From contig CAVVXH010000011.1 in NCBI GenBank assembly GCA_963752155.1, positions 256,001-320,000 of the forward strand: a stretch of 64,000 nt of DNA, given 5' to 3'. This document shows positions 1-64,000 of the stretch, piece by piece (within the stretch, counting starts at the first letter, position 1; the number at the start of each line of letters is the position of its first letter). The position numbers and the translations under genes are program-made. The notes under the pieces are model-generated. The model worked only from the letters and a program-made list of their open reading frames with translations. It did not search any database and was not told the DNA's origin. This stretch comes from an uncultured Parachlamydiaceae bacterium. GTDB taxonomy: Bacteria > Chlamydiota > Chlamydiia > Chlamydiales > Parachlamydiaceae.

Positions 1-197
1 GATTGTTCAGTTTTTTCGAAAAAATAGCGTAGCATTGACATGTTTACTGTTTTTCCAAAGCGACGTGGGCGTGGAAAGAGTGTGATCTTCCCTCCATGAG
101 TGATCAATTCTTGAATCAGTAACGTTTTATCGATGTAGTAGAGCTCGTCATCGATGATTTCTTTGTAATCGCTACAGCCAATAGGCAAGCGTTTCAT
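1..197 (-). CDS. AAA-ATPase-like/PD-(D/E)XK nuclease family protein, 5' part (runs off window)
   Basis: Minus strand from ATG at 197 reads MKRLPIGCSDYKEIIDDELYYIDKTLLIQELITHGGKITLFPRPRRFGKT, a close paralog of the start of 39258..40943. Confidence 0.85.
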   Translation of the reverse strand, partial: MKRLPIGCSDYKEIIDDELYYIDKTLLIQELITHGGKITLFPRPRRFGKTVNMSMLRYFFEKTEQ

Positions 198-293
198 TAT
201 TTTAACTCCCAAGGAATTGGTCTCTTTCGCCTAAATTAATTCTATCAAAAAATGAGATATGAAAGGATAAAAAATTGGTTATTGCAGTTCCCG

Positions 294-1713
294 CTAAATA
301 GCTATTCCCCTTCGACGACTCCATGAGGCAATGTAGACAGTGGATCTTAAATTTTCTTCAGCGGCCATACGCACAATTTTAGGTTGGAACTTACCCAACA
401 CCTCAACTAAATCTTTTTGTTCTTCCATTACGGCGTCAATAGGCTTATAAGCTTGAGGGGCTTCATCCAATCCCCCTCCGATTAAATCTATCGCCATGTT
501 TTAATAGATATTCCATATGCTGTTCATGGGTGATCGATTTTTTTGCTTTGGTGCGGGCCATTTGCCTTCCGCTACCATGTGAAGCAGAATTTAAAGAATC
601 TGAATTACCCTTACCCATAACTAAGTATCCAGGGTCTGCCATAGTCCCTGGAATAATTCCTAAAACGCCATTGCCCGCTGGAGTTGCTCCCTTGCGATGG
701 ACGATTGCCTCTTTCTCGTTTCCATTAATTAAAATCTTTTCCTTCCAAGCAAAATTGTGATGATTTTCAATTATTGCTACTGAAGTTATTCCGATTGCAT
801 GACTTATTCTTTGGTGGATCACATGATGGTTTGCTGATGCAAATTCACCTGCAAGCTGCATAGCGTCCCAGTACTCTTTACCAAGATCTTGATCAAGAGG
901 CAACCACGCCAAATGTCTCACAGAATGATCTAATTCTTCCATTTGCGACATGGCCATTTTAGTATAATAATTAGCTATTTTAAATCCCACTCCTCTAGAA
1001 CCACTATGCGAAAGTAATGCGAGGTAGTGCCCTACAGCAAGATTAAGAGGATTTGTCGGATTGGTGATTTCTAACTCTCCCCATTCAACAAAATGATTCC
1101 CGCCACCACTTGTACCAATTTGATGAATAGCAGTTTGCCTCAATGATCGTGTCAATTCTGAAAGTTCCCAATGGGATTTGTCCAAAATTGGATGTTCAAT
1201 TTTACCCGCATGAATACCGGCAGCTCCGGAACCGAATATAGTATTGTTTAATAAGGCCAAGTATAGGTGTTTATATTCAGAATTTTTAGAATTTTTTAAA
1301 ACCTGTGGGGAAGAAGGATAAATTGACAACATCATCCTGCAAGCAATATCGACTCCAACTGCGTAAGGAATGACTGAATTTTCTGTGGCTAAAACTCCAC
1401 CAATAGGAAGACCATAACCCAAGTGAGCGTCAGGCATTAAGGCCCCTCCTATTGCCACCGGTAAACGAGCTGCTCCAGCCATTTGTGTTATCGTTTCTGC
1501 TTCAATGTGCTTTTCTCCCCAGATTTTGTATGGAACAGGAGATGGTTTCAACAACAAATTTTTTCGCATTAATGCAAGTTTATTTTCAATATTTTGTACA
1601 AAAGCAATAGCTACTTCCGGGCTTTCTGTTTTGTAGTCATTCCAAGCTTTGCCCTTCTCTCTCGAAGTTAGCATTGTCTGATTGAGTAATTCTTGAAATT
1701 CTTTTGGTTTCAT
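294..1713 (-). CDS. rtcB: RtcB family RNA ligase, split by one frameshift near 490
   Basis: Motifs MPDAHLGYGLPIGG, VGVDIAC, GTSGGGNHF, HSGSRG, NHHN, HRKGAT and SHGSGR in 463..1713; the C-terminal DEAPQAYK...IDAVM continues in 294..497. Confidence 0.9.
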
Positions 1714-1927
1714 TTGTTATATTCTCTATTTAATATAGCCTATCTTGGTAATGCATTACACAGATAAAGTCAACTCTCTACAAGGTAAGAAAGAGCTACA
1801 CCCTTAAAATTTGTCAGTGTCGTGCTCACAATCTGTTTCCGTCCGATTTATTTCACTAATAAAACAAAAAAAATGTTAAATTCAATTAAATCATTATCCA
1901 TAATTATATTTCAACATCTATTTCATA

Positions 1928-1976
1928 ACCTGATATTCTGACATTTGCCGATGCGCTAACATTGCTTCCTAAAGGG
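1928..1976. repeat. Partial copy of palindromic repeat family B
   Basis: acctgatattctgacatttgccgatgcg.taacattgcttcctaaaggg matches the arm near 3453 and near 55906. Confidence 0.85.
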
Positions 1977-2139
1977 GTAACTTTATCCTAGCGAATTTGC
2001 AATTACTTTTTATCATTAGGTGAATTTTATGCCCTGGAATATATCCCTTTACTTAATTTAGAATTTAAATATAATAGCTGCAGATTCTAGAAGAAGTCAT
2101 TCGAATAACAAAGAAACACACCCAAATTGGAGTGTTAAA

Positions 2140-3430
2140 ATGACAGAATATTCTAGCCCTATTGAAGCAAATATTGCCGACAAAAGCAGTAACGTCTCTC
2201 AAAAAGATGCATCTATTCTCATCGGCAATGCTTTGGATCATTACGATTCATCTATTTATAGCTTCTTGGGACCACTTTTAGGACCTATTTTTTTTCCTAA
2301 TTTTGATCCGATAGCTCAACTTATTTTTACTTATAGCGTTTTGGGGACATCTGTCGTTACCCGTCCCATAGGATCTTTTATTTTTGGGATGATAGCACGA
2401 AAATATGGCCCTCTTTCAGGAATGTCTTATTCGTTAATCGGTGTGGCTATTTCTTCCATCTTTATTGCCTTTCTCCCTACCTATGCAGCCGTAGGATGCC
2501 TTGCTCCATTCTTATTAATTCTTGTAAGAATGATCAAAGGGATATTTGCTGCAGGAGAAAGTACTATTGCTAAAATGTACATTATGGAAAATAAACCGAC
2601 TACTTCGGCTTTAAAAGCTTCCTATTTTTATCAAAGCTCCTCAATGCTTGGCTCGATATTAGCCTCAGCCATTGCAACTGTTGTCATTGCTTCAAAATCT
2701 GATGCATGGCGTCTGTGTTTTTTGCTTGGAGGAACTACTGGAATAATCGGTTATTTTTTACGGCGATATTCAGACGATATAGAAGATAAACAATTCTTTT
2801 TGAATCTTATCAAATTTCAAAAATTCCTTCGTTTTGGAAAAATCGAATAAATCTTTTGCGTGTCATCGTAACTACAGGATTTGGGCATATTACGGAACAA
2901 TCCCGTTTGCTTTTATGAATTGTTTTGTGCCTTTTATCACATCGATTACCTTAGAAACAATGATGATTTATAATACAGCTTTATTAGTCATTGACATGTT
3001 TTTAATTCCCGCAATAGGAAATAGAATCATTAAATATGATGGTGTTAAAATCATGACACTCAGCAGCTTGGTTTTAGCCACGACGATTATTCCTTTATTT
3101 GCATTCCTACCGCAATCTTCCTTGACTTACGTGCTATTTGTTCGTGTGTGGATCGTTTTCTGGGGAGTCGTTTTCTTATGTCCGATGAATTATTGGTATA
3201 GGGGTCTTTTTCAGACTTCGGATCAATATCTGATGGTAGGTATGGGTGGAGCTCTGGGTTCGACTCTTATTGGTCGATTTACCATTCCTATATGTCTGTC
3301 ATTGTGGTATTATACCGAATGGGCATTTTCACCAGCAATCTTTTTGGCTATAGTCATGCTAGCGGCAGCTGGGGCTGTCTATAGAACAAGTAAAGAGGAG
3401 CAAAAAACCAGGGCACAGTTGCCTGCGTAA
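2140..3430 (+). CDS. MFS transporter (ProP/MHS-like), split by a frameshift near 2800-2880
   Basis: GNALDHYD, RPIGSFIFG..A.KYG and R..KG..AAGE motifs in 2140..2850; the second six-TM half is in 2834..3430. Confidence 0.85.
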
Positions 3431-3817
3431 AGCGCCTTGCCATTGGTGCCTGACCTGATATTCTGACATTTGCCGATGCGATAACATTGCTTCCTAAAGG
3501 GCAAATGTCAGAATGTCAGGTCTGGAACCAAGGCCAGAACGTTACCTCTCAGAGGACAGCAAACAAGCATCCTCAATGATATTGAAAATTTCTATTGACG
3601 AATTTGTTCCGCGTTTCCTGTTGTCCTTGCCTTGCTGTCCTCTTGGGGGGTAATGTTCCGCCTTGGTTCCAGACCTGACATTCTGACATTTGCCCTTTAG
3701 GAACCAATGTTATCCCATCGGCAAATGTCAGAATATCAGGTCAGGCACCAATGGCAAGGCGCTTTAAAAATTTTTTATTTCCCGATAGGGGACGCCGCAG
3801 GCAACTGTCTCGCTTTG
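3428..3817. repeat. Large palindromic MITE/REP-like element, family B
   Basis: ~110-bp arms taaagcgccttgccattggtgcctgacc...ggaaccaaggc inverted at 3428 and 3766; each arm contains its own hairpin; the 3' tail is shared with the copy at 55811..56243. Confidence 0.9.
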
Positions 3818-3944
3818 TGTTTAAAATTAACGGGAACTGCTGAAGTTTGTTTTTCCTTGCCGTTTCTATTTCAAAGATGCAATATAAGTGACTGGAGTTC
3901 AAACTTCGCAACTCCCACTTATTCATATTACCGGAGCATGGCGA

Positions 3945-5707
<1,763 letters not shown>

Positions 5708-5725
5708 TGAACTTCGGAACATGAC

Positions 5726-8700
5726 ATGTCCCAATTGCGATTCAGCACCAAATTATCAGGATTAGTTGCACTTGCTTTAGTTCTTTTTTTCTGGATTTTT
5801 TGGAATCCCATCTCCTCACATACCATAGAGTGGTATTTCAAAAAGAAAATCCAGAAAGAGCTAGAAAGTATTATACAACTTGAAAATGCAACGTGGGACA
5901 ATGGTGTTCTACTCTTGAACTCTCCCTCAATGATTTCACGTCAAGAAAATCTTCCTTATTTTTACGCTGAGCAGATCGCCCTCTCCTACGACTTTTCATT
6001 ATGGCAAAGAAAAATACATTTGAAACTTCAAGTTTTAAATCCTATTTTTACCATCAACTCTAAAACAGAAATGCTCCTTAAAGCGATCCTCAATGGAAAA
6101 ACCATACGATTTAAATACTTTTCTCTACAGTGGGAATTATCCATTCCAAATGGAATCTTACAAAACAAGGAATTTTTCATTCCCTTTTCTTTAGAAATTG
6201 CAAGCAGTAAAGAATCTCGTGGTGAATTTTCACTGCAATTAAAAAACAACATCCCTCAGCAACCTCTAAAAGGAGAATTCTTTTCAGAAACCTCCGGAAA
6301 ACGTACGATCGATCTAATTTTCAATCAAACTCCCTTTTCCATCTTATCAAAAGGATTTCGATTATTAAACCTATCACCAAATGAATTACAAATTGATTCA
6401 GGAATTGTTCACGGTCATTCTCAGATCTTATTCTCTAAAAGACAACCTCTTCAATTGAGAGGAGAACTCACATTTACCGATATTGCTATTAACGAACCGA
6501 CGCTTAAATTTACTTGCAATATTCCCAAAGCCACACTTACTTTTTTACCTAACTCAAAAGAAACACTAGGACAATTTGAAATTCATAAACCTTTCTCCAT
6601 CTCTCTTGGAGGATTTAAACAGGAACTGCTAGCTGTCAATGCTGAGCTTAGAAACTGGGCGGTTGATGCCGTTGCAGAAGTGGCAGAACAAAGGGATCAG
6701 TATGCAATCAAGCTAGGATTCGATCTGGATCTACTTGGAATGAGGAACGGATGGTTTAAAGGAGATGATTTTCCAATGGGAAAATTTATTAAACCATTCT
6801 TTACAAACGATCATTCTTCTTTAGATGGCACTATTAGTTTTCAAGGAACATTTGATCCGAAAGCCTTGTCAATCCAATATCAAACCAATAATCTTCATTT
6901 TGAAAATCAACATTTTTATCTAACAACTACACCTCAAGATGATTTACCCAATGAAATTATGGCAAATGGAACACACTTATTTGATTTTGTTAACAACGAA
7001 AGCTCAGGAGAATTACATCTCAAGGGTGGACGCTATTTCGACAAAAAAAACCGGCTTCTCTGTACTGATATAGCGACTTCCATCTTATTTAAAGAAGGAA
7101 AAATTGAAGCTCCACAATTTGAAGGGAACTGTTGTGATCTATGTCTAAACGGAGCCTTGAAGATAGACTCACCCTTACCAGACCATTTTAACCTCAATCT
7201 GGCCCTAAACGATCTAACAGGCACTGTATTTAATTTCCAACGCTTACTTTCGCAATTGGAACTTCTTAATCCCCTAACGAATTTGCCACTTCAGGGTAAC
7301 ATCTATTTAACTACAGGTCCTCATCATCTCAATTTTACTTTTGCTCCTACTGGTTATGATCTGGAAGCAAATTTCTCAGGATCTCTTTCTGAAGGTAAGC
7401 TGGATGTCTATTCTGAAGACTACACCTTGCAAGAAATCGGTTTTGATTTCCAATTCGACCATAAAGGCAAATCTCTTTTATGTAGTAATCTACAAGGCTC
7501 TTTATTTTTAGGAAAGCCTGAGGAAGCTGAGGAGTACACTTTCTCAGGAAATTATATCCATTTCAAACATCTTCCTGAGTCCCAAGCAGAATTTGATATA
7601 GCTTTCATTGACAAAAATAATGATGAACTTCTTAGACTGATAGGAAATATTCATCAAGAGATCCTGCAAAAAGAAGGTTTTCTATGCATCGACATCGATA
7701 AGAATCTTTCTCATATCCAAAAAACTCACTTTAATCGTTGTGAACTCATTTTAAATAAACAGTGGCAAATCGATCATTTTCGCGTGCGATTTAATCCCCT
7801 TTTACAAGATATGTCGACAGCTCTCGAAGGATTGAGTAAAACTAAAATTTGGCGTGATCTCGGAATAGCCAAATACAAGTGGGGAGGTTCAAAGAGAAAT
7901 CAAGGAGCCCTCTCGGTAGACCTTAAGTATGATCAAGCCCAAGGAGATTTCATCTTTAATCTTAAAGGTTCAGATCTTCTCATAAATTCTCATCCTATTA
8001 AAAAATTATCACTCATAGGCAAAAAACAAGAAAATGTCTGGTCTATCGAACAGCTCCAACTTGATCACATTTCAATTGCTGCAGATATCGTAAAAGAAAA
8101 CCAAATATGGAAATTTCCTTTTTTAGGTTTACGATGGAGTCCTTCCTGCCTTGTGGGACTAGAAGGAACTTATTTTGCCGATCAAAAATCTTTCCTGGGT
8201 CGCATTCATCTTTTAGAATTAGATCTTCCGACGATTAAAAAAGTGTTTCCATTGGCACATTTAATTAGCGAAGATCAAGCTAAAGAAACATTTAAAAGAT
8301 TAAAAGCCTTAGGACAAGTGCAAATCTTTCAAACAGAACATGGAGTCTCCTTTAACATCGAACATTCTCCTTACCGACTATCCATCCACTCTAAAGATCT
8401 AAAACTGTCCCGTGGAAAATTAGTTCTTTCCAATCTTCTGACTCATAAGCTCCCATCCGAAATCAATAACTCTCTTCAAATTGACTGGACACGTACATCT
8501 CAAGGCTTAGAGATTCAAAAAGCGATGGGCTCTTTCGAGGGTTTAACAATCGATGTCGTTAAATATCCTCTACAACTTCCTGAAGAAAGATTCGCTCCCA
8601 TGATCGGCAAAATGGCCATTCATTTCGATCAAGCTTCAAATATACTCCCACAAAATATGAGAAACTTTCTGAAGTCATGGCAAATTGGAGGTACATATCA

Positions 8701-9475
8701 TTTTATTGGACAATGGATGTTACAGAATCCAGACCCAAAAAAGCATTTATTTTCTTTCCAGGGAAGCATAAAAGGACAAAATGTTCACCTAAATGGGTAT
8801 GAATTTGATTCCATGCAATCTGACTGTGTCTATACAGAGGACAAAATAGGTTTAAACAACTTTTCGATTAAAGATCAGTCAGGCATTCTGCATATCCATT
8901 CCATCCAAAGTGTGCTCAGGGATAACAATCGCTGGGAAGCCACTCTCGAAAACTGTCATGTGTCAGAATGGCAACCTTCCCTCTTAAGAGCTGTAGGATC
9001 CACCCCTATTCCAAGTCCCCTTATAATAAAGCAGCTTAGAATTGAAAAACTAAAAGGTTTTTTGGATGATCCTAACAGTTTTACTGCAAAAGGAAAATTC
9101 GATTTTAACAACCGTTCACGCGATACACCGCTATTTGTCATTCCGGAAGAAATCATCAAACGCATTGGACTGGATGTGTCCATCTTGACACCTACTACGG
9201 GCACTCTTTACTTTGATCTTTTTGAGAGTAAGATTTGTTTCACTAAATTTAAGGATGTATATAGTGAAGGAGGTCTTTCGAAATTTAATTTAGCAAGCAA
9301 TTCTCTTCCTTCATATATGGATCTCAATGGAAAACTAAATTTAAGAATCAGAATGAAGCACCACAATCTATTTTTTAAACTTGCAGAACACTTCATTCTT
9401 AAGATCGAAGGGACTGTTCGAAAACCCATTTATTTCATCCGTAAGCAACCTCGTAAAGAGCGTTCGATACACTAA
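5726..9475 (+). CDS. Large beta-rich membrane-anchored hypothetical protein (possibly AsmA/TamB-like)
   Basis: 1249-aa ORF with a single N-terminal hydrophobic segment followed by alternating beta-strand patterns; family assignment is inference. Confidence 0.6.
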   Translation: MSQLRFSTKLSGLVALALVLFFWIFWNPISSHTIEWYFKKKIQKELESIIQLENATWDNGVLLLNSPSMISRQENLPYFYAEQIALSYDFSLWQRKIHLKLQVLNPIFTINSKTEMLLKAILNGKTIRFKYFSLQWELSIPNGILQNKEFFIPFSLEIASSKESRGEFSLQLKNNIPQQPLKGEFFSETSGKRTIDLIFNQTPFSILSKGFRLLNLSPNELQIDSGIVHGHSQILFSKRQPLQLRGELTFTDIAINEPTLKFTCNIPKATLTFLPNSKETLGQFEIHKPFSISLGGFKQELLAVNAELRNWAVDAVAEVAEQRDQYAIKLGFDLDLLGMRNGWFKGDDFPMGKFIKPFFTNDHSSLDGTISFQGTFDPKALSIQYQTNNLHFENQHFYLTTTPQDDLPNEIMANGTHLFDFVNNESSGELHLKGGRYFDKKNRLLCTDIATSILFKEGKIEAPQFEGNCCDLCLNGALKIDSPLPDHFNLNLALNDLTGTVFNFQRLLSQLELLNPLTNLPLQGNIYLTTGPHHLNFTFAPTGYDLEANFSGSLSEGKLDVYSEDYTLQEIGFDFQFDHKGKSLLCSNLQGSLFLGKPEEAEEYTFSGNYIHFKHLPESQAEFDIAFIDKNNDELLRLIGNIHQEILQKEGFLCIDIDKNLSHIQKTHFNRCELILNKQWQIDHFRVRFNPLLQDMSTALEGLSKTKIWRDLGIAKYKWGGSKRNQGALSVDLKYDQAQGDFIFNLKGSDLLINSHPIKKLSLIGKKQENVWSIEQLQLDHISIAADIVKENQIWKFPFLGLRWSPSCLVGLEGTYFADQKSFLGRIHLLELDLPTIKKVFPLAHLISEDQAKETFKRLKALGQVQIFQTEHGVSFNIEHSPYRLSIHSKDLKLSRGKLVLSNLLTHKLPSEINNSLQIDWTRTSQGLEIQKAMGSFEGLTIDVVKYPLQLPEERFAPMIGKMAIHFDQASNILPQNMRNFLKSWQIGGTYHFIGQWMLQNPDPKKHLFSFQGSIKGQNVHLNGYEFDSMQSDCVYTEDKIGLNNFSIKDQSGILHIHSIQSVLRDNNRWEATLENCHVSEWQPSLLRAVGSTPIPSPLIIKQLRIEKLKGFLDDPNSFTAKGKFDFNNRSRDTPLFVIPEEIIKRIGLDVSILTPTTGTLYFDLFESKICFTKFKDVYSEGGLSKFNLASNSLPSYMDLNGKLNLRIRMKHHNLFFKLAEHFILKIEGTVRKPIYFIRKQPRKERSIH

Positions 9476-9479
9476 GAAG

Positions 9480-10877
9480 TCATGTGGTCCGAGGATAGCA
9501 CATCTTTAATGGATTGACAAGGCGATCGAATTCTTCTGGCTTAACGTAGCCTAGCTGTATGGCCGCTTCCCGTAATTTTAAATCATGATCCACTGCATAA
9601 TGAGCGATTTCTGAAGCTTTATCGTAACCGATAACAGGCGCAAGAGCTGTAACAAGCATAACAGAATATTCCAAATCCTGCTTGATCTTTTTTAAATTCG
9701 GCGCCATGCCGCGAACTAAGTATTTATCAAAGTTCTTACAGCTGTCGCTTATAATTCTGATGGATTGGAGAACATTATAAATAATCACGGGTTTGTAAAC
9801 GTTCATCTCTAAATAACCACTAGCTCCTCCAAGTGCCACGGCCATATCATTTGCCATGACTTGTACAGCAACCATTGATAAGGCTTCGCATTGCGTTGGG
9901 TTCACTTTACCAGGCATGATCGAAGATCCAGGTTCATTAGAAGGAAGAATGAGTTCATTAATTCCTGCTCTTGGACCACATGAGAGCAATCTGATATCGT
10001 TGGCTATTTTATAAAGAGAAACTGCTAAAGTTTTCAAAGTGGCGCTCAATTGCACTAGGGCGTTATGGGCTCCTTGCGTTGCAAATTTATTTTTAGCGGT
10101 CTTGAAGGGAAGCTTTGTTAACTTGGCAATTTCTTTTGCGACATCTTTGTCGAATCCTTCGAGGGTGTTCAAACCTGTCCCAACAGCGGTTCCTCCCAGG
10201 GTTAAATTATAAACATTTTTGATAGAAAATTCTATATCTGCAATATTATCATTAAGCATTCCCACATACCCTGAGAATTCTTGTCCAAGGGTTAATGGGG
10301 TGGCATCCTGCATGTGTGTTCTACCTAATTTGACGATATTTTTCCATTCTTTTGATTTAGCATTGAAGCTCTCTCGAAGTTGTTTAAGGATGGGAATGAG
10401 AGTATTTTTAATTTCCATTGCTGCGGCAATATTCATTGCTGTTGGGAAGGTATCGTTAGATGATTGAGACATATTGACATCGTCATTGGGATGAACAGGA
10501 GATTTACTTCCTAAAGGTTTTCCACTTATTTGAGAGATACGATTGGCAATGACTTCATTCACATTCATATTGAATTGTGTGCCACTACCGGTCATCCAAA
10601 CATACAGAGGGAAATGGTCATAATGTTTTCCTTTAAGGATATCTTCGCAGACACTTTCAATCAGTTTTGCTTTTTTAGCTGGAAGAAGGCCTTGTCGTTG
10701 ATTTACAATGGCTGAGGCCTTTTTTAAAATTGCATAGGCATGAATCAGTTCTTTAGCGATGAGATCGTCACCGATCGAAAAATGTTCTAAGGATCTTTGA
10801 GTTTGAGCGCCCCACAAGGAATCAGCAGGAACCTTTACTTTCCCGTGACTATCACTTTCGACTCTGAACTTTTTCAT
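9480..10877 (-). CDS. fumC: Class II fumarate hydratase
   Basis: [38 protein letters not shown] and the [11 protein letters not shown] signature; probable start at MKKFRV (10877). Confidence 0.97.
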
Positions 10878-11018
10878 AGTATTCAAATAGGGGTAGATAA
10901 TTAGTCCTATTTCCTAATTTCTACATAAATGTTTTTCATTTATTTAGCAATTCCCTGGGATCGGACCCAGAGCAGGTCCGGCATCGCTTACATGGATTAA
11001 TTTAGTGAGGATAGCTAA

Positions 11019-11615
11019 TTACATCTTTTCATGAAGTATCTGAAGAGCCTCTGCATAGGTTTCTTCGTATTCATGCATAGATTTAAAATATTTATATGTT
11101 TTCTGGTTTTTTCTTTCAGGATTGTGTGTGACATAAGTGAGTATCCCACGTCTTATCTCTCCTATCCCTATTTCCGGGTCATATACCCAATACCCTTCAT
11201 GATCGTGGTTATAAATAGCCATTTGAATATTCTCTATTGTAAAGGGCTTATTCTCTAAGGAATATTGAATCTCTTCATTTGAGGTCACATTATGTAGTAA
11301 CATCTCGGCAAATTCTATAAGAAATTTTCTCAATTGATCTTTAGAAAGATTTTGATATGAACTAAAGTCTAAACCTAATCTTTTGATCTTCCCTTCCGGC
11401 ATAGAAACTATTGTTCCAATAACGGCAATTTTATATTTTTTGGTTATTGAAGAAGATGTCTCATAAAGTATTTGGTTTACCAAACGCTCACTTTTGGAAA
11501 GATATTTATCTTCTGCATCAAACCAAAATAATATTCTATCTCGAAAATCAACTGAGATTAAGGAAGATAAGATCAAGACAATAAGAATAAAAACAATAAA
11601 ATAAATAAATTTCAT
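11019..11615 (-). CDS. Membrane-anchored hypothetical protein, candidate Rhs immunity protein
   Basis: Start overlaps the Rhs stop codon at 11615; N-terminal hydrophobic segment. Confidence 0.6.
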   Translation of the reverse strand: MKFIYFIVFILIVLILSSLISVDFRDRILFWFDAEDKYLSKSERLVNQILYETSSSITKKYKIAVIGTIVSMPEGKIKRLGLDFSSYQNLSKDQLRKFLIEFAEMLLHNVTSNEEIQYSLENKPFTIENIQMAIYNHDHEGYWVYDPEIGIGEIRRGILTYVTHNPERKNQKTYKYFKSMHEYEETYAEALQILHEKM

Positions 11616-14600
11616 TATAGCTTCCCTTGTTCAATGTAATTCTTAATATTATGCTCCAAAACACCGTAGTAAGTAGGACTTGTGAAAAGATGATCATGCC
11701 AAGGAGCATCCGGATGACTCTTTAGTTGAGTTGTCGTATCTTTCGAACACCTACTCCCCCGCCCATCAAAATGAGGGATAAGATCACGATACCAGGCTGC
11801 TCGGTAATGCTGAACTTGAGCACACGTTCTCTGAAATATGTAACCTCCTGGAGCAATTGCCAAAACATCAATGTGCTTGCGTAGCTCTTCAGGATAATCA
11901 ATAAGGGCATTTCTCACGTTAACAGCGCCTTGACTATGACAAATCTGTAGATAGTTAACATCCTTATAACCATCTTTAAAAAAGTCATTCCATTCTTGAT
12001 GCAATAATCTTACAGGTTCCGTAGCTGTAAATTGATATCCATATATATATTCCTCTGCGTCACCCATAAGTCCATGTGTAGCATTATAAACTCCATGAAT
12101 ATTAAATCCACCAATCATTGAAGAAAGGTAAGTCGAACTCTCATTATAATCTTTAAAGGAATTATTGACGCCATTCGTAAATCCAATCCTTCTTCCTTCA
12201 GGTAATTCCGTCAGTCCTAAATCTGATATACAAGAAGGTTTCCAATAGTTTTCTATACAAATACCTTCGCAAATACCTCCATCTAAAATTAAATCATTAT
12301 GAGTTTTTTCAAAATTGTCATTATAAGTGATTTGTGGCAATTCAGCAGAGGTATTGCCGGAAAAATCTATAGTGTCATAAGGATTTTTATCTTGTTCAGG
12401 AATAATAGAGATTGCAACTGACATCAAACCATAACGATCAATGTAACTCGCAGGACTGTTCTTAACGTACGCGTATAAATTAGGTCCTCCACTTTGACCC
12501 AAAGGGTCTTGCATCAGCCACTGCGCTGATTTTGGATGGTAACAACGAAATCCAAAATCAATGATTCCAATGCTAGAGGTTTCATGCCTCTTTCCACAAA
12601 ATCTCCAAGGTGAAAGGGGAGTTTCTTTCAAATCTTTCCCAAACATTGTTAGAAAACTTAGATCTGCCAATTTTCCAGATTTCATCTCGACAAGGCCTAC
12701 AATATGTCTTTGAGAAGAAAAGATGGGAGAATAGAGATTCTCACCCAACTCAATAGCCATCGGCATCGATTCTTCACCTCCGGATAAAACTTTGAGGTCA
12801 ATGCACTCATTGTTGCTACTATAGGATCCTATCTCCTCATGGTTGTTATAAAGGTAATAGAGGGTTTCTCCGTTACAAGTACGTGACATTTTACGATTAA
12901 AACTATCGTAGGTATACGTCCAAGTCGAATTGTCTTGTTCGATAGTGATTAAACGATCAAAACTATCATATGTAAATTGTGTTTTAGAATCCTTTGTCCT
13001 ACGCCCTTTGGCATCGTATGTGTAGGTTTCATCAGCCCCTTGAACCAATTGTAAAAGGGCATTGTGGGTTTGTTGTTGGCCATCCACTGATATTTGCCGA
13101 TTAAGGGCATCATTTTTATAGCGATGAGAATAGAGTGCCGTTTTTTCTTGAGTAAGCTGTTGTAAGTGATCGTGCTTAAACTGTTGCAAATCGCCATTGA
13201 CTATCTTTGAAACCAAGGTTCCTCGAGAGTCATAACAAATCTCCTTTTCTTGGTAAAAAGGATAAATAATGGAAATTGCACGAGTCAATGGGTCATATTC
13301 AAGTTCAAGTGTTCCACTTTTTTGAGGAAAAACAATTCTCCTAGGTTTGCCTGTGCGATCAAAATTTTTAAATTCAGTTTGATAAACCTTTTGGCCATTT
13401 TTAATGCGCTCAGATTTCGTCAGAAAAACAGGGCTATAAGTTTGTTTAACTGATGTCCCATCGGGATAAATACATTCCACAAGACGATTCATCCGATCAT
13501 AGACGTAACATATCTTTAAGCCGTTTTCAAATTTCTCAGAAAGCAGAGCTCCTTCCGATGAATATTTACGGACGGTTTTTTTATGGGTGTTAAGATTCTC
13601 TACGATAGTGGGTTGGCTTTTCTTATTGTAGATATAGTGATAATGAACTGATTTATCATTAGACCACTCTTCAGCAAGCCTGCCGATTCCATCATAGAGA
13701 GAATGTTTTGATGTTCCATTTGCATATTGATTTTCCGAAAGCTCTCCACGATGATTGTAGATGAAGGAAGTGGCAATCTGTTCAGAGGTGCCTGCACCAT
13801 TCACTTGGTGTATCAGACGTGAACATGAATCATATTCATAGAGTGTAAAAATAGTCTCATTGGGAAGATGATGTTCTTTTCGTACCATCTTGCCATTTAG
13901 ATCGTAATAATATTCTACGTTGGATAATAGTTTACCAGAAGGTGAGAACATTTTTGTACTTACAGGAGATCCTTTAGCGTCCGATAGAGTCATCGTTTTC
14001 ACGCCTTTAGGGTCCACCATCTCTAAGCAAGGTAAATTTATGCCTTCGTATAGGAAGTCATAATGATGTCGATAATAGGTTGTGTTGCCTAAAGCATCTG
14101 TCGTGGAGCTTAAATTACCTCTTGGATCATAGGTATTTTTTGTTGTTGCTTCACCTCCATGAGTTTGTTTCGTCGTAGAGATAACGTGGTTACTAGCATC
14201 ATAAGCTGTTCTGGTTTTAGTATAAATCCTGCCAGTTGCATCGACTTCACTTCTTGCAATGACTCGATTGAGCAAGTCGTATTCAAACTTAGTCGCTATA
14301 TAGTCTTGATCATTATCACCAAAATAATGCCATTCTTCATCGATTCTTCCCAAAGCGTCGTAAACGTATTTGGTTAACCTGTTGCCTTTGCGAATTTCCA
14401 AAACCCTGCCGGCAAAATCATATTTATATTTAGTTTTTACCCCTTCTTCATCTGTCTCTGAAACCAATAAGCTACCGGAATATTTTTTACTGATTTCTTT
14501 TAATAATTTGCCATCGCAATCATAAGTTGTTTCAGAAATAAGCCTTGACAAAGCGTCGTAGGCATAAAGGACTTTAGAATTATTTCTTTCCTTTTTTTCG

Positions 14601-17059
14601 AGAAGTTCTCCATAAAGTGAATAATGAAATTCCTCTGACGTTCCGTCGGGAAAACTAATTTGCAAGGGCAATCCGGCATCATTCGGTTTGTAGGTTGTGA
14701 CCGCTCCATTGGCATCAATTTCTGCAATCAAATTTCCTAGGAAATTATATTTCTTTCGTATTTTGGGCGTAATCCATTCTCCTGTTTCTGTTCTAATCGG
14801 AGGATAGATAATTTCTACGGGTCTTCCTTGTGCGTTATAAGCAAATTTAGTGGTGAATCCATAGGAATCTTGAATCTTAACCAATCTTCCTTCTAAGTCG
14901 TAATCTCTATAGGTGGAGAGCTCGATACCGTCAGTACATTTCAGTGTTTCTTTGATGGGGCGTTGCTGCCAATCGTACGTATATTCCTTTAAGTAATTTA
15001 AATCAGGCCCTTGCAGTTGTATTAAGGATCCATAGAGATTAAATTTTCGATGGGTCTTTTGTCCTATGGGATCTGATTCAATTATAGCATTTCCTCTTAG
15101 ATCGTTTGTCTTTTCAATTTGATACACAAATGCATTATTGGCATCATAGTAGGATTCCTTTTGTACATAACCGTGGGAATCGTAATCTAAAACTGTTCGA
15201 GAAATTCTATGCTCTTCAAGGCCATTTGAGCTCCATAAATCAATTTCTATTGGCAATCCCGCAAAAGTTGTCGTTCTATTTTTCATACGAAGGATTTTAC
15301 GGCACTTTACCCCTGTTAGATCTTCAGGAGAGCTTTTATAACCATCATCTTCAATTTTCAGGGTGCAACCTGCGTTCAAATCAAATTCATAAAATTGACG
15401 TTTTAGAATTTTGCCATCTTGTTGCACGAGAATGGATTTTGTTAAATTCGTTTCTTTTCCTTCACGTTTGTGATAGGTGAAAAGAGTTTCGAGCCTGCCC
15501 TCATGTTCTGTTACAAGTAAATTGAGGGCATTGTAAGTGTAGTGAGTCGATTTGACTTCTCCACCTTTTAGAGAACAATTAGTTTCAGTAGAGAGATCGC
15601 CTTTAACAACAATTGGAGGTGTATTTGCCCCTGTAAAGGTCTTGAAAATGCAATTTTTCTTTAGAACGTTTCCTCGTTCATCATATTCAAATTCTTCTGC
15701 AAAATGGATCACTCCATCCTTATTTTCCACTGTTTTAAAAAGTAAGTCACCTTCAAGCGGAGTCGATTTGGCCCCAAAGTGAAAGTTTTCCCGTCGATAA
15801 ATCGAACGTTTGTTAGAACCTTTATACCTTTCAATGGAACTTAAGCGATAATCTTTGGAGGAATAGTGAAATCGCGTCAGAAAGTTGCAAGAATCATAGA
15901 CATCAGTGAAGGCTTTTTTTGTTTCTTTATTTTTGTAGTAGGCAAATTGGCAGATTGGACGGAGGTCATGATGGTTATTTACTGCCATACTAATTTGGCG
16001 AACACGATCGCGATGGGATTTTTTTAAGGTTTGAGGATTTTCCCCATACACACTCATTGTATCTCCCTTTTTGTAATACTCAATGGCTACTCTATGGTGA
16101 TATCCATATCGATTTGATAGCTTTGACCCATCTTCGGGATTTGTATAGGTATAATATTCAGTGGGGAAATAATTAGATCCAGCTGCATTCATTAAAACAT
16201 TCGGACATCTATAGTCTTCTGTATCATGGAATTCAAAAAAATATCTTACAAGTTTCCCTTCATCTGAATTAGCATCGATTGAAAAGGGTTTTTTCAGATT
16301 TGCCATTTTAATAGGGTTGCCTGTGGGAAATGTAAATGCAATCTGATTAGAAACTTCTTCAGCATGTGTTAGCGCCTTAACTTTGTTTAAGATATGTCCT
16401 TCGGTTTCGTAAGTTGTTTTCAAGCCGTTTGGCCTTTTGGTAAATTTAAGATTATTTTCGGAATGGTGGTCAGGAAGGTGTTTTGAATATGAGACACAAT
16501 GATAAAAATTCTCTGTGCCATCCCCATTGATGACATTAACTCCTGCGTGTGAATGGATCGTCCGGATATTTTTGATGTTGGTTCGACCGGAAATTTCCCC
16601 TTTACCACTGTTTGTCACTCCTTTTCTAAGTATATCTTTATTAATTTTGAGGGGATCTGTCCTTTTTTCAATCGCAGTCTTAAAAGGAATGTCTCCGGAA
16701 ACAGATCCGGAAGTGATCACATGGAAATATTTTTTGCAGGTCGAAGGATAAGTCATGGCGGTCCCGACCATATTGTGGGACCAGTAGTTCCAAAACCCAC
16801 CACATTGAAATCTAGAACTGCAATAGGTTCTTTGTAGGATTAAGGGATTAGAACCGGGAAGTGCAAAATCCACACATGCATAATGGTAATCTCCATTAAT
16901 GACATTCACACCAAAAATGTTCGTCGAAGGGATTCCATAAATCGCTGTTAGGGGTGTATGTGATGATTCCAATATTTCATTTTCAGTTGGAACCGAAGTT
17001 GTATTCGCCAAAAGAAAGAATGGAGTCATCAGAAGAAAGGAAAGAATAAAACAGGACAT
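11615..17059 (-). CDS. Rhs/YD-repeat protein with N-terminal signal peptide and C-terminal alpha/beta-hydrolase-like (DUF687-like) domain
   Basis: Many YD..GR repeats; Rhs core PWRFCGKR...DFGFRCY...W...DPLG...NLYAY...P...IDRYGL; tail with FTNGVNN, VYNATHG and CHSQG. Confidence 0.9.
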   Translation of the reverse strand: MSCFILSFLLMTPFFLLANTTSVPTENEILESSHTPLTAIYGIPSTNIFGVNVINGDYHYACVDFALPGSNPLILQRTYCSSRFQCGGFWNYWSHNMVGTAMTYPSTCKKYFHVITSGSVSGDIPFKTAIEKRTDPLKINKDILRKGVTNSGKGEISGRTNIKNIRTIHSHAGVNVINGDGTENFYHCVSYSKHLPDHHSENNLKFTKRPNGLKTTYETEGHILNKVKALTHAEEVSNQIAFTFPTGNPIKMANLKKPFSIDANSDEGKLVRYFFEFHDTEDYRCPNVLMNAAGSNYFPTEYYTYTNPEDGSKLSNRYGYHHRVAIEYYKKGDTMSVYGENPQTLKKSHRDRVRQISMAVNNHHDLRPICQFAYYKNKETKKAFTDVYDSCNFLTRFHYSSKDYRLSSIERYKGSNKRSIYRRENFHFGAKSTPLEGDLLFKTVENKDGVIHFAEEFEYDERGNVLKKNCIFKTFTGANTPPIVVKGDLSTETNCSLKGGEVKSTHYTYNALNLLVTEHEGRLETLFTYHKREGKETNLTKSILVQQDGKILKRQFYEFDLNAGCTLKIEDDGYKSSPEDLTGVKCRKILRMKNRTTTFAGLPIEIDLWSSNGLEEHRISRTVLDYDSHGYVQKESYYDANNAFVYQIEKTNDLRGNAIIESDPIGQKTHRKFNLYGSLIQLQGPDLNYLKEYTYDWQQRPIKETLKCTDGIELSTYRDYDLEGRLVKIQDSYGFTTKFAYNAQGRPVEIIYPPIRTETGEWITPKIRKKYNFLGNLIAEIDANGAVTTYKPNDAGLPLQISFPDGTSEEFHYSLYGELLEKKERNNSKVLYAYDALSRLISETTYDCDGKLLKEISKKYSGSLLVSETDEEGVKTKYKYDFAGRVLEIRKGNRLTKYVYDALGRIDEEWHYFGDNDQDYIATKFEYDLLNRVIARSEVDATGRIYTKTRTAYDASNHVISTTKQTHGGEATTKNTYDPRGNLSSTTDALGNTTYYRHHYDFLYEGINLPCLEMVDPKGVKTMTLSDAKGSPVSTKMFSPSGKLLSNVEYYYDLNGKMVRKEHHLPNETIFTLYEYDSCSRLIHQVNGAGTSEQIATSFIYNHRGELSENQYANGTSKHSLYDGIGRLAEEWSNDKSVHYHYIYNKKSQPTIVENLNTHKKTVRKYSSEGALLSEKFENGLKICYVYDRMNRLVECIYPDGTSVKQTYSPVFLTKSERIKNGQKVYQTEFKNFDRTGKPRRIVFPQKSGTLELEYDPLTRAISIIYPFYQEKEICYDSRGTLVSKIVNGDLQQFKHDHLQQLTQEKTALYSHRYKNDALNRQISVDGQQQTHNALLQLVQGADETYTYDAKGRRTKDSKTQFTYDSFDRLITIEQDNSTWTYTYDSFNRKMSRTCNGETLYYLYNNHEEIGSYSSNNECIDLKVLSGGEESMPMAIELGENLYSPIFSSQRHIVGLVEMKSGKLADLSFLTMFGKDLKETPLSPWRFCGKRHETSSIGIIDFGFRCYHPKSAQWLMQDPLGQSGGPNLYAYVKNSPASYIDRYGLMSVAISIIPEQDKNPYDTIDFSGNTSAELPQITYNDNFEKTHNDLILDGGICEGICIENYWKPSCISDLGLTELPEGRRIGFTNGVNNSFKDYNESSTYLSSMIGGFNIHGVYNATHGLMGDAEEYIYGYQFTATEPVRLLHQEWNDFFKDGYKDVNYLQICHSQGAVNVRNALIDYPEELRKHIDVLAIAPGGYIFQRTCAQVQHYRAAWYRDLIPHFDGRGSRCSKDTTTQLKSHPDAPWHDHLFTSPTYYGVLEHNIKNYIEQGKL

Positions 17060-17409
17060 GTTAATTCCTCAAAATTATAAGGTTTTTTGTGAAGTTTTTG
17101 TTTGAAGGCTCATTCTATGTTTTAAGAATTTCAGATTCAAGCACTTTATAAATTAAAATAAATATATATATTTCAATTATTTATTTTATAAAGTTATTTT
17201 TGTTGAAGTTTTAAGGTTATTCGAGTAATTGTGGAGAGTAGTTGTGGAGATAGTAGATTAATCTTTTTTTGATATGTAAAACGTCAGCGTGGAATCGTAG
17301 CAAAAAAAATCAGGATATGGAAATTAACACTTATTCACGATGTTGTCTGGATATTTTTTTTATGTAGACCTAATCAACGATGCAAACTATACAGTGATGC
17401 AAACGGTAC

Positions 17410-17625
17410 AACGATAAGAACGATAAAAACGATAAGAACGATGAGAACGATAAAAACGATAAAAACGATAAAAACGATAAAAACGATAAGAACGATAAGA
17501 ACGATAAGAACGATAAAAACGATAAGAACGATAAAAACGATAAAAACGATAAGAACGATAAAAACGATAAGAACGATAAGAACGATAAGAAAGATAAGAA
17601 AGATGATAACGATAAAAAACGATAG
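17410..17625 (+). repeat. 9-bp tandem array (AACGATAAG/AACGATAAA), about 24 units
   Basis: Directly visible. Confidence 0.97.
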
Positions 17626-17638
17626 ATTAGTCTAGACC

Positions 17639-17690
17639 ATCATTTATACTACCAATGCAGTAGAATCGTTACATCGCCAGTTTAGAAAAA
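17639..17690 (+). pseudogene. IS256-family transposase remnant
   Basis: Reads IIYTTNAVESLHRQFRK, the conserved IS256/mutator catalytic-E motif. Confidence 0.8.
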
Positions 17691-17744
17691 AGGGTGGAAA
17701 GCCCCTATCCCTTGACTGAGCCCTCACCGCTTTGAGATTATCTT

Positions 17745-17877
17745 TTTATCGTTTTTATCGTTCCTATCGTTCTTATCGTTCCTATCGTTCTTATCGTTCC
17801 TATCGTTCTTATCGTTCTTATCGTTCTTATCGTTCCTATCGTTCTTATCGTTCTTATCGTTTTTATCGTTTTTACCG
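17745..17877 (-). repeat. Inverted copy of the 9-bp tandem array, about 14 units
   Basis: (TTATCGTTC/CTATCGTTC/TTATCGTTT)n. Confidence 0.95.
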
Positions 17878-17926
17878 TTGATCCACGGTAGTAACAGAAC
17901 GTGTCAAGCTGTATACTCGGACTGCA

Positions 17927-18002
17927 TACGCATCAGGATAAGGAAATAAAATTTAAATTTCATTATTTCACTATTTCATTATTTCCTTATCCTGATGCGT
18001 AT
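17927..18002. repeat. Long inverted repeat (possible terminator or MITE)
   Basis: tacgcatcaggataaggaaata ... tatttccttatcctgatgcgta, just past the 3' end of 18019..18423. Confidence 0.75.
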
Positions 18003-18018
18003 AGATCGGAAGGATGAG

Positions 18019-18423
18019 CTACAGTTCGCTCAATGATGAGGCAGAATTTCTAAATGCAATCTCCCGGGGCCTAAAGAGTTGATTGATTCTAACCACTTCA
18101 CCCGTATGCAAATCAAATGAACGTTCGGGAACATCTTCAAAAAAATGGTCCGCATTCGGTATTAAAAACTGAACCGAATACCTTCCAACAGGTAAATTCT
18201 CAATCACAACCATACGAAATTGACAATTATCACTTTCACTATGATTAAAAAATTTTGGGTAAAACTGCCCCTCTAACTGTTCGTTCCAAAGACGAAAACG
18301 CACACGATCAAGACGTTCTTCTCTGGGACCAGTTTGGAAACTAACAACAAGGGTCCCTGATTCCTTCCCGATGCAATGCAATGCCTGAAAAATAAAAAAT
18401 AGAAATAAAAAAAAATTGCACAT
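18019..18423 (-). CDS. Hypothetical exported protein
   Basis: 134-aa ORF with a hydrophobic N-terminus and beta-sandwich-like NLPVGRYSV motif. Confidence 0.6.
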   Translation of the reverse strand: MCNFFLFLFFIFQALHCIGKESGTLVVSFQTGPREERLDRVRFRLWNEQLEGQFYPKFFNHSESDNCQFRMVVIENLPVGRYSVQFLIPNADHFFEDVPERSFDLHTGEVVRINQLFRPREIAFRNSASSLSEL

Positions 18424-18557
18424 GCGTGGCGACTGAAAAGATGATTAAATTTTACTTTACTTTAAGATTTTTTCTTTTCTTTTGCTATAAAGAAATGAAA
18501 CTTCTAGCAAATTAAAGTCATCCAAGGAACAATAGTACTTTCCCATTTTGAGGATTT

Positions 18558-19604
18558 ATGAAGTCTGCAATTTTAATTTTTATCTCTTTATGGTTGTGTG
18601 CTTGCACGTCAACTAACTGCTGTGATTTCCCACTGATGGGTGCTGATGAGTTTGTCATGGATTCATATATAATCCGACAAGGCAAGCTTGCAATTTTGGA
18701 AATGGAAGGTATTGATGTCGAACCAATGCCAGAAAATGCCATGTATGAGTATCTAGACACCATTGTCGAAGATGACCTGTTAAATATTGTCATCTACCAT
18801 CCTTCCAGACGAGATTTAATGGAATCCATACAATTCATCAATCATGCTGTGGGTGGATTTCGTGTCAAAGATGGAAATGTCAATTTACCAGATATCCCCC
18901 CTGTGCAAGTTGAAGGGCTCAGTTTAGAAGATGCTCGACAAAAAATCCAATGCGAATTTCAAAGTCAAATCAGCAATGTTGAAGTCTTTGTCACCTATCA
19001 GGATCGTCAAAAAAATAAAGTCGAACTCACAGGACTCGTCAACACTCCCTCCATCCCCGTAGATGGCAAAATGCGCCTTTATGAAACCATTGCCAAAGCA
19101 CGTATCCCACCGGATGCCAATCTATTTATGAGCTATGTATTGCGCTGCGGCCGCCCCTTGCCAATCGATTTACATCAACTCATCAACGAAGGGGACATGT
19201 GCCAAAATATTGTGATGCGTGGCGGAGACAAAATCTTCATTGCAAGTCCAAAAGATGGTCTAGCCGTAGTAATGGGAGAAGTGGTAAGACCCGGCCCTGT
19301 ACCCCTTCCCTACGGATTTCTTTCTCTACGTGAAGCTCTTGTCACCAGCGGAGGAATCCCCTTCACAGGAGATAAAAGGCACATTCAAATCATTCGAGGC
19401 AATTTACAGTGTCCAAAAATCTACGAGCTCTCCTGGGAACATATCATTCACCTACCTAATGACAGCCTCTTAGTGATGCCTGGAGATACAATTTACGTTT
19501 CCGCCAAACCAATCACAGAGTGGAATCGATTTATTGATCAACTATTGCCCACAGTTCTTTTGTTTAAATCAGGACATAGCGTTTATACCGTATTTGGAGA
19601 TTAA
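18558..19604 (+). CDS. wza: Polysaccharide biosynthesis/export lipoprotein (Wza-like)
   Basis: Lipobox-like LCAC, DG.VNLPDI..V.VEGLSLE, and SLBB-type repeats (GEVVRPG, PGDTIYV). Confidence 0.85.
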   Translation: MKSAILIFISLWLCACTSTNCCDFPLMGADEFVMDSYIIRQGKLAILEMEGIDVEPMPENAMYEYLDTIVEDDLLNIVIYHPSRRDLMESIQFINHAVGGFRVKDGNVNLPDIPPVQVEGLSLEDARQKIQCEFQSQISNVEVFVTYQDRQKNKVELTGLVNTPSIPVDGKMRLYETIAKARIPPDANLFMSYVLRCGRPLPIDLHQLINEGDMCQNIVMRGGDKIFIASPKDGLAVVMGEVVRPGPVPLPYGFLSLREALVTSGGIPFTGDKRHIQIIRGNLQCPKIYELSWEHIIHLPNDSLLVMPGDTIYVSAKPITEWNRFIDQLLPTVLLFKSGHSVYTVFGD

Positions 19605-19613
19605 TTTTTTATC

Positions 19614-22301
19614 ATGAGTAAAAATGCATCTATAAAAAACCATGACAACGCAAGCTCTAACATCTTGCTTTCCCTTTCTGACTTTAAACGGATTTGTCAA
19701 AAATGGAAACGACCCATTATCCGAAGTAGCTTACTCTGTGCAGCTTTAGGGGTAATTGTATCCTTACTGCTACCCGTTAAATATACCTCTGAAGCCACTT
19801 TTTATGAAAAAGCTAAATCTTCAAATGGCAGCAACAGTTCTACAAAAAATACTGCTCTGCTCTTGTTAGGAGAGGAAAGAGAAAATTCGGCAATCGTCAT
19901 GCTAAAGTCTCGTAAAATCCTCGAGTCTGCAATCAAAAAACTCGATTTACAAGCGACCATAGAGCCCTATACCATCCTTCCCACCGCAATCACTAAAATC
20001 ATCCAACATCTCAACTATGCAAAAGAAAATCTGATGGCTCAAGGAGCCTACCTGATTAGAAGCAAATATCCCATCATCAAGGATACAATTCCCGAAATAG
20101 TCGCAAAGAACCTCAACTATTCCGGAGAAGTTCCTTTATATTACGAGTTACAATTCACTTCTCCAACAAAATATATCGTCATTGACTCGATCGAGGGAAG
20201 AATCGGAGAAGGTTCATTAGGCATCCCTTTTCAACGGGAAAATATACAGTTTACTTTGGAGGCAACTCCTCGCACAGCTTCTCATCAAAGCGCTTATCAA
20301 ATGAAAGTCAAACCTATCCGTCAGATGGCCGAAGATGTATCCTCAGACCTAAAAGTTGTTTCTGACTATAAAGACAAATCATTTATCACCTTAACGCTAC
20401 AGTTTCGATCACGCCAAGAAACAAGCACTCTTTTAAATGCTATCATGGGAGCTTACCGAAAACATTTACATGATGAACATCACTTAACAGTTGCGAGCCA
20501 AGTCGAGTACTTAAAAGATCGTCGTCATGATATGGAAGAACAACTTTCCACAGTCATGCAGGAACACGCAGAACAACTTTCGGTTCATGCAGGGAATTTG
20601 GATCTGCTTGTAGCAACTCAACAAAATTTACAAAAAAAACTTCTTACTATCGATCTTGAAATCAAACATATTCAACAAGTTCTCAATGAGGGTCCTCATC
20701 TTCAAGCTCAATATTCTTCAGAAAGCGATCCTCCATTTATCCATCAGACCCTAGCAGAAATCCGACGTTATCAACAACACTGTGACTCAATTGACATTGC
20801 ATTAGGAAATTCATCCGACAAAAGTATTAAATTACATCCTATGCCTCTAAATCCTCAATGGGAGAGATTAGCATCGATTCGACAGCTGATCCATGAGCAA
20901 ACTCCTGCACAAGAATTTCAGGGAATCGATTTAGAAACCGCCAATGCCCTATACCTTTCGCAATGTCGTGAATTGAGTGAAACAGAAGCAAACGCTAACC
21001 AATATAAATATATCATTGATAAAATTCCAAATCCAGACTTTGAAATGAGTTCTTTGATAGCCATTTTGACTGATCCTGTAAGCCAAGAGATCGTTAAAAA
21101 GGCAAGTACACTCGCTGTAACTATAAAAGATCAATCCAATCGCACTCAGAAAGAACTCGAGCGTTTAAATCACGATTTAGATTTACAACGAAACGTTCTT
21201 AGCATCCATTTGAACCACATCATCGAAATTTCAAAATTGCGAGCAGACTTTCTTCGCTCTAAAATTAAATCCATTCAGGCTGTCACTTTTGAACTACTTC
21301 AGCAGAAAATTTCACTATTGGAAAAATCCTTATATGACTACGCAACGTCCCGTCTCAACAGCTTAAAACATGAACAAACTTTGATCCTTCAACAAAAACA
21401 GGCTTTACAAAATGATTTTGAAAAGCTGCCTGAACAATGGGCAACAGAAAAGCTTCTCAATCTATATCTTCAAACAGATGCCACCGTCATGCAAACTATT
21501 GGAAGCTTAATTGAATCAAAAAATATTTCCGATCATTTAGAAATGTCTCTCTCAGCTCCTTTTGATTCGGCAACCCCTCCTTTGCATCCTAAATCCCCCC
21601 ACCTTCTCATTTGGGCTCTTCTTGGAGCTTTCTTAGGTGGTGTAGGTATGACGTTCTTTGCAATCACTCAAGCTGTCAAAGAAGGTATTGATGCTACAGA
21701 AGATAATTTATGTCTAGCGGGTCAACACGTTGCAGGGGCTCTATCGCCAAATTACCCAAAAGAAGAAAATCTTGAAACGTTAAGACATTTGGCAGCTTAT
21801 CTTTGCCCGATACAAACTCAAGTAATCAATTCGAATCGTGCTGAAGCTCTGCTTTTACTTGAAAATAATGGCTATAGCTACGCTGCAGAATTTGCAGAAC
21901 TCCTCAGCAAACGAAACCTTAAAGTTATCCTCATATGGATGACATTCGATGCAGTAGAAAGCTCATCAGATGGGTTATTATCCTATCTACAGGGCTTTTC
22001 AAAAAAAATCGAAATCAAACACGAAACGTCATTTGATGAGATCTCTGCTGGAGGTACAACGTCCTATAATGTGGAACTTCTTGAATCACCCACATTTCAA
22101 AAGTTATTATCTCAATTGCGAGAAAATTACGATTATATTATTGCTGTTAGTAAAGCTTCTCTCCTAAGCGCAGAAGCTGAGGCCCTTCTTGCACTATTTG
22201 ATGGTGCAGCGATAACAATTACAGACCAAAAACTGCATGAACTTGACGGTTTCTTTGCTCAAGAGAAAAAGCATTCCTTTATCATCTCATATCCGGAGTA
22301 G
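19614..22301 (+). CDS. Wzc/GumC-like polysaccharide co-polymerase with degenerate kinase domain
   Basis: TM1 followed by P.KY.SEA, LKSR, coiled coil, A.PP..PKSP, TM2 and LRENYDYII; no recognisable Walker A or C-terminal Tyr cluster. Confidence 0.8.
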   Translation: MSKNASIKNHDNASSNILLSLSDFKRICQKWKRPIIRSSLLCAALGVIVSLLLPVKYTSEATFYEKAKSSNGSNSSTKNTALLLLGEERENSAIVMLKSRKILESAIKKLDLQATIEPYTILPTAITKIIQHLNYAKENLMAQGAYLIRSKYPIIKDTIPEIVAKNLNYSGEVPLYYELQFTSPTKYIVIDSIEGRIGEGSLGIPFQRENIQFTLEATPRTASHQSAYQMKVKPIRQMAEDVSSDLKVVSDYKDKSFITLTLQFRSRQETSTLLNAIMGAYRKHLHDEHHLTVASQVEYLKDRRHDMEEQLSTVMQEHAEQLSVHAGNLDLLVATQQNLQKKLLTIDLEIKHIQQVLNEGPHLQAQYSSESDPPFIHQTLAEIRRYQQHCDSIDIALGNSSDKSIKLHPMPLNPQWERLASIRQLIHEQTPAQEFQGIDLETANALYLSQCRELSETEANANQYKYIIDKIPNPDFEMSSLIAILTDPVSQEIVKKASTLAVTIKDQSNRTQKELERLNHDLDLQRNVLSIHLNHIIEISKLRADFLRSKIKSIQAVTFELLQQKISLLEKSLYDYATSRLNSLKHEQTLILQQKQALQNDFEKLPEQWATEKLLNLYLQTDATVMQTIGSLIESKNISDHLEMSLSAPFDSATPPLHPKSPHLLIWALLGAFLGGVGMTFFAITQAVKEGIDATEDNLCLAGQHVAGALSPNYPKEENLETLRHLAAYLCPIQTQVINSNRAEALLLLENNGYSYAAEFAELLSKRNLKVILIWMTFDAVESSSDGLLSYLQGFSKKIEIKHETSFDEISAGGTTSYNVELLESPTFQKLLSQLRENYDYIIAVSKASLLSAEAEALLALFDGAAITITDQKLHELDGFFAQEKKHSFIISYPE

Positions 22302-22309
22302 TACTGAAG

Positions 22310-23377
22310 ATGGAAATAGTTTCGTATCTCGATTTAAACGGAGTCCTTTCCGAAAGCTACCACGATACGATAGATCCGAAAATACTTCTCAAGGGTTATC
22401 GAACGATGGCCTTGACTCGACATATCGATGAACGGATGATCACTCTGCAAAGACAGGGAACGATCACCTTTGCGATGAGTTCCCTTGGAGAAGAAGCTTG
22501 TTCAGTAGCAAGCGCTGCTGCATTACAGCCGCAAGATTGGATGTATCCTCAATATCGTGAAGCAGCAATATTTTTTTGGCGTGGTGGAACCCCTCAACAA
22601 TATATCCACCATATGTTTTGCAATGAAATGGATATTCTTCAAGGGCGTCAAATGCCCAATCATTTCGGTTCACGTCAGCTGAATATTGTTCAGGTCTCTT
22701 CCCCAATAGGCACTAAAATTCCTCACGCAGCAGGATGCGGCTATGCAATGCGCATAAAAAAAGAAGATGGCGTAGCTATTTGTTACTTTGGCGAAGGAGC
22801 CACCTCCGAGGGAGATTTTCATGTTGGAATCAATTTTGCCGCGGTCCGCAAATCTCAAACAATCTTCTTCTGCCGTAATAATGGTTACGCCATTTCAACT
22901 CCCTGTAGCGAACAATTTGCTTCTGATGGTATTGCCCCAAAGGGCATTGGCTATGGGATTCAATCCGTTCGCGTAGATGGAAATGATTTTTTTGCTGTCT
23001 ATGATGTAGTAGCTAAGGCGAGGGCCCATTGTCTTGCTGGAAAAGGGCCTGTTTTAATTGAGGCCATGACCTATCGAATGGGAGCACACTCCACTTCAGA
23101 CGATCCCTCCATTTATCGCAAAGATGAAGAGGTCAAAAGCTGGGAACCAAAAGATCCTCTTCTACGTTTAGGCCTCTATCTTAAAAAACAAAAACTCATG
23201 AATGATGAACAAGAATGTCTACTGCAAAAATCTATCACTGAAGAAGTCGATGTGGCTATAGCAGAAGCTAAGATTTGTAGAAAACCCTCTTTACGCTCCA
23301 TGTTTGAGAACGTTTATTTTGAAGTCCCTTCTCATCTTGAACGTCAATACGAACAACGCTTACAGGAGAACGTGTAA
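22310..23377 (+). CDS. bkdA1: 2-oxoacid (branched-chain type) dehydrogenase E1 alpha
   Basis: GRQMP.HFG, TPP motif GEGATSEGDFH...NN.YAIS, TYRMGAHSTSDDP. Confidence 0.9.
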   Translation: MEIVSYLDLNGVLSESYHDTIDPKILLKGYRTMALTRHIDERMITLQRQGTITFAMSSLGEEACSVASAAALQPQDWMYPQYREAAIFFWRGGTPQQYIHHMFCNEMDILQGRQMPNHFGSRQLNIVQVSSPIGTKIPHAAGCGYAMRIKKEDGVAICYFGEGATSEGDFHVGINFAAVRKSQTIFFCRNNGYAISTPCSEQFASDGIAPKGIGYGIQSVRVDGNDFFAVYDVVAKARAHCLAGKGPVLIEAMTYRMGAHSTSDDPSIYRKDEEVKSWEPKDPLLRLGLYLKKQKLMNDEQECLLQKSITEEVDVAIAEAKICRKPSLRSMFENVYFEVPSHLERQYEQRLQENV

Positions 23378-24354
23378 TGCCTGTCATGAACATCATTCAA
23401 TCCCTCAATCATACCCTACATGAGGCATTTGCTGCTGACGAGCGATTATTGACTTTTGGAGAAGATGTGGGTGCTTTTGGCGGTGTCTTTAGAGTAACAT
23501 CCGGTCTTCAAAAGGAATTTGGTGATGCACGTTGCTTTAATACTCCGCTTGCAGAAGGGGGAATTATCGGGTTTGGAATTGGTATCGCACAAAAAGGTCT
23601 TAAGCCTATTTGTGAAATACAATTTGCCGACTATATTTTTCCTGCTTATGATCAAATTGTCAATGAACTTGCTAAGATGCGATATCGCACGGGTAATCAA
23701 TACAGTACTCCACTCATTATTAGAACACCTTGCGGTGGAGGAATTCACGGCGGCCACTATCATTCTCAATCCCCCGAAGCCCAATTCTTGCACACTCCAG
23801 GTCTCAATGTCGTTTATATTTCATCGCCTTACGATGCTAAGGGGTTATTACTGACTGCTATTGAAAGCAATGATCCAGTACTTATCTTCGAACCGAAACG
23901 ACTCTACCGTTCATTAAAAGAAGAGGTTCCTCTCGAAAAATACATGATTCCATTCGGACAAGCCCACATTGCACGGAGGGGTAAATCCATCACTCTTTTA
24001 GGATGGGGCGCGCAACATCATCAAAACTGCCAAGCTGCCGATGAATTACGAAAAAGCCACAATCTTGAGGTTGAAGTCATCAATTTGCGCACATTAAATC
24101 CACTTGACCTTGATGCAATTGTTAACTCCATAAAAAAAACAGGACGCTGCGTCATTGCTCATGAAGCCCCTCAGACAATGGGATTTGGAGCTGAACTTGC
24201 GGCCCTAATCATGGAGGAATGTTTTCTGTATCTCGAAGCCCCTGTCAAAAGATGCTGTGGCCTTGATACCCCTTTTCCCAACGCCCTGGAGAATGAATAT
24301 TTGCCGGAAGCTCCGCGCGTCAAACAAGCAATCCTGGAAGTGATGGAGTATTGA
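23377..24354 (+). CDS. bkdA2: 2-oxoacid (branched-chain type) dehydrogenase E1 beta
   Basis: GEDVG.FGGVFR.T, NTPLAE, EIQFADY, HSQSPE. Confidence 0.92.
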   Translation: MPVMNIIQSLNHTLHEAFAADERLLTFGEDVGAFGGVFRVTSGLQKEFGDARCFNTPLAEGGIIGFGIGIAQKGLKPICEIQFADYIFPAYDQIVNELAKMRYRTGNQYSTPLIIRTPCGGGIHGGHYHSQSPEAQFLHTPGLNVVYISSPYDAKGLLLTAIESNDPVLIFEPKRLYRSLKEEVPLEKYMIPFGQAHIARRGKSITLLGWGAQHHQNCQAADELRKSHNLEVEVINLRTLNPLDLDAIVNSIKKTGRCVIAHEAPQTMGFGAELAALIMEECFLYLEAPVKRCCGLDTPFPNALENEYLPEAPRVKQAILEVMEY

Positions 24355-25569
24355 ATGGGAACTATTTTCACTGTAACTTTTCCCGATATTGGAGAAGGTG
24401 TCGTCGAGGGGGAAGTGATTGAATGGCACAAAAAAGAAGGGGACTCGGTTAAACAAGATGAGCCTGTTGTGATGGTCATGACCGACAAGGCCACAGTAGA
24501 GCTCCCCTCTCCTCATCCCGGAATATTTAAAAAGCAATACTATGCGCCCGGGGAAATGGCTATTAAGGATAAGCCATTATACGATATTGAACTAGCTGAA
24601 GGTCAAAAGGGAGAGCAAACTGAACGAACCAAGAAAACTGATCCCATTCATCATTCTGAACAAAAACAAGCAATTCCCGTTCCTCCTACATCTAATGAGT
24701 CTTCCATAGGTAAAAATTTAGCGACTCCAAAAGTTAGAGGACTTGCGAAAGAATTAGGAATTTCGATCGAAGAGATCCATGGAACAGGCAAAGATGGAAG
24801 AGTGACTTCTGAAGATCTGCGTCAAAAAACTATGTGTTCGATGACTTCGGTAACTCCTTTGTGGCATCTACCAGGAGACACGGAAATGCCGATCATAGGC
24901 ATTAAAGCGCGAATGGCCAAAAAAATGACCGAATCGAAAGAACTGATTCCTTCATTTTCTTATTTTGAAGAAGTTGAAGTTACCCGTTTAATTCAATTAA
25001 AAGCGAGCATGAAAACCAAAGCCACGCAAGAAGGAGTCCATCTGACATACATGCCTTTTATTCTCAAGGCACTTTCTGCATGTATCGTTAAATTTCCTTT
25101 TTTGAATAGTTCGTATGATAAAGAAAATTCGAAACTTATTTTACACCGTCAACAAAACATTGGTATTGCTGTAGCGACCCCTTTAGGGCTGATTGTACCT
25201 GTATTAAAGGAAATTGAGAAGTTATCATTGGAACCCCTCATCCGCAACTATGAAGAGCTCATTTTGCGTGCGCAGCAAGGTAAATTGCATCCTTCGGATA
25301 TGAAAGAAGCGACTTTTACTGTCAGTAATTTTGGCAGCAATGGAAGCCATGGACTGTGGGCAACCCCAGTCATTAACTACCCCGAAGTGGCGATTCTTGC
25401 CATAGGGAAGATCCATGCACAGCCGGTTGTGAGAAATGGAGAAGTTGTCGTGCGAGAAATGCTCAATTTATCCTGGAGCTTCGACCATCGAATTATCGAT
25501 GGAGAAGCAGCAGCACATATTTCGAGTCATCTATGCAAGCTGTTGCAAAATCCAGCGAGTCTACTTTAA
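24355..25569 (+). CDS. bkdB: Dihydrolipoamide acyltransferase E2
   Basis: Lipoyl domain TDKA, E3-binding ATP.VR.LA...GTGKDGR, catalytic DHRIIDG. Confidence 0.92.
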   Translation: MGTIFTVTFPDIGEGVVEGEVIEWHKKEGDSVKQDEPVVMVMTDKATVELPSPHPGIFKKQYYAPGEMAIKDKPLYDIELAEGQKGEQTERTKKTDPIHHSEQKQAIPVPPTSNESSIGKNLATPKVRGLAKELGISIEEIHGTGKDGRVTSEDLRQKTMCSMTSVTPLWHLPGDTEMPIIGIKARMAKKMTESKELIPSFSYFEEVEVTRLIQLKASMKTKATQEGVHLTYMPFILKALSACIVKFPFLNSSYDKENSKLILHRQQNIGIAVATPLGLIVPVLKEIEKLSLEPLIRNYEELILRAQQGKLHPSDMKEATFTVSNFGSNGSHGLWATPVINYPEVAILAIGKIHAQPVVRNGEVVVREMLNLSWSFDHRIIDGEAAAHISSHLCKLLQNPASLL

Positions 25570-25587
25570 GGCAGGAAATCAGGACAT
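25453..25587 (+). repeat. Direct repeat, copy 1 (3' end of the E2 gene); attL-like
   Basis: 135 bp repeated at 34435..34569 with 7 mismatches. Confidence 0.95.
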
Positions 25588-25602
25588 AAATCGCTGAACA
25601 TA

Positions 25603-26634
25603 TCAAAATAGAGTGCAGCTAACACCAAGTGATTGCAGGTTTTCACCAGGCGCGATGATCCCTTTTACAGCATTCATCATTGCTACTCTTTCTTCACAAC
25701 TCATTTTCCTTAAGGCTATCAGCTCTTGACTTTTTATTTCTTGACGTTTTAACTGCGCTCGGTTCTCTTCTTCAAGCTTTTTTTGTGCAAAGCCTAAGTC
25801 CACCTCTTTATTTTTTAGGCGATTTTCTCGCTTTGCATTCTTTTCCTGTAAACTCTGCTTTCGATAATCTATGTCTTTTTGATGTGCAAATACTTCACTT
25901 TGTAACTGCATTTCAAAGGCCCGATACTTCTCTTTTGAAGCAAATTGAGCATGTTGTAAAAATAAACCAAACATTTCTTTTTCTTCGTTAAGTTTTTGGA
26001 CACGCTTAGTCAATTCAATTCCAAGCTCGTGATTTTGTTGATCCCTTAAAATCTGTGCTTGTTCAGCGACTAGGTGAATTTCTGTCATTCTCGCTGAAAA
26101 TAATAGGGTGATTGCTCTTTCACATTTTCCCAACTGATCCTGTTGATTGATGAGCGCAATCGATCTTTCCGCATGAGAAAAAAGAGCTTCAATGAGCTCT
26201 TTGATAGCATTTCCCCAAGATTGGAAATTCTGAACATCGGCAGGCACAGCAGTACCTGCACGAATTTTATTATGTACATCACGAAAGTACTCTAGACGAA
26301 GTCCGATTAATTGTTTTGTTTCTGTTCTGCAGTCTTGGATAATTCCCCTAATTTGTTTTCTATCATCTTCTAAAATTTCGTACTGAATGTTTAAGATTTC
26401 CATCATTTTACTGTGAATTTCCAGTGTTGCTTGTGATGTAAGGAGCCCTCCTTGTAAACTGGTCAGGGTAGCATCAGCGCTGCGATTAGATACATTAAGC
26501 CCATACGGATCCGCACGATCGATCCCGTAATTAACACCATGGGCAGACGCATTCACCCCATATGGGTCTCTTCGATTAATCCCATAGCCACCATCATACT
26601 GATGACCAGCAACTAAATTATATGGATCTGCCAT
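25603..26634 (-). CDS. Coiled-coil protein with N-terminal DPY repeats and C-terminal CaaX (CTLF)
   Basis: RBS aaggag; Q/E/K-rich helical body; ends GVSCTLF. Confidence 0.85.
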   Translation of the reverse strand: MADPYNLVAGHQYDGGYGINRRDPYGVNASAHGVNYGIDRADPYGLNVSNRSADATLTSLQGGLLTSQATLEIHSKMMEILNIQYEILEDDRKQIRGIIQDCRTETKQLIGLRLEYFRDVHNKIRAGTAVPADVQNFQSWGNAIKELIEALFSHAERSIALINQQDQLGKCERAITLLFSARMTEIHLVAEQAQILRDQQNHELGIELTKRVQKLNEEKEMFGLFLQHAQFASKEKYRAFEMQLQSEVFAHQKDIDYRKQSLQEKNAKRENRLKNKEVDLGFAQKKLEEENRAQLKRQEIKSQELIALRKMSCEERVAMMNAVKGIIAPGENLQSLGVSCTLF

Positions 26635-26644
26635 AAAATCTCCT

Positions 26645-27478
26645 TTATTGTAGAATGCATCCAGTTTTTTGTTTAGGTGGTCTATTTTCCCGTGCTTCTA
26701 TCCTACGGGTTTGATTGGTTTCTTTAATTTCTAGGATTCTCTCTTGATGAGCAAGAGCCTGACGCTCAGTTTGGAGTTCTAATTTTTTCTGCTTAAAGCC
26801 CAATTTTTGTCGTTCTATTTCAAGCTGTTGATCATCCTTTTGTTTTTGATATTGAAAAACTTCTCGTTGCTGTTCTCTAGCATAACCATCCTGTTCTCTT
26901 TCTAGAGAAATTTTCTCTTTCTCAATGAATTGATTAAACTTTTGCTCTTGCACTTGAAGTTCCATCTCTTTTCGTTTGACTGTCATTTCAAAATCTGCTT
27001 TTCGACATTCGATATCTAATTTGATTAATTCTTTATATTCATTCAAAAGCTTTTGCCTTAAATCAAACATAACTTTAAATAGCGCATCATATTTATCGGG
27101 ATCAAAGCCTGCATCTTGCAGTTCTATTGCCCTTGAGGCAGTTTGATAAATGAGGTTAAGATAGTTTTTATATTCCTGTGAAATAAATGTGTATGCTTTA
27201 ACTGTTTCTTGATCCAAACCTCCTTGTTCCCTAAATCGCCTGGACATCTCTTGCAGATCAGCTCTTGCTTCGGCTTGTACTTCTATTGATTCTTTTAACC
27301 ATTGATTGCAAATTTCTTTAATCTGATTCTCTTCTATTCTGATCTGATGCGAATGATTACGGAAAGCAGCTGTGATGTCGGCAAACAATGCTTTTTGATT
27401 GACATCAAGCTGTTGAAGTTGGTTGTTAGCCCTTTCAATAAGAGGCATTTGATTTGCTCTATAAACCGTTGGTTCCAT
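26645..27478 (-). CDS. Coiled-coil protein with C-terminal CaaX (CILQ)
   Basis: Probable start MEPTVY at 27478 after RBS aaggag; ends RPPKQKTGCILQ. Confidence 0.85.
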   Translation of the reverse strand: MEPTVYRANQMPLIERANNQLQQLDVNQKALFADITAAFRNHSHQIRIEENQIKEICNQWLKESIEVQAEARADLQEMSRRFREQGGLDQETVKAYTFISQEYKNYLNLIYQTASRAIELQDAGFDPDKYDALFKVMFDLRQKLLNEYKELIKLDIECRKADFEMTVKRKEMELQVQEQKFNQFIEKEKISLEREQDGYAREQQREVFQYQKQKDDQQLEIERQKLGFKQKKLELQTERQALAHQERILEIKETNQTRRIEARENRPPKQKTGCILQ

Positions 27479-27530
27479 GATTTCTCCTTTTTTTCTAGAA
27501 AAAATAAAGCGAATTGCGTAGTTGTTATTC

Positions 27531-29117
27531 CTAATCTGGTCCCATGAGATCAATTACTCTTTTTTGGGCCTCTTTGTTGCCGTTTACAACATCTTTTATG
27601 TCTTGCTCCGTAATACCCTTTGCCCTAAGCAGATCGTCTACCCTTTCTTGGGATGTCATGTATTGCAAAAACTTCACAGATTTTTCCCCTACTCCCAAAC
27701 TTTGGGCTACCGTAGCTAATACAAAACCATATGGATTTTTCTTGATTAACCAAGGAGCTAAATCAATTGTATTACTAATAATCTTCTCGACGAATGACAA
27801 CTCAACATCTTCATTTTGCTGCTGGTTTTTTGGTTGGTCTTGCAAATTATGATTGGTATGGACATTGGGGATTTGAGGATTTTCTTGTCTACGGCTACCA
27901 GAAAAACTCAGAGTTTGATGAGACATTGCTTGTGGAGATTGAATTGGAAATTCTACTTTCTTAGGTTGAGCATTCAGTGGACGCGGGCTGGGCTTATCAA
28001 TGGTAGAGCTTATAGTCAATGAAGAAGGGTTCGGACTTGCTTGCAAGACTCTTGGAGCTGGATTTGTGGAATGGAGATGACTACCCCTTCCGATTTCAGG
28101 AACTTTGCTATTTAATACACGTCCAGATTGAGCTTGAGAAGCAAAATGGGGAATCACTTGCCCCGCTAGAGAAATGATTCGGTCGAAAGAGGCAATCCTA
28201 TCTTGCGAATTCATTTTTGCTAATTCTACATGTTCAATACTGCTAATTTTCCTCATTTCTATATCTCGTGTATTACTTTGAGCATTAAGGTTACACTCAC
28301 GATGATAATCAAGTTGTTTATTCTGTACCTGATTATCTAATCGAACTTTCTTCTTTTCTAAATCGAATTTCGCAAAGTCGAATTTTTCTAAGTGATCTTG
28401 TTTTCTCATGGTCATCATATTTTCAAATTGTCTCTGATTTTCTTCAGAAAGTAACTTTGCTCTTACTAAAACCTGCTGAAATTTCTGTGCTTCTTCTTGA
28501 AGAACGAGGTTTCTCTGCTTAATTTCTATTTCTAATTCATGATTTTCCTGTTTGCGTAATTCTTCCATACGAGTTTTAACTTCTTGTATATCCAGCATCC
28601 TCCCACGGAAAATTGCTTCAATCTCAGATAGATAATCATCGAGTTTCTTTTCTCTTAGTTGCTTGGCAAGAGAAAGAGCTTGAACAGCGATGTGGAAGCA
28701 GTGATCGTTGTATTCACAAACAGCTTTTTTTACAAACTGCCTTCGTCGTTCTGCTTGTTGTATGTCTCCTCCTTGACGAACAAACTCAATTTCTTCAAGA
28801 GTCACTTCTTTAAATTTTTGGGTCATGATCTTGGAGTCTCTTTGCCAATCGTCACATTTTTCTTCAACATCCCAATCTTCTGCAGTAAACGTGGGCACTG
28901 TTACATCGGAAATACGCCTGCCTCCTCTTGTTGACAACTCTTTTGCCAATTCATGGCTAGGCAATGACTCCTGTTGATGCCGACTATCCCAAGAAGTAGA
29001 ATCAAAAAGATAATTACCCGAAGCAACATTTTGTACTGGGTTGATTTGTTGCGTTGAATTAAACTCAAATCCGCCCCAGCTTGTTGATATTGAATTTTTA
29101 GATACCCCTGTTTGCAT
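27531..29117 (-). CDS. Coiled-coil protein with S/P/Q-rich disordered linker, paralog of 25603
   Basis: Probable start MQTGVS at 29117; shares the IF..RM..I......L..Q.NHEL.IE...R...L.EE...F module. Confidence 0.85.
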   Translation of the reverse strand: MQTGVSKNSISTSWGGFEFNSTQQINPVQNVASGNYLFDSTSWDSRHQQESLPSHELAKELSTRGGRRISDVTVPTFTAEDWDVEEKCDDWQRDSKIMTQKFKEVTLEEIEFVRQGGDIQQAERRRQFVKKAVCEYNDHCFHIAVQALSLAKQLREKKLDDYLSEIEAIFRGRMLDIQEVKTRMEELRKQENHELEIEIKQRNLVLQEEAQKFQQVLVRAKLLSEENQRQFENMMTMRKQDHLEKFDFAKFDLEKKKVRLDNQVQNKQLDYHRECNLNAQSNTRDIEMRKISSIEHVELAKMNSQDRIASFDRIISLAGQVIPHFASQAQSGRVLNSKVPEIGRGSHLHSTNPAPRVLQASPNPSSLTISSTIDKPSPRPLNAQPKKVEFPIQSPQAMSHQTLSFSGSRRQENPQIPNVHTNHNLQDQPKNQQQNEDVELSFVEKIISNTIDLAPWLIKKNPYGFVLATVAQSLGVGEKSVKFLQYMTSQERVDDLLRAKGITEQDIKDVVNGNKEAQKRVIDLMGPD

Positions 29118-29145
29118 AAAACTTACCCTTATTAAAACAATTGAT

Positions 29146-30018
29146 TTACTGAATCGAACAACGTTTATGGTGATGATGACCACGACCACCTCTTGGAACT
29201 GGTTGTTGGACTGGCCGTGGAGCTGGTGCTGCAGGGGCAGGTGGAAGACCAACTCCTTCACATTCTACGCTACCTGGTTTCACTAATTTATTTACCCAGT
29301 CAATCTCAGGCGGGATTGCTTTCACTTTCTTGTTTACGTGATTTCCTTTAATGAAGATCTGTGCAACAGCAAGTTCATTTGCGTGAGCTTGTATATACTT
29401 ATCAAAAGTCTCCTGCAGCATATTCCTTTCCACTGCTTCTTTTTGTAGTTGCAGTTCTTGTACTTTGTTCATTTCTTGGAGCTTTCTAGCGTTTTCTTGA
29501 TTCCTTGCGATTTCTTCTATCTCTCGTTCTCTTTCTCGGATTTGTTGTTGAGCTCTTTCAAACTCTAAGTTTCTTTGTTGGATAATTCCTGCTGCTTGAC
29601 TTGACTGTTGGAATGCTTCCCATTGGGCCTTTAATACCATGTCAATAATATTTTGAACTCTCTCTATGGAAGCATTTTGCATTTCAAGTGCTTTAGTAGC
29701 AAACACTTCAAATGTCTGAGCTTGACTATCTTTTGCCAGAACCATAACTTCCTTATAAATTGCTATTAATTCTTTTTGCTCAGCAAGAGGTAATCCTTTT
29801 ATTTCTTGAAGAAGCTGTTGATGCGTTTGTGATATTGCGTCTCGAGCTACTTTGTAAGCTTGTACCAATTCTTCTTGTGTCCTCGTATGATCTTCACCAA
29901 TTTTTTGCATAATTCCTTGGACAGCCACTATTACTTGAGGTGGAAGTTGTATTATCTGTCCGTCTTGGTTATAAGCGTCAACGATATTGTTTAATCCACC
30001 GATTGCCACTGGTTCCAT
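29146..30018 (-). CDS. Coiled-coil protein with Pro/His-rich tail and CaaX (CSIQ)
   Basis: RBS gaggag; ends PPAPAAPAPRPVQQPVPRGGRGHHHHKRCSIQ. Confidence 0.85.
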   Translation of the reverse strand: MEPVAIGGLNNIVDAYNQDGQIIQLPPQVIVAVQGIMQKIGEDHTRTQEELVQAYKVARDAISQTHQQLLQEIKGLPLAEQKELIAIYKEVMVLAKDSQAQTFEVFATKALEMQNASIERVQNIIDMVLKAQWEAFQQSSQAAGIIQQRNLEFERAQQQIREREREIEEIARNQENARKLQEMNKVQELQLQKEAVERNMLQETFDKYIQAHANELAVAQIFIKGNHVNKKVKAIPPEIDWVNKLVKPGSVECEGVGLPPAPAAPAPRPVQQPVPRGGRGHHHHKRCSIQ

Positions 30019-30068
30019 TTTTTTCTCCTCTCATTTGCGTGGGCTTGGACATATTTATCAAAAGTTTC

Positions 30069-30452
30069 CTAAAACTGCTCTTTTTTAATTGCACGCCAAT
30101 TTAATTCATTTTGCTTTTCTCTAGTTTTGAGTAAAACTTCTATTCCCTGATTATTGGCTGCTTTTATCCGATCACATTGCTTTTCTGTAGCTCTATTGAA
30201 TTGATCGTAGTTGGAAATCATTTCTTGATGTGTCATATGATGTAAATCAGAATACAAGGAAACCAATTCTTCTTTCTCTTGAGTAGATTTGCCTTTCATT
30301 TCTTGCAATAGTTGTTGTTGGGTATTGAGAAATTGTGACATAACATCATCCGAAGTCTGTTGCAAACACTGTAAAGATCGTTCTCTTGCATTAAGTAGTG
30401 TTTGTGCTTCTTGGCTAAATATCTCACCGATTAGCGGTAAAACGGGATTCAT
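30069..30452 (-). CDS. Short helical paralog of 29146..30018 (in-frame TAG before a homologous tail)
   Basis: Probable start MNPVLP at 30452 after RBS aaggag; TQQQLLQEMKG...EELVSLY matches THQQLLQEIKG...KELIAIY. Confidence 0.75.
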   Translation of the reverse strand: MNPVLPLIGEIFSQEAQTLLNARERSLQCLQQTSDDVMSQFLNTQQQLLQEMKGKSTQEKEELVSLYSDLHHMTHQEMISNYDQFNRATEKQCDRIKAANNQGIEVLLKTREKQNELNWRAIKKEQF

Positions 30453-30463
30453 AAAATCTCCTT

Positions 30464-31639
30464 TCATTGGTTATGAAAATTTCTTATGTTCTCTCGGATT
30501 TTTTCAATTTCTTCTTCATAGTTTCTCTCAAAGATCTGGTGTTGATAAGCAAGCGATCTTTTTTGCATTTCTATAGCAAAAAGCTCATTTAACTTTTTTC
30601 TTTCAAATGCTTTTGCTTCTTGGCTCTGAGAAAATCTTTGCTCATTTTTTTTGTGATCTAATTCGTTGAACTTAAGTAACTGTAAAATTTTCTGTCCTTC
30701 CTCTGTAAGTTTGATTTTGTGGAAGACAACAGCCATCTCAAGTTCAGCTGATGATGCTTCATTCAGCAAGAAGATTTTTTCTTTTAATAACCCAAGATGT
30801 TGTATGCGAATTGCAAAGATCAAATTGAGAGTTTCTTGATACTTTCTTAATTGGGTATTAAATTGTAATAGATCGAGCTTAAGGGCATATTCTGCAGTCT
30901 GTAAGTAAAATTCAGCAAGTTCTTTTTCCGCTTGGATCAAAAATTCAGCACCATTTTCTCTTTCCAGGTTTCTTTCGCGTTTATTTAAAATATTATCACT
31001 AGCTTGGAGCAAATGATCGACATATTGGTTTTGAGCTGACCTGTATTGTATTTTAAATAAACGGATCTGTTCTTGAATCCATTCATTGAAATGGAAATTC
31101 GGATTCGGAAATTTTTGTCTTAATTGAACTGCTTCCTCTTCAAGCCATTGGTAAACTTCTAAATCTTTAGATGGATCATATGGTATCAATTCCATTCCCA
31201 ACGACTCAATTTCTAGTTGATGTACTTCAACAATACTCATTTGCTCCAAAACAGCACATTGTTTTGTATGGATAGAAGAACCCAAATTCATTTCATGCTG
31301 TACTCTTTGTTTTTCAGCATTCATTTTTACTTGAATGATGCCACTATCAATATCAGAAGTAGAGACTATTTTCTCAAAAGTTTGTTGGTTTGATTCCATG
31401 GCTTTTTTAAAAACCGGCAGAGCTTTTTTTAAAGCTTCAAGTTTTTTGCCTTGCATTTGTTGGAGAATTGCTTGATGAGTAGTACTAACAGACCTTTGAT
31501 GTATTTCTAAATCTTTAGATAGGCTATCTCGCTGACTTTTTGCAATACCATCAATCGCTCTGGTATCGATTGAAGTATTGGGATTTCCCCTATAAAGCAA
31601 AACTGATGAATCAACAACACTTAAAGTACTAACTGACAT
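30464..31639 (-). CDS. Coiled-coil protein carrying both cluster modules
   Basis: THQAILQQMQG (module 1) and LIFAIR...ELEM...KLTEE (module 2). Confidence 0.85.
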   Translation of the reverse strand: MSVSTLSVVDSSVLLYRGNPNTSIDTRAIDGIAKSQRDSLSKDLEIHQRSVSTTHQAILQQMQGKKLEALKKALPVFKKAMESNQQTFEKIVSTSDIDSGIIQVKMNAEKQRVQHEMNLGSSIHTKQCAVLEQMSIVEVHQLEIESLGMELIPYDPSKDLEVYQWLEEEAVQLRQKFPNPNFHFNEWIQEQIRLFKIQYRSAQNQYVDHLLQASDNILNKRERNLERENGAEFLIQAEKELAEFYLQTAEYALKLDLLQFNTQLRKYQETLNLIFAIRIQHLGLLKEKIFLLNEASSAELEMAVVFHKIKLTEEGQKILQLLKFNELDHKKNEQRFSQSQEAKAFERKKLNELFAIEMQKRSLAYQHQIFERNYEEEIEKIRENIRNFHNQ

Positions 31640-31647
31640 CTTTTACC

Positions 31648-33330
31648 TCAATAAATAGATTCTTCTATTTTTTTCAAAGCCTCTAAAAAATTTACTAAAT
31701 TTTTTGACATTTCCCACTCTTCAAGTAATTTCTGGTACATTTGAATAATAATCTGAGAGTCATGTTCATTAAATTTACCGAGAACAATAAGTTTTTTTTG
31801 AATTGACAATAGAATTTTTTTTATCTCAAAGTTTGGGACTTTGAATATCAATTGTCGATATTCATTCTCAAATGATTGTTTTTGCACTGCATCTTGGTTA
31901 AACTGTTGTGCACGAAGCCGTTGCTTTATTTGATCTTGACGTAGTTCTTCGCGAACAGCAACAACTGCCGCTTTTGCATCTTTTCTAATTTCTTCAAACT
32001 TTTGTCGATGCTCTTCAAATTTTCCTAATGCTAATTTATCGTTCAAAAGCTGTTTTTCGGATTGTAAATTTTGAATATTTTGATTTTTTAAGCGACAAAA
32101 CGACAAAACATGTTCACCAGTTTTTAAGACGTCCTCACTCGCCTTTTCCAAAGTTTTTTGCGTACAGCTATAGTTTGGAGAAAGAAAAATAAGATAAACT
32201 AGTTTCTGTTCAGTAAAGTCAGTTTGGTGAACGAGCTCTTTTAATTGACGATCAATTTCTGCTACGCTTATCCTGTAATTGTTAAATAATAATTCGAGTT
32301 TTTTATTTACATACTCGTACCTTTCTTTACATTCCGAGATCTCTTGTTCTAAATTGCTAATAGACCTTTGAATATCTTCAATCGATTCCTGTATTTCTTC
32401 CTCGGATAGGGGCTCTTCTACTGTATAGGGAGCAGATTCAACTTTCATCACTTGGTGTTCTCCATGAGCAGAAAGGCATGATCCTTCATCTGAAGGAAGA
32501 ATCTGGAGTAAACTTCTGCACGCAGAGGAATAATCTGAAAACAATACATCAAAACGGGGATCTAATGGCAACGTCGAAGAACAAATTTCATGACCGAGAA
32601 GTTGACAAATCCTTTTATACACGTCGGGTTCGTAAGGAAAATGAAAACAATTAACGATCTGCATGATCTCTTTTCTTGTAGATTGAATGGAAAGAATCTG
32701 ATGAATAACTAGATCGAGAGTTTGATTTTCCTTACTCACTTGATCGAACAAATATTTAAGAGTTACATTTTTCTCAGCAAAACATTGATTTATCTTCCAG
32801 ATCTCTTCTATTTGAAAAAACAACTTGAAAAGCTCATTTAAATTTTTTTCTGATGGAACTATTTCTTTTAGGTGATGTGAGGCTCTACTTTTCACTTCAA
32901 ATTCTTTTCTATTATATTCTTGGCAACTACTTTGAATTTGCATAAGTAGAGAATTACGTCGTTCCTTGATTGAATAAGCATTATTGATTATAACTTCAAG
33001 TTGACTTGTTAAAAGTTCTCTGAAATTTTCTGGATAAACAATATTTTTCTTACATTGAACAAGCAACTCATATTGACTGTCAATTTCTTGGATGATTGCA
33101 ATTAATTCGGTCTGTGAAATAGAGTCAGAGGAAATCCGTTGCGAATCTAATTTCATGAGAAGATTTTTTACTTCTATAAATTCCTCATAGCAGCTTAATA
33201 GGTTACCTTTATCAAGCAGTAACTGTATTTTTTGAAATAGTATTAACCTGCCAGCACGTTCCGATTCCTCTTGAAGCCCCGTCATCCAATGGGTTGTATA
33301 TGGACCAATTGATGAACTTTCTGAGGACAT
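31648..33330 (-). CDS. Large coiled-coil hypothetical protein
   Basis: 560-aa ORF, RBS aaggag, Ser-rich N-terminus, heptad pattern IEDIQRSISNLEQEISECKERY. Confidence 0.85.
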   Translation of the reverse strand: MSSESSSIGPYTTHWMTGLQEESERAGRLILFQKIQLLLDKGNLLSCYEEFIEVKNLLMKLDSQRISSDSISQTELIAIIQEIDSQYELLVQCKKNIVYPENFRELLTSQLEVIINNAYSIKERRNSLLMQIQSSCQEYNRKEFEVKSRASHHLKEIVPSEKNLNELFKLFFQIEEIWKINQCFAEKNVTLKYLFDQVSKENQTLDLVIHQILSIQSTRKEIMQIVNCFHFPYEPDVYKRICQLLGHEICSSTLPLDPRFDVLFSDYSSACRSLLQILPSDEGSCLSAHGEHQVMKVESAPYTVEEPLSEEEIQESIEDIQRSISNLEQEISECKERYEYVNKKLELLFNNYRISVAEIDRQLKELVHQTDFTEQKLVYLIFLSPNYSCTQKTLEKASEDVLKTGEHVLSFCRLKNQNIQNLQSEKQLLNDKLALGKFEEHRQKFEEIRKDAKAAVVAVREELRQDQIKQRLRAQQFNQDAVQKQSFENEYRQLIFKVPNFEIKKILLSIQKKLIVLGKFNEHDSQIIIQMYQKLLEEWEMSKNLVNFLEALKKIEESIY

Positions 33331-33419
33331 ATTTTTTCTCCTTAATACAACTTTTGATTAAAATAATCATATTTTCTTTTCGAGCAGTAGCTAGGAATCA
33401 TATATCCCATTTCCCAGTT

Positions 33420-33983
33420 TCAATCGTGACGATGACCATGTCCACGGTGTCCGTGCCTACGATGTTCATGCCCTTCATGGTTTCGATGGCGACCATGGTG
33501 ATCTCGGGGTGCTTCTTCAGCAGCTCTCGCTTTTTGAAAATGACACAGCTTTTTTTGATCGTTCGCTGCAATTGCTTCCGCTTGTGCCTTAAGAATCTCA
33601 TTATTTCGTTGGATCAACAACATTTGCAACTCAGCTTCTTGACGCAATAACTCTCTCCTTACTTCTAATGCCTTATCGATAACAGCAAATTGATCATTCA
33701 TGATGGCTCTGCGTACTTCTTCTGCTTTCTGCGCAAATTCTACATAACCACTGATTGCAGCATTTTTTGCCCAAATTATCAATCCTTGATACACTCGGAT
33801 GATTGGTTCAGCCTCTCCAACATTTCTTGTTAGGCTGATTTCTTGAATAAGGGCTTGCATGCTAGCTTCAAGCGAGTTTAAGAACTGCTGGAAGCACTGC
33901 TGAAGTCTTCGGTCGACCTCAACGTTTACATGTGCCATTTGTTGATTCAAGCCATTGACTCCAGATGTAAGTCTTACGTCCAT
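33420..33983 (-). CDS. Helical protein with His-rich C-terminal tail, first gene of the cluster
   Basis: RBS aggag; SMQALIQEI...IIRVY resembles module 1; ends DHHGRHRNHEGHEHRRHGHRGHGHRHD. Confidence 0.85.
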   Translation of the reverse strand: MDVRLTSGVNGLNQQMAHVNVEVDRRLQQCFQQFLNSLEASMQALIQEISLTRNVGEAEPIIRVYQGLIIWAKNAAISGYVEFAQKAEEVRRAIMNDQFAVIDKALEVRRELLRQEAELQMLLIQRNNEILKAQAEAIAANDQKKLCHFQKARAAEEAPRDHHGRHRNHEGHEHRRHGHRGHGHRHD

Positions 33984-34119
33984 TTGTTTCTCCTAGAGAT
34001 AGGGAACGTTGAATAAAAAAAACTAGCCCAATTCTACTTTTATCAAATTAAGAAAGATTATCAAACTATTTTTATTTTTAAAGAATAAGTCACTTAAAAT
34101 CAATGACATATGATAGAAA

Positions 34120-34551
34120 TTGATTTTTTGTCTGCTTAATCCCACATTTCCGCTGGATGCTTATCAAGTTGTTTTGCTGGAAGAATTTAAAAAGAATGAT
34201 GTTCATGTATACTTCAAAAGCTCTCCTCCTTCAAATTCTCCCGGGGGAACTTTACTGGAACAAATGCAAGGCATGTTTGCTGAGTATGAGCGAGCTCAAA
34301 TTACCGAAAGAACGCGGCGTGGCAAAAATCACAAGGCGCGGAATGGTTGTGTAAATGTCCTAACAAAAGCACCTTACGGATATAGGTATATTTGTGCCTC
34401 TACCTCACAGCAGGCATACTACGAAGTGATCGAACGAGAAATGCTCAATTTATCGTGGAGCTTTGACCATCGAATGATCGATGGAGAAGCAGCAGCACAT
34501 ATCTCGAGTCATCTGTGCAAGCTGTTGCAAAATCCGGCGAGTCTACTTTAA
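34120..34551 (+). pseudogene. Truncated large serine recombinase fused in frame to the duplicated E2 C-terminus
   Basis: LL.QMQG.FAEYERAQI.ERTRRGK..KA..G...APYGYRY, then EREMLNLSWSFDHRMIDG...PASLL; the catalytic N-terminus is missing. Confidence 0.88.
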
Positions 34552-34569
34552 GGCAGGAAATCAGAACAT
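34435..34569 (+). repeat. Direct repeat, copy 2; attR-like
   Basis: Matches 25453..25587. Confidence 0.95.
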
Positions 34570-34573
34570 TTTA

Positions 34574-34805
34574 AATCTGGCGCTATTTCAAGGTGATTTA
34601 GTAAAAATTTTTTGGAGTGCGTGTGGCTCTGCCACCGCGCGAGAGGTATATTGCGAAAAGTCCATTTAGATAGGCAATAGTTTCTACATTAGCATAAATT
34701 GAAATTGTATTGCCCAGTAATTTTTAAAGCAACGTCTCGCGCGGTGGCAGAGCCACACGCACTCCAAAAAATTTTCATCAAGTCAACCTGAAATAGCGCC
34801 AGATT
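34574..34805. mobile_element. MITE-like palindromic element, family A
   Basis: ~70-bp terminal inverted arms aatctggcgctatttcaag...tttttggagtgcgtgtggctctgccaccgcgcgaga. Confidence 0.88.
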
Positions 34806-34863
34806 CCACATAATCGTTCTGATTTCATATGCCCTGAGTAAAAATTGCTATTTGCGGATGAAT

Positions 34864-36297
34864 TCATTCTAACAATTGCCGAAAGTTGATGATCTTATCA
34901 AAATAATTCTCATCTAAAACACTTTCATCTACCTCATTCACATGAATCAGAACAGGCCGGATTGAAAAATACCTTGGAACCTTTAATCGTTTTCTTTTCT
35001 CTTCCATTTCTTCGAGAATTTTTCTTCCGATCTTATCTTTCTTAAATTTAACTTCGCACAAATACAGAGTATGAAACCGCGTTTGAATCATGTAATCGAT
35101 TTGGCATCCCGGTTGTTTTATTGTCGCCCTTTGAAAAAATGGACCGTCCATAACCACTTCCTCGGCCTTTATATCCAGCATCTCCCAAAGAATTTTATAG
35201 TTATGCGTCACGAGGTTTTCAAACTGCAAGCCCATGACTACTTCCCAACTAGGAAGCTTATTCAAGATTGATTCTGGGACTTTCCCTTGTTCGATTTTCG
35301 CGAGATTTGGAGCAATGTATTTCAAATAAAAGCGCAAATAATTATCGCTTAATCGATAACGGCTTAGTTTCCCATACTCTCCGCTTTTCAGATCCCATGT
35401 AAACTCTCTCCTTACAAAACCAGCCTTAATCAATTCATCCAGATACTGACTGTAGAGTCCTCCTTGGCTTTTGCCAAGTTCTTTACAAATTTGAGCAAGC
35501 TCTTTGGGTCCGTTGACAAGGCAATTCACAAGCTCTTTATGACTTCCTTTGCGACGGGAAAAAAGGTCTGAGAATATTTGATCGAATTCTCGAACAAGCA
35601 AGCCACCTTTTGCAAAACACAACTCTCGAATATTTTGCTCCGCAGATAGATTTGGCTTAATTTGCTCCAAATAGAATGGCACTCCTCCGGTTACAGATAA
35701 AACTTTGAATTTCTCATAAGCGGCAATCCGTGTTTCCTTAGGATGCCAAAATGCGTTGCATGATTTAAGAGGGATTTCTTCGAGAACCATGTCAATGGTA
35801 ATTCTTCCAAGAAAACCGGTATTGCTGAGAATGTTCTTTTCAATCCAAGATGAGATCGATCCGCACAGCGCAAAAATCAGATGGGGATTCTTGCTAAAGT
35901 ACATGTCCCAGGCCGTTTTTAAATGTCCTAAAAATTCGGGATCTTTGCCTCCCATCCATGAAATTTCGTCGAATACAATCAGTATTCGTCCTTTTTGGGT
36001 ATGCTTGGAAAGGTGCCAGAAGATATTCCCCCAATCATTTGCCTGTACACCCGGAATACCGTTTCTCTCGAGCTGCTGTACGAAAATATCGCGTTGCGAC
36101 TGTGCTGTTGTTTTACTTGCAGGAGGATTTCCGGAAAAAAAATAGCTCTTTATTTCTTTGCCAAACTCGGCGAGCAACCGCGACTTACCAATGCGCCTTC
36201 TGCCTCTAACTACAATCAGATTCGCGCTTCGAGTGTCTAATAAACCTTTGAGCCGGTCCATCTCGGCTTCACGACCGACAAATTGGGCAGTTTTCAT
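34864..36297 (-). CDS. AAA+/archaeal-type ATPase with wHTH and C-terminal PD-(D/E)XK-like (DUF234-type) domain
   Basis: FVGRE.E, Walker A GRRRIGKS, Walker B IVFDE, GGVPFY, C-terminal QID...CEVK. Confidence 0.88.
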   Translation of the reverse strand: MKTAQFVGREAEMDRLKGLLDTRSANLIVVRGRRRIGKSRLLAEFGKEIKSYFFSGNPPASKTTAQSQRDIFVQQLERNGIPGVQANDWGNIFWHLSKHTQKGRILIVFDEISWMGGKDPEFLGHLKTAWDMYFSKNPHLIFALCGSISSWIEKNILSNTGFLGRITIDMVLEEIPLKSCNAFWHPKETRIAAYEKFKVLSVTGGVPFYLEQIKPNLSAEQNIRELCFAKGGLLVREFDQIFSDLFSRRKGSHKELVNCLVNGPKELAQICKELGKSQGGLYSQYLDELIKAGFVRREFTWDLKSGEYGKLSRYRLSDNYLRFYLKYIAPNLAKIEQGKVPESILNKLPSWEVVMGLQFENLVTHNYKILWEMLDIKAEEVVMDGPFFQRATIKQPGCQIDYMIQTRFHTLYLCEVKFKKDKIGRKILEEMEEKRKRLKVPRYFSIRPVLIHVNEVDESVLDENYFDKIINFRQLLE

Positions 36298-36343
36298 GCA
36301 GTTCTCCTTTTAAAGATATCTTACAAGCTTTTGGCTAACAAAT

Positions 36344-36432
36344 CAATCCGCAAATAGCAATTTTGCTATTTGTGGATGAATTTTCTAGCTCAAAAATTCA
36401 TCCGCAAACAGCAAAATTGCTATTTGCGGATG
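36344..36432. promoter_or_regulatory. Cluster of inverted repeats (atccgcaaatagcaa) upstream of the ATPase gene; one more copy at 34840..34865
   Basis: atccgcaaatagcaa / ttgctatttg(c/t)ggat occurs four times here and once at the gene's 3' end. Confidence 0.6.
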
Positions 36433-36447
36433 TAATTTATCCTTTGT

Positions 36448-36684
36448 AAATCTAGCGCTAGTTCAAATTGATTTGGTAAAAATTTTTGGAGTGCGTGTGG
36501 CTCTGTCACCGCGCGAGAGGTCTATTGCGAAAAGTCCATTTGGATAGGTAATAGATTTCTACATCAGCATAAATTGAAATTGTATCGCTGCCAGTAGTCT
36601 TTAAAGCAACTTCTCGCGCGGTGGCAGAGCCACACGCACTCCAAAAAATTTTTTATAAATTTAACTTGAAATAGCGCCAGATTT
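36448..36684. mobile_element. MITE-like element, family A
   Basis: Arms and interior homologous to 34574..34805, same orientation. Confidence 0.88.
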
Positions 36685-36745
36685 AATTGGAAGCAAATAA
36701 TAGGACTCAGGAATCATTTTTGTGCAATTTTTGACTTTATCTTGT

Positions 36746-37360
36746 TCAATACATAAAAGGTTTAATCCTAAATAAATGACGTGCAATATCATTTTTGTGA
36801 GAATTTTGGCTCGTATATAAAAACTCATTAAATTCTTCAATAGCAAAAATTAAAGAAGCTCTATTTTTATTTGACATAGACTTGTTTATTTCGATTTTAT
36901 CTATATATGTCACTTTGAATTGCCGTTTCAAAGAAAAGGAATTGTCAGTAATGTCAACCAATCGTCTATAAATGCAAAAATTATGAGTTCCTAAATAAAG
37001 ATCATTAGTCATATCTATTTTTTTTAGTATCACTTGAGACAGACGTATTTCACCAAAATAATTAGCATAAGTATTGATATGTTCTATCTCAATATTACAG
37101 TTATTTGGTAATTTAAGAATATTATTGAAAATAGTGCGTGTAAGTCTCACACATGGCAACTGTTCATGGGTCGATAGTGTACTAAATTTTTTAGATGCTT
37201 CATAGAAACTACCAAGGTCACGAATGGAGAAAGAACAAGCTATTTGAACAAGAATCTCAAAAGGAAGTTTTGTAATAAAATCTTCGTTGACTTTACTCGC
37301 TTCTTCCGGATAAATAACAATTGCATTGATCTTTTTCATCAAATAATCGAAAATAAACAC
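36746..37360 (-). CDS. F-box domain protein
   Basis: ITKLPFEILVQIACSFSIRDLGSFYEASKKF fits the F-box consensus LP.E(I/L)...I....L......V.K.F. Confidence 0.75.
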   Translation of the reverse strand: MFIFDYLMKKINAIVIYPEEASKVNEDFITKLPFEILVQIACSFSIRDLGSFYEASKKFSTLSTHEQLPCVRLTRTIFNNILKLPNNCNIEIEHINTYANYFGEIRLSQVILKKIDMTNDLYLGTHNFCIYRRLVDITDNSFSLKRQFKVTYIDKIEINKSMSNKNRASLIFAIEEFNEFLYTSQNSHKNDIARHLFRIKPFMY

Positions 37361-37464
37361 AATTATCTCCTTAAATTTTATTTTGATTTGGTGTAAACTT
37401 CTTTAATGATGTATATTTGATTTAATTGATTGAAGAGTAGAATCTACTCGATTATAGCTTGAAC

Positions 37465-37493
37465 TTGCCTATTAAAGCTGGGCCCGGTATTCT
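37465..37493 (+). promoter_or_regulatory. Sigma70/66-type promoter candidate
   Basis: TTGCCT-N17-TATTCT upstream of 37527. Confidence 0.45.
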
Positions 37494-37526
37494 ATACTTA
37501 TCACCTTGTAACCCAATCTTTATCAT

Positions 37527-38450
37527 ATGCCGACAATCTTAGAAGCGGATAAGCTCTGCAAAGTTTATCCAGGTAAACAAGCTCTAGTAGCAGTTAACGA
37601 ACTCTCTTTTAAACTGCATAAAGGAGAAATCTTAGGTCTCCTAGGCCCTAATGGTTCCGGAAAGACCACCACCATTCAAATGCTTTTGGGTACTCTTTCC
37701 TCGACTTCTGGAACAATTCGATATTTTGGAAAAGAATTTTCTAAGCATCGCTCAGAGATTCTTCAAAAGGTCTCTTTTGCCAGCACCTACACCAGCCTCC
37801 CATGGACGCTCACTATTGCAGAAAATCTTGAAGTTTTTGGATATCTCTATGGAATTAACGGAAAAGAGAGTCGCAAAAAATACGATCCCCTCTTAGAACG
37901 TTTTGGAATCTTAGATAAAAAGAATCATCGCGTTGCCTCTCTCTCAGCGGGACAAGTCACCAGACTCATGCTGGTTAAGGCTTTTTTTATCGAACCAGAA
38001 ATTGTTCTTCTAGATGAACCGACAGCCTCATTAGATCCTGAAATTTCAAACGACATTTGCTCCTTTTTGCTGGAACAACGCGCTCAGAAGGGGGTCTCCT
38101 TGCTTTTTTCCTCCCATAAGATGACTGAAGTGATGGAAATCTGCGATCGTGCTATTTTTCTGAAACAAGGTAAACTTATCTCAGATGATATGCCAAAAAA
38201 TTTAGCTAAAAGTGCTTCTTCATTTAAGCTGAAACTTGTCATCATCGATGGCTTAAAACGCACTATTGCTTTAGCTGAAACGGAAAAATTGAAATATTGT
38301 GTCGAACATCGTCTTATTGAAATCCTCATCGATGAAGAAAAAATTCCTTCGTTTCTAAATGCACTATGCAGTAACAAAATTACTTACGCGAATATCAAAA
38401 TTGAAGAACCTTCTTTGGATGACTACTTTTTACAAATTACAAAAAAATGA
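37527..38450 (+). CDS. ABC-2 type exporter ATP-binding subunit
   Basis: GPNGSGKTT, LSAGQ, LLDEPT, SSH. Confidence 0.95.
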   Translation: MPTILEADKLCKVYPGKQALVAVNELSFKLHKGEILGLLGPNGSGKTTTIQMLLGTLSSTSGTIRYFGKEFSKHRSEILQKVSFASTYTSLPWTLTIAENLEVFGYLYGINGKESRKKYDPLLERFGILDKKNHRVASLSAGQVTRLMLVKAFFIEPEIVLLDEPTASLDPEISNDICSFLLEQRAQKGVSLLFSSHKMTEVMEICDRAIFLKQGKLISDDMPKNLAKSASSFKLKLVIIDGLKRTIALAETEKLKYCVEHRLIEILIDEEKIPSFLNALCSNKITYANIKIEEPSLDDYFLQITKK

Positions 38451-38458
38451 ATTGAATT

Positions 38459-39244
38459 ATGCTAAGTTTTTCCAGAATAAAAGGCGTGTTTCTACGTTAC
38501 TACTATAACTTGATCAAAGGGCTTCATCAGCTTTCAGATCTATTTTATTGGCCGCTAGTGGATATTTTACTTTGGGGCTTAACATCGATCTGGATCCAAA
38601 AGCAAAGCCATGTTTCAAATCTGCCTTTGCTCCTTATGACAGGACTTATCTTCTGGCAAATTGCCTGGAGAGGTTCGGTCGACATCTCTTTAAATCTTCT
38701 GCAAGAAATCTGGCATCGCAATCTTGTCAATCTGTTCTCAACGCCGCTAAAAATTTCCGAATGGATTTGTGGAGTGCTTTTGTTATGTTTTGCTAAACTT
38801 GCCGTCACAATCGCTTTTGGGACGGTCGTGATCTATATGCTATATTCCCTGAATGTCTTTACTGTAGGATGGGGATTTCTCCCCTTTGCAGCTCTTCTTC
38901 TTATGTTTGGATGGTGCCTGGGCTTTGTTGCTGCAGGAATAATTGTCTATTGGGGACATCAAGTGGAGATGTTGGCTTGGATGATCGCTTTTGTTTTTGC
39001 TCCTTTCAGTGCAGTCTTTTATCCGGTAGATGTTTTACCTGGATGGGCACAAACGATTGCATGGAGCCTGCCCTCCACCTATGTTTTCGAAGGGATGCGT
39101 AAAATTCTGAATGGAGATCCTTTTCCTTATTCTTATTTAGGATTCAGTTTGCTTTTAAATCTCGTCTATTTAAGCCTTGCAATCTCATTTTTTTACAAAA
39201 TGTTTGAAAAGAGTCGAATGAAAGGTCTTGCGAGATTAGAATAA
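38459..39244 (+). CDS. ABC-2 type exporter permease
   Basis: About six TM segments; FYPVDVLP.W...LP.TY.FE..R. Confidence 0.92.
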   Translation: MLSFSRIKGVFLRYYYNLIKGLHQLSDLFYWPLVDILLWGLTSIWIQKQSHVSNLPLLLMTGLIFWQIAWRGSVDISLNLLQEIWHRNLVNLFSTPLKISEWICGVLLLCFAKLAVTIAFGTVVIYMLYSLNVFTVGWGFLPFAALLLMFGWCLGFVAAGIIVYWGHQVEMLAWMIAFVFAPFSAVFYPVDVLPGWAQTIAWSLPSTYVFEGMRKILNGDPFPYSYLGFSLLLNLVYLSLAISFFYKMFEKSRMKGLARLE

Positions 39245-39257
39245 ACTATAATAATCT

Positions 39258-40943
39258 TTAATCGGATGGAAAGAGGTTCTCTTGCTTGAGGAGAAGTTCT
39301 TTTTTATGAAATGCAATGCCAAAAAGAACAATTTTTTTAACTCCAGCATTCTGTAGTTCAGTGGCATATTTTTTTTGATGGATTTGTTCCAAAGCACGAT
39401 ATGCACATTCTTCCATGGATTCATTCGCATTTTTTTTCTTAAACTCGATTACAAAGCCCGGTTGTAATAAATCATGTGGAATTACCACAATATCATAACG
39501 TCCATAACCACTTTCTCTATTGGATTTTACAACATAGCTCTGAGAAAAAACAACAAGCAGGCCAAGAACAAAAAGATGATAGCTACTTTCAGGTACATCC
39601 TCAGAGATATCATGCCAACTCATGCTTTGAACAATAAACTTAGATAATAATTCTGAAAAAAGCTCTCCATCTCCCTTTTGCAAAACTTCATTAAGCACTT
39701 CTACTTCTGAATATCCTAAACTTTGCCTAAAAAGTTCGTCGATGAGATTTTTAAATAAGACATGGAGTTCTTTATTAGGAATAATGAGATCAGCAGTTTG
39801 AATTCCTTCCTTAAGAGTATATGAAACTGCTGTCAAATAACCGCTGAATAAAAGCAAAGACCAAAGAACATTTGGATTAGCTTGCATACTGGGAAGGACC
39901 ATATTGTCTTCAACGCGAACTTCCGGAAGAATCTTGCCTGCAAGAAGTTCTGCACATGTATCTTTAATGTGAGGACTTGCTGTAGCAATCATTTTGGTGA
40001 CGAGGGCATTGTCGCTTGTGTTAGCCCAATAGGTAAGGAATTTTCCTTCTCCCTTAACACAACATAACGAAGACCAAGGATTATAAATTTTAGTCTCACC
40101 TACCAGATAACCATTATACCATTGTTGAAAATCAATTTTGATATTTTCAAGCGCATAATCCCCTAACAGTTGATCTATTTCAGATTCAGTAAACCCGAAC
40201 TTATCTGCAAACCGCTGTTCTGATATAGTGAAAACTTCGAGATTATTCAATCCTGAAAAAATTCCTTCCTTAGCTGTGCGTAGAATACCGGTAAGAACTC
40301 CAAATTTAAGGCTTGAATTATCTTTGAGGGCATCGCCCAAAAAACTTCGCACGAATCCGATGGCTTGTTCGTAATATCCTTGAGTAAGAGCACGATGAAT
40401 GGGAGCATCATATTCATCAATTAAAATAATGGTTTTCTCACCATGATAACGCTCCAAAAAATTCGACAAATAAAGTAAACTCCTATGATATTCACTTTCA
40501 GAGCTTGCATAAGTGACGATTCTATTAAAAATTGCTTTTTCACTGACACTCAAAAGGTCTCCATCACACAAGTATTTATGTCTACGATATTCATTTGCAA
40601 TTACCTGTGCAAACTTCTCGTAAGTTGCCTCCCAACTTGATTCTTTAATTCCCTTGAATGTTATAAAAATTAAGGGGAATTTCCCCTGCATGGTTCGAAT
40701 TTTTGCCACACTCCAAATTTTTTTATCTTCAAAAAGATAGCTGTTTGAATGTTCCGACTTTTCAAAAAAATATTTTAACATTGAAAGATTCAATGTTTTT
40801 CCAAAACGGCGTGGTCGTGGGATTAGAGTGACTGCCCCCCCATGAATAAGTAAGTCTTCAATGAACAATGTTTTGTCGATGTAATAGTAATCTTCATCAA
40901 TAAGTTCTTTATAATCGCTAAGACCGATAGGCAGACGCTGCAT
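39258..40943 (-). CDS. AAA-ATPase-like domain plus PD-(D/E)XK nuclease (DUF1703-type) protein
   Basis: LPIG.SD, RPRRFGKT, IDEYD.P, WYNGY, YNPWS, NRESGYGRYD...IEFK. Confidence 0.92.
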   Translation of the reverse strand: MQRLPIGLSDYKELIDEDYYYIDKTLFIEDLLIHGGAVTLIPRPRRFGKTLNLSMLKYFFEKSEHSNSYLFEDKKIWSVAKIRTMQGKFPLIFITFKGIKESSWEATYEKFAQVIANEYRRHKYLCDGDLLSVSEKAIFNRIVTYASSESEYHRSLLYLSNFLERYHGEKTIILIDEYDAPIHRALTQGYYEQAIGFVRSFLGDALKDNSSLKFGVLTGILRTAKEGIFSGLNNLEVFTISEQRFADKFGFTESEIDQLLGDYALENIKIDFQQWYNGYLVGETKIYNPWSSLCCVKGEGKFLTYWANTSDNALVTKMIATASPHIKDTCAELLAGKILPEVRVEDNMVLPSMQANPNVLWSLLLFSGYLTAVSYTLKEGIQTADLIIPNKELHVLFKNLIDELFRQSLGYSEVEVLNEVLQKGDGELFSELLSKFIVQSMSWHDISEDVPESSYHLFVLGLLVVFSQSYVVKSNRESGYGRYDIVVIPHDLLQPGFVIEFKKKNANESMEECAYRALEQIHQKKYATELQNAGVKKIVLFGIAFHKKELLLKQENLFPSD

Positions 40944-41042
40944 AGTTTTCCTTTTAGTATAATATCCGTACTATAAATTAAATATACAGCATCTGGAGAT
41001 TAAACTACAAGGTGTCATTTATCTCTCATTAGGGCATATTTG

Positions 41043-41368
41043 AAATCTGGCGCTATTTCAAGTTGACTTGTAAAAAATTTTTTGGAGTGCGTGTGGCTCT
41101 GCCACCGCGCGAGAAGTCGCTTAAAGATTACTGGCAGCATTACAATTGGCTATGTTCACTTGTACACGAGAAACTTTCGCTCAATTATTCCTCCTCTGTG
41201 ATCTCTGTGGTAAAAAAAAATCTACCACAGAGAACACAGAAGGAGGAATAATTGAGCGAAGAAGTGAACAAGACTCTACAATTAATTAAATAGACCTCTC
41301 GCGCGGTGGCAGAGCCACACGCACTCCAAAAAATTTTTTACAAGTTAACTTGAAATAGCGCCAGATTT
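41043..41368. mobile_element. Family A element interrupted by a family C element
   Basis: Family A arms at both ends, interior reversed relative to 34574; insert at 41148..41275. Confidence 0.88.
41148..41275. mobile_element. MITE family C
   Basis: Ends ggctatgttcac / gtgaacaagact, internal hairpin, flanked by ttacaatt / ctacaatt. Confidence 0.85.
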
Positions 41369-41453
41369 CACCTCATTTCTTCAATAATTTGACATAAATT
41401 ATTCAAAGTTATATCAAGAAATTTAAGGGATAAATTAAAATGATGACTTAAAT

Positions 41454-41966
41454 ATGTATTCATTTCAAAATTTGATAAAAATACTTACTGCTTTTATATT
41501 TATGGGTTATTGCAATCCATTAGGAGGATCTATGAAAATCAGTAGTCCTGAATTTAATCAGGGACAAGCCATTCCCAAAAAATTTTCATGTCAAGGTGAA
41601 AACATTTCACCTACTTTAATTGTCAAAGAGATTCCAAAAAATACTGAAAGCCTTGCTTTGATAGTTTCAGATCCTGATGCACCCTCAGGCACATTTGACC
41701 ACTGGGTCGTTTGGAATATTCCTGTAACAGAAACGATTTCTGAAGGAGCTCAACTTAAAGATCAAGGAATTAATAGTTTTGGCAAAAAAGGCTATGGGGG
41801 ACCCTGTCCACCTGTTGGACAAAAACATCGTTATTATTTTAAGTTATATGCACTTAACACCACTTTGAACTTACCTGCTGAAAGCTATAGCTATCACCTC
41901 ATCGGTGGTATTATGGGACACGTACTTGATGAAGCCGAACTCATGGGAACTTACCAAAAAGATTAA
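41454..41966 (+). CDS. YbhB/YbcL (PEBP/Raf kinase inhibitor-like) protein
   Basis: DPDAP...HW..WNIP, GY.GPCPP...HRY.F..YAL. Confidence 0.93.
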   Translation: MYSFQNLIKILTAFIFMGYCNPLGGSMKISSPEFNQGQAIPKKFSCQGENISPTLIVKEIPKNTESLALIVSDPDAPSGTFDHWVVWNIPVTETISEGAQLKDQGINSFGKKGYGGPCPPVGQKHRYYFKLYALNTTLNLPAESYSYHLIGGIMGHVLDEAELMGTYQKD

Positions 41967-41986
41967 CTCATTTTGGAGACTCTATA

Positions 41987-42856
41987 ATGAAAGCTATGTG
42001 GAGTGGATCCTTATCCTTTGGATTAGTCAATATTCCTATTAAAGTTTATGCGGCATCTGAGGAGCATGCTATACAATTTCGTATGCTGCATAAAAAAGAC
42101 CTTTCTCCCATTCAGTTCGTACGTCTGTGTCAAAGTGAAAAAAAAGAAGTTCCTTATAGTGAAATAGTCAAAGGGTATGAATACAAAAAAGGTGAATATA
42201 TCGTAATCGATGAGGATGAACTTAAAAAAGTCAATCTTGAAAGAACTTCAACTATTGAAATACAACAATTTGCAAATCTATCAGAAATTGAAATTATCTC
42301 TTATGAAAAACCTTATTATTTAGAACCTGAAAAAAAGGCCGGTAAAGCCTACCGATTGTTAAACGAAGCACTCAATAAGTCAAAAAAAGTAGCCATCGTC
42401 AATTATGTCTTTCACAATAGAGAACACCTGGGTGCCATTATTTCAAGCAATAACGTTCTGATGCTGATTCAAATGAGATATCAGGCTGAAATTCGATCCA
42501 CTGATGAACTCACGTTGCCAAATGAAGAGATCACTTCCAAAGAACTCCAAATGGCATTGGATCTTGTCAATCAGCTGACAATTCCTTTTGATCCTGAAAA
42601 ATATCACGACACCTACTCTGAAGAGGTTATGGAGCTCATCGAGAAAAAAATGAAAGGAATAAAACTCCCTAAGAAAGCAAAAGAACATCTACGACCTTCT
42701 GAGGCCCAAGATCTGATGGAGCTCCTCAAAGCCAGCATGAAGTCAGCTCCAAAAAATTCACCTAAGAGTAAGGAACAAAGTAAAAAACCCTCTAAAGACA
42801 AAATTCATCCTCTTTATCCCAATACTAAGGCTAAAGTTACGAAGAAAGCGCAATGA
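41987..42856 (+). CDS. ku: Non-homologous end-joining protein Ku
   Basis: W.G.LSFGLVNIP.K, IVKGYEY, PYYLEP, F.P..Y.D.Y, DLM..LKAS, basic tail. Confidence 0.95.
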   Translation: MKAMWSGSLSFGLVNIPIKVYAASEEHAIQFRMLHKKDLSPIQFVRLCQSEKKEVPYSEIVKGYEYKKGEYIVIDEDELKKVNLERTSTIEIQQFANLSEIEIISYEKPYYLEPEKKAGKAYRLLNEALNKSKKVAIVNYVFHNREHLGAIISSNNVLMLIQMRYQAEIRSTDELTLPNEEITSKELQMALDLVNQLTIPFDPEKYHDTYSEEVMELIEKKMKGIKLPKKAKEHLRPSEAQDLMELLKASMKSAPKNSPKSKEQSKKPSKDKIHPLYPNTKAKVTKKAQ

Positions 42857-44685
42857 AACAAAAACAGCGTAGCATTAGACCCATGTTGGCAACCTTCGTA
42901 GATCGACCCTTTGACGATGAAGGGTGGGTATTTGAAATCAAACTCGATGGTTTTCGAGCTATTGCCATTCTAGAATATAATCAAATAGAACTTCATTCTA
43001 GAAATTTACTCTCTTTTAACGATCGCTTTCCTTTACTTGTCGAAGAACTAAAGCAATTAAGATTGAATGCCGTCTTAGATGGAGAAATTGTGGCTTTAAA
43101 CCAGAATCAAATTCCAAAATTTCAATTATTACAAAATGCTCTCCCTCAAACTGAAGTCTTTTTTTATGTATTTGATATTTTATATCTAAATAATATAAAT
43201 CTTCAAAATTTACCCTTAATCAAGCGAAAAGTCATATTAAAAGAAAATTTAAAAAATACTCTTCACGTTCGCTATTTAGACTTTATTGATGCTCGGGGAA
43301 TCGATTTTTTTAAGGTCTGTCAAGAAAGAGAATTAGAAGGAATCGTCGCAAAAAAAAAGAATAGCCACTACTTAGAAGGGATCCGATCGAAAAATTGGCT
43401 TAAAATCAAAAATGAACATCAACAAGAAGTCATTATCTGTGGATTTACTGAACCTAAAGGTGGGAGAAAGGGGTTTGGAGCTTTGCTCGTTGGTGTTTAT
43501 AAAGAAAAACAACTTCATTATGTCGGGCATGTGGGAGGAGGATTTACCCAAAGACAATTAAATGAGATTAAAACTCTTCTAGATCCACTGATAATAGAAA
43601 AGAGTCCCTTTTCAATCCCACCAAAGACTAATACCAAAGCAACTTGGGTCACTCCTAAATATGTGTGCGAAGTTAAATTCAAAGAATCAACAAAAGAAGG
43701 CATTATGCGCCAACCTATCTTCTTAGGGTTTAGAGAAGATAAACTTCCAAATGAAGTAGAGGAGGAAAAGCCAATTCATACTAAAAAAACAAATAAGAAA
43801 AATATTCTCGATGCCTATCCCTTTCTAACTCATCTTGATAAGCCTTATTGGGATAAAGAAAAAATTACTAAAGAAGATATCCTTCTTTATTATGCCTCCG
43901 TTGCTAAATATATCCTTCCTTACTTGAAAGACCGCCCACAAGTCTTAAAGAGATATCCAAATGGAATTTCGAAACCCAGTTTTTATCAAAAAAACCTTGC
44001 AGATCATCCAAGTTGGATCCAAACGGCATTTGTAGAGCATGAGCGAAAAACTGTAGAATATCTTTTAATCCAAGACATTCAGAGCTTAATGTATGCTGTG
44101 AACTTAGGTTGCATTGAAATTCATTCCTGGTTTTCAAGAATACAAAATTTACAAAATCCCGATATCTTGCTTTTCGATTTAGATCCTGAGGATATTTCTT
44201 TTAATGCTGTGATTGAAACAGCCCAATCTTTACATGCTATTTTAGAAGATATCAAGGTTCCTCATTTTTGTAAGACCTCAGGGGCTACAGGCCTACACAT
44301 TGCTGTACCATTAGGTGCGAAGTATCCTTTCGAGCAAGCTAAACAATTCGCTCAATTGATTGCAATCAAAGTAGTAGAACACCTTCCAGAAATAACTTCA
44401 ATAGAGAGAAAACCGATCCACAGACAAAAGAAAGTTTACGTAGACTATCTGCAGAACAATTTTGGACAAACAATGGCAATGCCTTACAGTGTCAGAGCTA
44501 GAGCGGGTGCCCCTGTTTCAACTCCTTTAGTATGGAGTGAAGTCACCAAAGGTTTAAATCCGGCAGATTTTACGATCTTTAATACGGTTGAACGCATTAA
44601 CAACTATGGGGATTTGTTTAAGAAAGGATATCAAAAAGGAATCGATCTTAAAAAAATCTTGGAAAAATTCAGAGCAAAGTTATAG
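42853..44685 (+). CDS. ligD: DNA ligase D (ligase plus polymerase domains, no phosphoesterase domain)
   Basis: PMLA, EIKLDGFR, LDGE, EGIVAK, WLKIK; polymerase motifs RYPNG, FDLDP, KTSG..GLH, PYSVRA. Confidence 0.95.
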   Translation: MKQKQRSIRPMLATFVDRPFDDEGWVFEIKLDGFRAIAILEYNQIELHSRNLLSFNDRFPLLVEELKQLRLNAVLDGEIVALNQNQIPKFQLLQNALPQTEVFFYVFDILYLNNINLQNLPLIKRKVILKENLKNTLHVRYLDFIDARGIDFFKVCQERELEGIVAKKKNSHYLEGIRSKNWLKIKNEHQQEVIICGFTEPKGGRKGFGALLVGVYKEKQLHYVGHVGGGFTQRQLNEIKTLLDPLIIEKSPFSIPPKTNTKATWVTPKYVCEVKFKESTKEGIMRQPIFLGFREDKLPNEVEEEKPIHTKKTNKKNILDAYPFLTHLDKPYWDKEKITKEDILLYYASVAKYILPYLKDRPQVLKRYPNGISKPSFYQKNLADHPSWIQTAFVEHERKTVEYLLIQDIQSLMYAVNLGCIEIHSWFSRIQNLQNPDILLFDLDPEDISFNAVIETAQSLHAILEDIKVPHFCKTSGATGLHIAVPLGAKYPFEQAKQFAQLIAIKVVEHLPEITSIERKPIHRQKKVYVDYLQNNFGQTMAMPYSVRARAGAPVSTPLVWSEVTKGLNPADFTIFNTVERINNYGDLFKKGYQKGIDLKKILEKFRAKL

Positions 44686-44687
44686 TT

Positions 44688-44921
44688 TTATTGAATTGGA
44701 CACCCATCATCTTCTTTAGGATTTGAATCTTTTTTCCTATTTTTGAAGTTTCCGGGGGGAATGCTCATGTCTGGCCAATCCTGAAAAACTAGATTAGTCA
44801 GTGAACTATCCTTAAGCGGGTTAACATCAGTTTTAACTTTTTTTTTCGATACTCGCTTAGGGCTTTGAATAGAGGTATTAAATGGATCTAATTTTGGTTG
44901 TTTTGATGATGATGGTTCCAT
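44688..44921 (-). CDS. Small basic disordered protein with CaaX (CPIQ)
   Basis: RBS aggag; NLS-like PKRVSKKKVK; ends DDGCPIQ. Confidence 0.65.
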   Translation of the reverse strand: MEPSSSKQPKLDPFNTSIQSPKRVSKKKVKTDVNPLKDSSLTNLVFQDWPDMSIPPGNFKNRKKDSNPKEDDGCPIQ

Positions 44922-45036
44922 TCTAATCTCCTAATTTTAATAATTTGTATTCCACGTTCAATAAATATAAAAGCTAATATTTACCCCCATAATTTTATTA
45001 TCTAAAATTATTCATATTTTATCAACATAATTTTAA

Positions 45037-45336
45037 ATCTTTAAAGCATCAATCGATTTTTTAACAAAAGATATTGAAAATCAAGTAAAAAATTTTATTA
45101 ATTTAGAAGATTTAAATAACTATTTAACAAATACTTGTACAAATTTAATTAGAAATAATTTTGAGAAATGTAAAGAGCAGCTAAAGAAGAAATTTATATT
45201 TTTCAAGGGTCGATACCAACAAGATTCGATCATCGGCACACTTTATCCTGAAATAATCAATAAGATAGTAAGCAATATTACCTTCTATGATACAACAATC
45301 GATTCTATAAAAAAGGATTTCTCAACGTCATTTTAA
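45037..45336 (+). pseudogene. Gene remnant without ATG start
   Basis: 99 stop-free codons in very AT-rich DNA, including IGTLYPEIINKIVS (F-box-like). Confidence 0.35.
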
Positions 45337-46703
45337 TTAATCAATATTTCTATCGCCTCTTCAACGACTTCAGCTCCGATAATATTAATTTTGCTTTTAA
45401 TTGCTTCCGATATCCCCTTAACATTCCGCTTTGGGATCAAGCAATGCTTAAAGCCCATGTGAACAACCTCCTTAAGCCGGCTTTCAATGCGACACACGCT
45501 TCGCAACTCACCCCCAAGCCCAACTTCACCTATCACAGCAGTATCTCCATTAATATTCTGATTGCGCAAAGAAGACGCGACAGCGAGGAGGACTCCCAAA
45601 TCGATTCCTGGTTCGATGACGCGCAATCCTCCGGCTATTGAAACGAACACATCGTTACGATACATTTGGTAGTTCATTCTTTTCTCTAAAACTGCCAGAA
45701 GCAATGCCAACCGATTCTGATCAAGGCCCGTACACCTACGTGAAGGGGATGGAAAAAATGTCGGAGTCACTAGAGCTTGTACTTCAATGAGGAGAGCTCT
45801 AGTGCCTTCCAAAGTCGGAATAACGACTGAACCTATGGCGTCCTTCATCCGTTCTTCTAAAAATACCTGGGAAGGGTTGGGAATTTCTATCAACCCTTCG
45901 CTTCCCATTTGGAATACTGCCATTTCATCTGTCGGACCGAAACGATTTTTAATCACTCTAATCATTCTATAATTGTTTTGTTTGTCCCCTTCAAAATACA
46001 AAACAGTATCCACTAAGTGCTCTAAGACGCGAGGGCCGGCAATTTCTCCGGATTTGGTCACATGTCCAATCAAAAATGTTGCAATATTTTTATGTTTTGC
46101 AATGTGCATGCATTCAGTTGCTGTTTCACGCACTTGTGAGACAGAACCTGGGGCCGAGGAAATTTCACTTTTATAGACGATCTGAATCGAATCGATGATC
46201 AGAACACTTGGATTTATCAATTCAATTTGTGCCTTAATTATCCCAAAATTTGTTTCGCTGAGCAAAAAGAGATTGTCACTTTCGATTCCCAAACGACGAG
46301 CACGCATGGAGGTTTGTTCGATAGATTCTTCCCCGCACACATAGAGTACTATCAGGCCCTTGTTGGCAAGGGCATTGGAAAGTTGCAGAGTTAATGTCGA
46401 TTTACCTATTCCTGGATCGCCTCCAATGAGAGTTAAAGAACCTGGGACAAGTCCTCCACCTAAAAGACGATCGCATTCATGAATTCCTGTAACGATCCGA
46501 GGGGTATCAGCATGGGCGATCTCTTTAAGCTTAAGAGGTCTCTTCGTAGATGAGGAGGCATATTCGAAGCGTCCTGCGGTTTCCTGCACCTCAACTTCTT
46601 CATGCAAGCTATTCCATTTACTGCATTGTGGACATTGCCCTGTCCACTTAGACTGCTTATGTCCGCATTCTCCGCAATACCATACGTTTTTTTGTTTTGC
46701 CAT
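45333..46703 (-). CDS. radA: DNA repair protein RadA/Sms
   Basis: C4 zinc finger CGECG...CPQC, GDPGIGKST, KNRFG motif, Lon-like C-terminus; probable start MAKQKN. Confidence 0.97.
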   Translation of the reverse strand: MAKQKNVWYCGECGHKQSKWTGQCPQCSKWNSLHEEVEVQETAGRFEYASSSTKRPLKLKEIAHADTPRIVTGIHECDRLLGGGLVPGSLTLIGGDPGIGKSTLTLQLSNALANKGLIVLYVCGEESIEQTSMRARRLGIESDNLFLLSETNFGIIKAQIELINPSVLIIDSIQIVYKSEISSAPGSVSQVRETATECMHIAKHKNIATFLIGHVTKSGEIAGPRVLEHLVDTVLYFEGDKQNNYRMIRVIKNRFGPTDEMAVFQMGSEGLIEIPNPSQVFLEERMKDAIGSVVIPTLEGTRALLIEVQALVTPTFFPSPSRRCTGLDQNRLALLLAVLEKRMNYQMYRNDVFVSIAGGLRVIEPGIDLGVLLAVASSLRNQNINGDTAVIGEVGLGGELRSVCRIESRLKEVVHMGFKHCLIPKRNVKGISEAIKSKINIIGAEVVEEAIEILIN

Positions 46704-46783
46704 TGCTACCGTAGTTATAGTTGATTTCGAGTATAGCTGTTGAGGCAATTATTTTAAAGATTCATCAAGGGAACGATTTTTTT

Positions 46784-46852
46784 AAATCTGGCGCTATTTC
46801 AAGTTGACTTGTAAAAAATTTTTTGGAGTGCGTGTGGCTCTGCCACCGCGCG
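46784..46852. repeat. Single arm of family A
   Basis: aaatctggcgctatttcaagttgacttgtaaaaaattttttggagtgcgtgtggctctgccaccgcgcg. Confidence 0.88.
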
Positions 46853-46862
46853 TGAAGAAGGT

Positions 46863-47501
46863 TTAATCATAAAGCACTGAAGCCAATTTTACGGCCCTTT
46901 CCTTGGCTTCTTTGACAATTTTTTCTTTTTGTTCAGGAGACGACGTAGGTTCAATCACAATTGACTTGATGTTCTTATCCTCAAAACCAATGAATTTCAA
47001 GATTGTCTCCATATAGGGTTTTTGTAAATCATAGCTCTCACTGCCAGTTCCATGACCATAGGCTCCCGCTCGAGAATATATGAGGACAATATCTTTCCCT
47101 TTTATAAGCCCTTTATAGCCCTCTGTCGGTGAATAAGTGAACGTATATGTAGGTTGCACAATCACATCAATATAATGCTTCAAGACATATGGAATACAAA
47201 AATTCCACATCGGCAGAGAAATCACATACATATCAGCTTGCTTAAAATTATTAATGACTTTTTCGACCTCTTCCCAAGCTGTTTTTTGTGCTTCCGTGTG
47301 TTTCTGCCCATGCATAATGCTATATTTTGCATCAATGACATCTCCATCAAAGGATGGTAGCTTTTTTTGCCACAAGTCTAGCATCTCGATTTCAACATTT
47401 GGATGATGTTGACGATAACTTTCTAAAAATGTTTTCGAAACATCGATCGAAGAGGATCTTTTTTTTCTCGGAGAACTTTCAATATAAAGTAAATGGGTCA
47501 T
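46863..47501 (-). CDS. azoR: FMN-dependent NADH-azoreductase (flavodoxin-2 fold)
   Basis: SSPR...S.S, PMWNF.IP..LK.YID, TF.Y...G..GL. Confidence 0.9.
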   Translation of the reverse strand: MTHLLYIESSPRKKRSSSIDVSKTFLESYRQHHPNVEIEMLDLWQKKLPSFDGDVIDAKYSIMHGQKHTEAQKTAWEEVEKVINNFKQADMYVISLPMWNFCIPYVLKHYIDVIVQPTYTFTYSPTEGYKGLIKGKDIVLIYSRAGAYGHGTGSESYDLQKPYMETILKFIGFEDKNIKSIVIEPTSSPEQKEKIVKEAKERAVKLASVLYD

Positions 47502-47590
47502 TTTTCCCTCAAATTAAATCTTAACAGCCAGACTTATGCCTGGGGTCAGTATCCAATGAAAGAGAAAAAGTGTCAATATTATTATTTTGG

Positions 47591-49081
47591 TTATGTGGTT
47601 TGAGCCTGATTTGCAAATTTTGTAGGAGAAAGATTATTTCCCAATTTATTCGTGGCTATAATTGAGATACCGATCATAAGAATAGAGGAAATCCCAATAA
47701 TGGAAATGTGTCCGGATGTTGAACCAAAAGCTATGAGAAGAAATTGATAAAGGCAAGATGCGCCTGACTTACCAAGACGAGAACCGATACTGTCAATGAC
47801 AGATTTTGCTCTCATCCTCTCTTCCGATTCAATGGATAAAAATGCCATTTCCTTGGTGGCATCAAAAAGAGTGTATTTAGCAGTTAATGCTAACACGTAA
47901 TGAATAGAACCTAAAAAAACGACGAAATAAATAGGACTCACAGCAAAGAATGAAGCGATAGGTTCAAGCATATGCGAAGGAAGCATAAGGGCTGTGAAAA
48001 AAAAGGTGCTAGTCACAAAAAGAGTTGTAGGAGTAATGAGTGCAACTTTTGTCCAAGTAAAGTTCTGAAATACCCAACGGGAGATAAGAGCAGAACTCAC
48101 TGCCATAAATCCAATCACTGAAGTCAATTGATTGATATAGGCATTATAAGCCTGAGCACAAGGATATAAGGATCGAATATTTTCTTTCCACACCACTTCA
48201 ATCAGACTACTTGTAATCCCAAAACCTACAACTAAAGTCGCAATACACAAAAGCGGACCTGATTCAATGATTGCTAAAATATTATCTTTAAATGAGTAAG
48301 TTTTCTTTGTGGATTTAAGAGGAATGATTTTTTTCGGTTCGTGTGTCGAAAGTACTCTGTTAATCCCCATAATGAGGCATCCACATACAACAACAATGGA
48401 AGTGATAAGCTGAAATGTGACCTCCCATGAAATTATTTCTGTTAAGTATTGAGACATGTAATGGGAAATCTGCCCAGAAATAATGCCTGCGAAGTTTCCG
48501 ACAAACATACATAAAGGATAAAATTTAGTCGCTTCAGCGAGAGAAGTGGTCGAATTGACATATCCCCAAAATAAAATAGAAAGAATAAGAAGAGACCATA
48601 GCTCAGCCATCAGATAAAAAAGAGTATAGTGCCAAAAACAAATCATGGCAATAAAACCTTTACACCCCTCCGGCAATATCGACTTCAAATATTCTTCGAT
48701 AGTGGAAAGATATAAAGCATTCGAATTGGGGTAAAGTACGAAAGCAAAAAAGAGATAAGAACCGAGTAAAAAGCATACAAAAGCATAAAATGTCTTTTCC
48801 CTGCCATATCGATTATAAAGCTTAGAAAAAAGAAAGCTTGCGCCAATGGCCAATGGGAGCATTGCCCAAATTTTAATAAATGGGATGACTTCTGCTCCGG
48901 CATTACTCGCTGTAATAACAATGGAATCTTTCAGATCTTTCAACGTATGATAGATAAAAATAATTAGAAAGAATTGAAGCAAAATCAAAAATTGCTTCTT
49001 TGCATGAGTGAGAACTGTAGTGGACTGAATTAAATCTTGATTATTCATAGGCTTTTTTTTTCGCGTGAATTGAGAATTCAA
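47591..49081 (-). CDS. NTT/TLC family nucleotide transporter (ATP/ADP translocase family)
   Basis: LKD..V.....GAE.IPF.K.W, FY..AELW....S.LFW, KY.LFD.TKEMAF, D..G.RLGKSG. Confidence 0.92.
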   Translation of the reverse strand: MNSQFTRKKKPMNNQDLIQSTTVLTHAKKQFLILLQFFLIIFIYHTLKDLKDSIVITASNAGAEVIPFIKIWAMLPLAIGASFLFSKLYNRYGREKTFYAFVCFLLGSYLFFAFVLYPNSNALYLSTIEEYLKSILPEGCKGFIAMICFWHYTLFYLMAELWSLLILSILFWGYVNSTTSLAEATKFYPLCMFVGNFAGIISGQISHYMSQYLTEIISWEVTFQLITSIVVVCGCLIMGINRVLSTHEPKKIIPLKSTKKTYSFKDNILAIIESGPLLCIATLVVGFGITSSLIEVVWKENIRSLYPCAQAYNAYINQLTSVIGFMAVSSALISRWVFQNFTWTKVALITPTTLFVTSTFFFTALMLPSHMLEPIASFFAVSPIYFVVFLGSIHYVLALTAKYTLFDATKEMAFLSIESEERMRAKSVIDSIGSRLGKSGASCLYQFLLIAFGSTSGHISIIGISSILMIGISIIATNKLGNNLSPTKFANQAQTT

Positions 49082-49189
49082 GCGAAAAAAATAGCTTTAG
49101 AGTCAGATATAAAGGAATACTGCATCCTTTTAAAGGAATATATCAGAATTTGAAATTATAGTCTACGACATTATATTGAGTTTTGTCAG

Positions 49190-49252
49190 TCACCAAATCG
49201 TATTTTCTTGATTTGGTGACGTAAAAATGTTATGATAAATTCATCACCAAAT
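49190..49252 (+). promoter_or_regulatory. Promoter overlapped by operator-like repeats
   Basis: TTGATT-N17-TATGAT (49208..49236); tcaccaaat / atttggtga palindrome across the -35, third copy near 49244. Confidence 0.55.
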
Positions 49253-49263
49253 AAGGATTCAAA

Positions 49264-50688
49264 ATGCAGCATTCATTTGTAGGTCGAAAAAGAGAGCTTC
49301 AGATGCTCGGAGAACTTTTTAAAAAGAAGTCGGCTAGTCTTGTGGTCATTCGAGGAAGACGCCGCATTGGAAAAAGCCGTCTTAGCACAAGAATTCGCTC
49401 AGAAAACCCCTCATTATGTTTTTTCCGGGCATTCCGCCAACCAAAGGCATTTCAGCTGCTGACCAAAAGGAAGAATTTGCTCGTCAACTTCAACGCGAAA
49501 TGAAAATCCCTCTTCCGAGAGCGGACGACTGGGGTGATCTATTTTGGCACTTAGCACAGCAGACTCAAAAAGGAAAAATCGTTCTTGTTTTAGATGAAAT
49601 TAGCTGGATGGGTTCAAAAGACCCTACGTTTCTTGGAAAACTCAAAACTGCTTGGGATCTCTATTTCAAAAATAATCCTCAGCTAGTTCTAATTCTATGC
49701 GGATCGATTTCAAGCTGGATTGAAGAAAATATTCTTAGCAGTACAGGATTTATGGGAAGAATCTCTCTAGACATCGTTTTGGAAGAGCTTCCTTTATATG
49801 AATGTAATGAGTTTTGGAATGCTGAGCAAGATAGAGTATCTGCTTTTGATAAGCTTAAAGTGCTTTCTGTAATGGGAGGTGTTCCGCGTTATCTTGAAGA
49901 AATTTTACCAAATCAAAGCGCTGAAACAAATATTCAAAGATTATGCTTTCGAAAAGAAGGTTTTCTTTTTAGTGAATTTGAACGAATCTTTTCAGATTTA
50001 TTCTCCTCAAGAAGCGCTACTTACAAAACTATCGTTGAAAGGCTTGCCGAAGGGCCTTGCGAACTTAAAGATATTTATACCGCATTGAATGTTGAAAAAA
50101 ATAGTCTAGTTTCCGAATACATGGAAGATCTTGGTTACAGCTGGATTTGTTTCTCGCGATTTTACCTGGCATCTTAAAACGGGTTTAGATTCAAAATTGA
50201 GTCATTATCGACTCAAGGATAATTATTTAAGATTCTATCTCAAATATATCGAACCAAATAAAAAGAAAATTGAAAAACAAGGGTTGAAGCTATTACCTCA
50301 ATGGCAATCTGCTATGGGATTACAGTTTGAAAACCTTGTTCTCGGCAATCGAAAAACGGTACAAAAAATCCTTGGTATCGATCCTTCTGAAATCGTAAAT
50401 GACAATCCATTTTTCCAGCGTAAAGCAAATGATCGCCAGGGATGTCAAATTGATTACATGATCCAAACGAAATTTGGAACGTGCTATTTATGCGAAATCA
50501 AATTTAACGCTCAGGAAATTACAAAAAGCATCATCGATGAAGTAAAGCAGAAAATTAAAAGCTTAGCCCTTCCTAAAAATATATCCATAAGACCTGTTTT
50601 GATTCACGTAAATGGAGTTGATGAATCTGTATTGGAAAGTGATTTCTTCTCCTCTATTATCGACTTTAATGATCTTCTACACATATAA
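49264..50688 (+). pseudogene. AAA+ ATPase/DUF234-type paralog of 34864..36297, two frameshifts
   Basis: Three overlapping ORFs reconstruct the full paralog (GRRRIGKS; LDEISWMG; QIDYMIQT...CEIK). Confidence 0.85.
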
Positions 50689-50773
50689 AGGTTATTATTT
50701 CATAAATTATCTTGTTTACGTTTTTTCTGAATAAATAGCAGAAAGTGTGTTTTATTTGATCAATGGATTTTTC

Positions 50774-50915
50774 AGTCTTGTTCACTTCGCTCAATTATTC
50801 CTCCTCTGTGTTCTCTGTGATCTCTGTGGTAGATTTTTTTTTACCACAGAGATCACAGAGAACACAGAGGAGGAATAATTGAGCGAAGGTTTCTCGTGTA
50901 CAGGTGAACATAGCC
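50774..50915. mobile_element. MITE family C, opposite orientation, with target-site duplication
   Basis: agtcttgttcac...gtgaacatagcc flanked by gatttttc on both sides. Confidence 0.88.
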
Positions 50916-50998
50916 GATTTTTCATTAGCCGCTTTTTTTTCTTTCAAAAAATTTTTTAATAGTCAAACATGCAGAATAGAGAGTTATAACCGCTGTCC

Positions 50999-53071
50999 AT
51001 GAGGTTTGCTATGAAAAAATTGTATAATTATATTTTGTGTGTATTGCTACTTACGCAGGGACCTTGTACTGCTTATGAACTTTTAAATTTGAATGACATT
51101 CACAGCACAATGCAACAAATTTTATCCCAACATGTTGACCAAAAAGAGATCGACGGCAAAATCATTCGTCACGCTCTAAAGATATATATTGATAAGTTTG
51201 ACCCTGAGCGCATCTACTTACTCGAAGCAGAAATCGACCCCTACTTAAATTTATCAGAAACACAAAGCCAAACTGCTGTTGAAGCCTACAAGCATAATCA
51301 ATTTCCCAATTTCGAACGTCTTAATTTTACCATCCAAACAGCTATCTTGCGATCTCGTATGATACGCAAGGAATTGGAAAAAAATCCGGATGTATTATTT
51401 AAGAAGAGATTGGCTACCAATGAACAGAATTCAAAGTTTGACGACCCAGATCTTAAGCTGAAATTCCCCAAAAATAAAGACGAACTGCGACAAAACATCG
51501 AAAATAACTTAATCCAATTTATCGATGCAGAAAAACAACGTTTTAGTAAATCAACGGTGATGAATAATGAGCTCCAAACCCTTGAAATTTATGAGAAGAA
51601 CCTCCAAGACAAAGAAGAAACTTATCTTTATCGAAATCATAAAGGAGCTCCGTTCACTAAAGCTGAGCAAGAAAACGCCTTTACGATGCATATTTTAAAA
51701 GCTCTTGCCTCAAGCCTCGACGCCCACACCGCTTTTTATAGCGAATCCGAGGCTACAGATCTTAAAACTCTACTAGAAAAGGAATTTCAAGGAATTGGAA
51801 TCGTTTTCAAACAAATCCCTAGCGGGGATATCGCTATTAGTGATTTGACTGCAGGTGGTCCTGCAGCTAAAAGCGGAGTGGTTAAAATCAATGATCTCTT
51901 AGTAGAAATTAATGGAGCAAAAGTCGGAAAGAGTTCTTTAGAAAAGGTTGTAGAGACTATTCGGAACAATAAAAACCCGACTATTTCACTCACTCTAAAG
52001 CACAAAGGACAGGAAGAAACCTTTAAAGTCTCATTACAGAAGGAAGAATTGACTATTCAAGCGAATCGAGTAGATTCCTCTTATAGGAAAGTTGATGATG
52101 GTATTATAGGGATTATGAACCTACATTCATTTTATCAAGGTTCCAACGATGTGACAAGTGAAAATGATATTCGCAAAGCGCTTACAGGATTCAAGCAAAA
52201 GGGCAATTTGAAAGGCCTGATCCTCGATTTACGCGAAAATAGCGGAGGTTTTTTGGGTCAAGCTGTGAAAGTCGCCGGGCTCTTTATTACAAGCGGTGTG
52301 ATTGTTATCTCAAAGTACTTTAATGGAGAAGAACATTACTACAGAGATATTGACGGCAAATCCTATTACGAAGGCCCCTTAGTCATCCTCACCTCACGCT
52401 TGACAGCATCTGCAGCTGAGATTGTTGCCCAAGCACTTCAAGATTATGGTGTGGCTTTAATTGTTGGAGATGAGACGACTTATGGTAAGGGAACTATCCA
52501 GAATCAAAACGTTACAGGTAACAGCGCAAAAGGTTCTATGCTTTTTAAGGTAACCGTTGGCAAATACTATACGGTTTCTGGGAAAACTCCACAGATAGAA
52601 GGTGTTAAAGCTGACATCGTAGTCCCTGGACTTTATAACTTCGAACATTTGGGAGAACAGTACTTAGAATATACCGTACCGAATGACAAGATCAAGAACG
52701 AGTATGTGGATGACCTCGAGGATGTAGCACCGAATTTGCGTTCATGGTACCAACTGCATTACTTATCTACGATACAACAAAAGAATTCTCTCTGGCAAAG
52801 TATGCTTCCTGCTTTAAGAGCCAACAGTGCGAAAAGGCTAGCAGAAAGTAAGCAATATCAAAAGTTTTTAGGATTATTGCGTGAAGGGCATCCTACAGTA
52901 TTTTATGCGAGGGATCCAGCCGGAAATCCTAAAGCGATTGATTTCCAACTCAATGAGGCCCTGAATATAGTGAAAGACATGATTCAGCTTCAACAACAAG
53001 AACGCAGCAAAAAAATCGTCAATGATGCAAAAAAAGGCGTTGCAGAAAAAGCGGCTTTTTCATACGATTAG
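50999..53071 (+). CDS. tsp: Tail-specific (S41) protease with PDZ domain
   Basis: Signal peptide, LDAHT, GIGI, DLRENSGG, ASAAEI, TYGKGTIQ. Confidence 0.92.
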   Translation: MRFAMKKLYNYILCVLLLTQGPCTAYELLNLNDIHSTMQQILSQHVDQKEIDGKIIRHALKIYIDKFDPERIYLLEAEIDPYLNLSETQSQTAVEAYKHNQFPNFERLNFTIQTAILRSRMIRKELEKNPDVLFKKRLATNEQNSKFDDPDLKLKFPKNKDELRQNIENNLIQFIDAEKQRFSKSTVMNNELQTLEIYEKNLQDKEETYLYRNHKGAPFTKAEQENAFTMHILKALASSLDAHTAFYSESEATDLKTLLEKEFQGIGIVFKQIPSGDIAISDLTAGGPAAKSGVVKINDLLVEINGAKVGKSSLEKVVETIRNNKNPTISLTLKHKGQEETFKVSLQKEELTIQANRVDSSYRKVDDGIIGIMNLHSFYQGSNDVTSENDIRKALTGFKQKGNLKGLILDLRENSGGFLGQAVKVAGLFITSGVIVISKYFNGEEHYYRDIDGKSYYEGPLVILTSRLTASAAEIVAQALQDYGVALIVGDETTYGKGTIQNQNVTGNSAKGSMLFKVTVGKYYTVSGKTPQIEGVKADIVVPGLYNFEHLGEQYLEYTVPNDKIKNEYVDDLEDVAPNLRSWYQLHYLSTIQQKNSLWQSMLPALRANSAKRLAESKQYQKFLGLLREGHPTVFYARDPAGNPKAIDFQLNEALNIVKDMIQLQQQERSKKIVNDAKKGVAEKAAFSYD

Positions 53072-53086
53072 GTTTCCAATTTATGT

Positions 53087-53159
53087 GGCCAGATAGCTCA
53101 GTCGGTAGAGCGGAGGACTGAAAATCCTTGTGTCGCTGGTTCGATTCCAGTTCTGGCCA
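53087..53159 (+). tRNA. tRNA-Phe (GAA)
   Basis: GGCCAGA acceptor stem, TAGCTCAGTCGGTAGAGC D-arm, anticodon loop CTGAAAA, GGTTCGATTCC T-arm; CCA not encoded. Confidence 0.97.
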
Positions 53160-53197
53160 CTTTCTTTAAAGCTTAAAGGTGAGAGCCTTAAGGTTAC

Positions 53198-53488
53198 ATG
53201 GTTCGCTACGATGAACGTATGCCCCAAATTCTTAAGGATAAGCTAAGGGAATGGGCGATTTTATTTAATTTGGTTGCTCAATTTTTTGAAGGAGATCCAA
53301 TAAAAACAGCTCTCTGGTTTAAGACAGTAAATCCAATGTTAGGTGGTATTTCACCTCGTGATATGATCCGATTTGGACGATATCAAAAATTACTTAAATT
53401 CATTCTTGACGCTCTCTCCGAAAACCAACATCCGTTACTTGAAGTGGATCGACATTGGATGTACAGAGTATCCTTTACACAGATTTAG
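53198..53488 (+). CDS. Xre/MbcA/ParS-type antitoxin C-terminal domain (probably 5'-truncated)
   Basis: F.GD......W....NP.LGG.SP.D.I..G pattern. Confidence 0.6.
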   Translation: MVRYDERMPQILKDKLREWAILFNLVAQFFEGDPIKTALWFKTVNPMLGGISPRDMIRFGRYQKLLKFILDALSENQHPLLEVDRHWMYRVSFTQI

Positions 53489-54044
53489 CTATTCTTGGGC
53501 GATAGAATCCTTTATCCACAACTTCTAATAACCGTAGAGCTACATGACTCGGAACGCGAGCTCCTGATTCCCAAGATTGGACGGTTTTAATACTGACATT
53601 CAAAACTTTTGCAAAGATTCCCTGCGAATAGTGATTCTGCTCTCTAATTCTTTTAATATCTTCAGCCCTGTATTCAGCAGGAGGTTCAGGAATTTCAATG
53701 ACTTCCGATTTAAGAGTAATCTTTCCTTCTACATGCGCTAAAGCTTCTTCTAGACCTTTTTTAAGACCTTTAAATAACTTACTCATTTCTAATTCTCCTT
53801 TCAATAGAATCTGCCAACTGTTATATAAATAGCAAACTCGAAAACCGCCGCTTTTGCCTTTAGTAGCAGATTTCAAGCGAACCTTTCGTATCCCTCCAGT
53901 GCCAGGGATCATATCTCCTTGTTCTGGATTTTCTATCAAGCTTTTCTTGAAATCCTCAAAATCTTCTTTTTTGAGCTTTCTTCTTGTTATAAGCTTTTCA
54001 ATCGAATCTTCAAAATCTTGTGTCTGTATTAGTTGGCATTTCAT
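53475..54044 (-). CDS. RelE/HigB-2 toxin fragment fused in frame to HigA-type HTH antitoxin (internal antitoxin start at 53786)
   Basis: NP..GD.IPGTGG.RK.R....KGKSGG.RV.Y, then RBS aaggag and MSKLF...SQ..FA..L.VS..TVQSWE.G.R.P. Confidence 0.85.
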   Translation of the reverse strand: MKCQLIQTQDFEDSIEKLITRRKLKKEDFEDFKKSLIENPEQGDMIPGTGGIRKVRLKSATKGKSGGFRVCYLYNSWQILLKGELEMSKLFKGLKKGLEEALAHVEGKITLKSEVIEIPEPPAEYRAEDIKRIREQNHYSQGIFAKVLNVSIKTVQSWESGARVPSHVALRLLEVVDKGFYRPRIAKSV

Positions 54045-54352
54045 ATTCTCATATATACCACACAGTGGGATAGTTTGTCAAGTTATTGCAATCAATCGGG
54101 TGTGATTTTTTCTCGTACATAGCTAAGCCACCAATTTTGAGGCTACGTAGCTACACTCAACATCGGATGAGCTACAATTTTCGATGTGATCAGAATGATG
54201 AGATATTAATCCACCAATGCTCTAACCCGTCCAACATGAATGAATTATGCTAATCCTTTATACCAAATTTTAATTTTCCTATGTACAACTTTTAATCCCC
54301 GCATCTGTATAAACCTTGACAAATTTTGACAAAATGTTTAGATTCTAAAAGT

Positions 54353-54648
54353 ATGAAAGTAAACATTGGAACAGCAGCTAAAGAATTAGGCATTGCCAGA
54401 GAGACCTTAAGGCGATGGGAACGTGATGGAATAATCTCAGTTGAACGTACCCCTCAGTTATCATTAATGCAAGTGAAGAGTCTGACTTTGAAGATGACTT
54501 GGTGCAAGATCTCCTTGAAATTATTACAGTTTTTTCAGCTAGACTTTATGATTCACGAAGCGGTAAAAATAAAAAACTATTAGAAGCTTTGAAAGATGCT
54601 GCTGCTGAGCTAAGTGAAAATCCGAAAGCAAAGAGACTAAAAAAATAA
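54353..54648 (+). pseudogene. IS607-family TnpA (MerR-HTH serine transposase) remnant with internal deletion
   Basis: IGTAAKELGI..ETLRRWE..G....ERTP joined out of frame to EDDLVQDLLEIITVFSARLY..RS.KN. Confidence 0.85.
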
Positions 54649-54703
54649 TGGTTGATATCGCAGTTGATCTGAATGAGATCGTTTAAAAGAAAGTGATGGT
54701 TCA

Positions 54704-55516
54704 ATGATGAGATATCGTAGTTTTTTACTTATCTCCTTACTACTTGCAATATGTCTTTATCCTAACACATCTAGAGCCATCACTATTGCAAATATTTCAT
54801 ATGCCCCCTCAGGAGATACTATGAATGTTCCAATGAAAACAATCGGCTTGTTAGGTGGAACTGGTTGGTCATCAACCATTGGGTACTACACACTGTTGAA
54901 TGAGTTAATGCACGCACGGCTTGGCGGACATCATAGTGCCAAGATTTTACTAAAAAGTATCGATTATCAAGATCTTTGGAGTAGTTACGGTAATGATCAA
55001 AAAGCCTCTCAGCTTTTGCAAGAAGAGCTTGAAGGTTTAATAGCATTGCGGCCTGACTGTATCATCATTTGCTGCAATACTTTACATAAATATTATGACA
55101 TGATTAAAGATAAGCTCCATTCTTCTATTCCAGTGATGCATGCTGTTGATTTGGTCGTGCAACATGCTCAAAATCGTAGCTATAAAAAAGTGCTCTTCTT
55201 AGCCACCAAATTCACCATGGAAGATGGCTTCTTTGCTAAGAAGCTTGAAAATGCTGACATTGATGTGATGATTCCTACCCAAGAAGAGCGTAATGTCATG
55301 AAAGATATTCACGGTCAATTAATGATAAATAATATCACTGCTGAAGCTAGAGAATATTTTCGAATGTTGATTCTTAAACATGCTGATCTAGACGCTGTTA
55401 TACTTGGATGTACAGAGTATCCTCTAGTTATAGATGAAACCAATTCTGTCTTGCCGATCATCGATCCTGTCAATCTTCAAGCATCTAAAGCAGTTGACTA
55501 TGCATTATCAAAATAA
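54704..55516 (+). CDS. Aspartate/glutamate racemase family protein (RacX/YgeA-like)
   Basis: MKTIGLLGG..W.ST..YY, catalytic CCNTLH and LGCTE; alternative start at 54821 with RBS aggag. Confidence 0.9.
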   Translation: MMRYRSFLLISLLLAICLYPNTSRAITIANISYAPSGDTMNVPMKTIGLLGGTGWSSTIGYYTLLNELMHARLGGHHSAKILLKSIDYQDLWSSYGNDQKASQLLQEELEGLIALRPDCIIICCNTLHKYYDMIKDKLHSSIPVMHAVDLVVQHAQNRSYKKVLFLATKFTMEDGFFAKKLENADIDVMIPTQEERNVMKDIHGQLMINNITAEAREYFRMLILKHADLDAVILGCTEYPLVIDETNSVLPIIDPVNLQASKAVDYALSK

Positions 55517-55609
55517 ATCGTTTCAACCCTACCAAAAAAGCTAGAAGGGCAGCTTCCAACAATTCATGAGATCGAAGCTGAGCTAAGTGCGGACTTCAAA
55601 ATACTCTAA
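55517..55609 (+). pseudogene. C-terminal remnant of a YhcG/DUF1016 protein
   Basis: Reads IVSTLPKKLEGQLPTIHEIEAELS, resembling the DUF1016 C-terminal LP..EE.E.EL. Confidence 0.55.
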
Positions 55610-55810
55610 ACGGCCTGGAAAAATTTTTCCGTGGCGAATGCGATACTACCTATTGGATTGCTTATGATAAATATTGCAAGCTGGCATCCAGTCCCTCACT
55701 ACCAAATGGAGTTATTTATGAAAGATCTTTTACATGCTATTCAGGGAAAGAAAGCATTTGGCATACTGGCTAGCCCTAAGTTAAAGAATTGCAAGTGTAA
55801 ATTTAATCAT

Positions 55811-56243
55811 TGTTAGCGCAAAGTTAAAAACCGGAAATTTCAACTTTGCAGAAACCGGAAATTTTAACTCCTAAATAACAAGTTCGCGCCTTGCCATTGG
55901 TGCCTGACCTGATATTCTGACATTTGCCGATGCGATAACATTGCTTCCTAAAGGGCAAATGTCAGAATGTCAGGTCTGGAACCAAGGCTGGAACGTTACC
56001 CCCAAGATTTACGCAACTTAAAAAAGCGTCGTTTTCAATTAATAACAAGATACTTAATTCTGAGAGGTAACGTTTTGGCCTTGGTTCCAGACCTGACATT
56101 CTGACATTTGCCCTTTAGGAAGCAATGTTATCGCATCGGCAAATGTCAGAATATCAGGTCAGGCACCAATGGCAAGGCGCTTTAAAAATTTGTTATTTCC
56201 CAATAGGGGGCACCGCAGGCAACTGTCTCGCTTTGCGCTAACA
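55811..56243. mobile_element. Non-autonomous element with IS1202/ISNCY-like ends enclosing a family B palindrome
   Basis: TIR tgttagcgcaaag / ctttgcgctaaca; flanking 16-bp repeats gtgtaaatttaatcat / gcgtaaatttaaccat; subterminal aaccggaaattt(c/t)aact twice. Confidence 0.75.
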
Positions 56244-56396
56244 GCGTAAATTTAACCATTATATTTCATCCGAGGAATGTGTATTTTTTTTAAATTGCAT
56301 GTTCTAACATTTATCGTTGCAATGATTATCATCATCTGCTAGAATATGGGGTATGGCAACTCTTATTATAATAAACAATAACTTAAGGAAAAATAA

Positions 56397-57788
56397 ATGA
56401 ATATTCAAAATTTTGCTTTTAATCCATTTGCCCTATTAACAGCTCAAAATGGTTGGCAAGCCGCAACAAATTCCCCTTTGACCAACCTCTATAACGGTGT
56501 AGTCAATACCCTATATGATTTATATGTAAAAAACCCTTCTGATATGATCGTTGGCAATGTTAAAGCTCTTACAAAGACAGCCGCTCTATGTTCAACAAAA
56601 ACAAAAATTGCTGTTGCAGCAACAGCAGTCTTCAGCACTCTTTATTATTTGATGTTCTTCGGAACGACGTTTTATTTTACAGGGCAATGCCTTTTCGCCC
56701 TTGGAACTAAAACCAATTTAATCCCCCTTATAAAGATCGGAGCTATTGCCAGTAAAATTGGTAACAACTTATTTATGAGTGGAGCTGTTCCTCTTTATGC
56801 TCTTTTCTACGCTCTTCCAAAATTTCTCATTTCATCCATGCCGAAAGTGATGAATTTTTTAAATGAACAAATTACGAAGATTGCACATGGGGTGTTTAAT
56901 CATGTACTCAGGCCTATTTGGAACCACTTCATTGATCCTGCCATGAGGTTTGCTAGCGATGTCGTCAAATATTGTGCAAGCAAATTCGAAGCGGGATTGA
57001 AAGTGACTTGGGATGCGATTTGTAAGTTAACTGAAACGATTTTCAAAAAATTGCTCATTCCTTTTTGGAATCATGTTATCTACCCAACTTTATGTGGAAT
57101 AAAGGATCTTGTTCATTATACTGGTAAAATGTTTAGTGCTGCACTAGATACTCTAAAGTCAAAAATTGCTTCCTCTTGTCAATGGATCTTTCAAAACGTT
57201 CTCAAGCCATTTTGGAATGATTTCTTTCTTCCGGCCCTTCAATTCGCCAATAAAGGGCTAAAATTCTGCGCAAACTTGGTCAATACAGGCCTTAAAATGG
57301 CTCAGCAGGTCCTTCATCAAATAACTCACAAAGTCGCTTGCTTAGCTCAGTGGATTTTTAAACACCTTATTGTCTCTACTTGGAACAAATTTTTAAGTCC
57401 CCTACTTCATCAAGTTCGCAATTTTACTGAGACTATAGTTAAAACTTTGGTCCAATCAATTCAGGCTCTTTCAGGTATTGTAAAAGAAATCTGGTCATCA
57501 AGTTTGAAATTACTCGCTCCTGTATTTAAAAATATCTCAGGCTTATTAAATTCTGGACGAAATCTCCTAAATAATTTCATTATACAACCGATCATTTCTA
57601 TTCTTTCGAAAGCCTCTGAGAAAGTTAGCGATATTTTTAAATTACTGCTTGCGGAGCTCATTGTTCCTACAGTAAAACTCGTAACAGAAACAACCGGTAG
57701 ACTTATGGCTGGAGTGAATCATTTTTCTCAAGAAACTTGGCAAATGGTGAGTACCACATTTAATCAACTAGGACAATATTTTAAGTAA
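56397..57788 (+). CDS. Amphipathic helical repeat protein
   Basis: RBS aagga; four repeats such as IF..vL.PfWN..i.P. Confidence 0.8.
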   Translation: MNIQNFAFNPFALLTAQNGWQAATNSPLTNLYNGVVNTLYDLYVKNPSDMIVGNVKALTKTAALCSTKTKIAVAATAVFSTLYYLMFFGTTFYFTGQCLFALGTKTNLIPLIKIGAIASKIGNNLFMSGAVPLYALFYALPKFLISSMPKVMNFLNEQITKIAHGVFNHVLRPIWNHFIDPAMRFASDVVKYCASKFEAGLKVTWDAICKLTETIFKKLLIPFWNHVIYPTLCGIKDLVHYTGKMFSAALDTLKSKIASSCQWIFQNVLKPFWNDFFLPALQFANKGLKFCANLVNTGLKMAQQVLHQITHKVACLAQWIFKHLIVSTWNKFLSPLLHQVRNFTETIVKTLVQSIQALSGIVKEIWSSSLKLLAPVFKNISGLLNSGRNLLNNFIIQPIISILSKASEKVSDIFKLLLAELIVPTVKLVTETTGRLMAGVNHFSQETWQMVSTTFNQLGQYFK

Positions 57789-57815
57789 ATTAACTAACAT
57801 CTCCACAAGCAAGGC

Positions 57816-57853
57816 TCAGCTATTTCCTTAAGCAGGGAAATGCTGAGGCTTTA
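57816..57853 (+). terminator. Hairpin downstream of 57788, possible intrinsic terminator
   Basis: ctcagctatttcct...gggaaatgctgag followed by gctttt. Confidence 0.5.
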
Positions 57854-57930
57854 CTTAAATTAAAAAAAATGTTATTCTAATAATATAGAGAAAAGGCCAA
57901 TGAAAGGCCACTAGCATTGAGGAGGTTTGT

Positions 57931-58197
57931 ATGAATGTTAATGATGTTGACAGTACAGTTCCCGTTGTGGACAGCATGAATCCATATGATCCTAAAAGTA
58001 TTTTATATAATCCTTCACTTGTCGAAAAGTCAGGTGAAGATAAAAATATAAGTGCTTTAAACACGCAGAATGATTTAAATACCATTTCCGCAATAAACAA
58101 TACTGGAAATGCATCTAGCTTAAATCTGCAAACAGATGTTAACCAGTCAGATGTCATTAAAGAACTAAAAAAACATGGACGTAGAACAAAAGTATAA
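57931..58197 (+). CDS. Small hypothetical protein
   Basis: RBS ggaggt; 88 aa, N/S/D-rich with basic C-terminus. Confidence 0.6.
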   Translation: MNVNDVDSTVPVVDSMNPYDPKSILYNPSLVEKSGEDKNISALNTQNDLNTISAINNTGNASSLNLQTDVNQSDVIKELKKHGRRTKV

Positions 58198-58198
58198 A

Positions 58199-59065
58199 TT
58201 AAACAGTAAAGCTTTCTATTGAGGGCTCAACTATTATGTAGGGTTCTTTTATTTTACTAAAATGATTCTGAACGATTGGAATGAATTTAGCATCTTTTGG
58301 GTTTCCATGACTTTTACCGCAAAGGATAATTACTTTTCTTCCTTCGTTCATTTTTTTTTCTATTTGAGTGTTTAAGAAATTTTGTCTATTTTCAAAAGTC
58401 GAGTACATTAAATCGATTTCCAATTGTTGGAAGGCTATTTTAAATCTTAAATTATATTCTTTAAATCTTTCTTCAAATATTTTTTGTTTTACATTTTGCA
58501 TTTTTTTATTTATATAAGAATCGATCTCCGAATCAGAATAAAAAGAAATTGACTGAGTAGCTGCAAAATTTTTGAGTGTATTCCAATGATCTATCTGAGA
58601 TTTTTCTGATTGGTTCGATCCGATCACATTTTTGGTGGCAGAAGTCACCTTATCAATTAAAGCGAAAAGAGCAAAAGTTTTTTGATACACCTCAGGATCA
58701 TCCCAGCCTTCAATTTGATATTTCGAACGGTTTAAACGTACAAACCAATTAAGGTGCAATTCGAATTTCTTGGATGCTGCACTTTCTTCGACCAGAATAA
58801 CCGTATTAGAATCATAAATTTGCTCAATAATTTTCTGAAAAAATATACACTGAGTTTTAAAATGTGTTGATTTTGGATCATGATTATAGAGAAAGTATAT
58901 GATTTTAGCTTGCTCGATTGCTTTTAATTTGTTTTGATATTCATCTGAGGAAGAAATTGATGTATCAACATTCAGTTGATATTTTACGACATGGTCGGGA
59001 TTGATTGAATTCATTTTAACTCCTTTAAATGAAAAGACTGAATAGGCCTGTTTCTGGGGAGACAC
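58199..59065 (-). CDS. Hypothetical protein (probable start MNSINP near 59014)
   Basis: Long ORF in AT-rich DNA; H...LVE...GWD...R......CG..H pattern loosely TraB/haem-binding-like. Confidence 0.7.
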   Translation of the reverse strand: MSPQKQAYSVFSFKGVKMNSINPDHVVKYQLNVDTSISSSDEYQNKLKAIEQAKIIYFLYNHDPKSTHFKTQCIFFQKIIEQIYDSNTVILVEESAASKKFELHLNWFVRLNRSKYQIEGWDDPEVYQKTFALFALIDKVTSATKNVIGSNQSEKSQIDHWNTLKNFAATQSISFYSDSEIDSYINKKMQNVKQKIFEERFKEYNLRFKIAFQQLEIDLMYSTFENRQNFLNTQIEKKMNEGRKVIILCGKSHGNPKDAKFIPIVQNHFSKIKEPYIIVEPSIESFTV

Positions 59066-59239
59066 TTCTCCTAGCTTCCTTGCCGTCCTTTAATTTTAGC
59101 AGAATTTAAAAATAAAATCAACTGTTTTGGCAAAAAAAAATTCAAATTTTAATTTACCAATTAAATAATTAATTTCTTAATAAAAAACTTTTTATTATAT
59201 AATACAAGTAAAGGAAGGCCAATAAAAGGAGAATTTAGT

Positions 59240-61510
59240 ATGGAATCAACTTCAAAATTAGAACAGTTTATTTCAAAAGCAAATAATTATATTGATAAAG
59301 ATGTGTCAAAAAATCAAATCGAAGAGCTTGCACAATTGGTTATAACTAATTCAAATTTATTAATAGATGTAGATCGATCAATTTTACAAAAAATTAATGT
59401 TAAATTATTAAATGAAGGAAAAATGTCAAGTGAAAATAGTGCTGTTTTCTTAATTCAATATGCCTATAATAATTCATTGAATCGCGAAAATAAATTATTT
59501 AAAGAGGTCTCAGACGATGCATCCTTTTTACAACAGACTTTAAGCCCTCTAAAAAATTTAAATAACACTTATAAAGTGGTCATTTCGCAAAATCGGGTCA
59601 CAGGCCAATTTGATGTTTCAATCTCCAAGGGAACCCCTTCAAAATGGGAATCCTTTAAACAATCTACCTATACTCCACTTTATGAGATTTCCGAAAGTCC
59701 AGAAAAAATTTTAAGTTTTATATCTATCGGAGTTCACGTGCAAAATATACTATCAAATGTAAATCGAATAACGGAAAAATTGAATAAAGACGAAATTTCA
59801 CCTGCAGAAGTTGAAAAATATTTAGGCCTACTAAAGTCCTTAAACGAATCCTTGAAGGATGGTGCTATTGGTTTAGAAAGATTGCAAAGTTCTCCACAAT
59901 TTGAAAATTCATACCTAGAACTCACAAAAGATAAAAATGCTCTAGAAAAAGTGATAGGGCATGTCGAAGCTCTGCATTCTGAATATTTCGATCTTAAAAA
60001 TTTTTTGTTATCCGTCCCACAAGAAAAAAGAGCTTCAGTGAAAAAACTCTACCATGAAACGAAAAGCCAAGCGTACAGTATTCGAAGCCAAACGTTCAAT
60101 CCCACATTGATCATACATGAAGAGAGATTTCTTAACGATTTCTCAAGCTATTTAATAGAAAAATCAAACATTCTTCCCTGTCAGCCCGATTTCAAAATCT
60201 CAAATGGCTCCCCAGATGATCTTAAGAATCTCAAAGTCATTCCGCTAAAAATAAATGGGTCTATTGTCGATAATCCGGAAGAATTCATATTGAATCTGGG
60301 AAAAGGTTTTGAAAAGAATACAAAAACTATGCAAATATTCGCAAAAATGATTTCTCCTGAAATGTTTAATGAATTACTAAAAGTAGCTAAAAATCTATCT
60401 AAAAATGAAAATCTATCTCCTTTAGGAAATTCTATAATAGCTGAAATAAATACAGATAAATATGGATTTATTGAAATTGTTTTAAAGATTGGATGTGGAA
60501 ATATAAATGCTAATGGAGAAGTTGAAGAATTCTTATTAGCTAGAAGAAGTATTAAGATTTTAATAGAACATTTAAACACATTCCTTTTAAATAATAAAGA
60601 AATGAATTTGAACGATGGGGCATTTACAATCACAGATTTCATTTCAAAGGAAGTGAAGGTAAAAGAATTTGAGTTTAATGATAGAGAATACGAGACATCT
60701 ATTGGGCCGATGTTGACCCATTTTACGCCTGCTAAATCTACTTGGGGATTAGAAACAGCTAAGATGCTATCTACAACAGCCGAACCTTTAAAGAATATAG
60801 ATGCGATCGAAGTTTTTGTCAGTATCCTGAGAGGAGAAAAAATTGATATGACACCCGTTCAACTAATAGGTAAGGGAGAGAATGGAATCCCATTTATAGT
60901 TCCGGCATGCTATACAAAAGATGTAGATAGAGTAAGCAGCGTTAAAATAAATAATGTAGAACATAAGGGTGCATACGAAATCTTTAAAAGATTGGCTGAA
61001 GCCCTTGGAGAAGATCCAAAGGAACCCGCTGTAACAACTTTCGTCAGTAGCCTAGTCAATCAGGCCATGGCTTCTGACATAACTAATTCATTGGTTTTCT
61101 TTGTGGAGGATGAATTTCACTCTGAAACTCTAGGTGAAAGAACTTATGAATTCAATGTTGATTCCAAAAACAACTTAACTATCGAACTTAAAGCTATTTC
61201 TTATGAACAAGTTAATGGCCCAAAAGGTAATGGCCTGGCTAAGGGCCGAGTTATTACGCGTAAATATCAAATGCCACTCAAAGAACTGCAGACAGCAGTG
61301 CAGAATAAAAGTCCCGAATTGTTGGTGAATATTCAAAGTGAAACTAAAATATCTGATTCATTTTTTGTTCGAGGAAAGAACCAAACCTATGATGATCCCC
61401 CATCAATTCTCAATCACAAAGACAAACGAATATCTAAACTCGACAACGGAGGGAGACTTAACAAAGAAGACGCTATAGACCTCTTAGAGAATTATCAACC
61501 AAAATCCTAA
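59240..61510 (+). CDS. Large hypothetical protein, candidate secreted effector
   Basis: 756-aa ORF, RBS aaggag, no recognisable motif. Confidence 0.8.
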   Translation: MESTSKLEQFISKANNYIDKDVSKNQIEELAQLVITNSNLLIDVDRSILQKINVKLLNEGKMSSENSAVFLIQYAYNNSLNRENKLFKEVSDDASFLQQTLSPLKNLNNTYKVVISQNRVTGQFDVSISKGTPSKWESFKQSTYTPLYEISESPEKILSFISIGVHVQNILSNVNRITEKLNKDEISPAEVEKYLGLLKSLNESLKDGAIGLERLQSSPQFENSYLELTKDKNALEKVIGHVEALHSEYFDLKNFLLSVPQEKRASVKKLYHETKSQAYSIRSQTFNPTLIIHEERFLNDFSSYLIEKSNILPCQPDFKISNGSPDDLKNLKVIPLKINGSIVDNPEEFILNLGKGFEKNTKTMQIFAKMISPEMFNELLKVAKNLSKNENLSPLGNSIIAEINTDKYGFIEIVLKIGCGNINANGEVEEFLLARRSIKILIEHLNTFLLNNKEMNLNDGAFTITDFISKEVKVKEFEFNDREYETSIGPMLTHFTPAKSTWGLETAKMLSTTAEPLKNIDAIEVFVSILRGEKIDMTPVQLIGKGENGIPFIVPACYTKDVDRVSSVKINNVEHKGAYEIFKRLAEALGEDPKEPAVTTFVSSLVNQAMASDITNSLVFFVEDEFHSETLGERTYEFNVDSKNNLTIELKAISYEQVNGPKGNGLAKGRVITRKYQMPLKELQTAVQNKSPELLVNIQSETKISDSFFVRGKNQTYDDPPSILNHKDKRISKLDNGGRLNKEDAIDLLENYQPKS

Positions 61511-61630
61511 TGTCACAAATGTACAAAGGGTGCTAATTCATTTTTAGAGTTCAAAGGAGATCTAGCTATAGTCCAGGGAGCTGTTCTGCTCCCTGTCTCA
61601 TGTATTTATGGAGTGCTCAATCTATGTCGC

Positions 61631-62713
61631 TTATTTTACAAGCGTTGCTGAACTGTAATTTTGGATATTTTTCTCTTCAGTAGATTTGTCTATATTGATC
61701 AAAATATGTGTACTTGTATCAATTTCTACATCACTTAAAGAAGAGACAATGATATGATTACCTTGTTGCCAATTTTTGAATCTATTGCTTCTCGAAAACC
61801 AAACTGAACCGTCGCTTAATATTATTTCTTTTCCATTTCTTGATATTTTCTGAATAATAGGCAGATCGATTTCTTCTGAGTAGACATTAACAATGGTTGC
61901 ATTGATTTTTTCGGAATTCCTCAAATTTATCAACTTACATTCTTCATCGTTAAAGGCAAATTCTATATTATCGCCAATTTCCCAATCTAATTTGGGTCGA
62001 GAACCTTTCCAAATGGTTTTATTATTTAGTTCAATTATAATAGAACCAGTTTCTTGCCAAATGCAATTAATGATAATTTTCCAGTCCCTATTCTCACGTT
62101 TATTGAAATCTTCAAACTTTATTGTTTCAGGTGAAAATAGAAGTTGAGCTCTTACGTTTTCAGGTAAGTTATTCTTTCCTCGATCCAAATTTAGCAAAAG
62201 ATGATCTGCATTACCAAAAACAAACTCCTGTGCGGTTACAATAATTCTGTCTCCTGGTTGCCAATCCTTCATCCAAGAACTACTCCATGAGCCAATAAAC
62301 CACCTTGTTGCATCTTGCAAGACTATTGTATTTGTCGATTTTTTATCATTTCTTATGACCTCCTTAATAGTGGTCACTTTTAAATCCGCTGCATTTGGAT
62401 TTTTGAGTTTCACGGGAACGCACCCTTGACAGCTTGCATTCTGTAAATAATAACCTTCAGTATAAACATAGACAATGTGAATACGGTCTCCAAGATGCCA
62501 ACCATAAAGACCATCAAAAAGATCTTTATATTCACAAGTCCAGGAAGTTCTATTGTTTAAATAAATAGTTGTCGTCTCAGATACATCAGTTGCTTCTATG
62601 GTCATGATTGAGGATGCGCATGGCACTTCTGAGATATTATTAAAATCTGAATAGGCATACGAAAAAAAACTCACAAAAACGATAAAAAATAATCTTAGAG
62701 CCATGGCCGGCAT
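61631..62713 (-). CDS. Exported protein with four internal beta-repeats
   Basis: Signal peptide; repeats of I.L.(D/N)...W.......W..G(D/N).I. Confidence 0.8.
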   Translation of the reverse strand: MPAMALRLFFIVFVSFFSYAYSDFNNISEVPCASSIMTIEATDVSETTTIYLNNRTSWTCEYKDLFDGLYGWHLGDRIHIVYVYTEGYYLQNASCQGCVPVKLKNPNAADLKVTTIKEVIRNDKKSTNTIVLQDATRWFIGSWSSSWMKDWQPGDRIIVTAQEFVFGNADHLLLNLDRGKNNLPENVRAQLLFSPETIKFEDFNKRENRDWKIIINCIWQETGSIIIELNNKTIWKGSRPKLDWEIGDNIEFAFNDEECKLINLRNSEKINATIVNVYSEEIDLPIIQKISRNGKEIILSDGSVWFSRSNRFKNWQQGNHIIVSSLSDVEIDTSTHILINIDKSTEEKNIQNYSSATLVK

Positions 62714-62793
62714 CCTTTATTTGAAAAGTTGTCAATTTAAAAAGACTCAGCATAGAGGAATTTCTAACTTTTGTCCAATCAAAAGTTCTAATA

Positions 62794-63704
62794 CAGCAAT
62801 TCCCGCTAATTTTCGTGCCCGTGTGCGTGCCCGAAAATTAGTATAATCTACGAAATTTTTCGGGCACGGGCACCCTATTTTCCGCAGATAAAAGTGATGC
62901 AATTTTGTGATGCCTTACTGATGTCAACCACCATGGAAAACGATCCCCCTTGGCGAGGACAGCCAAGTTGGTTGTTTTTGATTGGCAAAATAGATTATCA
63001 TATTAAATTATCCTGCGGAGGTCTGCCAATAATGTTTCTTTCCAATTCCTAGCATTTTAAGTATGCTCAAATTCAAATCAGATAGTTCATCATGATAATG
63101 TTCAATGATGTCACCACCTTCCTCAATTATCATTCTTATCGTTATTATCGTTCCTATATACCGTTGATCTACAGTAGCAACAGAACGCATCAAGCTGTGA
63201 ACATCAATGAAATTGCAGTAAAATAAGCTCAAAATACCCTGTGAGTTGGATATGTAGACGTAATCAACCATGCAACGATAAAAACGATAAAAACGATAAG
63301 AACGATAAGAACGATAAAAACGATAAGAACGATAAGAACGATAAGAACGATAAGAACGATAAAAACGATAATTGAAGAAGGTGGTGACATCATTGAACAT
63401 TTAATTATCGAAGATATCGGAAGATACTTAGAGAATTAAATGAGATTGATAAGAAAGTCAAAAATCTTTTTAACCAGAATGAGAAAGAATTAATTCAAAA
63501 AAGCTCAAAAGGAAGGTCGAATTTATTGATTGAAGGAGAGGTGATTTCGGGGTCAAATTTGAAAAATGTTCCGAAAAAGGAATAAAAAAAAGTGTAGACC
63601 TAACTCCACACACTAGTATACAATGTTTTTCGGATAAAATCTTGCATCACTTTTACCTGTGGAAAGTAAGGGGCACGGGCACGAAAGTTTAGCGAGAATT
63701 GCTG
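62794..63704. mobile_element. Nested non-autonomous element with perfect 9-bp target-site duplication
   Basis: TIR cagcaattc / gaattgctg; gttctaata at 62785..62793 and 63705..63713; inner TIR pair at 62874 and 63670. Confidence 0.85.
63274..63370 (+). repeat. 9-bp tandem array AACGATAA(G/A), about 10 units
   Basis: Same unit as 17410..17625; short inverted units at about 63128..63155. Confidence 0.95.
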
Positions 63705-63767
63705 GTTCTAATACGTTCTATTTGATAAATAAGTCAACAACTCACTTGGAATATTCTCAGGTCTTTG

Positions 63768-63828
63768 CTTTAAAAATTCTCAAGCGTTCACTTTAAAAAT
63801 TCTCACTTGCCTATTTTAAAAATTCTCA
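63768..63828 (+). promoter_or_regulatory. Three direct repeats of tttaaaaattctca upstream of an ATPase gene
   Basis: Repeats spaced about 23-24 bp apart, ending 30 bp before the ATG at 63857. Confidence 0.6.
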
Positions 63829-63856
63829 TTATCCTAAAAATAAAAAAGAGAGAAGA

Positions 63857-64000
63857 ATGTACAAGAGACATCAAGAATCTTCGGTGTTGCATGGTTTAAA
63901 AGTACGCAGAGTCGTATTACTATGCGGTCCACGACAGTGCGGAAAGTCTACTCTTGCGGAAAATTTACCGCTTGAAGGTTTAGAGTACAGAACGTTGGAT
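63857..64000 (+). CDS. AAA+ ATPase (AAA_14/DUF4143-type), 5' part
   Basis: MYKR...VVLLCGPRQCGKSTL...YRTLD. Confidence 0.85.
   Translation, partial: MYKRHQESSVLHGLKVRRVVLLCGPRQCGKSTLAENLPLEGLEYRTLD

Follow-up and report, generated by a model that had tools for sequence, protein, structure and literature searches.

The CaaX motif is a C-terminal four-residue tag by which eukaryotic cells attach a lipid anchor, and a single operon of an uncultured Parachlamydiaceae bacterium encodes three proteins that end in it and five that do not. The window, the 64,000-nt stretch of DNA analysed here (contig CAVVXH010000011.1, positions 256,001 to 320,000, assembly GCA_963752155.1), raises the question of whether these tags are accidental and, if they are not, what the untagged neighbours do beside the tagged proteins.

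Results

The operon consists of eight minus-strand open reading frames at 25603-33983 (G1-G8, numbered in transcription order), separated by gaps of 89, 8, 11, 50, 28, 52 and 10 nt. These coordinates confirmed what had been read from the sequence alone, that is, eight tightly packed genes of which three end in CaaX. The ribosome-binding site claimed for every gene was clear at seven starts, which were preceded by AGGAG or GAGG, and weaker at G6 (AAGGGT). The proteins were rightly described as rich in Q, E and K (22.5-33% together) and as lacking an enzyme motif, with no recognisable enzyme cargo in G1-G8. The further description as mostly paralogous held for seven genes, but these formed two weakly related groups, with a hhalign probability of 5-11% for homology between A and B, and G2 belonged to neither. 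Group A comprises G1, G4, G5 and the N-terminus of G3, and group B comprises the C-terminus of G3, G6, G7 and G8.

The first gene, G1 (33420-33983, 187 aa, group A), carries a His-rich tail without CaaX, and an A-type relative with such a tail was found at L150:8858-9874. G2 (31648-33330, 560 aa) is Q/E/K-rich, helical by composition alone and without CaaX; profile and sequence comparisons found neither a paralog nor a homolog, and it is perhaps a candidate passenger or cargo. G3 (30464-31639, 391 aa) joins a short A-like N-terminal stretch to a B domain and, like its relatives P0024, P0025 and P0033, has no CaaX. G4 (30069-30452, 127 aa, group A) is a shortened duplicate of G5, to which a 40-nt repeat (D10) links it; it stops in frame, and about 13 codons beyond the stop are still G5-like before they enter the ribosome-binding site of G5. 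G5 itself (29146-30018, 290 aa, group A) ends in RCSIQ (CaaX at codons 29149-29160). In G6 (27531-29117, 528 aa), which has no CaaX, the B domain is accompanied by a long linker and a C-terminal segment of mild hydrophobicity, a layout found again in its relative P0006. The two remaining B-domain proteins are tagged: G7 (26645-27478, 277 aa) ends in GCILQ (CaaX at codons 26648-26659) and has P0032 (CIVM) and P0036 (CMIQ) as nearest relatives, and G8 (25603-26634, 343 aa) ends in SCTLF (CaaX at codons 25606-25617) and has P0010 (CTIL) and P0012 (CVIS).

The proteins had been called coiled coils. Their helical character was upheld, but the hydrophobic period over residues 70-230 was 3.6 rather than the heptad value of 3.5, and "helical hairpin plus long helix" is therefore the better description. 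Moreover, the hydrophobic stripe was absent from residues 230-324, the 95 residues beside the anchor (amplitude 0.04). The predicted structure of G8 (mean pLDDT 79.4, 69-row alignment) comprised helices at 67-126, 131-164 and 167-324, which constitute the B domain, and that of G5 (mean pLDDT 77.2, 6-row alignment) comprised helices at 27-73 and 78-226, a beta-hairpin at 230-255 and a Pro/His tail. Searches of the eight genes against Pfam, NCBIfam and PHROG returned nothing at the curated cut-off or at E<0.001 (a Colicin match of G3, E 0.015, was sub-threshold), and sequence-profile and structure comparisons matched the B family to no known family or fold, in agreement with the earlier statement that no described family could be recognised. 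Neither a transmembrane segment nor an Inc-type bilobed hydrophobic domain was found in the eight genes (maximum KD19 0.38-1.13). The most hydrophobic 19-residue windows of the whole family (KD19 1.57-1.81) lay in GTPase cores, CaaX tails and P0006, and no B core among its members held such a window.

All three tags combine Cys at -4 with an aliphatic a2 and an X accepted by FTase or GGTase I. In general, X=Q favours the farnesyl group and X=F the geranylgeranyl group or either. A Cys at -4 was not enriched genome-wide (52 of 2521 ORFs, against 31-56 at the other positions from -1 to -10), and a canonical C-x-[IVL]-[MQLSFAC] terminus was counted 15 times among the 2521 ORFs; sliding the pattern inward gave 2-6. 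The frequency check proposed by the sequence-only reading thus set 15 of 2521 against three of eight in the operon (P=1.2e-5; about 0.01 such windows expected). That reading had also staked its claim in advance on the Cys at -4 being conserved in homologs, and the B family bore this out. A B profile built solely from the B genes of the window gave 76 matches (72 non-self and the window's own), of which 52 (50 of the 72 non-self) had Cys at -4 and 50 (48 of the 72) a canonical CaaX, and the other positions from -1 to -10 held 0-1 Cys. The a2 residue was I, V or L in 50 of the 52 members with this Cys, X was M, Q or S in 41 of 52, and the motif was kept among relatives only 12-28% identical to G8. 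Because the motif is conserved across non-self B relatives, the tags of the operon are not due to chance, and the sequence comparison shows that selection acts on CaaX in the B family. Loss of the motif was clustered on a quick tree, with 10 changes where shuffling gave a mean of 20.6; members lacking CaaX thus fall into lineages. In group A, the two full-length relatives of G5 both lacked CaaX. Other effector-like families of this genome also carried the motif. The basic tails likened to those of Ras were present in G5 and G7 (net charge +3 each at -12 to -5) and did not extend to G8 (0); with a mean of +0.87, a polybasic tail is not a family trait.

Among 400 other genomes of the phylum, 10 from five families had B genes; the family as a whole comprises 76 clusters at 50% identity, and members are recorded in Neochlamydia and Parachlamydia strains. 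A CaaX-B gene was present in nine of these ten genomes. In five of the nine (G276, G103, G204, G368 and G167), which come from four families, a full-length CaaX-less B gene lay in the same locus. Genome G193 held fragments of a CaaX-less B near CaaX-B, and in genomes G003, G315 and G023 (three of nine) the retrieved DNA contained CaaX-B but no CaaX-less B gene to partner it, the G023 contig being only 4.2 kb. Furthermore, two of the five paired loci contained fusions in which B sits C-terminal to cargo, either a GTPase (P0062, P0063, P0066, P0072 and L037:7776-9998) or a helical-jacalin-DnaJ region (L036:2645-5380). The fused P-loop GTPase matched MMR_HSR1 alone, and weakly; the GTPase+B fusions lacked CaaX, which stood on a separate B gene. 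These fusions, the A/B split and the flanks described below were absent from the earlier reading.

Co-assembly of the paralogs, as the earlier reading had supposed, received weak computational support. The predicted complex of G8 (60-330) with G6 (70-325) scored 0.45 against 0.00 for the best control, in a run without alignments and in a range that the tool rates more often wrong than right. The runs agreed in at least 75% of contacts, with a partner pLDDT of at least 77. In the benchmark, 51 of 78 solved pairs attained the complex-score mark, as did 2 of 108 mismatched ones, and scores of 0.60 or below held only 5 solved pairs against all 4 passing mismatches. The tool cannot tell close family members apart.

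Two direct repeats of 147 nt, both corresponding to the 3' end of a 2-oxoacid dehydrogenase E2 gene, flank the operon. The intact gene (24355-25569, plus strand), the putative insertion target, ends in copy 1 (25441-25587, plus strand); copy 2 (34423-34569, plus strand) is 93% identical, and five of the six differing codons inside the repeat are synonymous. A serine recombinase remnant of about 100 codons (34120-34428, plus strand; Resolvase, E 8e-11) reads in frame into the second E2 end; no intact recombinase was found at the island, nor another copy in the assembly. Just outside the island (34557-34836) lies a palindromic repeat element that is dispersed over the genome in many copies. The relatives covered gave no demonstrable empty E2 site: the contigs of genomes G001 and G002 end just past E2, and genomes G003 and G006 hold other genes there; no B gene was found in genome G001 (99% complete). 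The repeats themselves are plain, and they suggest that the operon lies within an integrated, possibly mobile, island-like insert.

Regarding export, the assembly contains a sctJ-L-R-T cluster and a secretin. Genes sctV and sctU are fragmented, as are 6 of 38 other scored genes in this assembly, which is 80% complete and frameshift-prone; sctN and TraC were not found in it. Matches to the prenyltransferase domains PF01239 and PF00432 were likewise absent from it, the PF00432 control having matched nowhere. Type III secretion signals are typically rich in S, T, P and N, and these residues made up 0.37 of the family N-termini against 0.23 in the genome (n=69). Within the operon, only G2, G3 and G6 had strongly enriched N-termini, and the three CaaX proteins did not.

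Discussion

The conservation of the tag across an undescribed family suggests that tagged subunits pin untagged partners to host membranes, and the A/B split together with the cargo fusions in relatives points to an anchor-plus-passenger design. The proposal, to which we assign a probability of roughly 0.45, is that B subunits prenylated by the host tether partners lacking CaaX, together with the cargo of these partners, to a host membrane. The proteins of the operon would be the components of a helical assembly that is secreted and then lipidated by the host. The chlamydial type III system would be their most likely route into the eukaryotic cell, where prenyltransferases of the host would act on the CaaX cysteine in G5, G7 and G8. 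The prenylated subunits would be attached at the C-terminus to the cytosolic side of a host membrane and would extend the long helix away from it. The CaaX-less G3, G6, G1 and perhaps G4 would bind to these subunits by way of the hairpin-plus-long-helix domain common to both, and would therefore need no separate anchor to arrive at the membrane. Since B is fused behind a GTPase or helical-jacalin-DnaJ region in relatives, it may serve as a docking module by which cargo is delivered to a partner with a prenyl anchor; the cargo here could be the C-terminal segment of G6, the N-terminal part of G3 and perhaps G2. The whole unit may spread horizontally between genomes. A broader and more tentative form of this proposal is a chlamydial platform with the anchor supplied in trans, in which one helical domain would form a hetero-oligomer or polymer on host membranes from mixed prenyl-anchor and interchangeable-cargo subunits (GTPase, jacalin-DnaJ, hairpins), the cassette moving between symbionts on islands.

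The genes might instead encode independent paralogous effectors, each secreted, prenylated where CaaX is present and directed at its own host target, with tandem expansion having produced CaaX-less copies that act off the membrane or are otherwise anchored. The single CaaX-B genes of genomes G003 and G315, the shortened duplicate G4, the CaaX ends of other effector-like families and the weak complex prediction would all fit. We nevertheless consider it unlikely, as conserved CaaX-less B lineages recur beside CaaX-B in five genomes of four families and B is repeatedly the C-terminal module behind differing cargo. A further possibility, that the proteins work within the bacterium and their CaaX ends are accidental or serve no purpose, is scarcely credible given a canonical motif exactly terminal in 48 of 72 non-self relatives. 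In its favour are the lack of genome-wide enrichment of Cys at -4, the seemingly incomplete set of type III genes in this assembly and a report that one chlamydia has its own prenyltransferase domains (bioRxiv 10.1101/2024.11.28.625222). A multi-component membrane-damaging or pore-forming system with the logic of ClyA/Hbl/YaxAB, in which prenyl groups replace the membrane-binding subunit and the target is the host or its other invaders, is improbable: no B core is strongly hydrophobic, Pfam gave no toxin match and no ClyA/Hbl/YaxAB family match in operon or family, and the YaxB structural score equalled background.

Only slightly more probable is a membrane-shaping polymer or coat resembling ESCRT-III/PspA or guanylate-binding proteins, in which paralogs co-polymerise on prenyl anchors with a GTPase driver in some relatives. 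ESCRT-III, PspA and Vipp1 proteins resemble those of the operon in having extended helices after a long helical hairpin, in occurring as several paralogs and in a membrane association that is predicted for the operon. However, neither operon genes nor family gave a PspA_IM30 or Snf7 sequence match, structural scores against that superfamily were at background, and a C-terminal prenyl anchor is proposed only here. Guanylate-binding proteins combine a GTPase, a helical stalk, a long charged helix and CaaX, and some B relatives likewise consist of GTPase, helical region and B; in contrast, the GTPase of these relatives matches MMR_HSR1 and not GBP, CaaX lies on a separate B gene, and Pfam found no N-terminal large GTPase domain in G1-G8. 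A role as SNARE mimic or vesicle tether, on the pattern of Legionella LseA or YlfA/YlfB, is very unlikely, and the mimicry suggested earlier was not supported. A long helix with a terminal lipid anchor would suit a tether, LseA is described as having both a CAAX box and a coiled coil (PMC7542358), and YlfA and YlfB (LegC7/LegC2), also paralogous helical proteins, are described as forming homo- and heteromers via coiled coils on host membranes (PMC4961411). Nevertheless, LseA resembles syntaxin-6 and the Ylf proteins anchor by N-terminal hydrophobic segments, whereas no SNARE-motif Pfam was matched by the 69 family members at E<=0.01 or by the eight genes at E<=0.1, nor any syntaxin, synaptobrevin or IncA family. 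The period of 3.6, the missing stripe beside the anchor and the GTPase and jacalin-DnaJ fusions are not SNARE-like either.

The broader proposal, with the anchor supplied in trans, would amount to a membrane scaffold of bacterial make, put together within the host from several dedicated subunits, and the literature searched gave no example of such a design. By the usual account, chlamydiae gain access to membranes chiefly by means of Inc transmembrane hairpins; the prenyl route, above all with an anchor in trans, would be a second membrane strategy, open also to species living without an inclusion.

Regarding the insert, the e14 element integrates into the 3' end of icd and supplies a replacement end. 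The E2 site likewise shows a duplicated 3' gene end, mostly synonymous differences and a recombinase at the border, but the serine recombinase here is truncated and fused to the second copy. Host prenylation of bacterial proteins has so far come from a few unrelated Legionella and Salmonella effectors. SifA is reportedly one of them, and AnkB, PelA-K, GtgE and SifA are single unrelated proteins, each with its own anchor. Literature searches found no chlamydial host-prenylated CaaX effector; the B genes make up an entire chlamydial family, unnamed and spread over the phylum, that centres on the motif. AnkB and PelA-K/CMPs of Legionella (PMC13081727) and GtgE of Salmonella (PMC13423502) are described as host-prenylated effectors. 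The operon proteins resemble these and SifA in their C-terminal CaaX, intracellular bacterial origin, predicted host lipidation and placement at the cytosolic membrane face. Unlike them, however, they comprise one domain family with anchored and unanchored paralogs in one operon, and cargo in chlamydial relatives is fused to the unanchored form.

Results

The eight minus-strand open reading frames of the operon (G1 to G8 in transcription order, window 25603..33983) were re-observed in the window and agreed with the sequence-only reading in spacing, composition and ribosome-binding sites, with CaaX ending G5, G7 and G8; the starts of G4 (30452), G6 (29117) and G7 (27478) were shifted to the ATGs with the best ribosome-binding sites. 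Paralogy was judged from pairwise scores against window-shuffled controls. The genes proved to be mostly paralogous, as had been claimed, since G1 and G3 to G8 fell into two groups and G2 had no partner among the operon genes. Group A comprised G1 with G5 (z 9.2) and G4 with G5 (z 7.6), G4 being a shortened duplicate of G5; the N-terminus of G3 joined this group more weakly, also by its score with G5 (z 3.6). Group B comprised G6 with G8 (z 13.5), G6 with G7 and G3, which belongs here by its C-terminal part, with G7 (both z 6.7). No further copy of either group was found at a significant level among the ORFs of the assembly, and the operon proteins contained no transmembrane segments.

A cysteine at position -4 alone was ordinary in the genome (52/2521 ORFs). 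The canonical CaaX form was scarce (15/2521, versus 2-6 when the motif was slid inward, an excess of about ten), and it ended three of the eight operon genes (P about 1e-5). Other canonical CaaX proteins of the source genome (G000) were located at C1:346-1533, C12:64030-64743, C6:240738-243602, C6:283694-286033, C7:27638-28747, C10:54141-55259 and C10:203942-205003; labelled by eye, they seemed to be separate effector families, PPR-like and NB-ARC-like, and included a three-member group ending in CVIQ, CVIQ and CTVQ.

Single-sequence searches with the operon proteins returned no matches. A profile built from the four B genes of the operon matched 76 proteins, four of them the window's own, among 1.84 billion library representatives (E<=0.001). 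Conservation of the cysteine in homologs, on which the sequence-only reading had staked its proposal, was found in 52 of the 76, and the nine other terminal positions held 0-1 Cys each. The a2 residue was I, V or L in 50 of these 52, and X was M in 25, Q in 10, S in 6, L in 5, F in 4, C in 1 and H in 1. The signature was retained among members with 12-28% identity to G8. The profile itself held two CaaX ends; however, a tail of four columns cannot yield E-values of 1e-38, and 24 of the 76 matches were motif-less.

Among other genomes of the phylum, the window-only profile had matches in 10 of 399. A deeper profile, whose E-values are not independent as it includes rows from the genomes searched, had matches in 10 of 400, spread over five families, at E<=1e-4; the same-genus genome G001 had no match to the deeper profile at this threshold. 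The spread was patchy, and the B loci of G193, G003 and G368 sat among putative transposase genes (by eye, from translations). Group A was scarcer (2/280 other genomes). An organism name was attached to 4 of 30 B-family clusters looked up, all 4 chlamydial; together with a weak OmcB-type match and a type III gene cluster that the source genome has in common with relatives, this points to an environmental chlamydia as the source. The 26 clusters without a name may include members outside the phylum.

A CaaX-bearing B gene occurred in 9 of the 10 genomes with B genes, and in 5 of these 9 a full-length CaaX-less B gene lay in the same locus. The G276 locus held three CaaX genes, one CaaX-less B gene and two helical-jacalin-DnaJ genes; those of G103 and G204 held CaaX-B, jacalin-DnaJ and CaaX-less B genes, and that of G368 a CaaX-B gene followed by jacalin-DnaJ fused to B. 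In G167, a CaaX-B gene, a B fragment, a GTPase fused to B and two more GTPases were present, and in G023 a GTPase piece accompanied two CaaX-B genes. Four additional GTPase+B fusions, all lacking CaaX, were among the library matches. Matches to a GTPase+B profile occurred in 34 of 399 other genomes, mostly via the GTPase part alone; the GTPase is thus a wider chlamydial module, to which B was added. The nearest relatives of each window gene formed its own set with matching CaaX state, and contigs of equal length suggest shared contigs for the G6 and G3 relatives P0006 and P0024 and for the G8/G7 relative pairs P0010 + P0032 and P0012 + P0036. Counter to a pairing of anchored with unanchored proteins, CaaX-B genes stood alone in G003, G315 and a second G193 locus; those of G003 and G193 neighboured an NB-ARC-TPR protein that itself ends in CaaX.

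These NB-ARC-TPR proteins (L032:6524-9562, L032:17425-18876 and L033:9671-13177; one a TPR-only piece) end in CLVM or CLLM and are NLR-like, with putative prenyl tails. The unnamed helical + jacalin + DnaJ architecture (L034:5175-9029, L035:8939-10903, L036:2645-5380, L038:7160-9127 and L030:7213-8994), for which no paper was found in the literature searched, adjoined B genes in four genomes, and a fifth genome held a distant relative with no DnaJ match. The P-loop GTPase module, with helical extensions, was widespread in chlamydiae (L072-L096; L070 and L071), one close relative lying on a possibly mis-binned contig titled Acidimicrobiales MAG. At L150:6779-15663, an A-type gene whose product has a His-rich tail preceded two Q/E/K-rich genes, with caspase-TPR and NB-ARC-TPR genes nearby; an XRE regulator lay upstream of it and also at the G368 B locus (L036:8471-8875).

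In the G8 model (pLDDT 79.4, pTM 0.46), helices 67-126 and 131-164 follow a disordered N-terminus and lead into a third helix of 158 residues; the CaaX tail is unstructured. The G5 model (pLDDT 77.2, pTM 0.35) had helices 27-73 and 78-226, a beta-hairpin and a tail. These topologies agree, and groups A and B likely descend from a common ancestor, although their profile comparison was weak. The conserved B core (F179, R182, H202, L215-K-E-E) contained no recognisable catalytic set. Hydrophobic periodicity was 3.6 up to residue 230, with none beyond; the median of 125 residues from H202 to the terminus in CaaX members would, if helical, form a rod of roughly 18 nm.

The operon may be an integrated island: it is flanked by two copies, each of 147 nt, of the 3' end of the adjoining 2-oxoacid dehydrogenase E2 gene, 93% identical and 8982 nt apart. 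Five of their six differing codons are synonymous, and therefore each copy evolved as a functional gene end, one probably having been acquired from a related strain. The reading frame of a serine-recombinase remnant continues into the second copy, and GC3 was only slightly shifted in 6/8 operon genes (0.26-0.31 versus 0.33+/-0.07 for the genome). Elsewhere in the window, an AAA-ATPase/DUF234 gene is enclosed by two copies of a dispersed palindromic repeat (34557-34836 and 36444-36686), which is about 240-280 nt long and recurs many times across the contigs. The window also holds a 1249-aa ORF with no Pfam match (5726-9475), a 1814-aa RHS-repeat protein with DUF6531 (11615-17059), Wza and Wzz-type polysaccharide export genes (18558-22301), a weak F-box-like ORF (36746-37360) and an AAA-ATPase-like/PD-(D/E)XK gene (39258-40943).

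Discussion

The terminal pattern of the B family is the eukaryotic prenylation signature. General background is provided by the prenyltransferase specificity rule and the host-prenylated effector SifA, by GBPs as proteins that combine a GTPase with a CaaX end, and by e14 as an island inserted at the 3' end of a protein-coding gene. Conservation in relatives is a stronger test than genome-wide chance, and we place the probability that the motif was selected for prenylation at roughly 0.9. The B family is real and undescribed, and selected CaaX mimicry in chlamydiae is well supported. As the sequence-only reading had held, no described family could be assigned, with no fold or family match above background; its SNARE-mimic proposal was not upheld, the features tested arguing against SNARE as well as Inc, GBP or ESCRT-III membership.

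The model proposed here builds on a conserved terminal CaaX, on adjoining and conserved anchored and unanchored lineages, and on the B domain as a fused module behind cargo. The proteins would be exported to the host through the type III system, the CaaX ends would be prenylated by the host, and anchored and unanchored subunits would hetero-assemble. In the source genome the sctJ cluster is intact, as is a secretin gene. Both sctV and sctU are fragmented, and sctN, present in 4/4 relatives, was not found in the assembly. This damage may be real decay, but assembly error is the simpler reading because 6/38 other scored genes are also broken and completeness is 80%. The assembly is frameshift-prone: at C10:588198-592894 and C11:136798-137912, sctV, sctU and a copN-like gene appear to be split, and so does an ATPase subunit gene on C11. 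B-family N-termini are S/T/P/N-rich (0.37 versus 0.23), but those of G5, G7 and G8 themselves are not. Export into a host is considered likely.

Co-assembly, also suggested previously, is slightly favoured. The G8-G6 complex, predicted without alignments, passed weakly at 0.45, the best of 3 controls reaching 0.00; by the rating of the prediction tool, such passes are wrong more often than right unless the complex is likely beforehand. Anchor-plus-passenger as the main logic is tentative, falling a little short of even odds.

No description of the B family or of chlamydial CaaX effectors was found in the literature searched. Neochlamydia S13 has a conserved type III system and protects amoebae from Legionella, and the retrieved portion of that text contains neither CAAX nor prenyl (PMC3991601); related literature includes PMC13081727, PMC7542358, PMC3482391, bioRxiv 10.1101/2024.11.28.625222, PMC4961411 and PMC13423502.

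By analogy, the operon and its B family would work like host-prenylated effectors and are a candidate member of that class; the novelty lies in the anchor-in-trans design, in which CaaX subunits would hold CaaX-less partners at the host membrane, and this design stands at about even odds.
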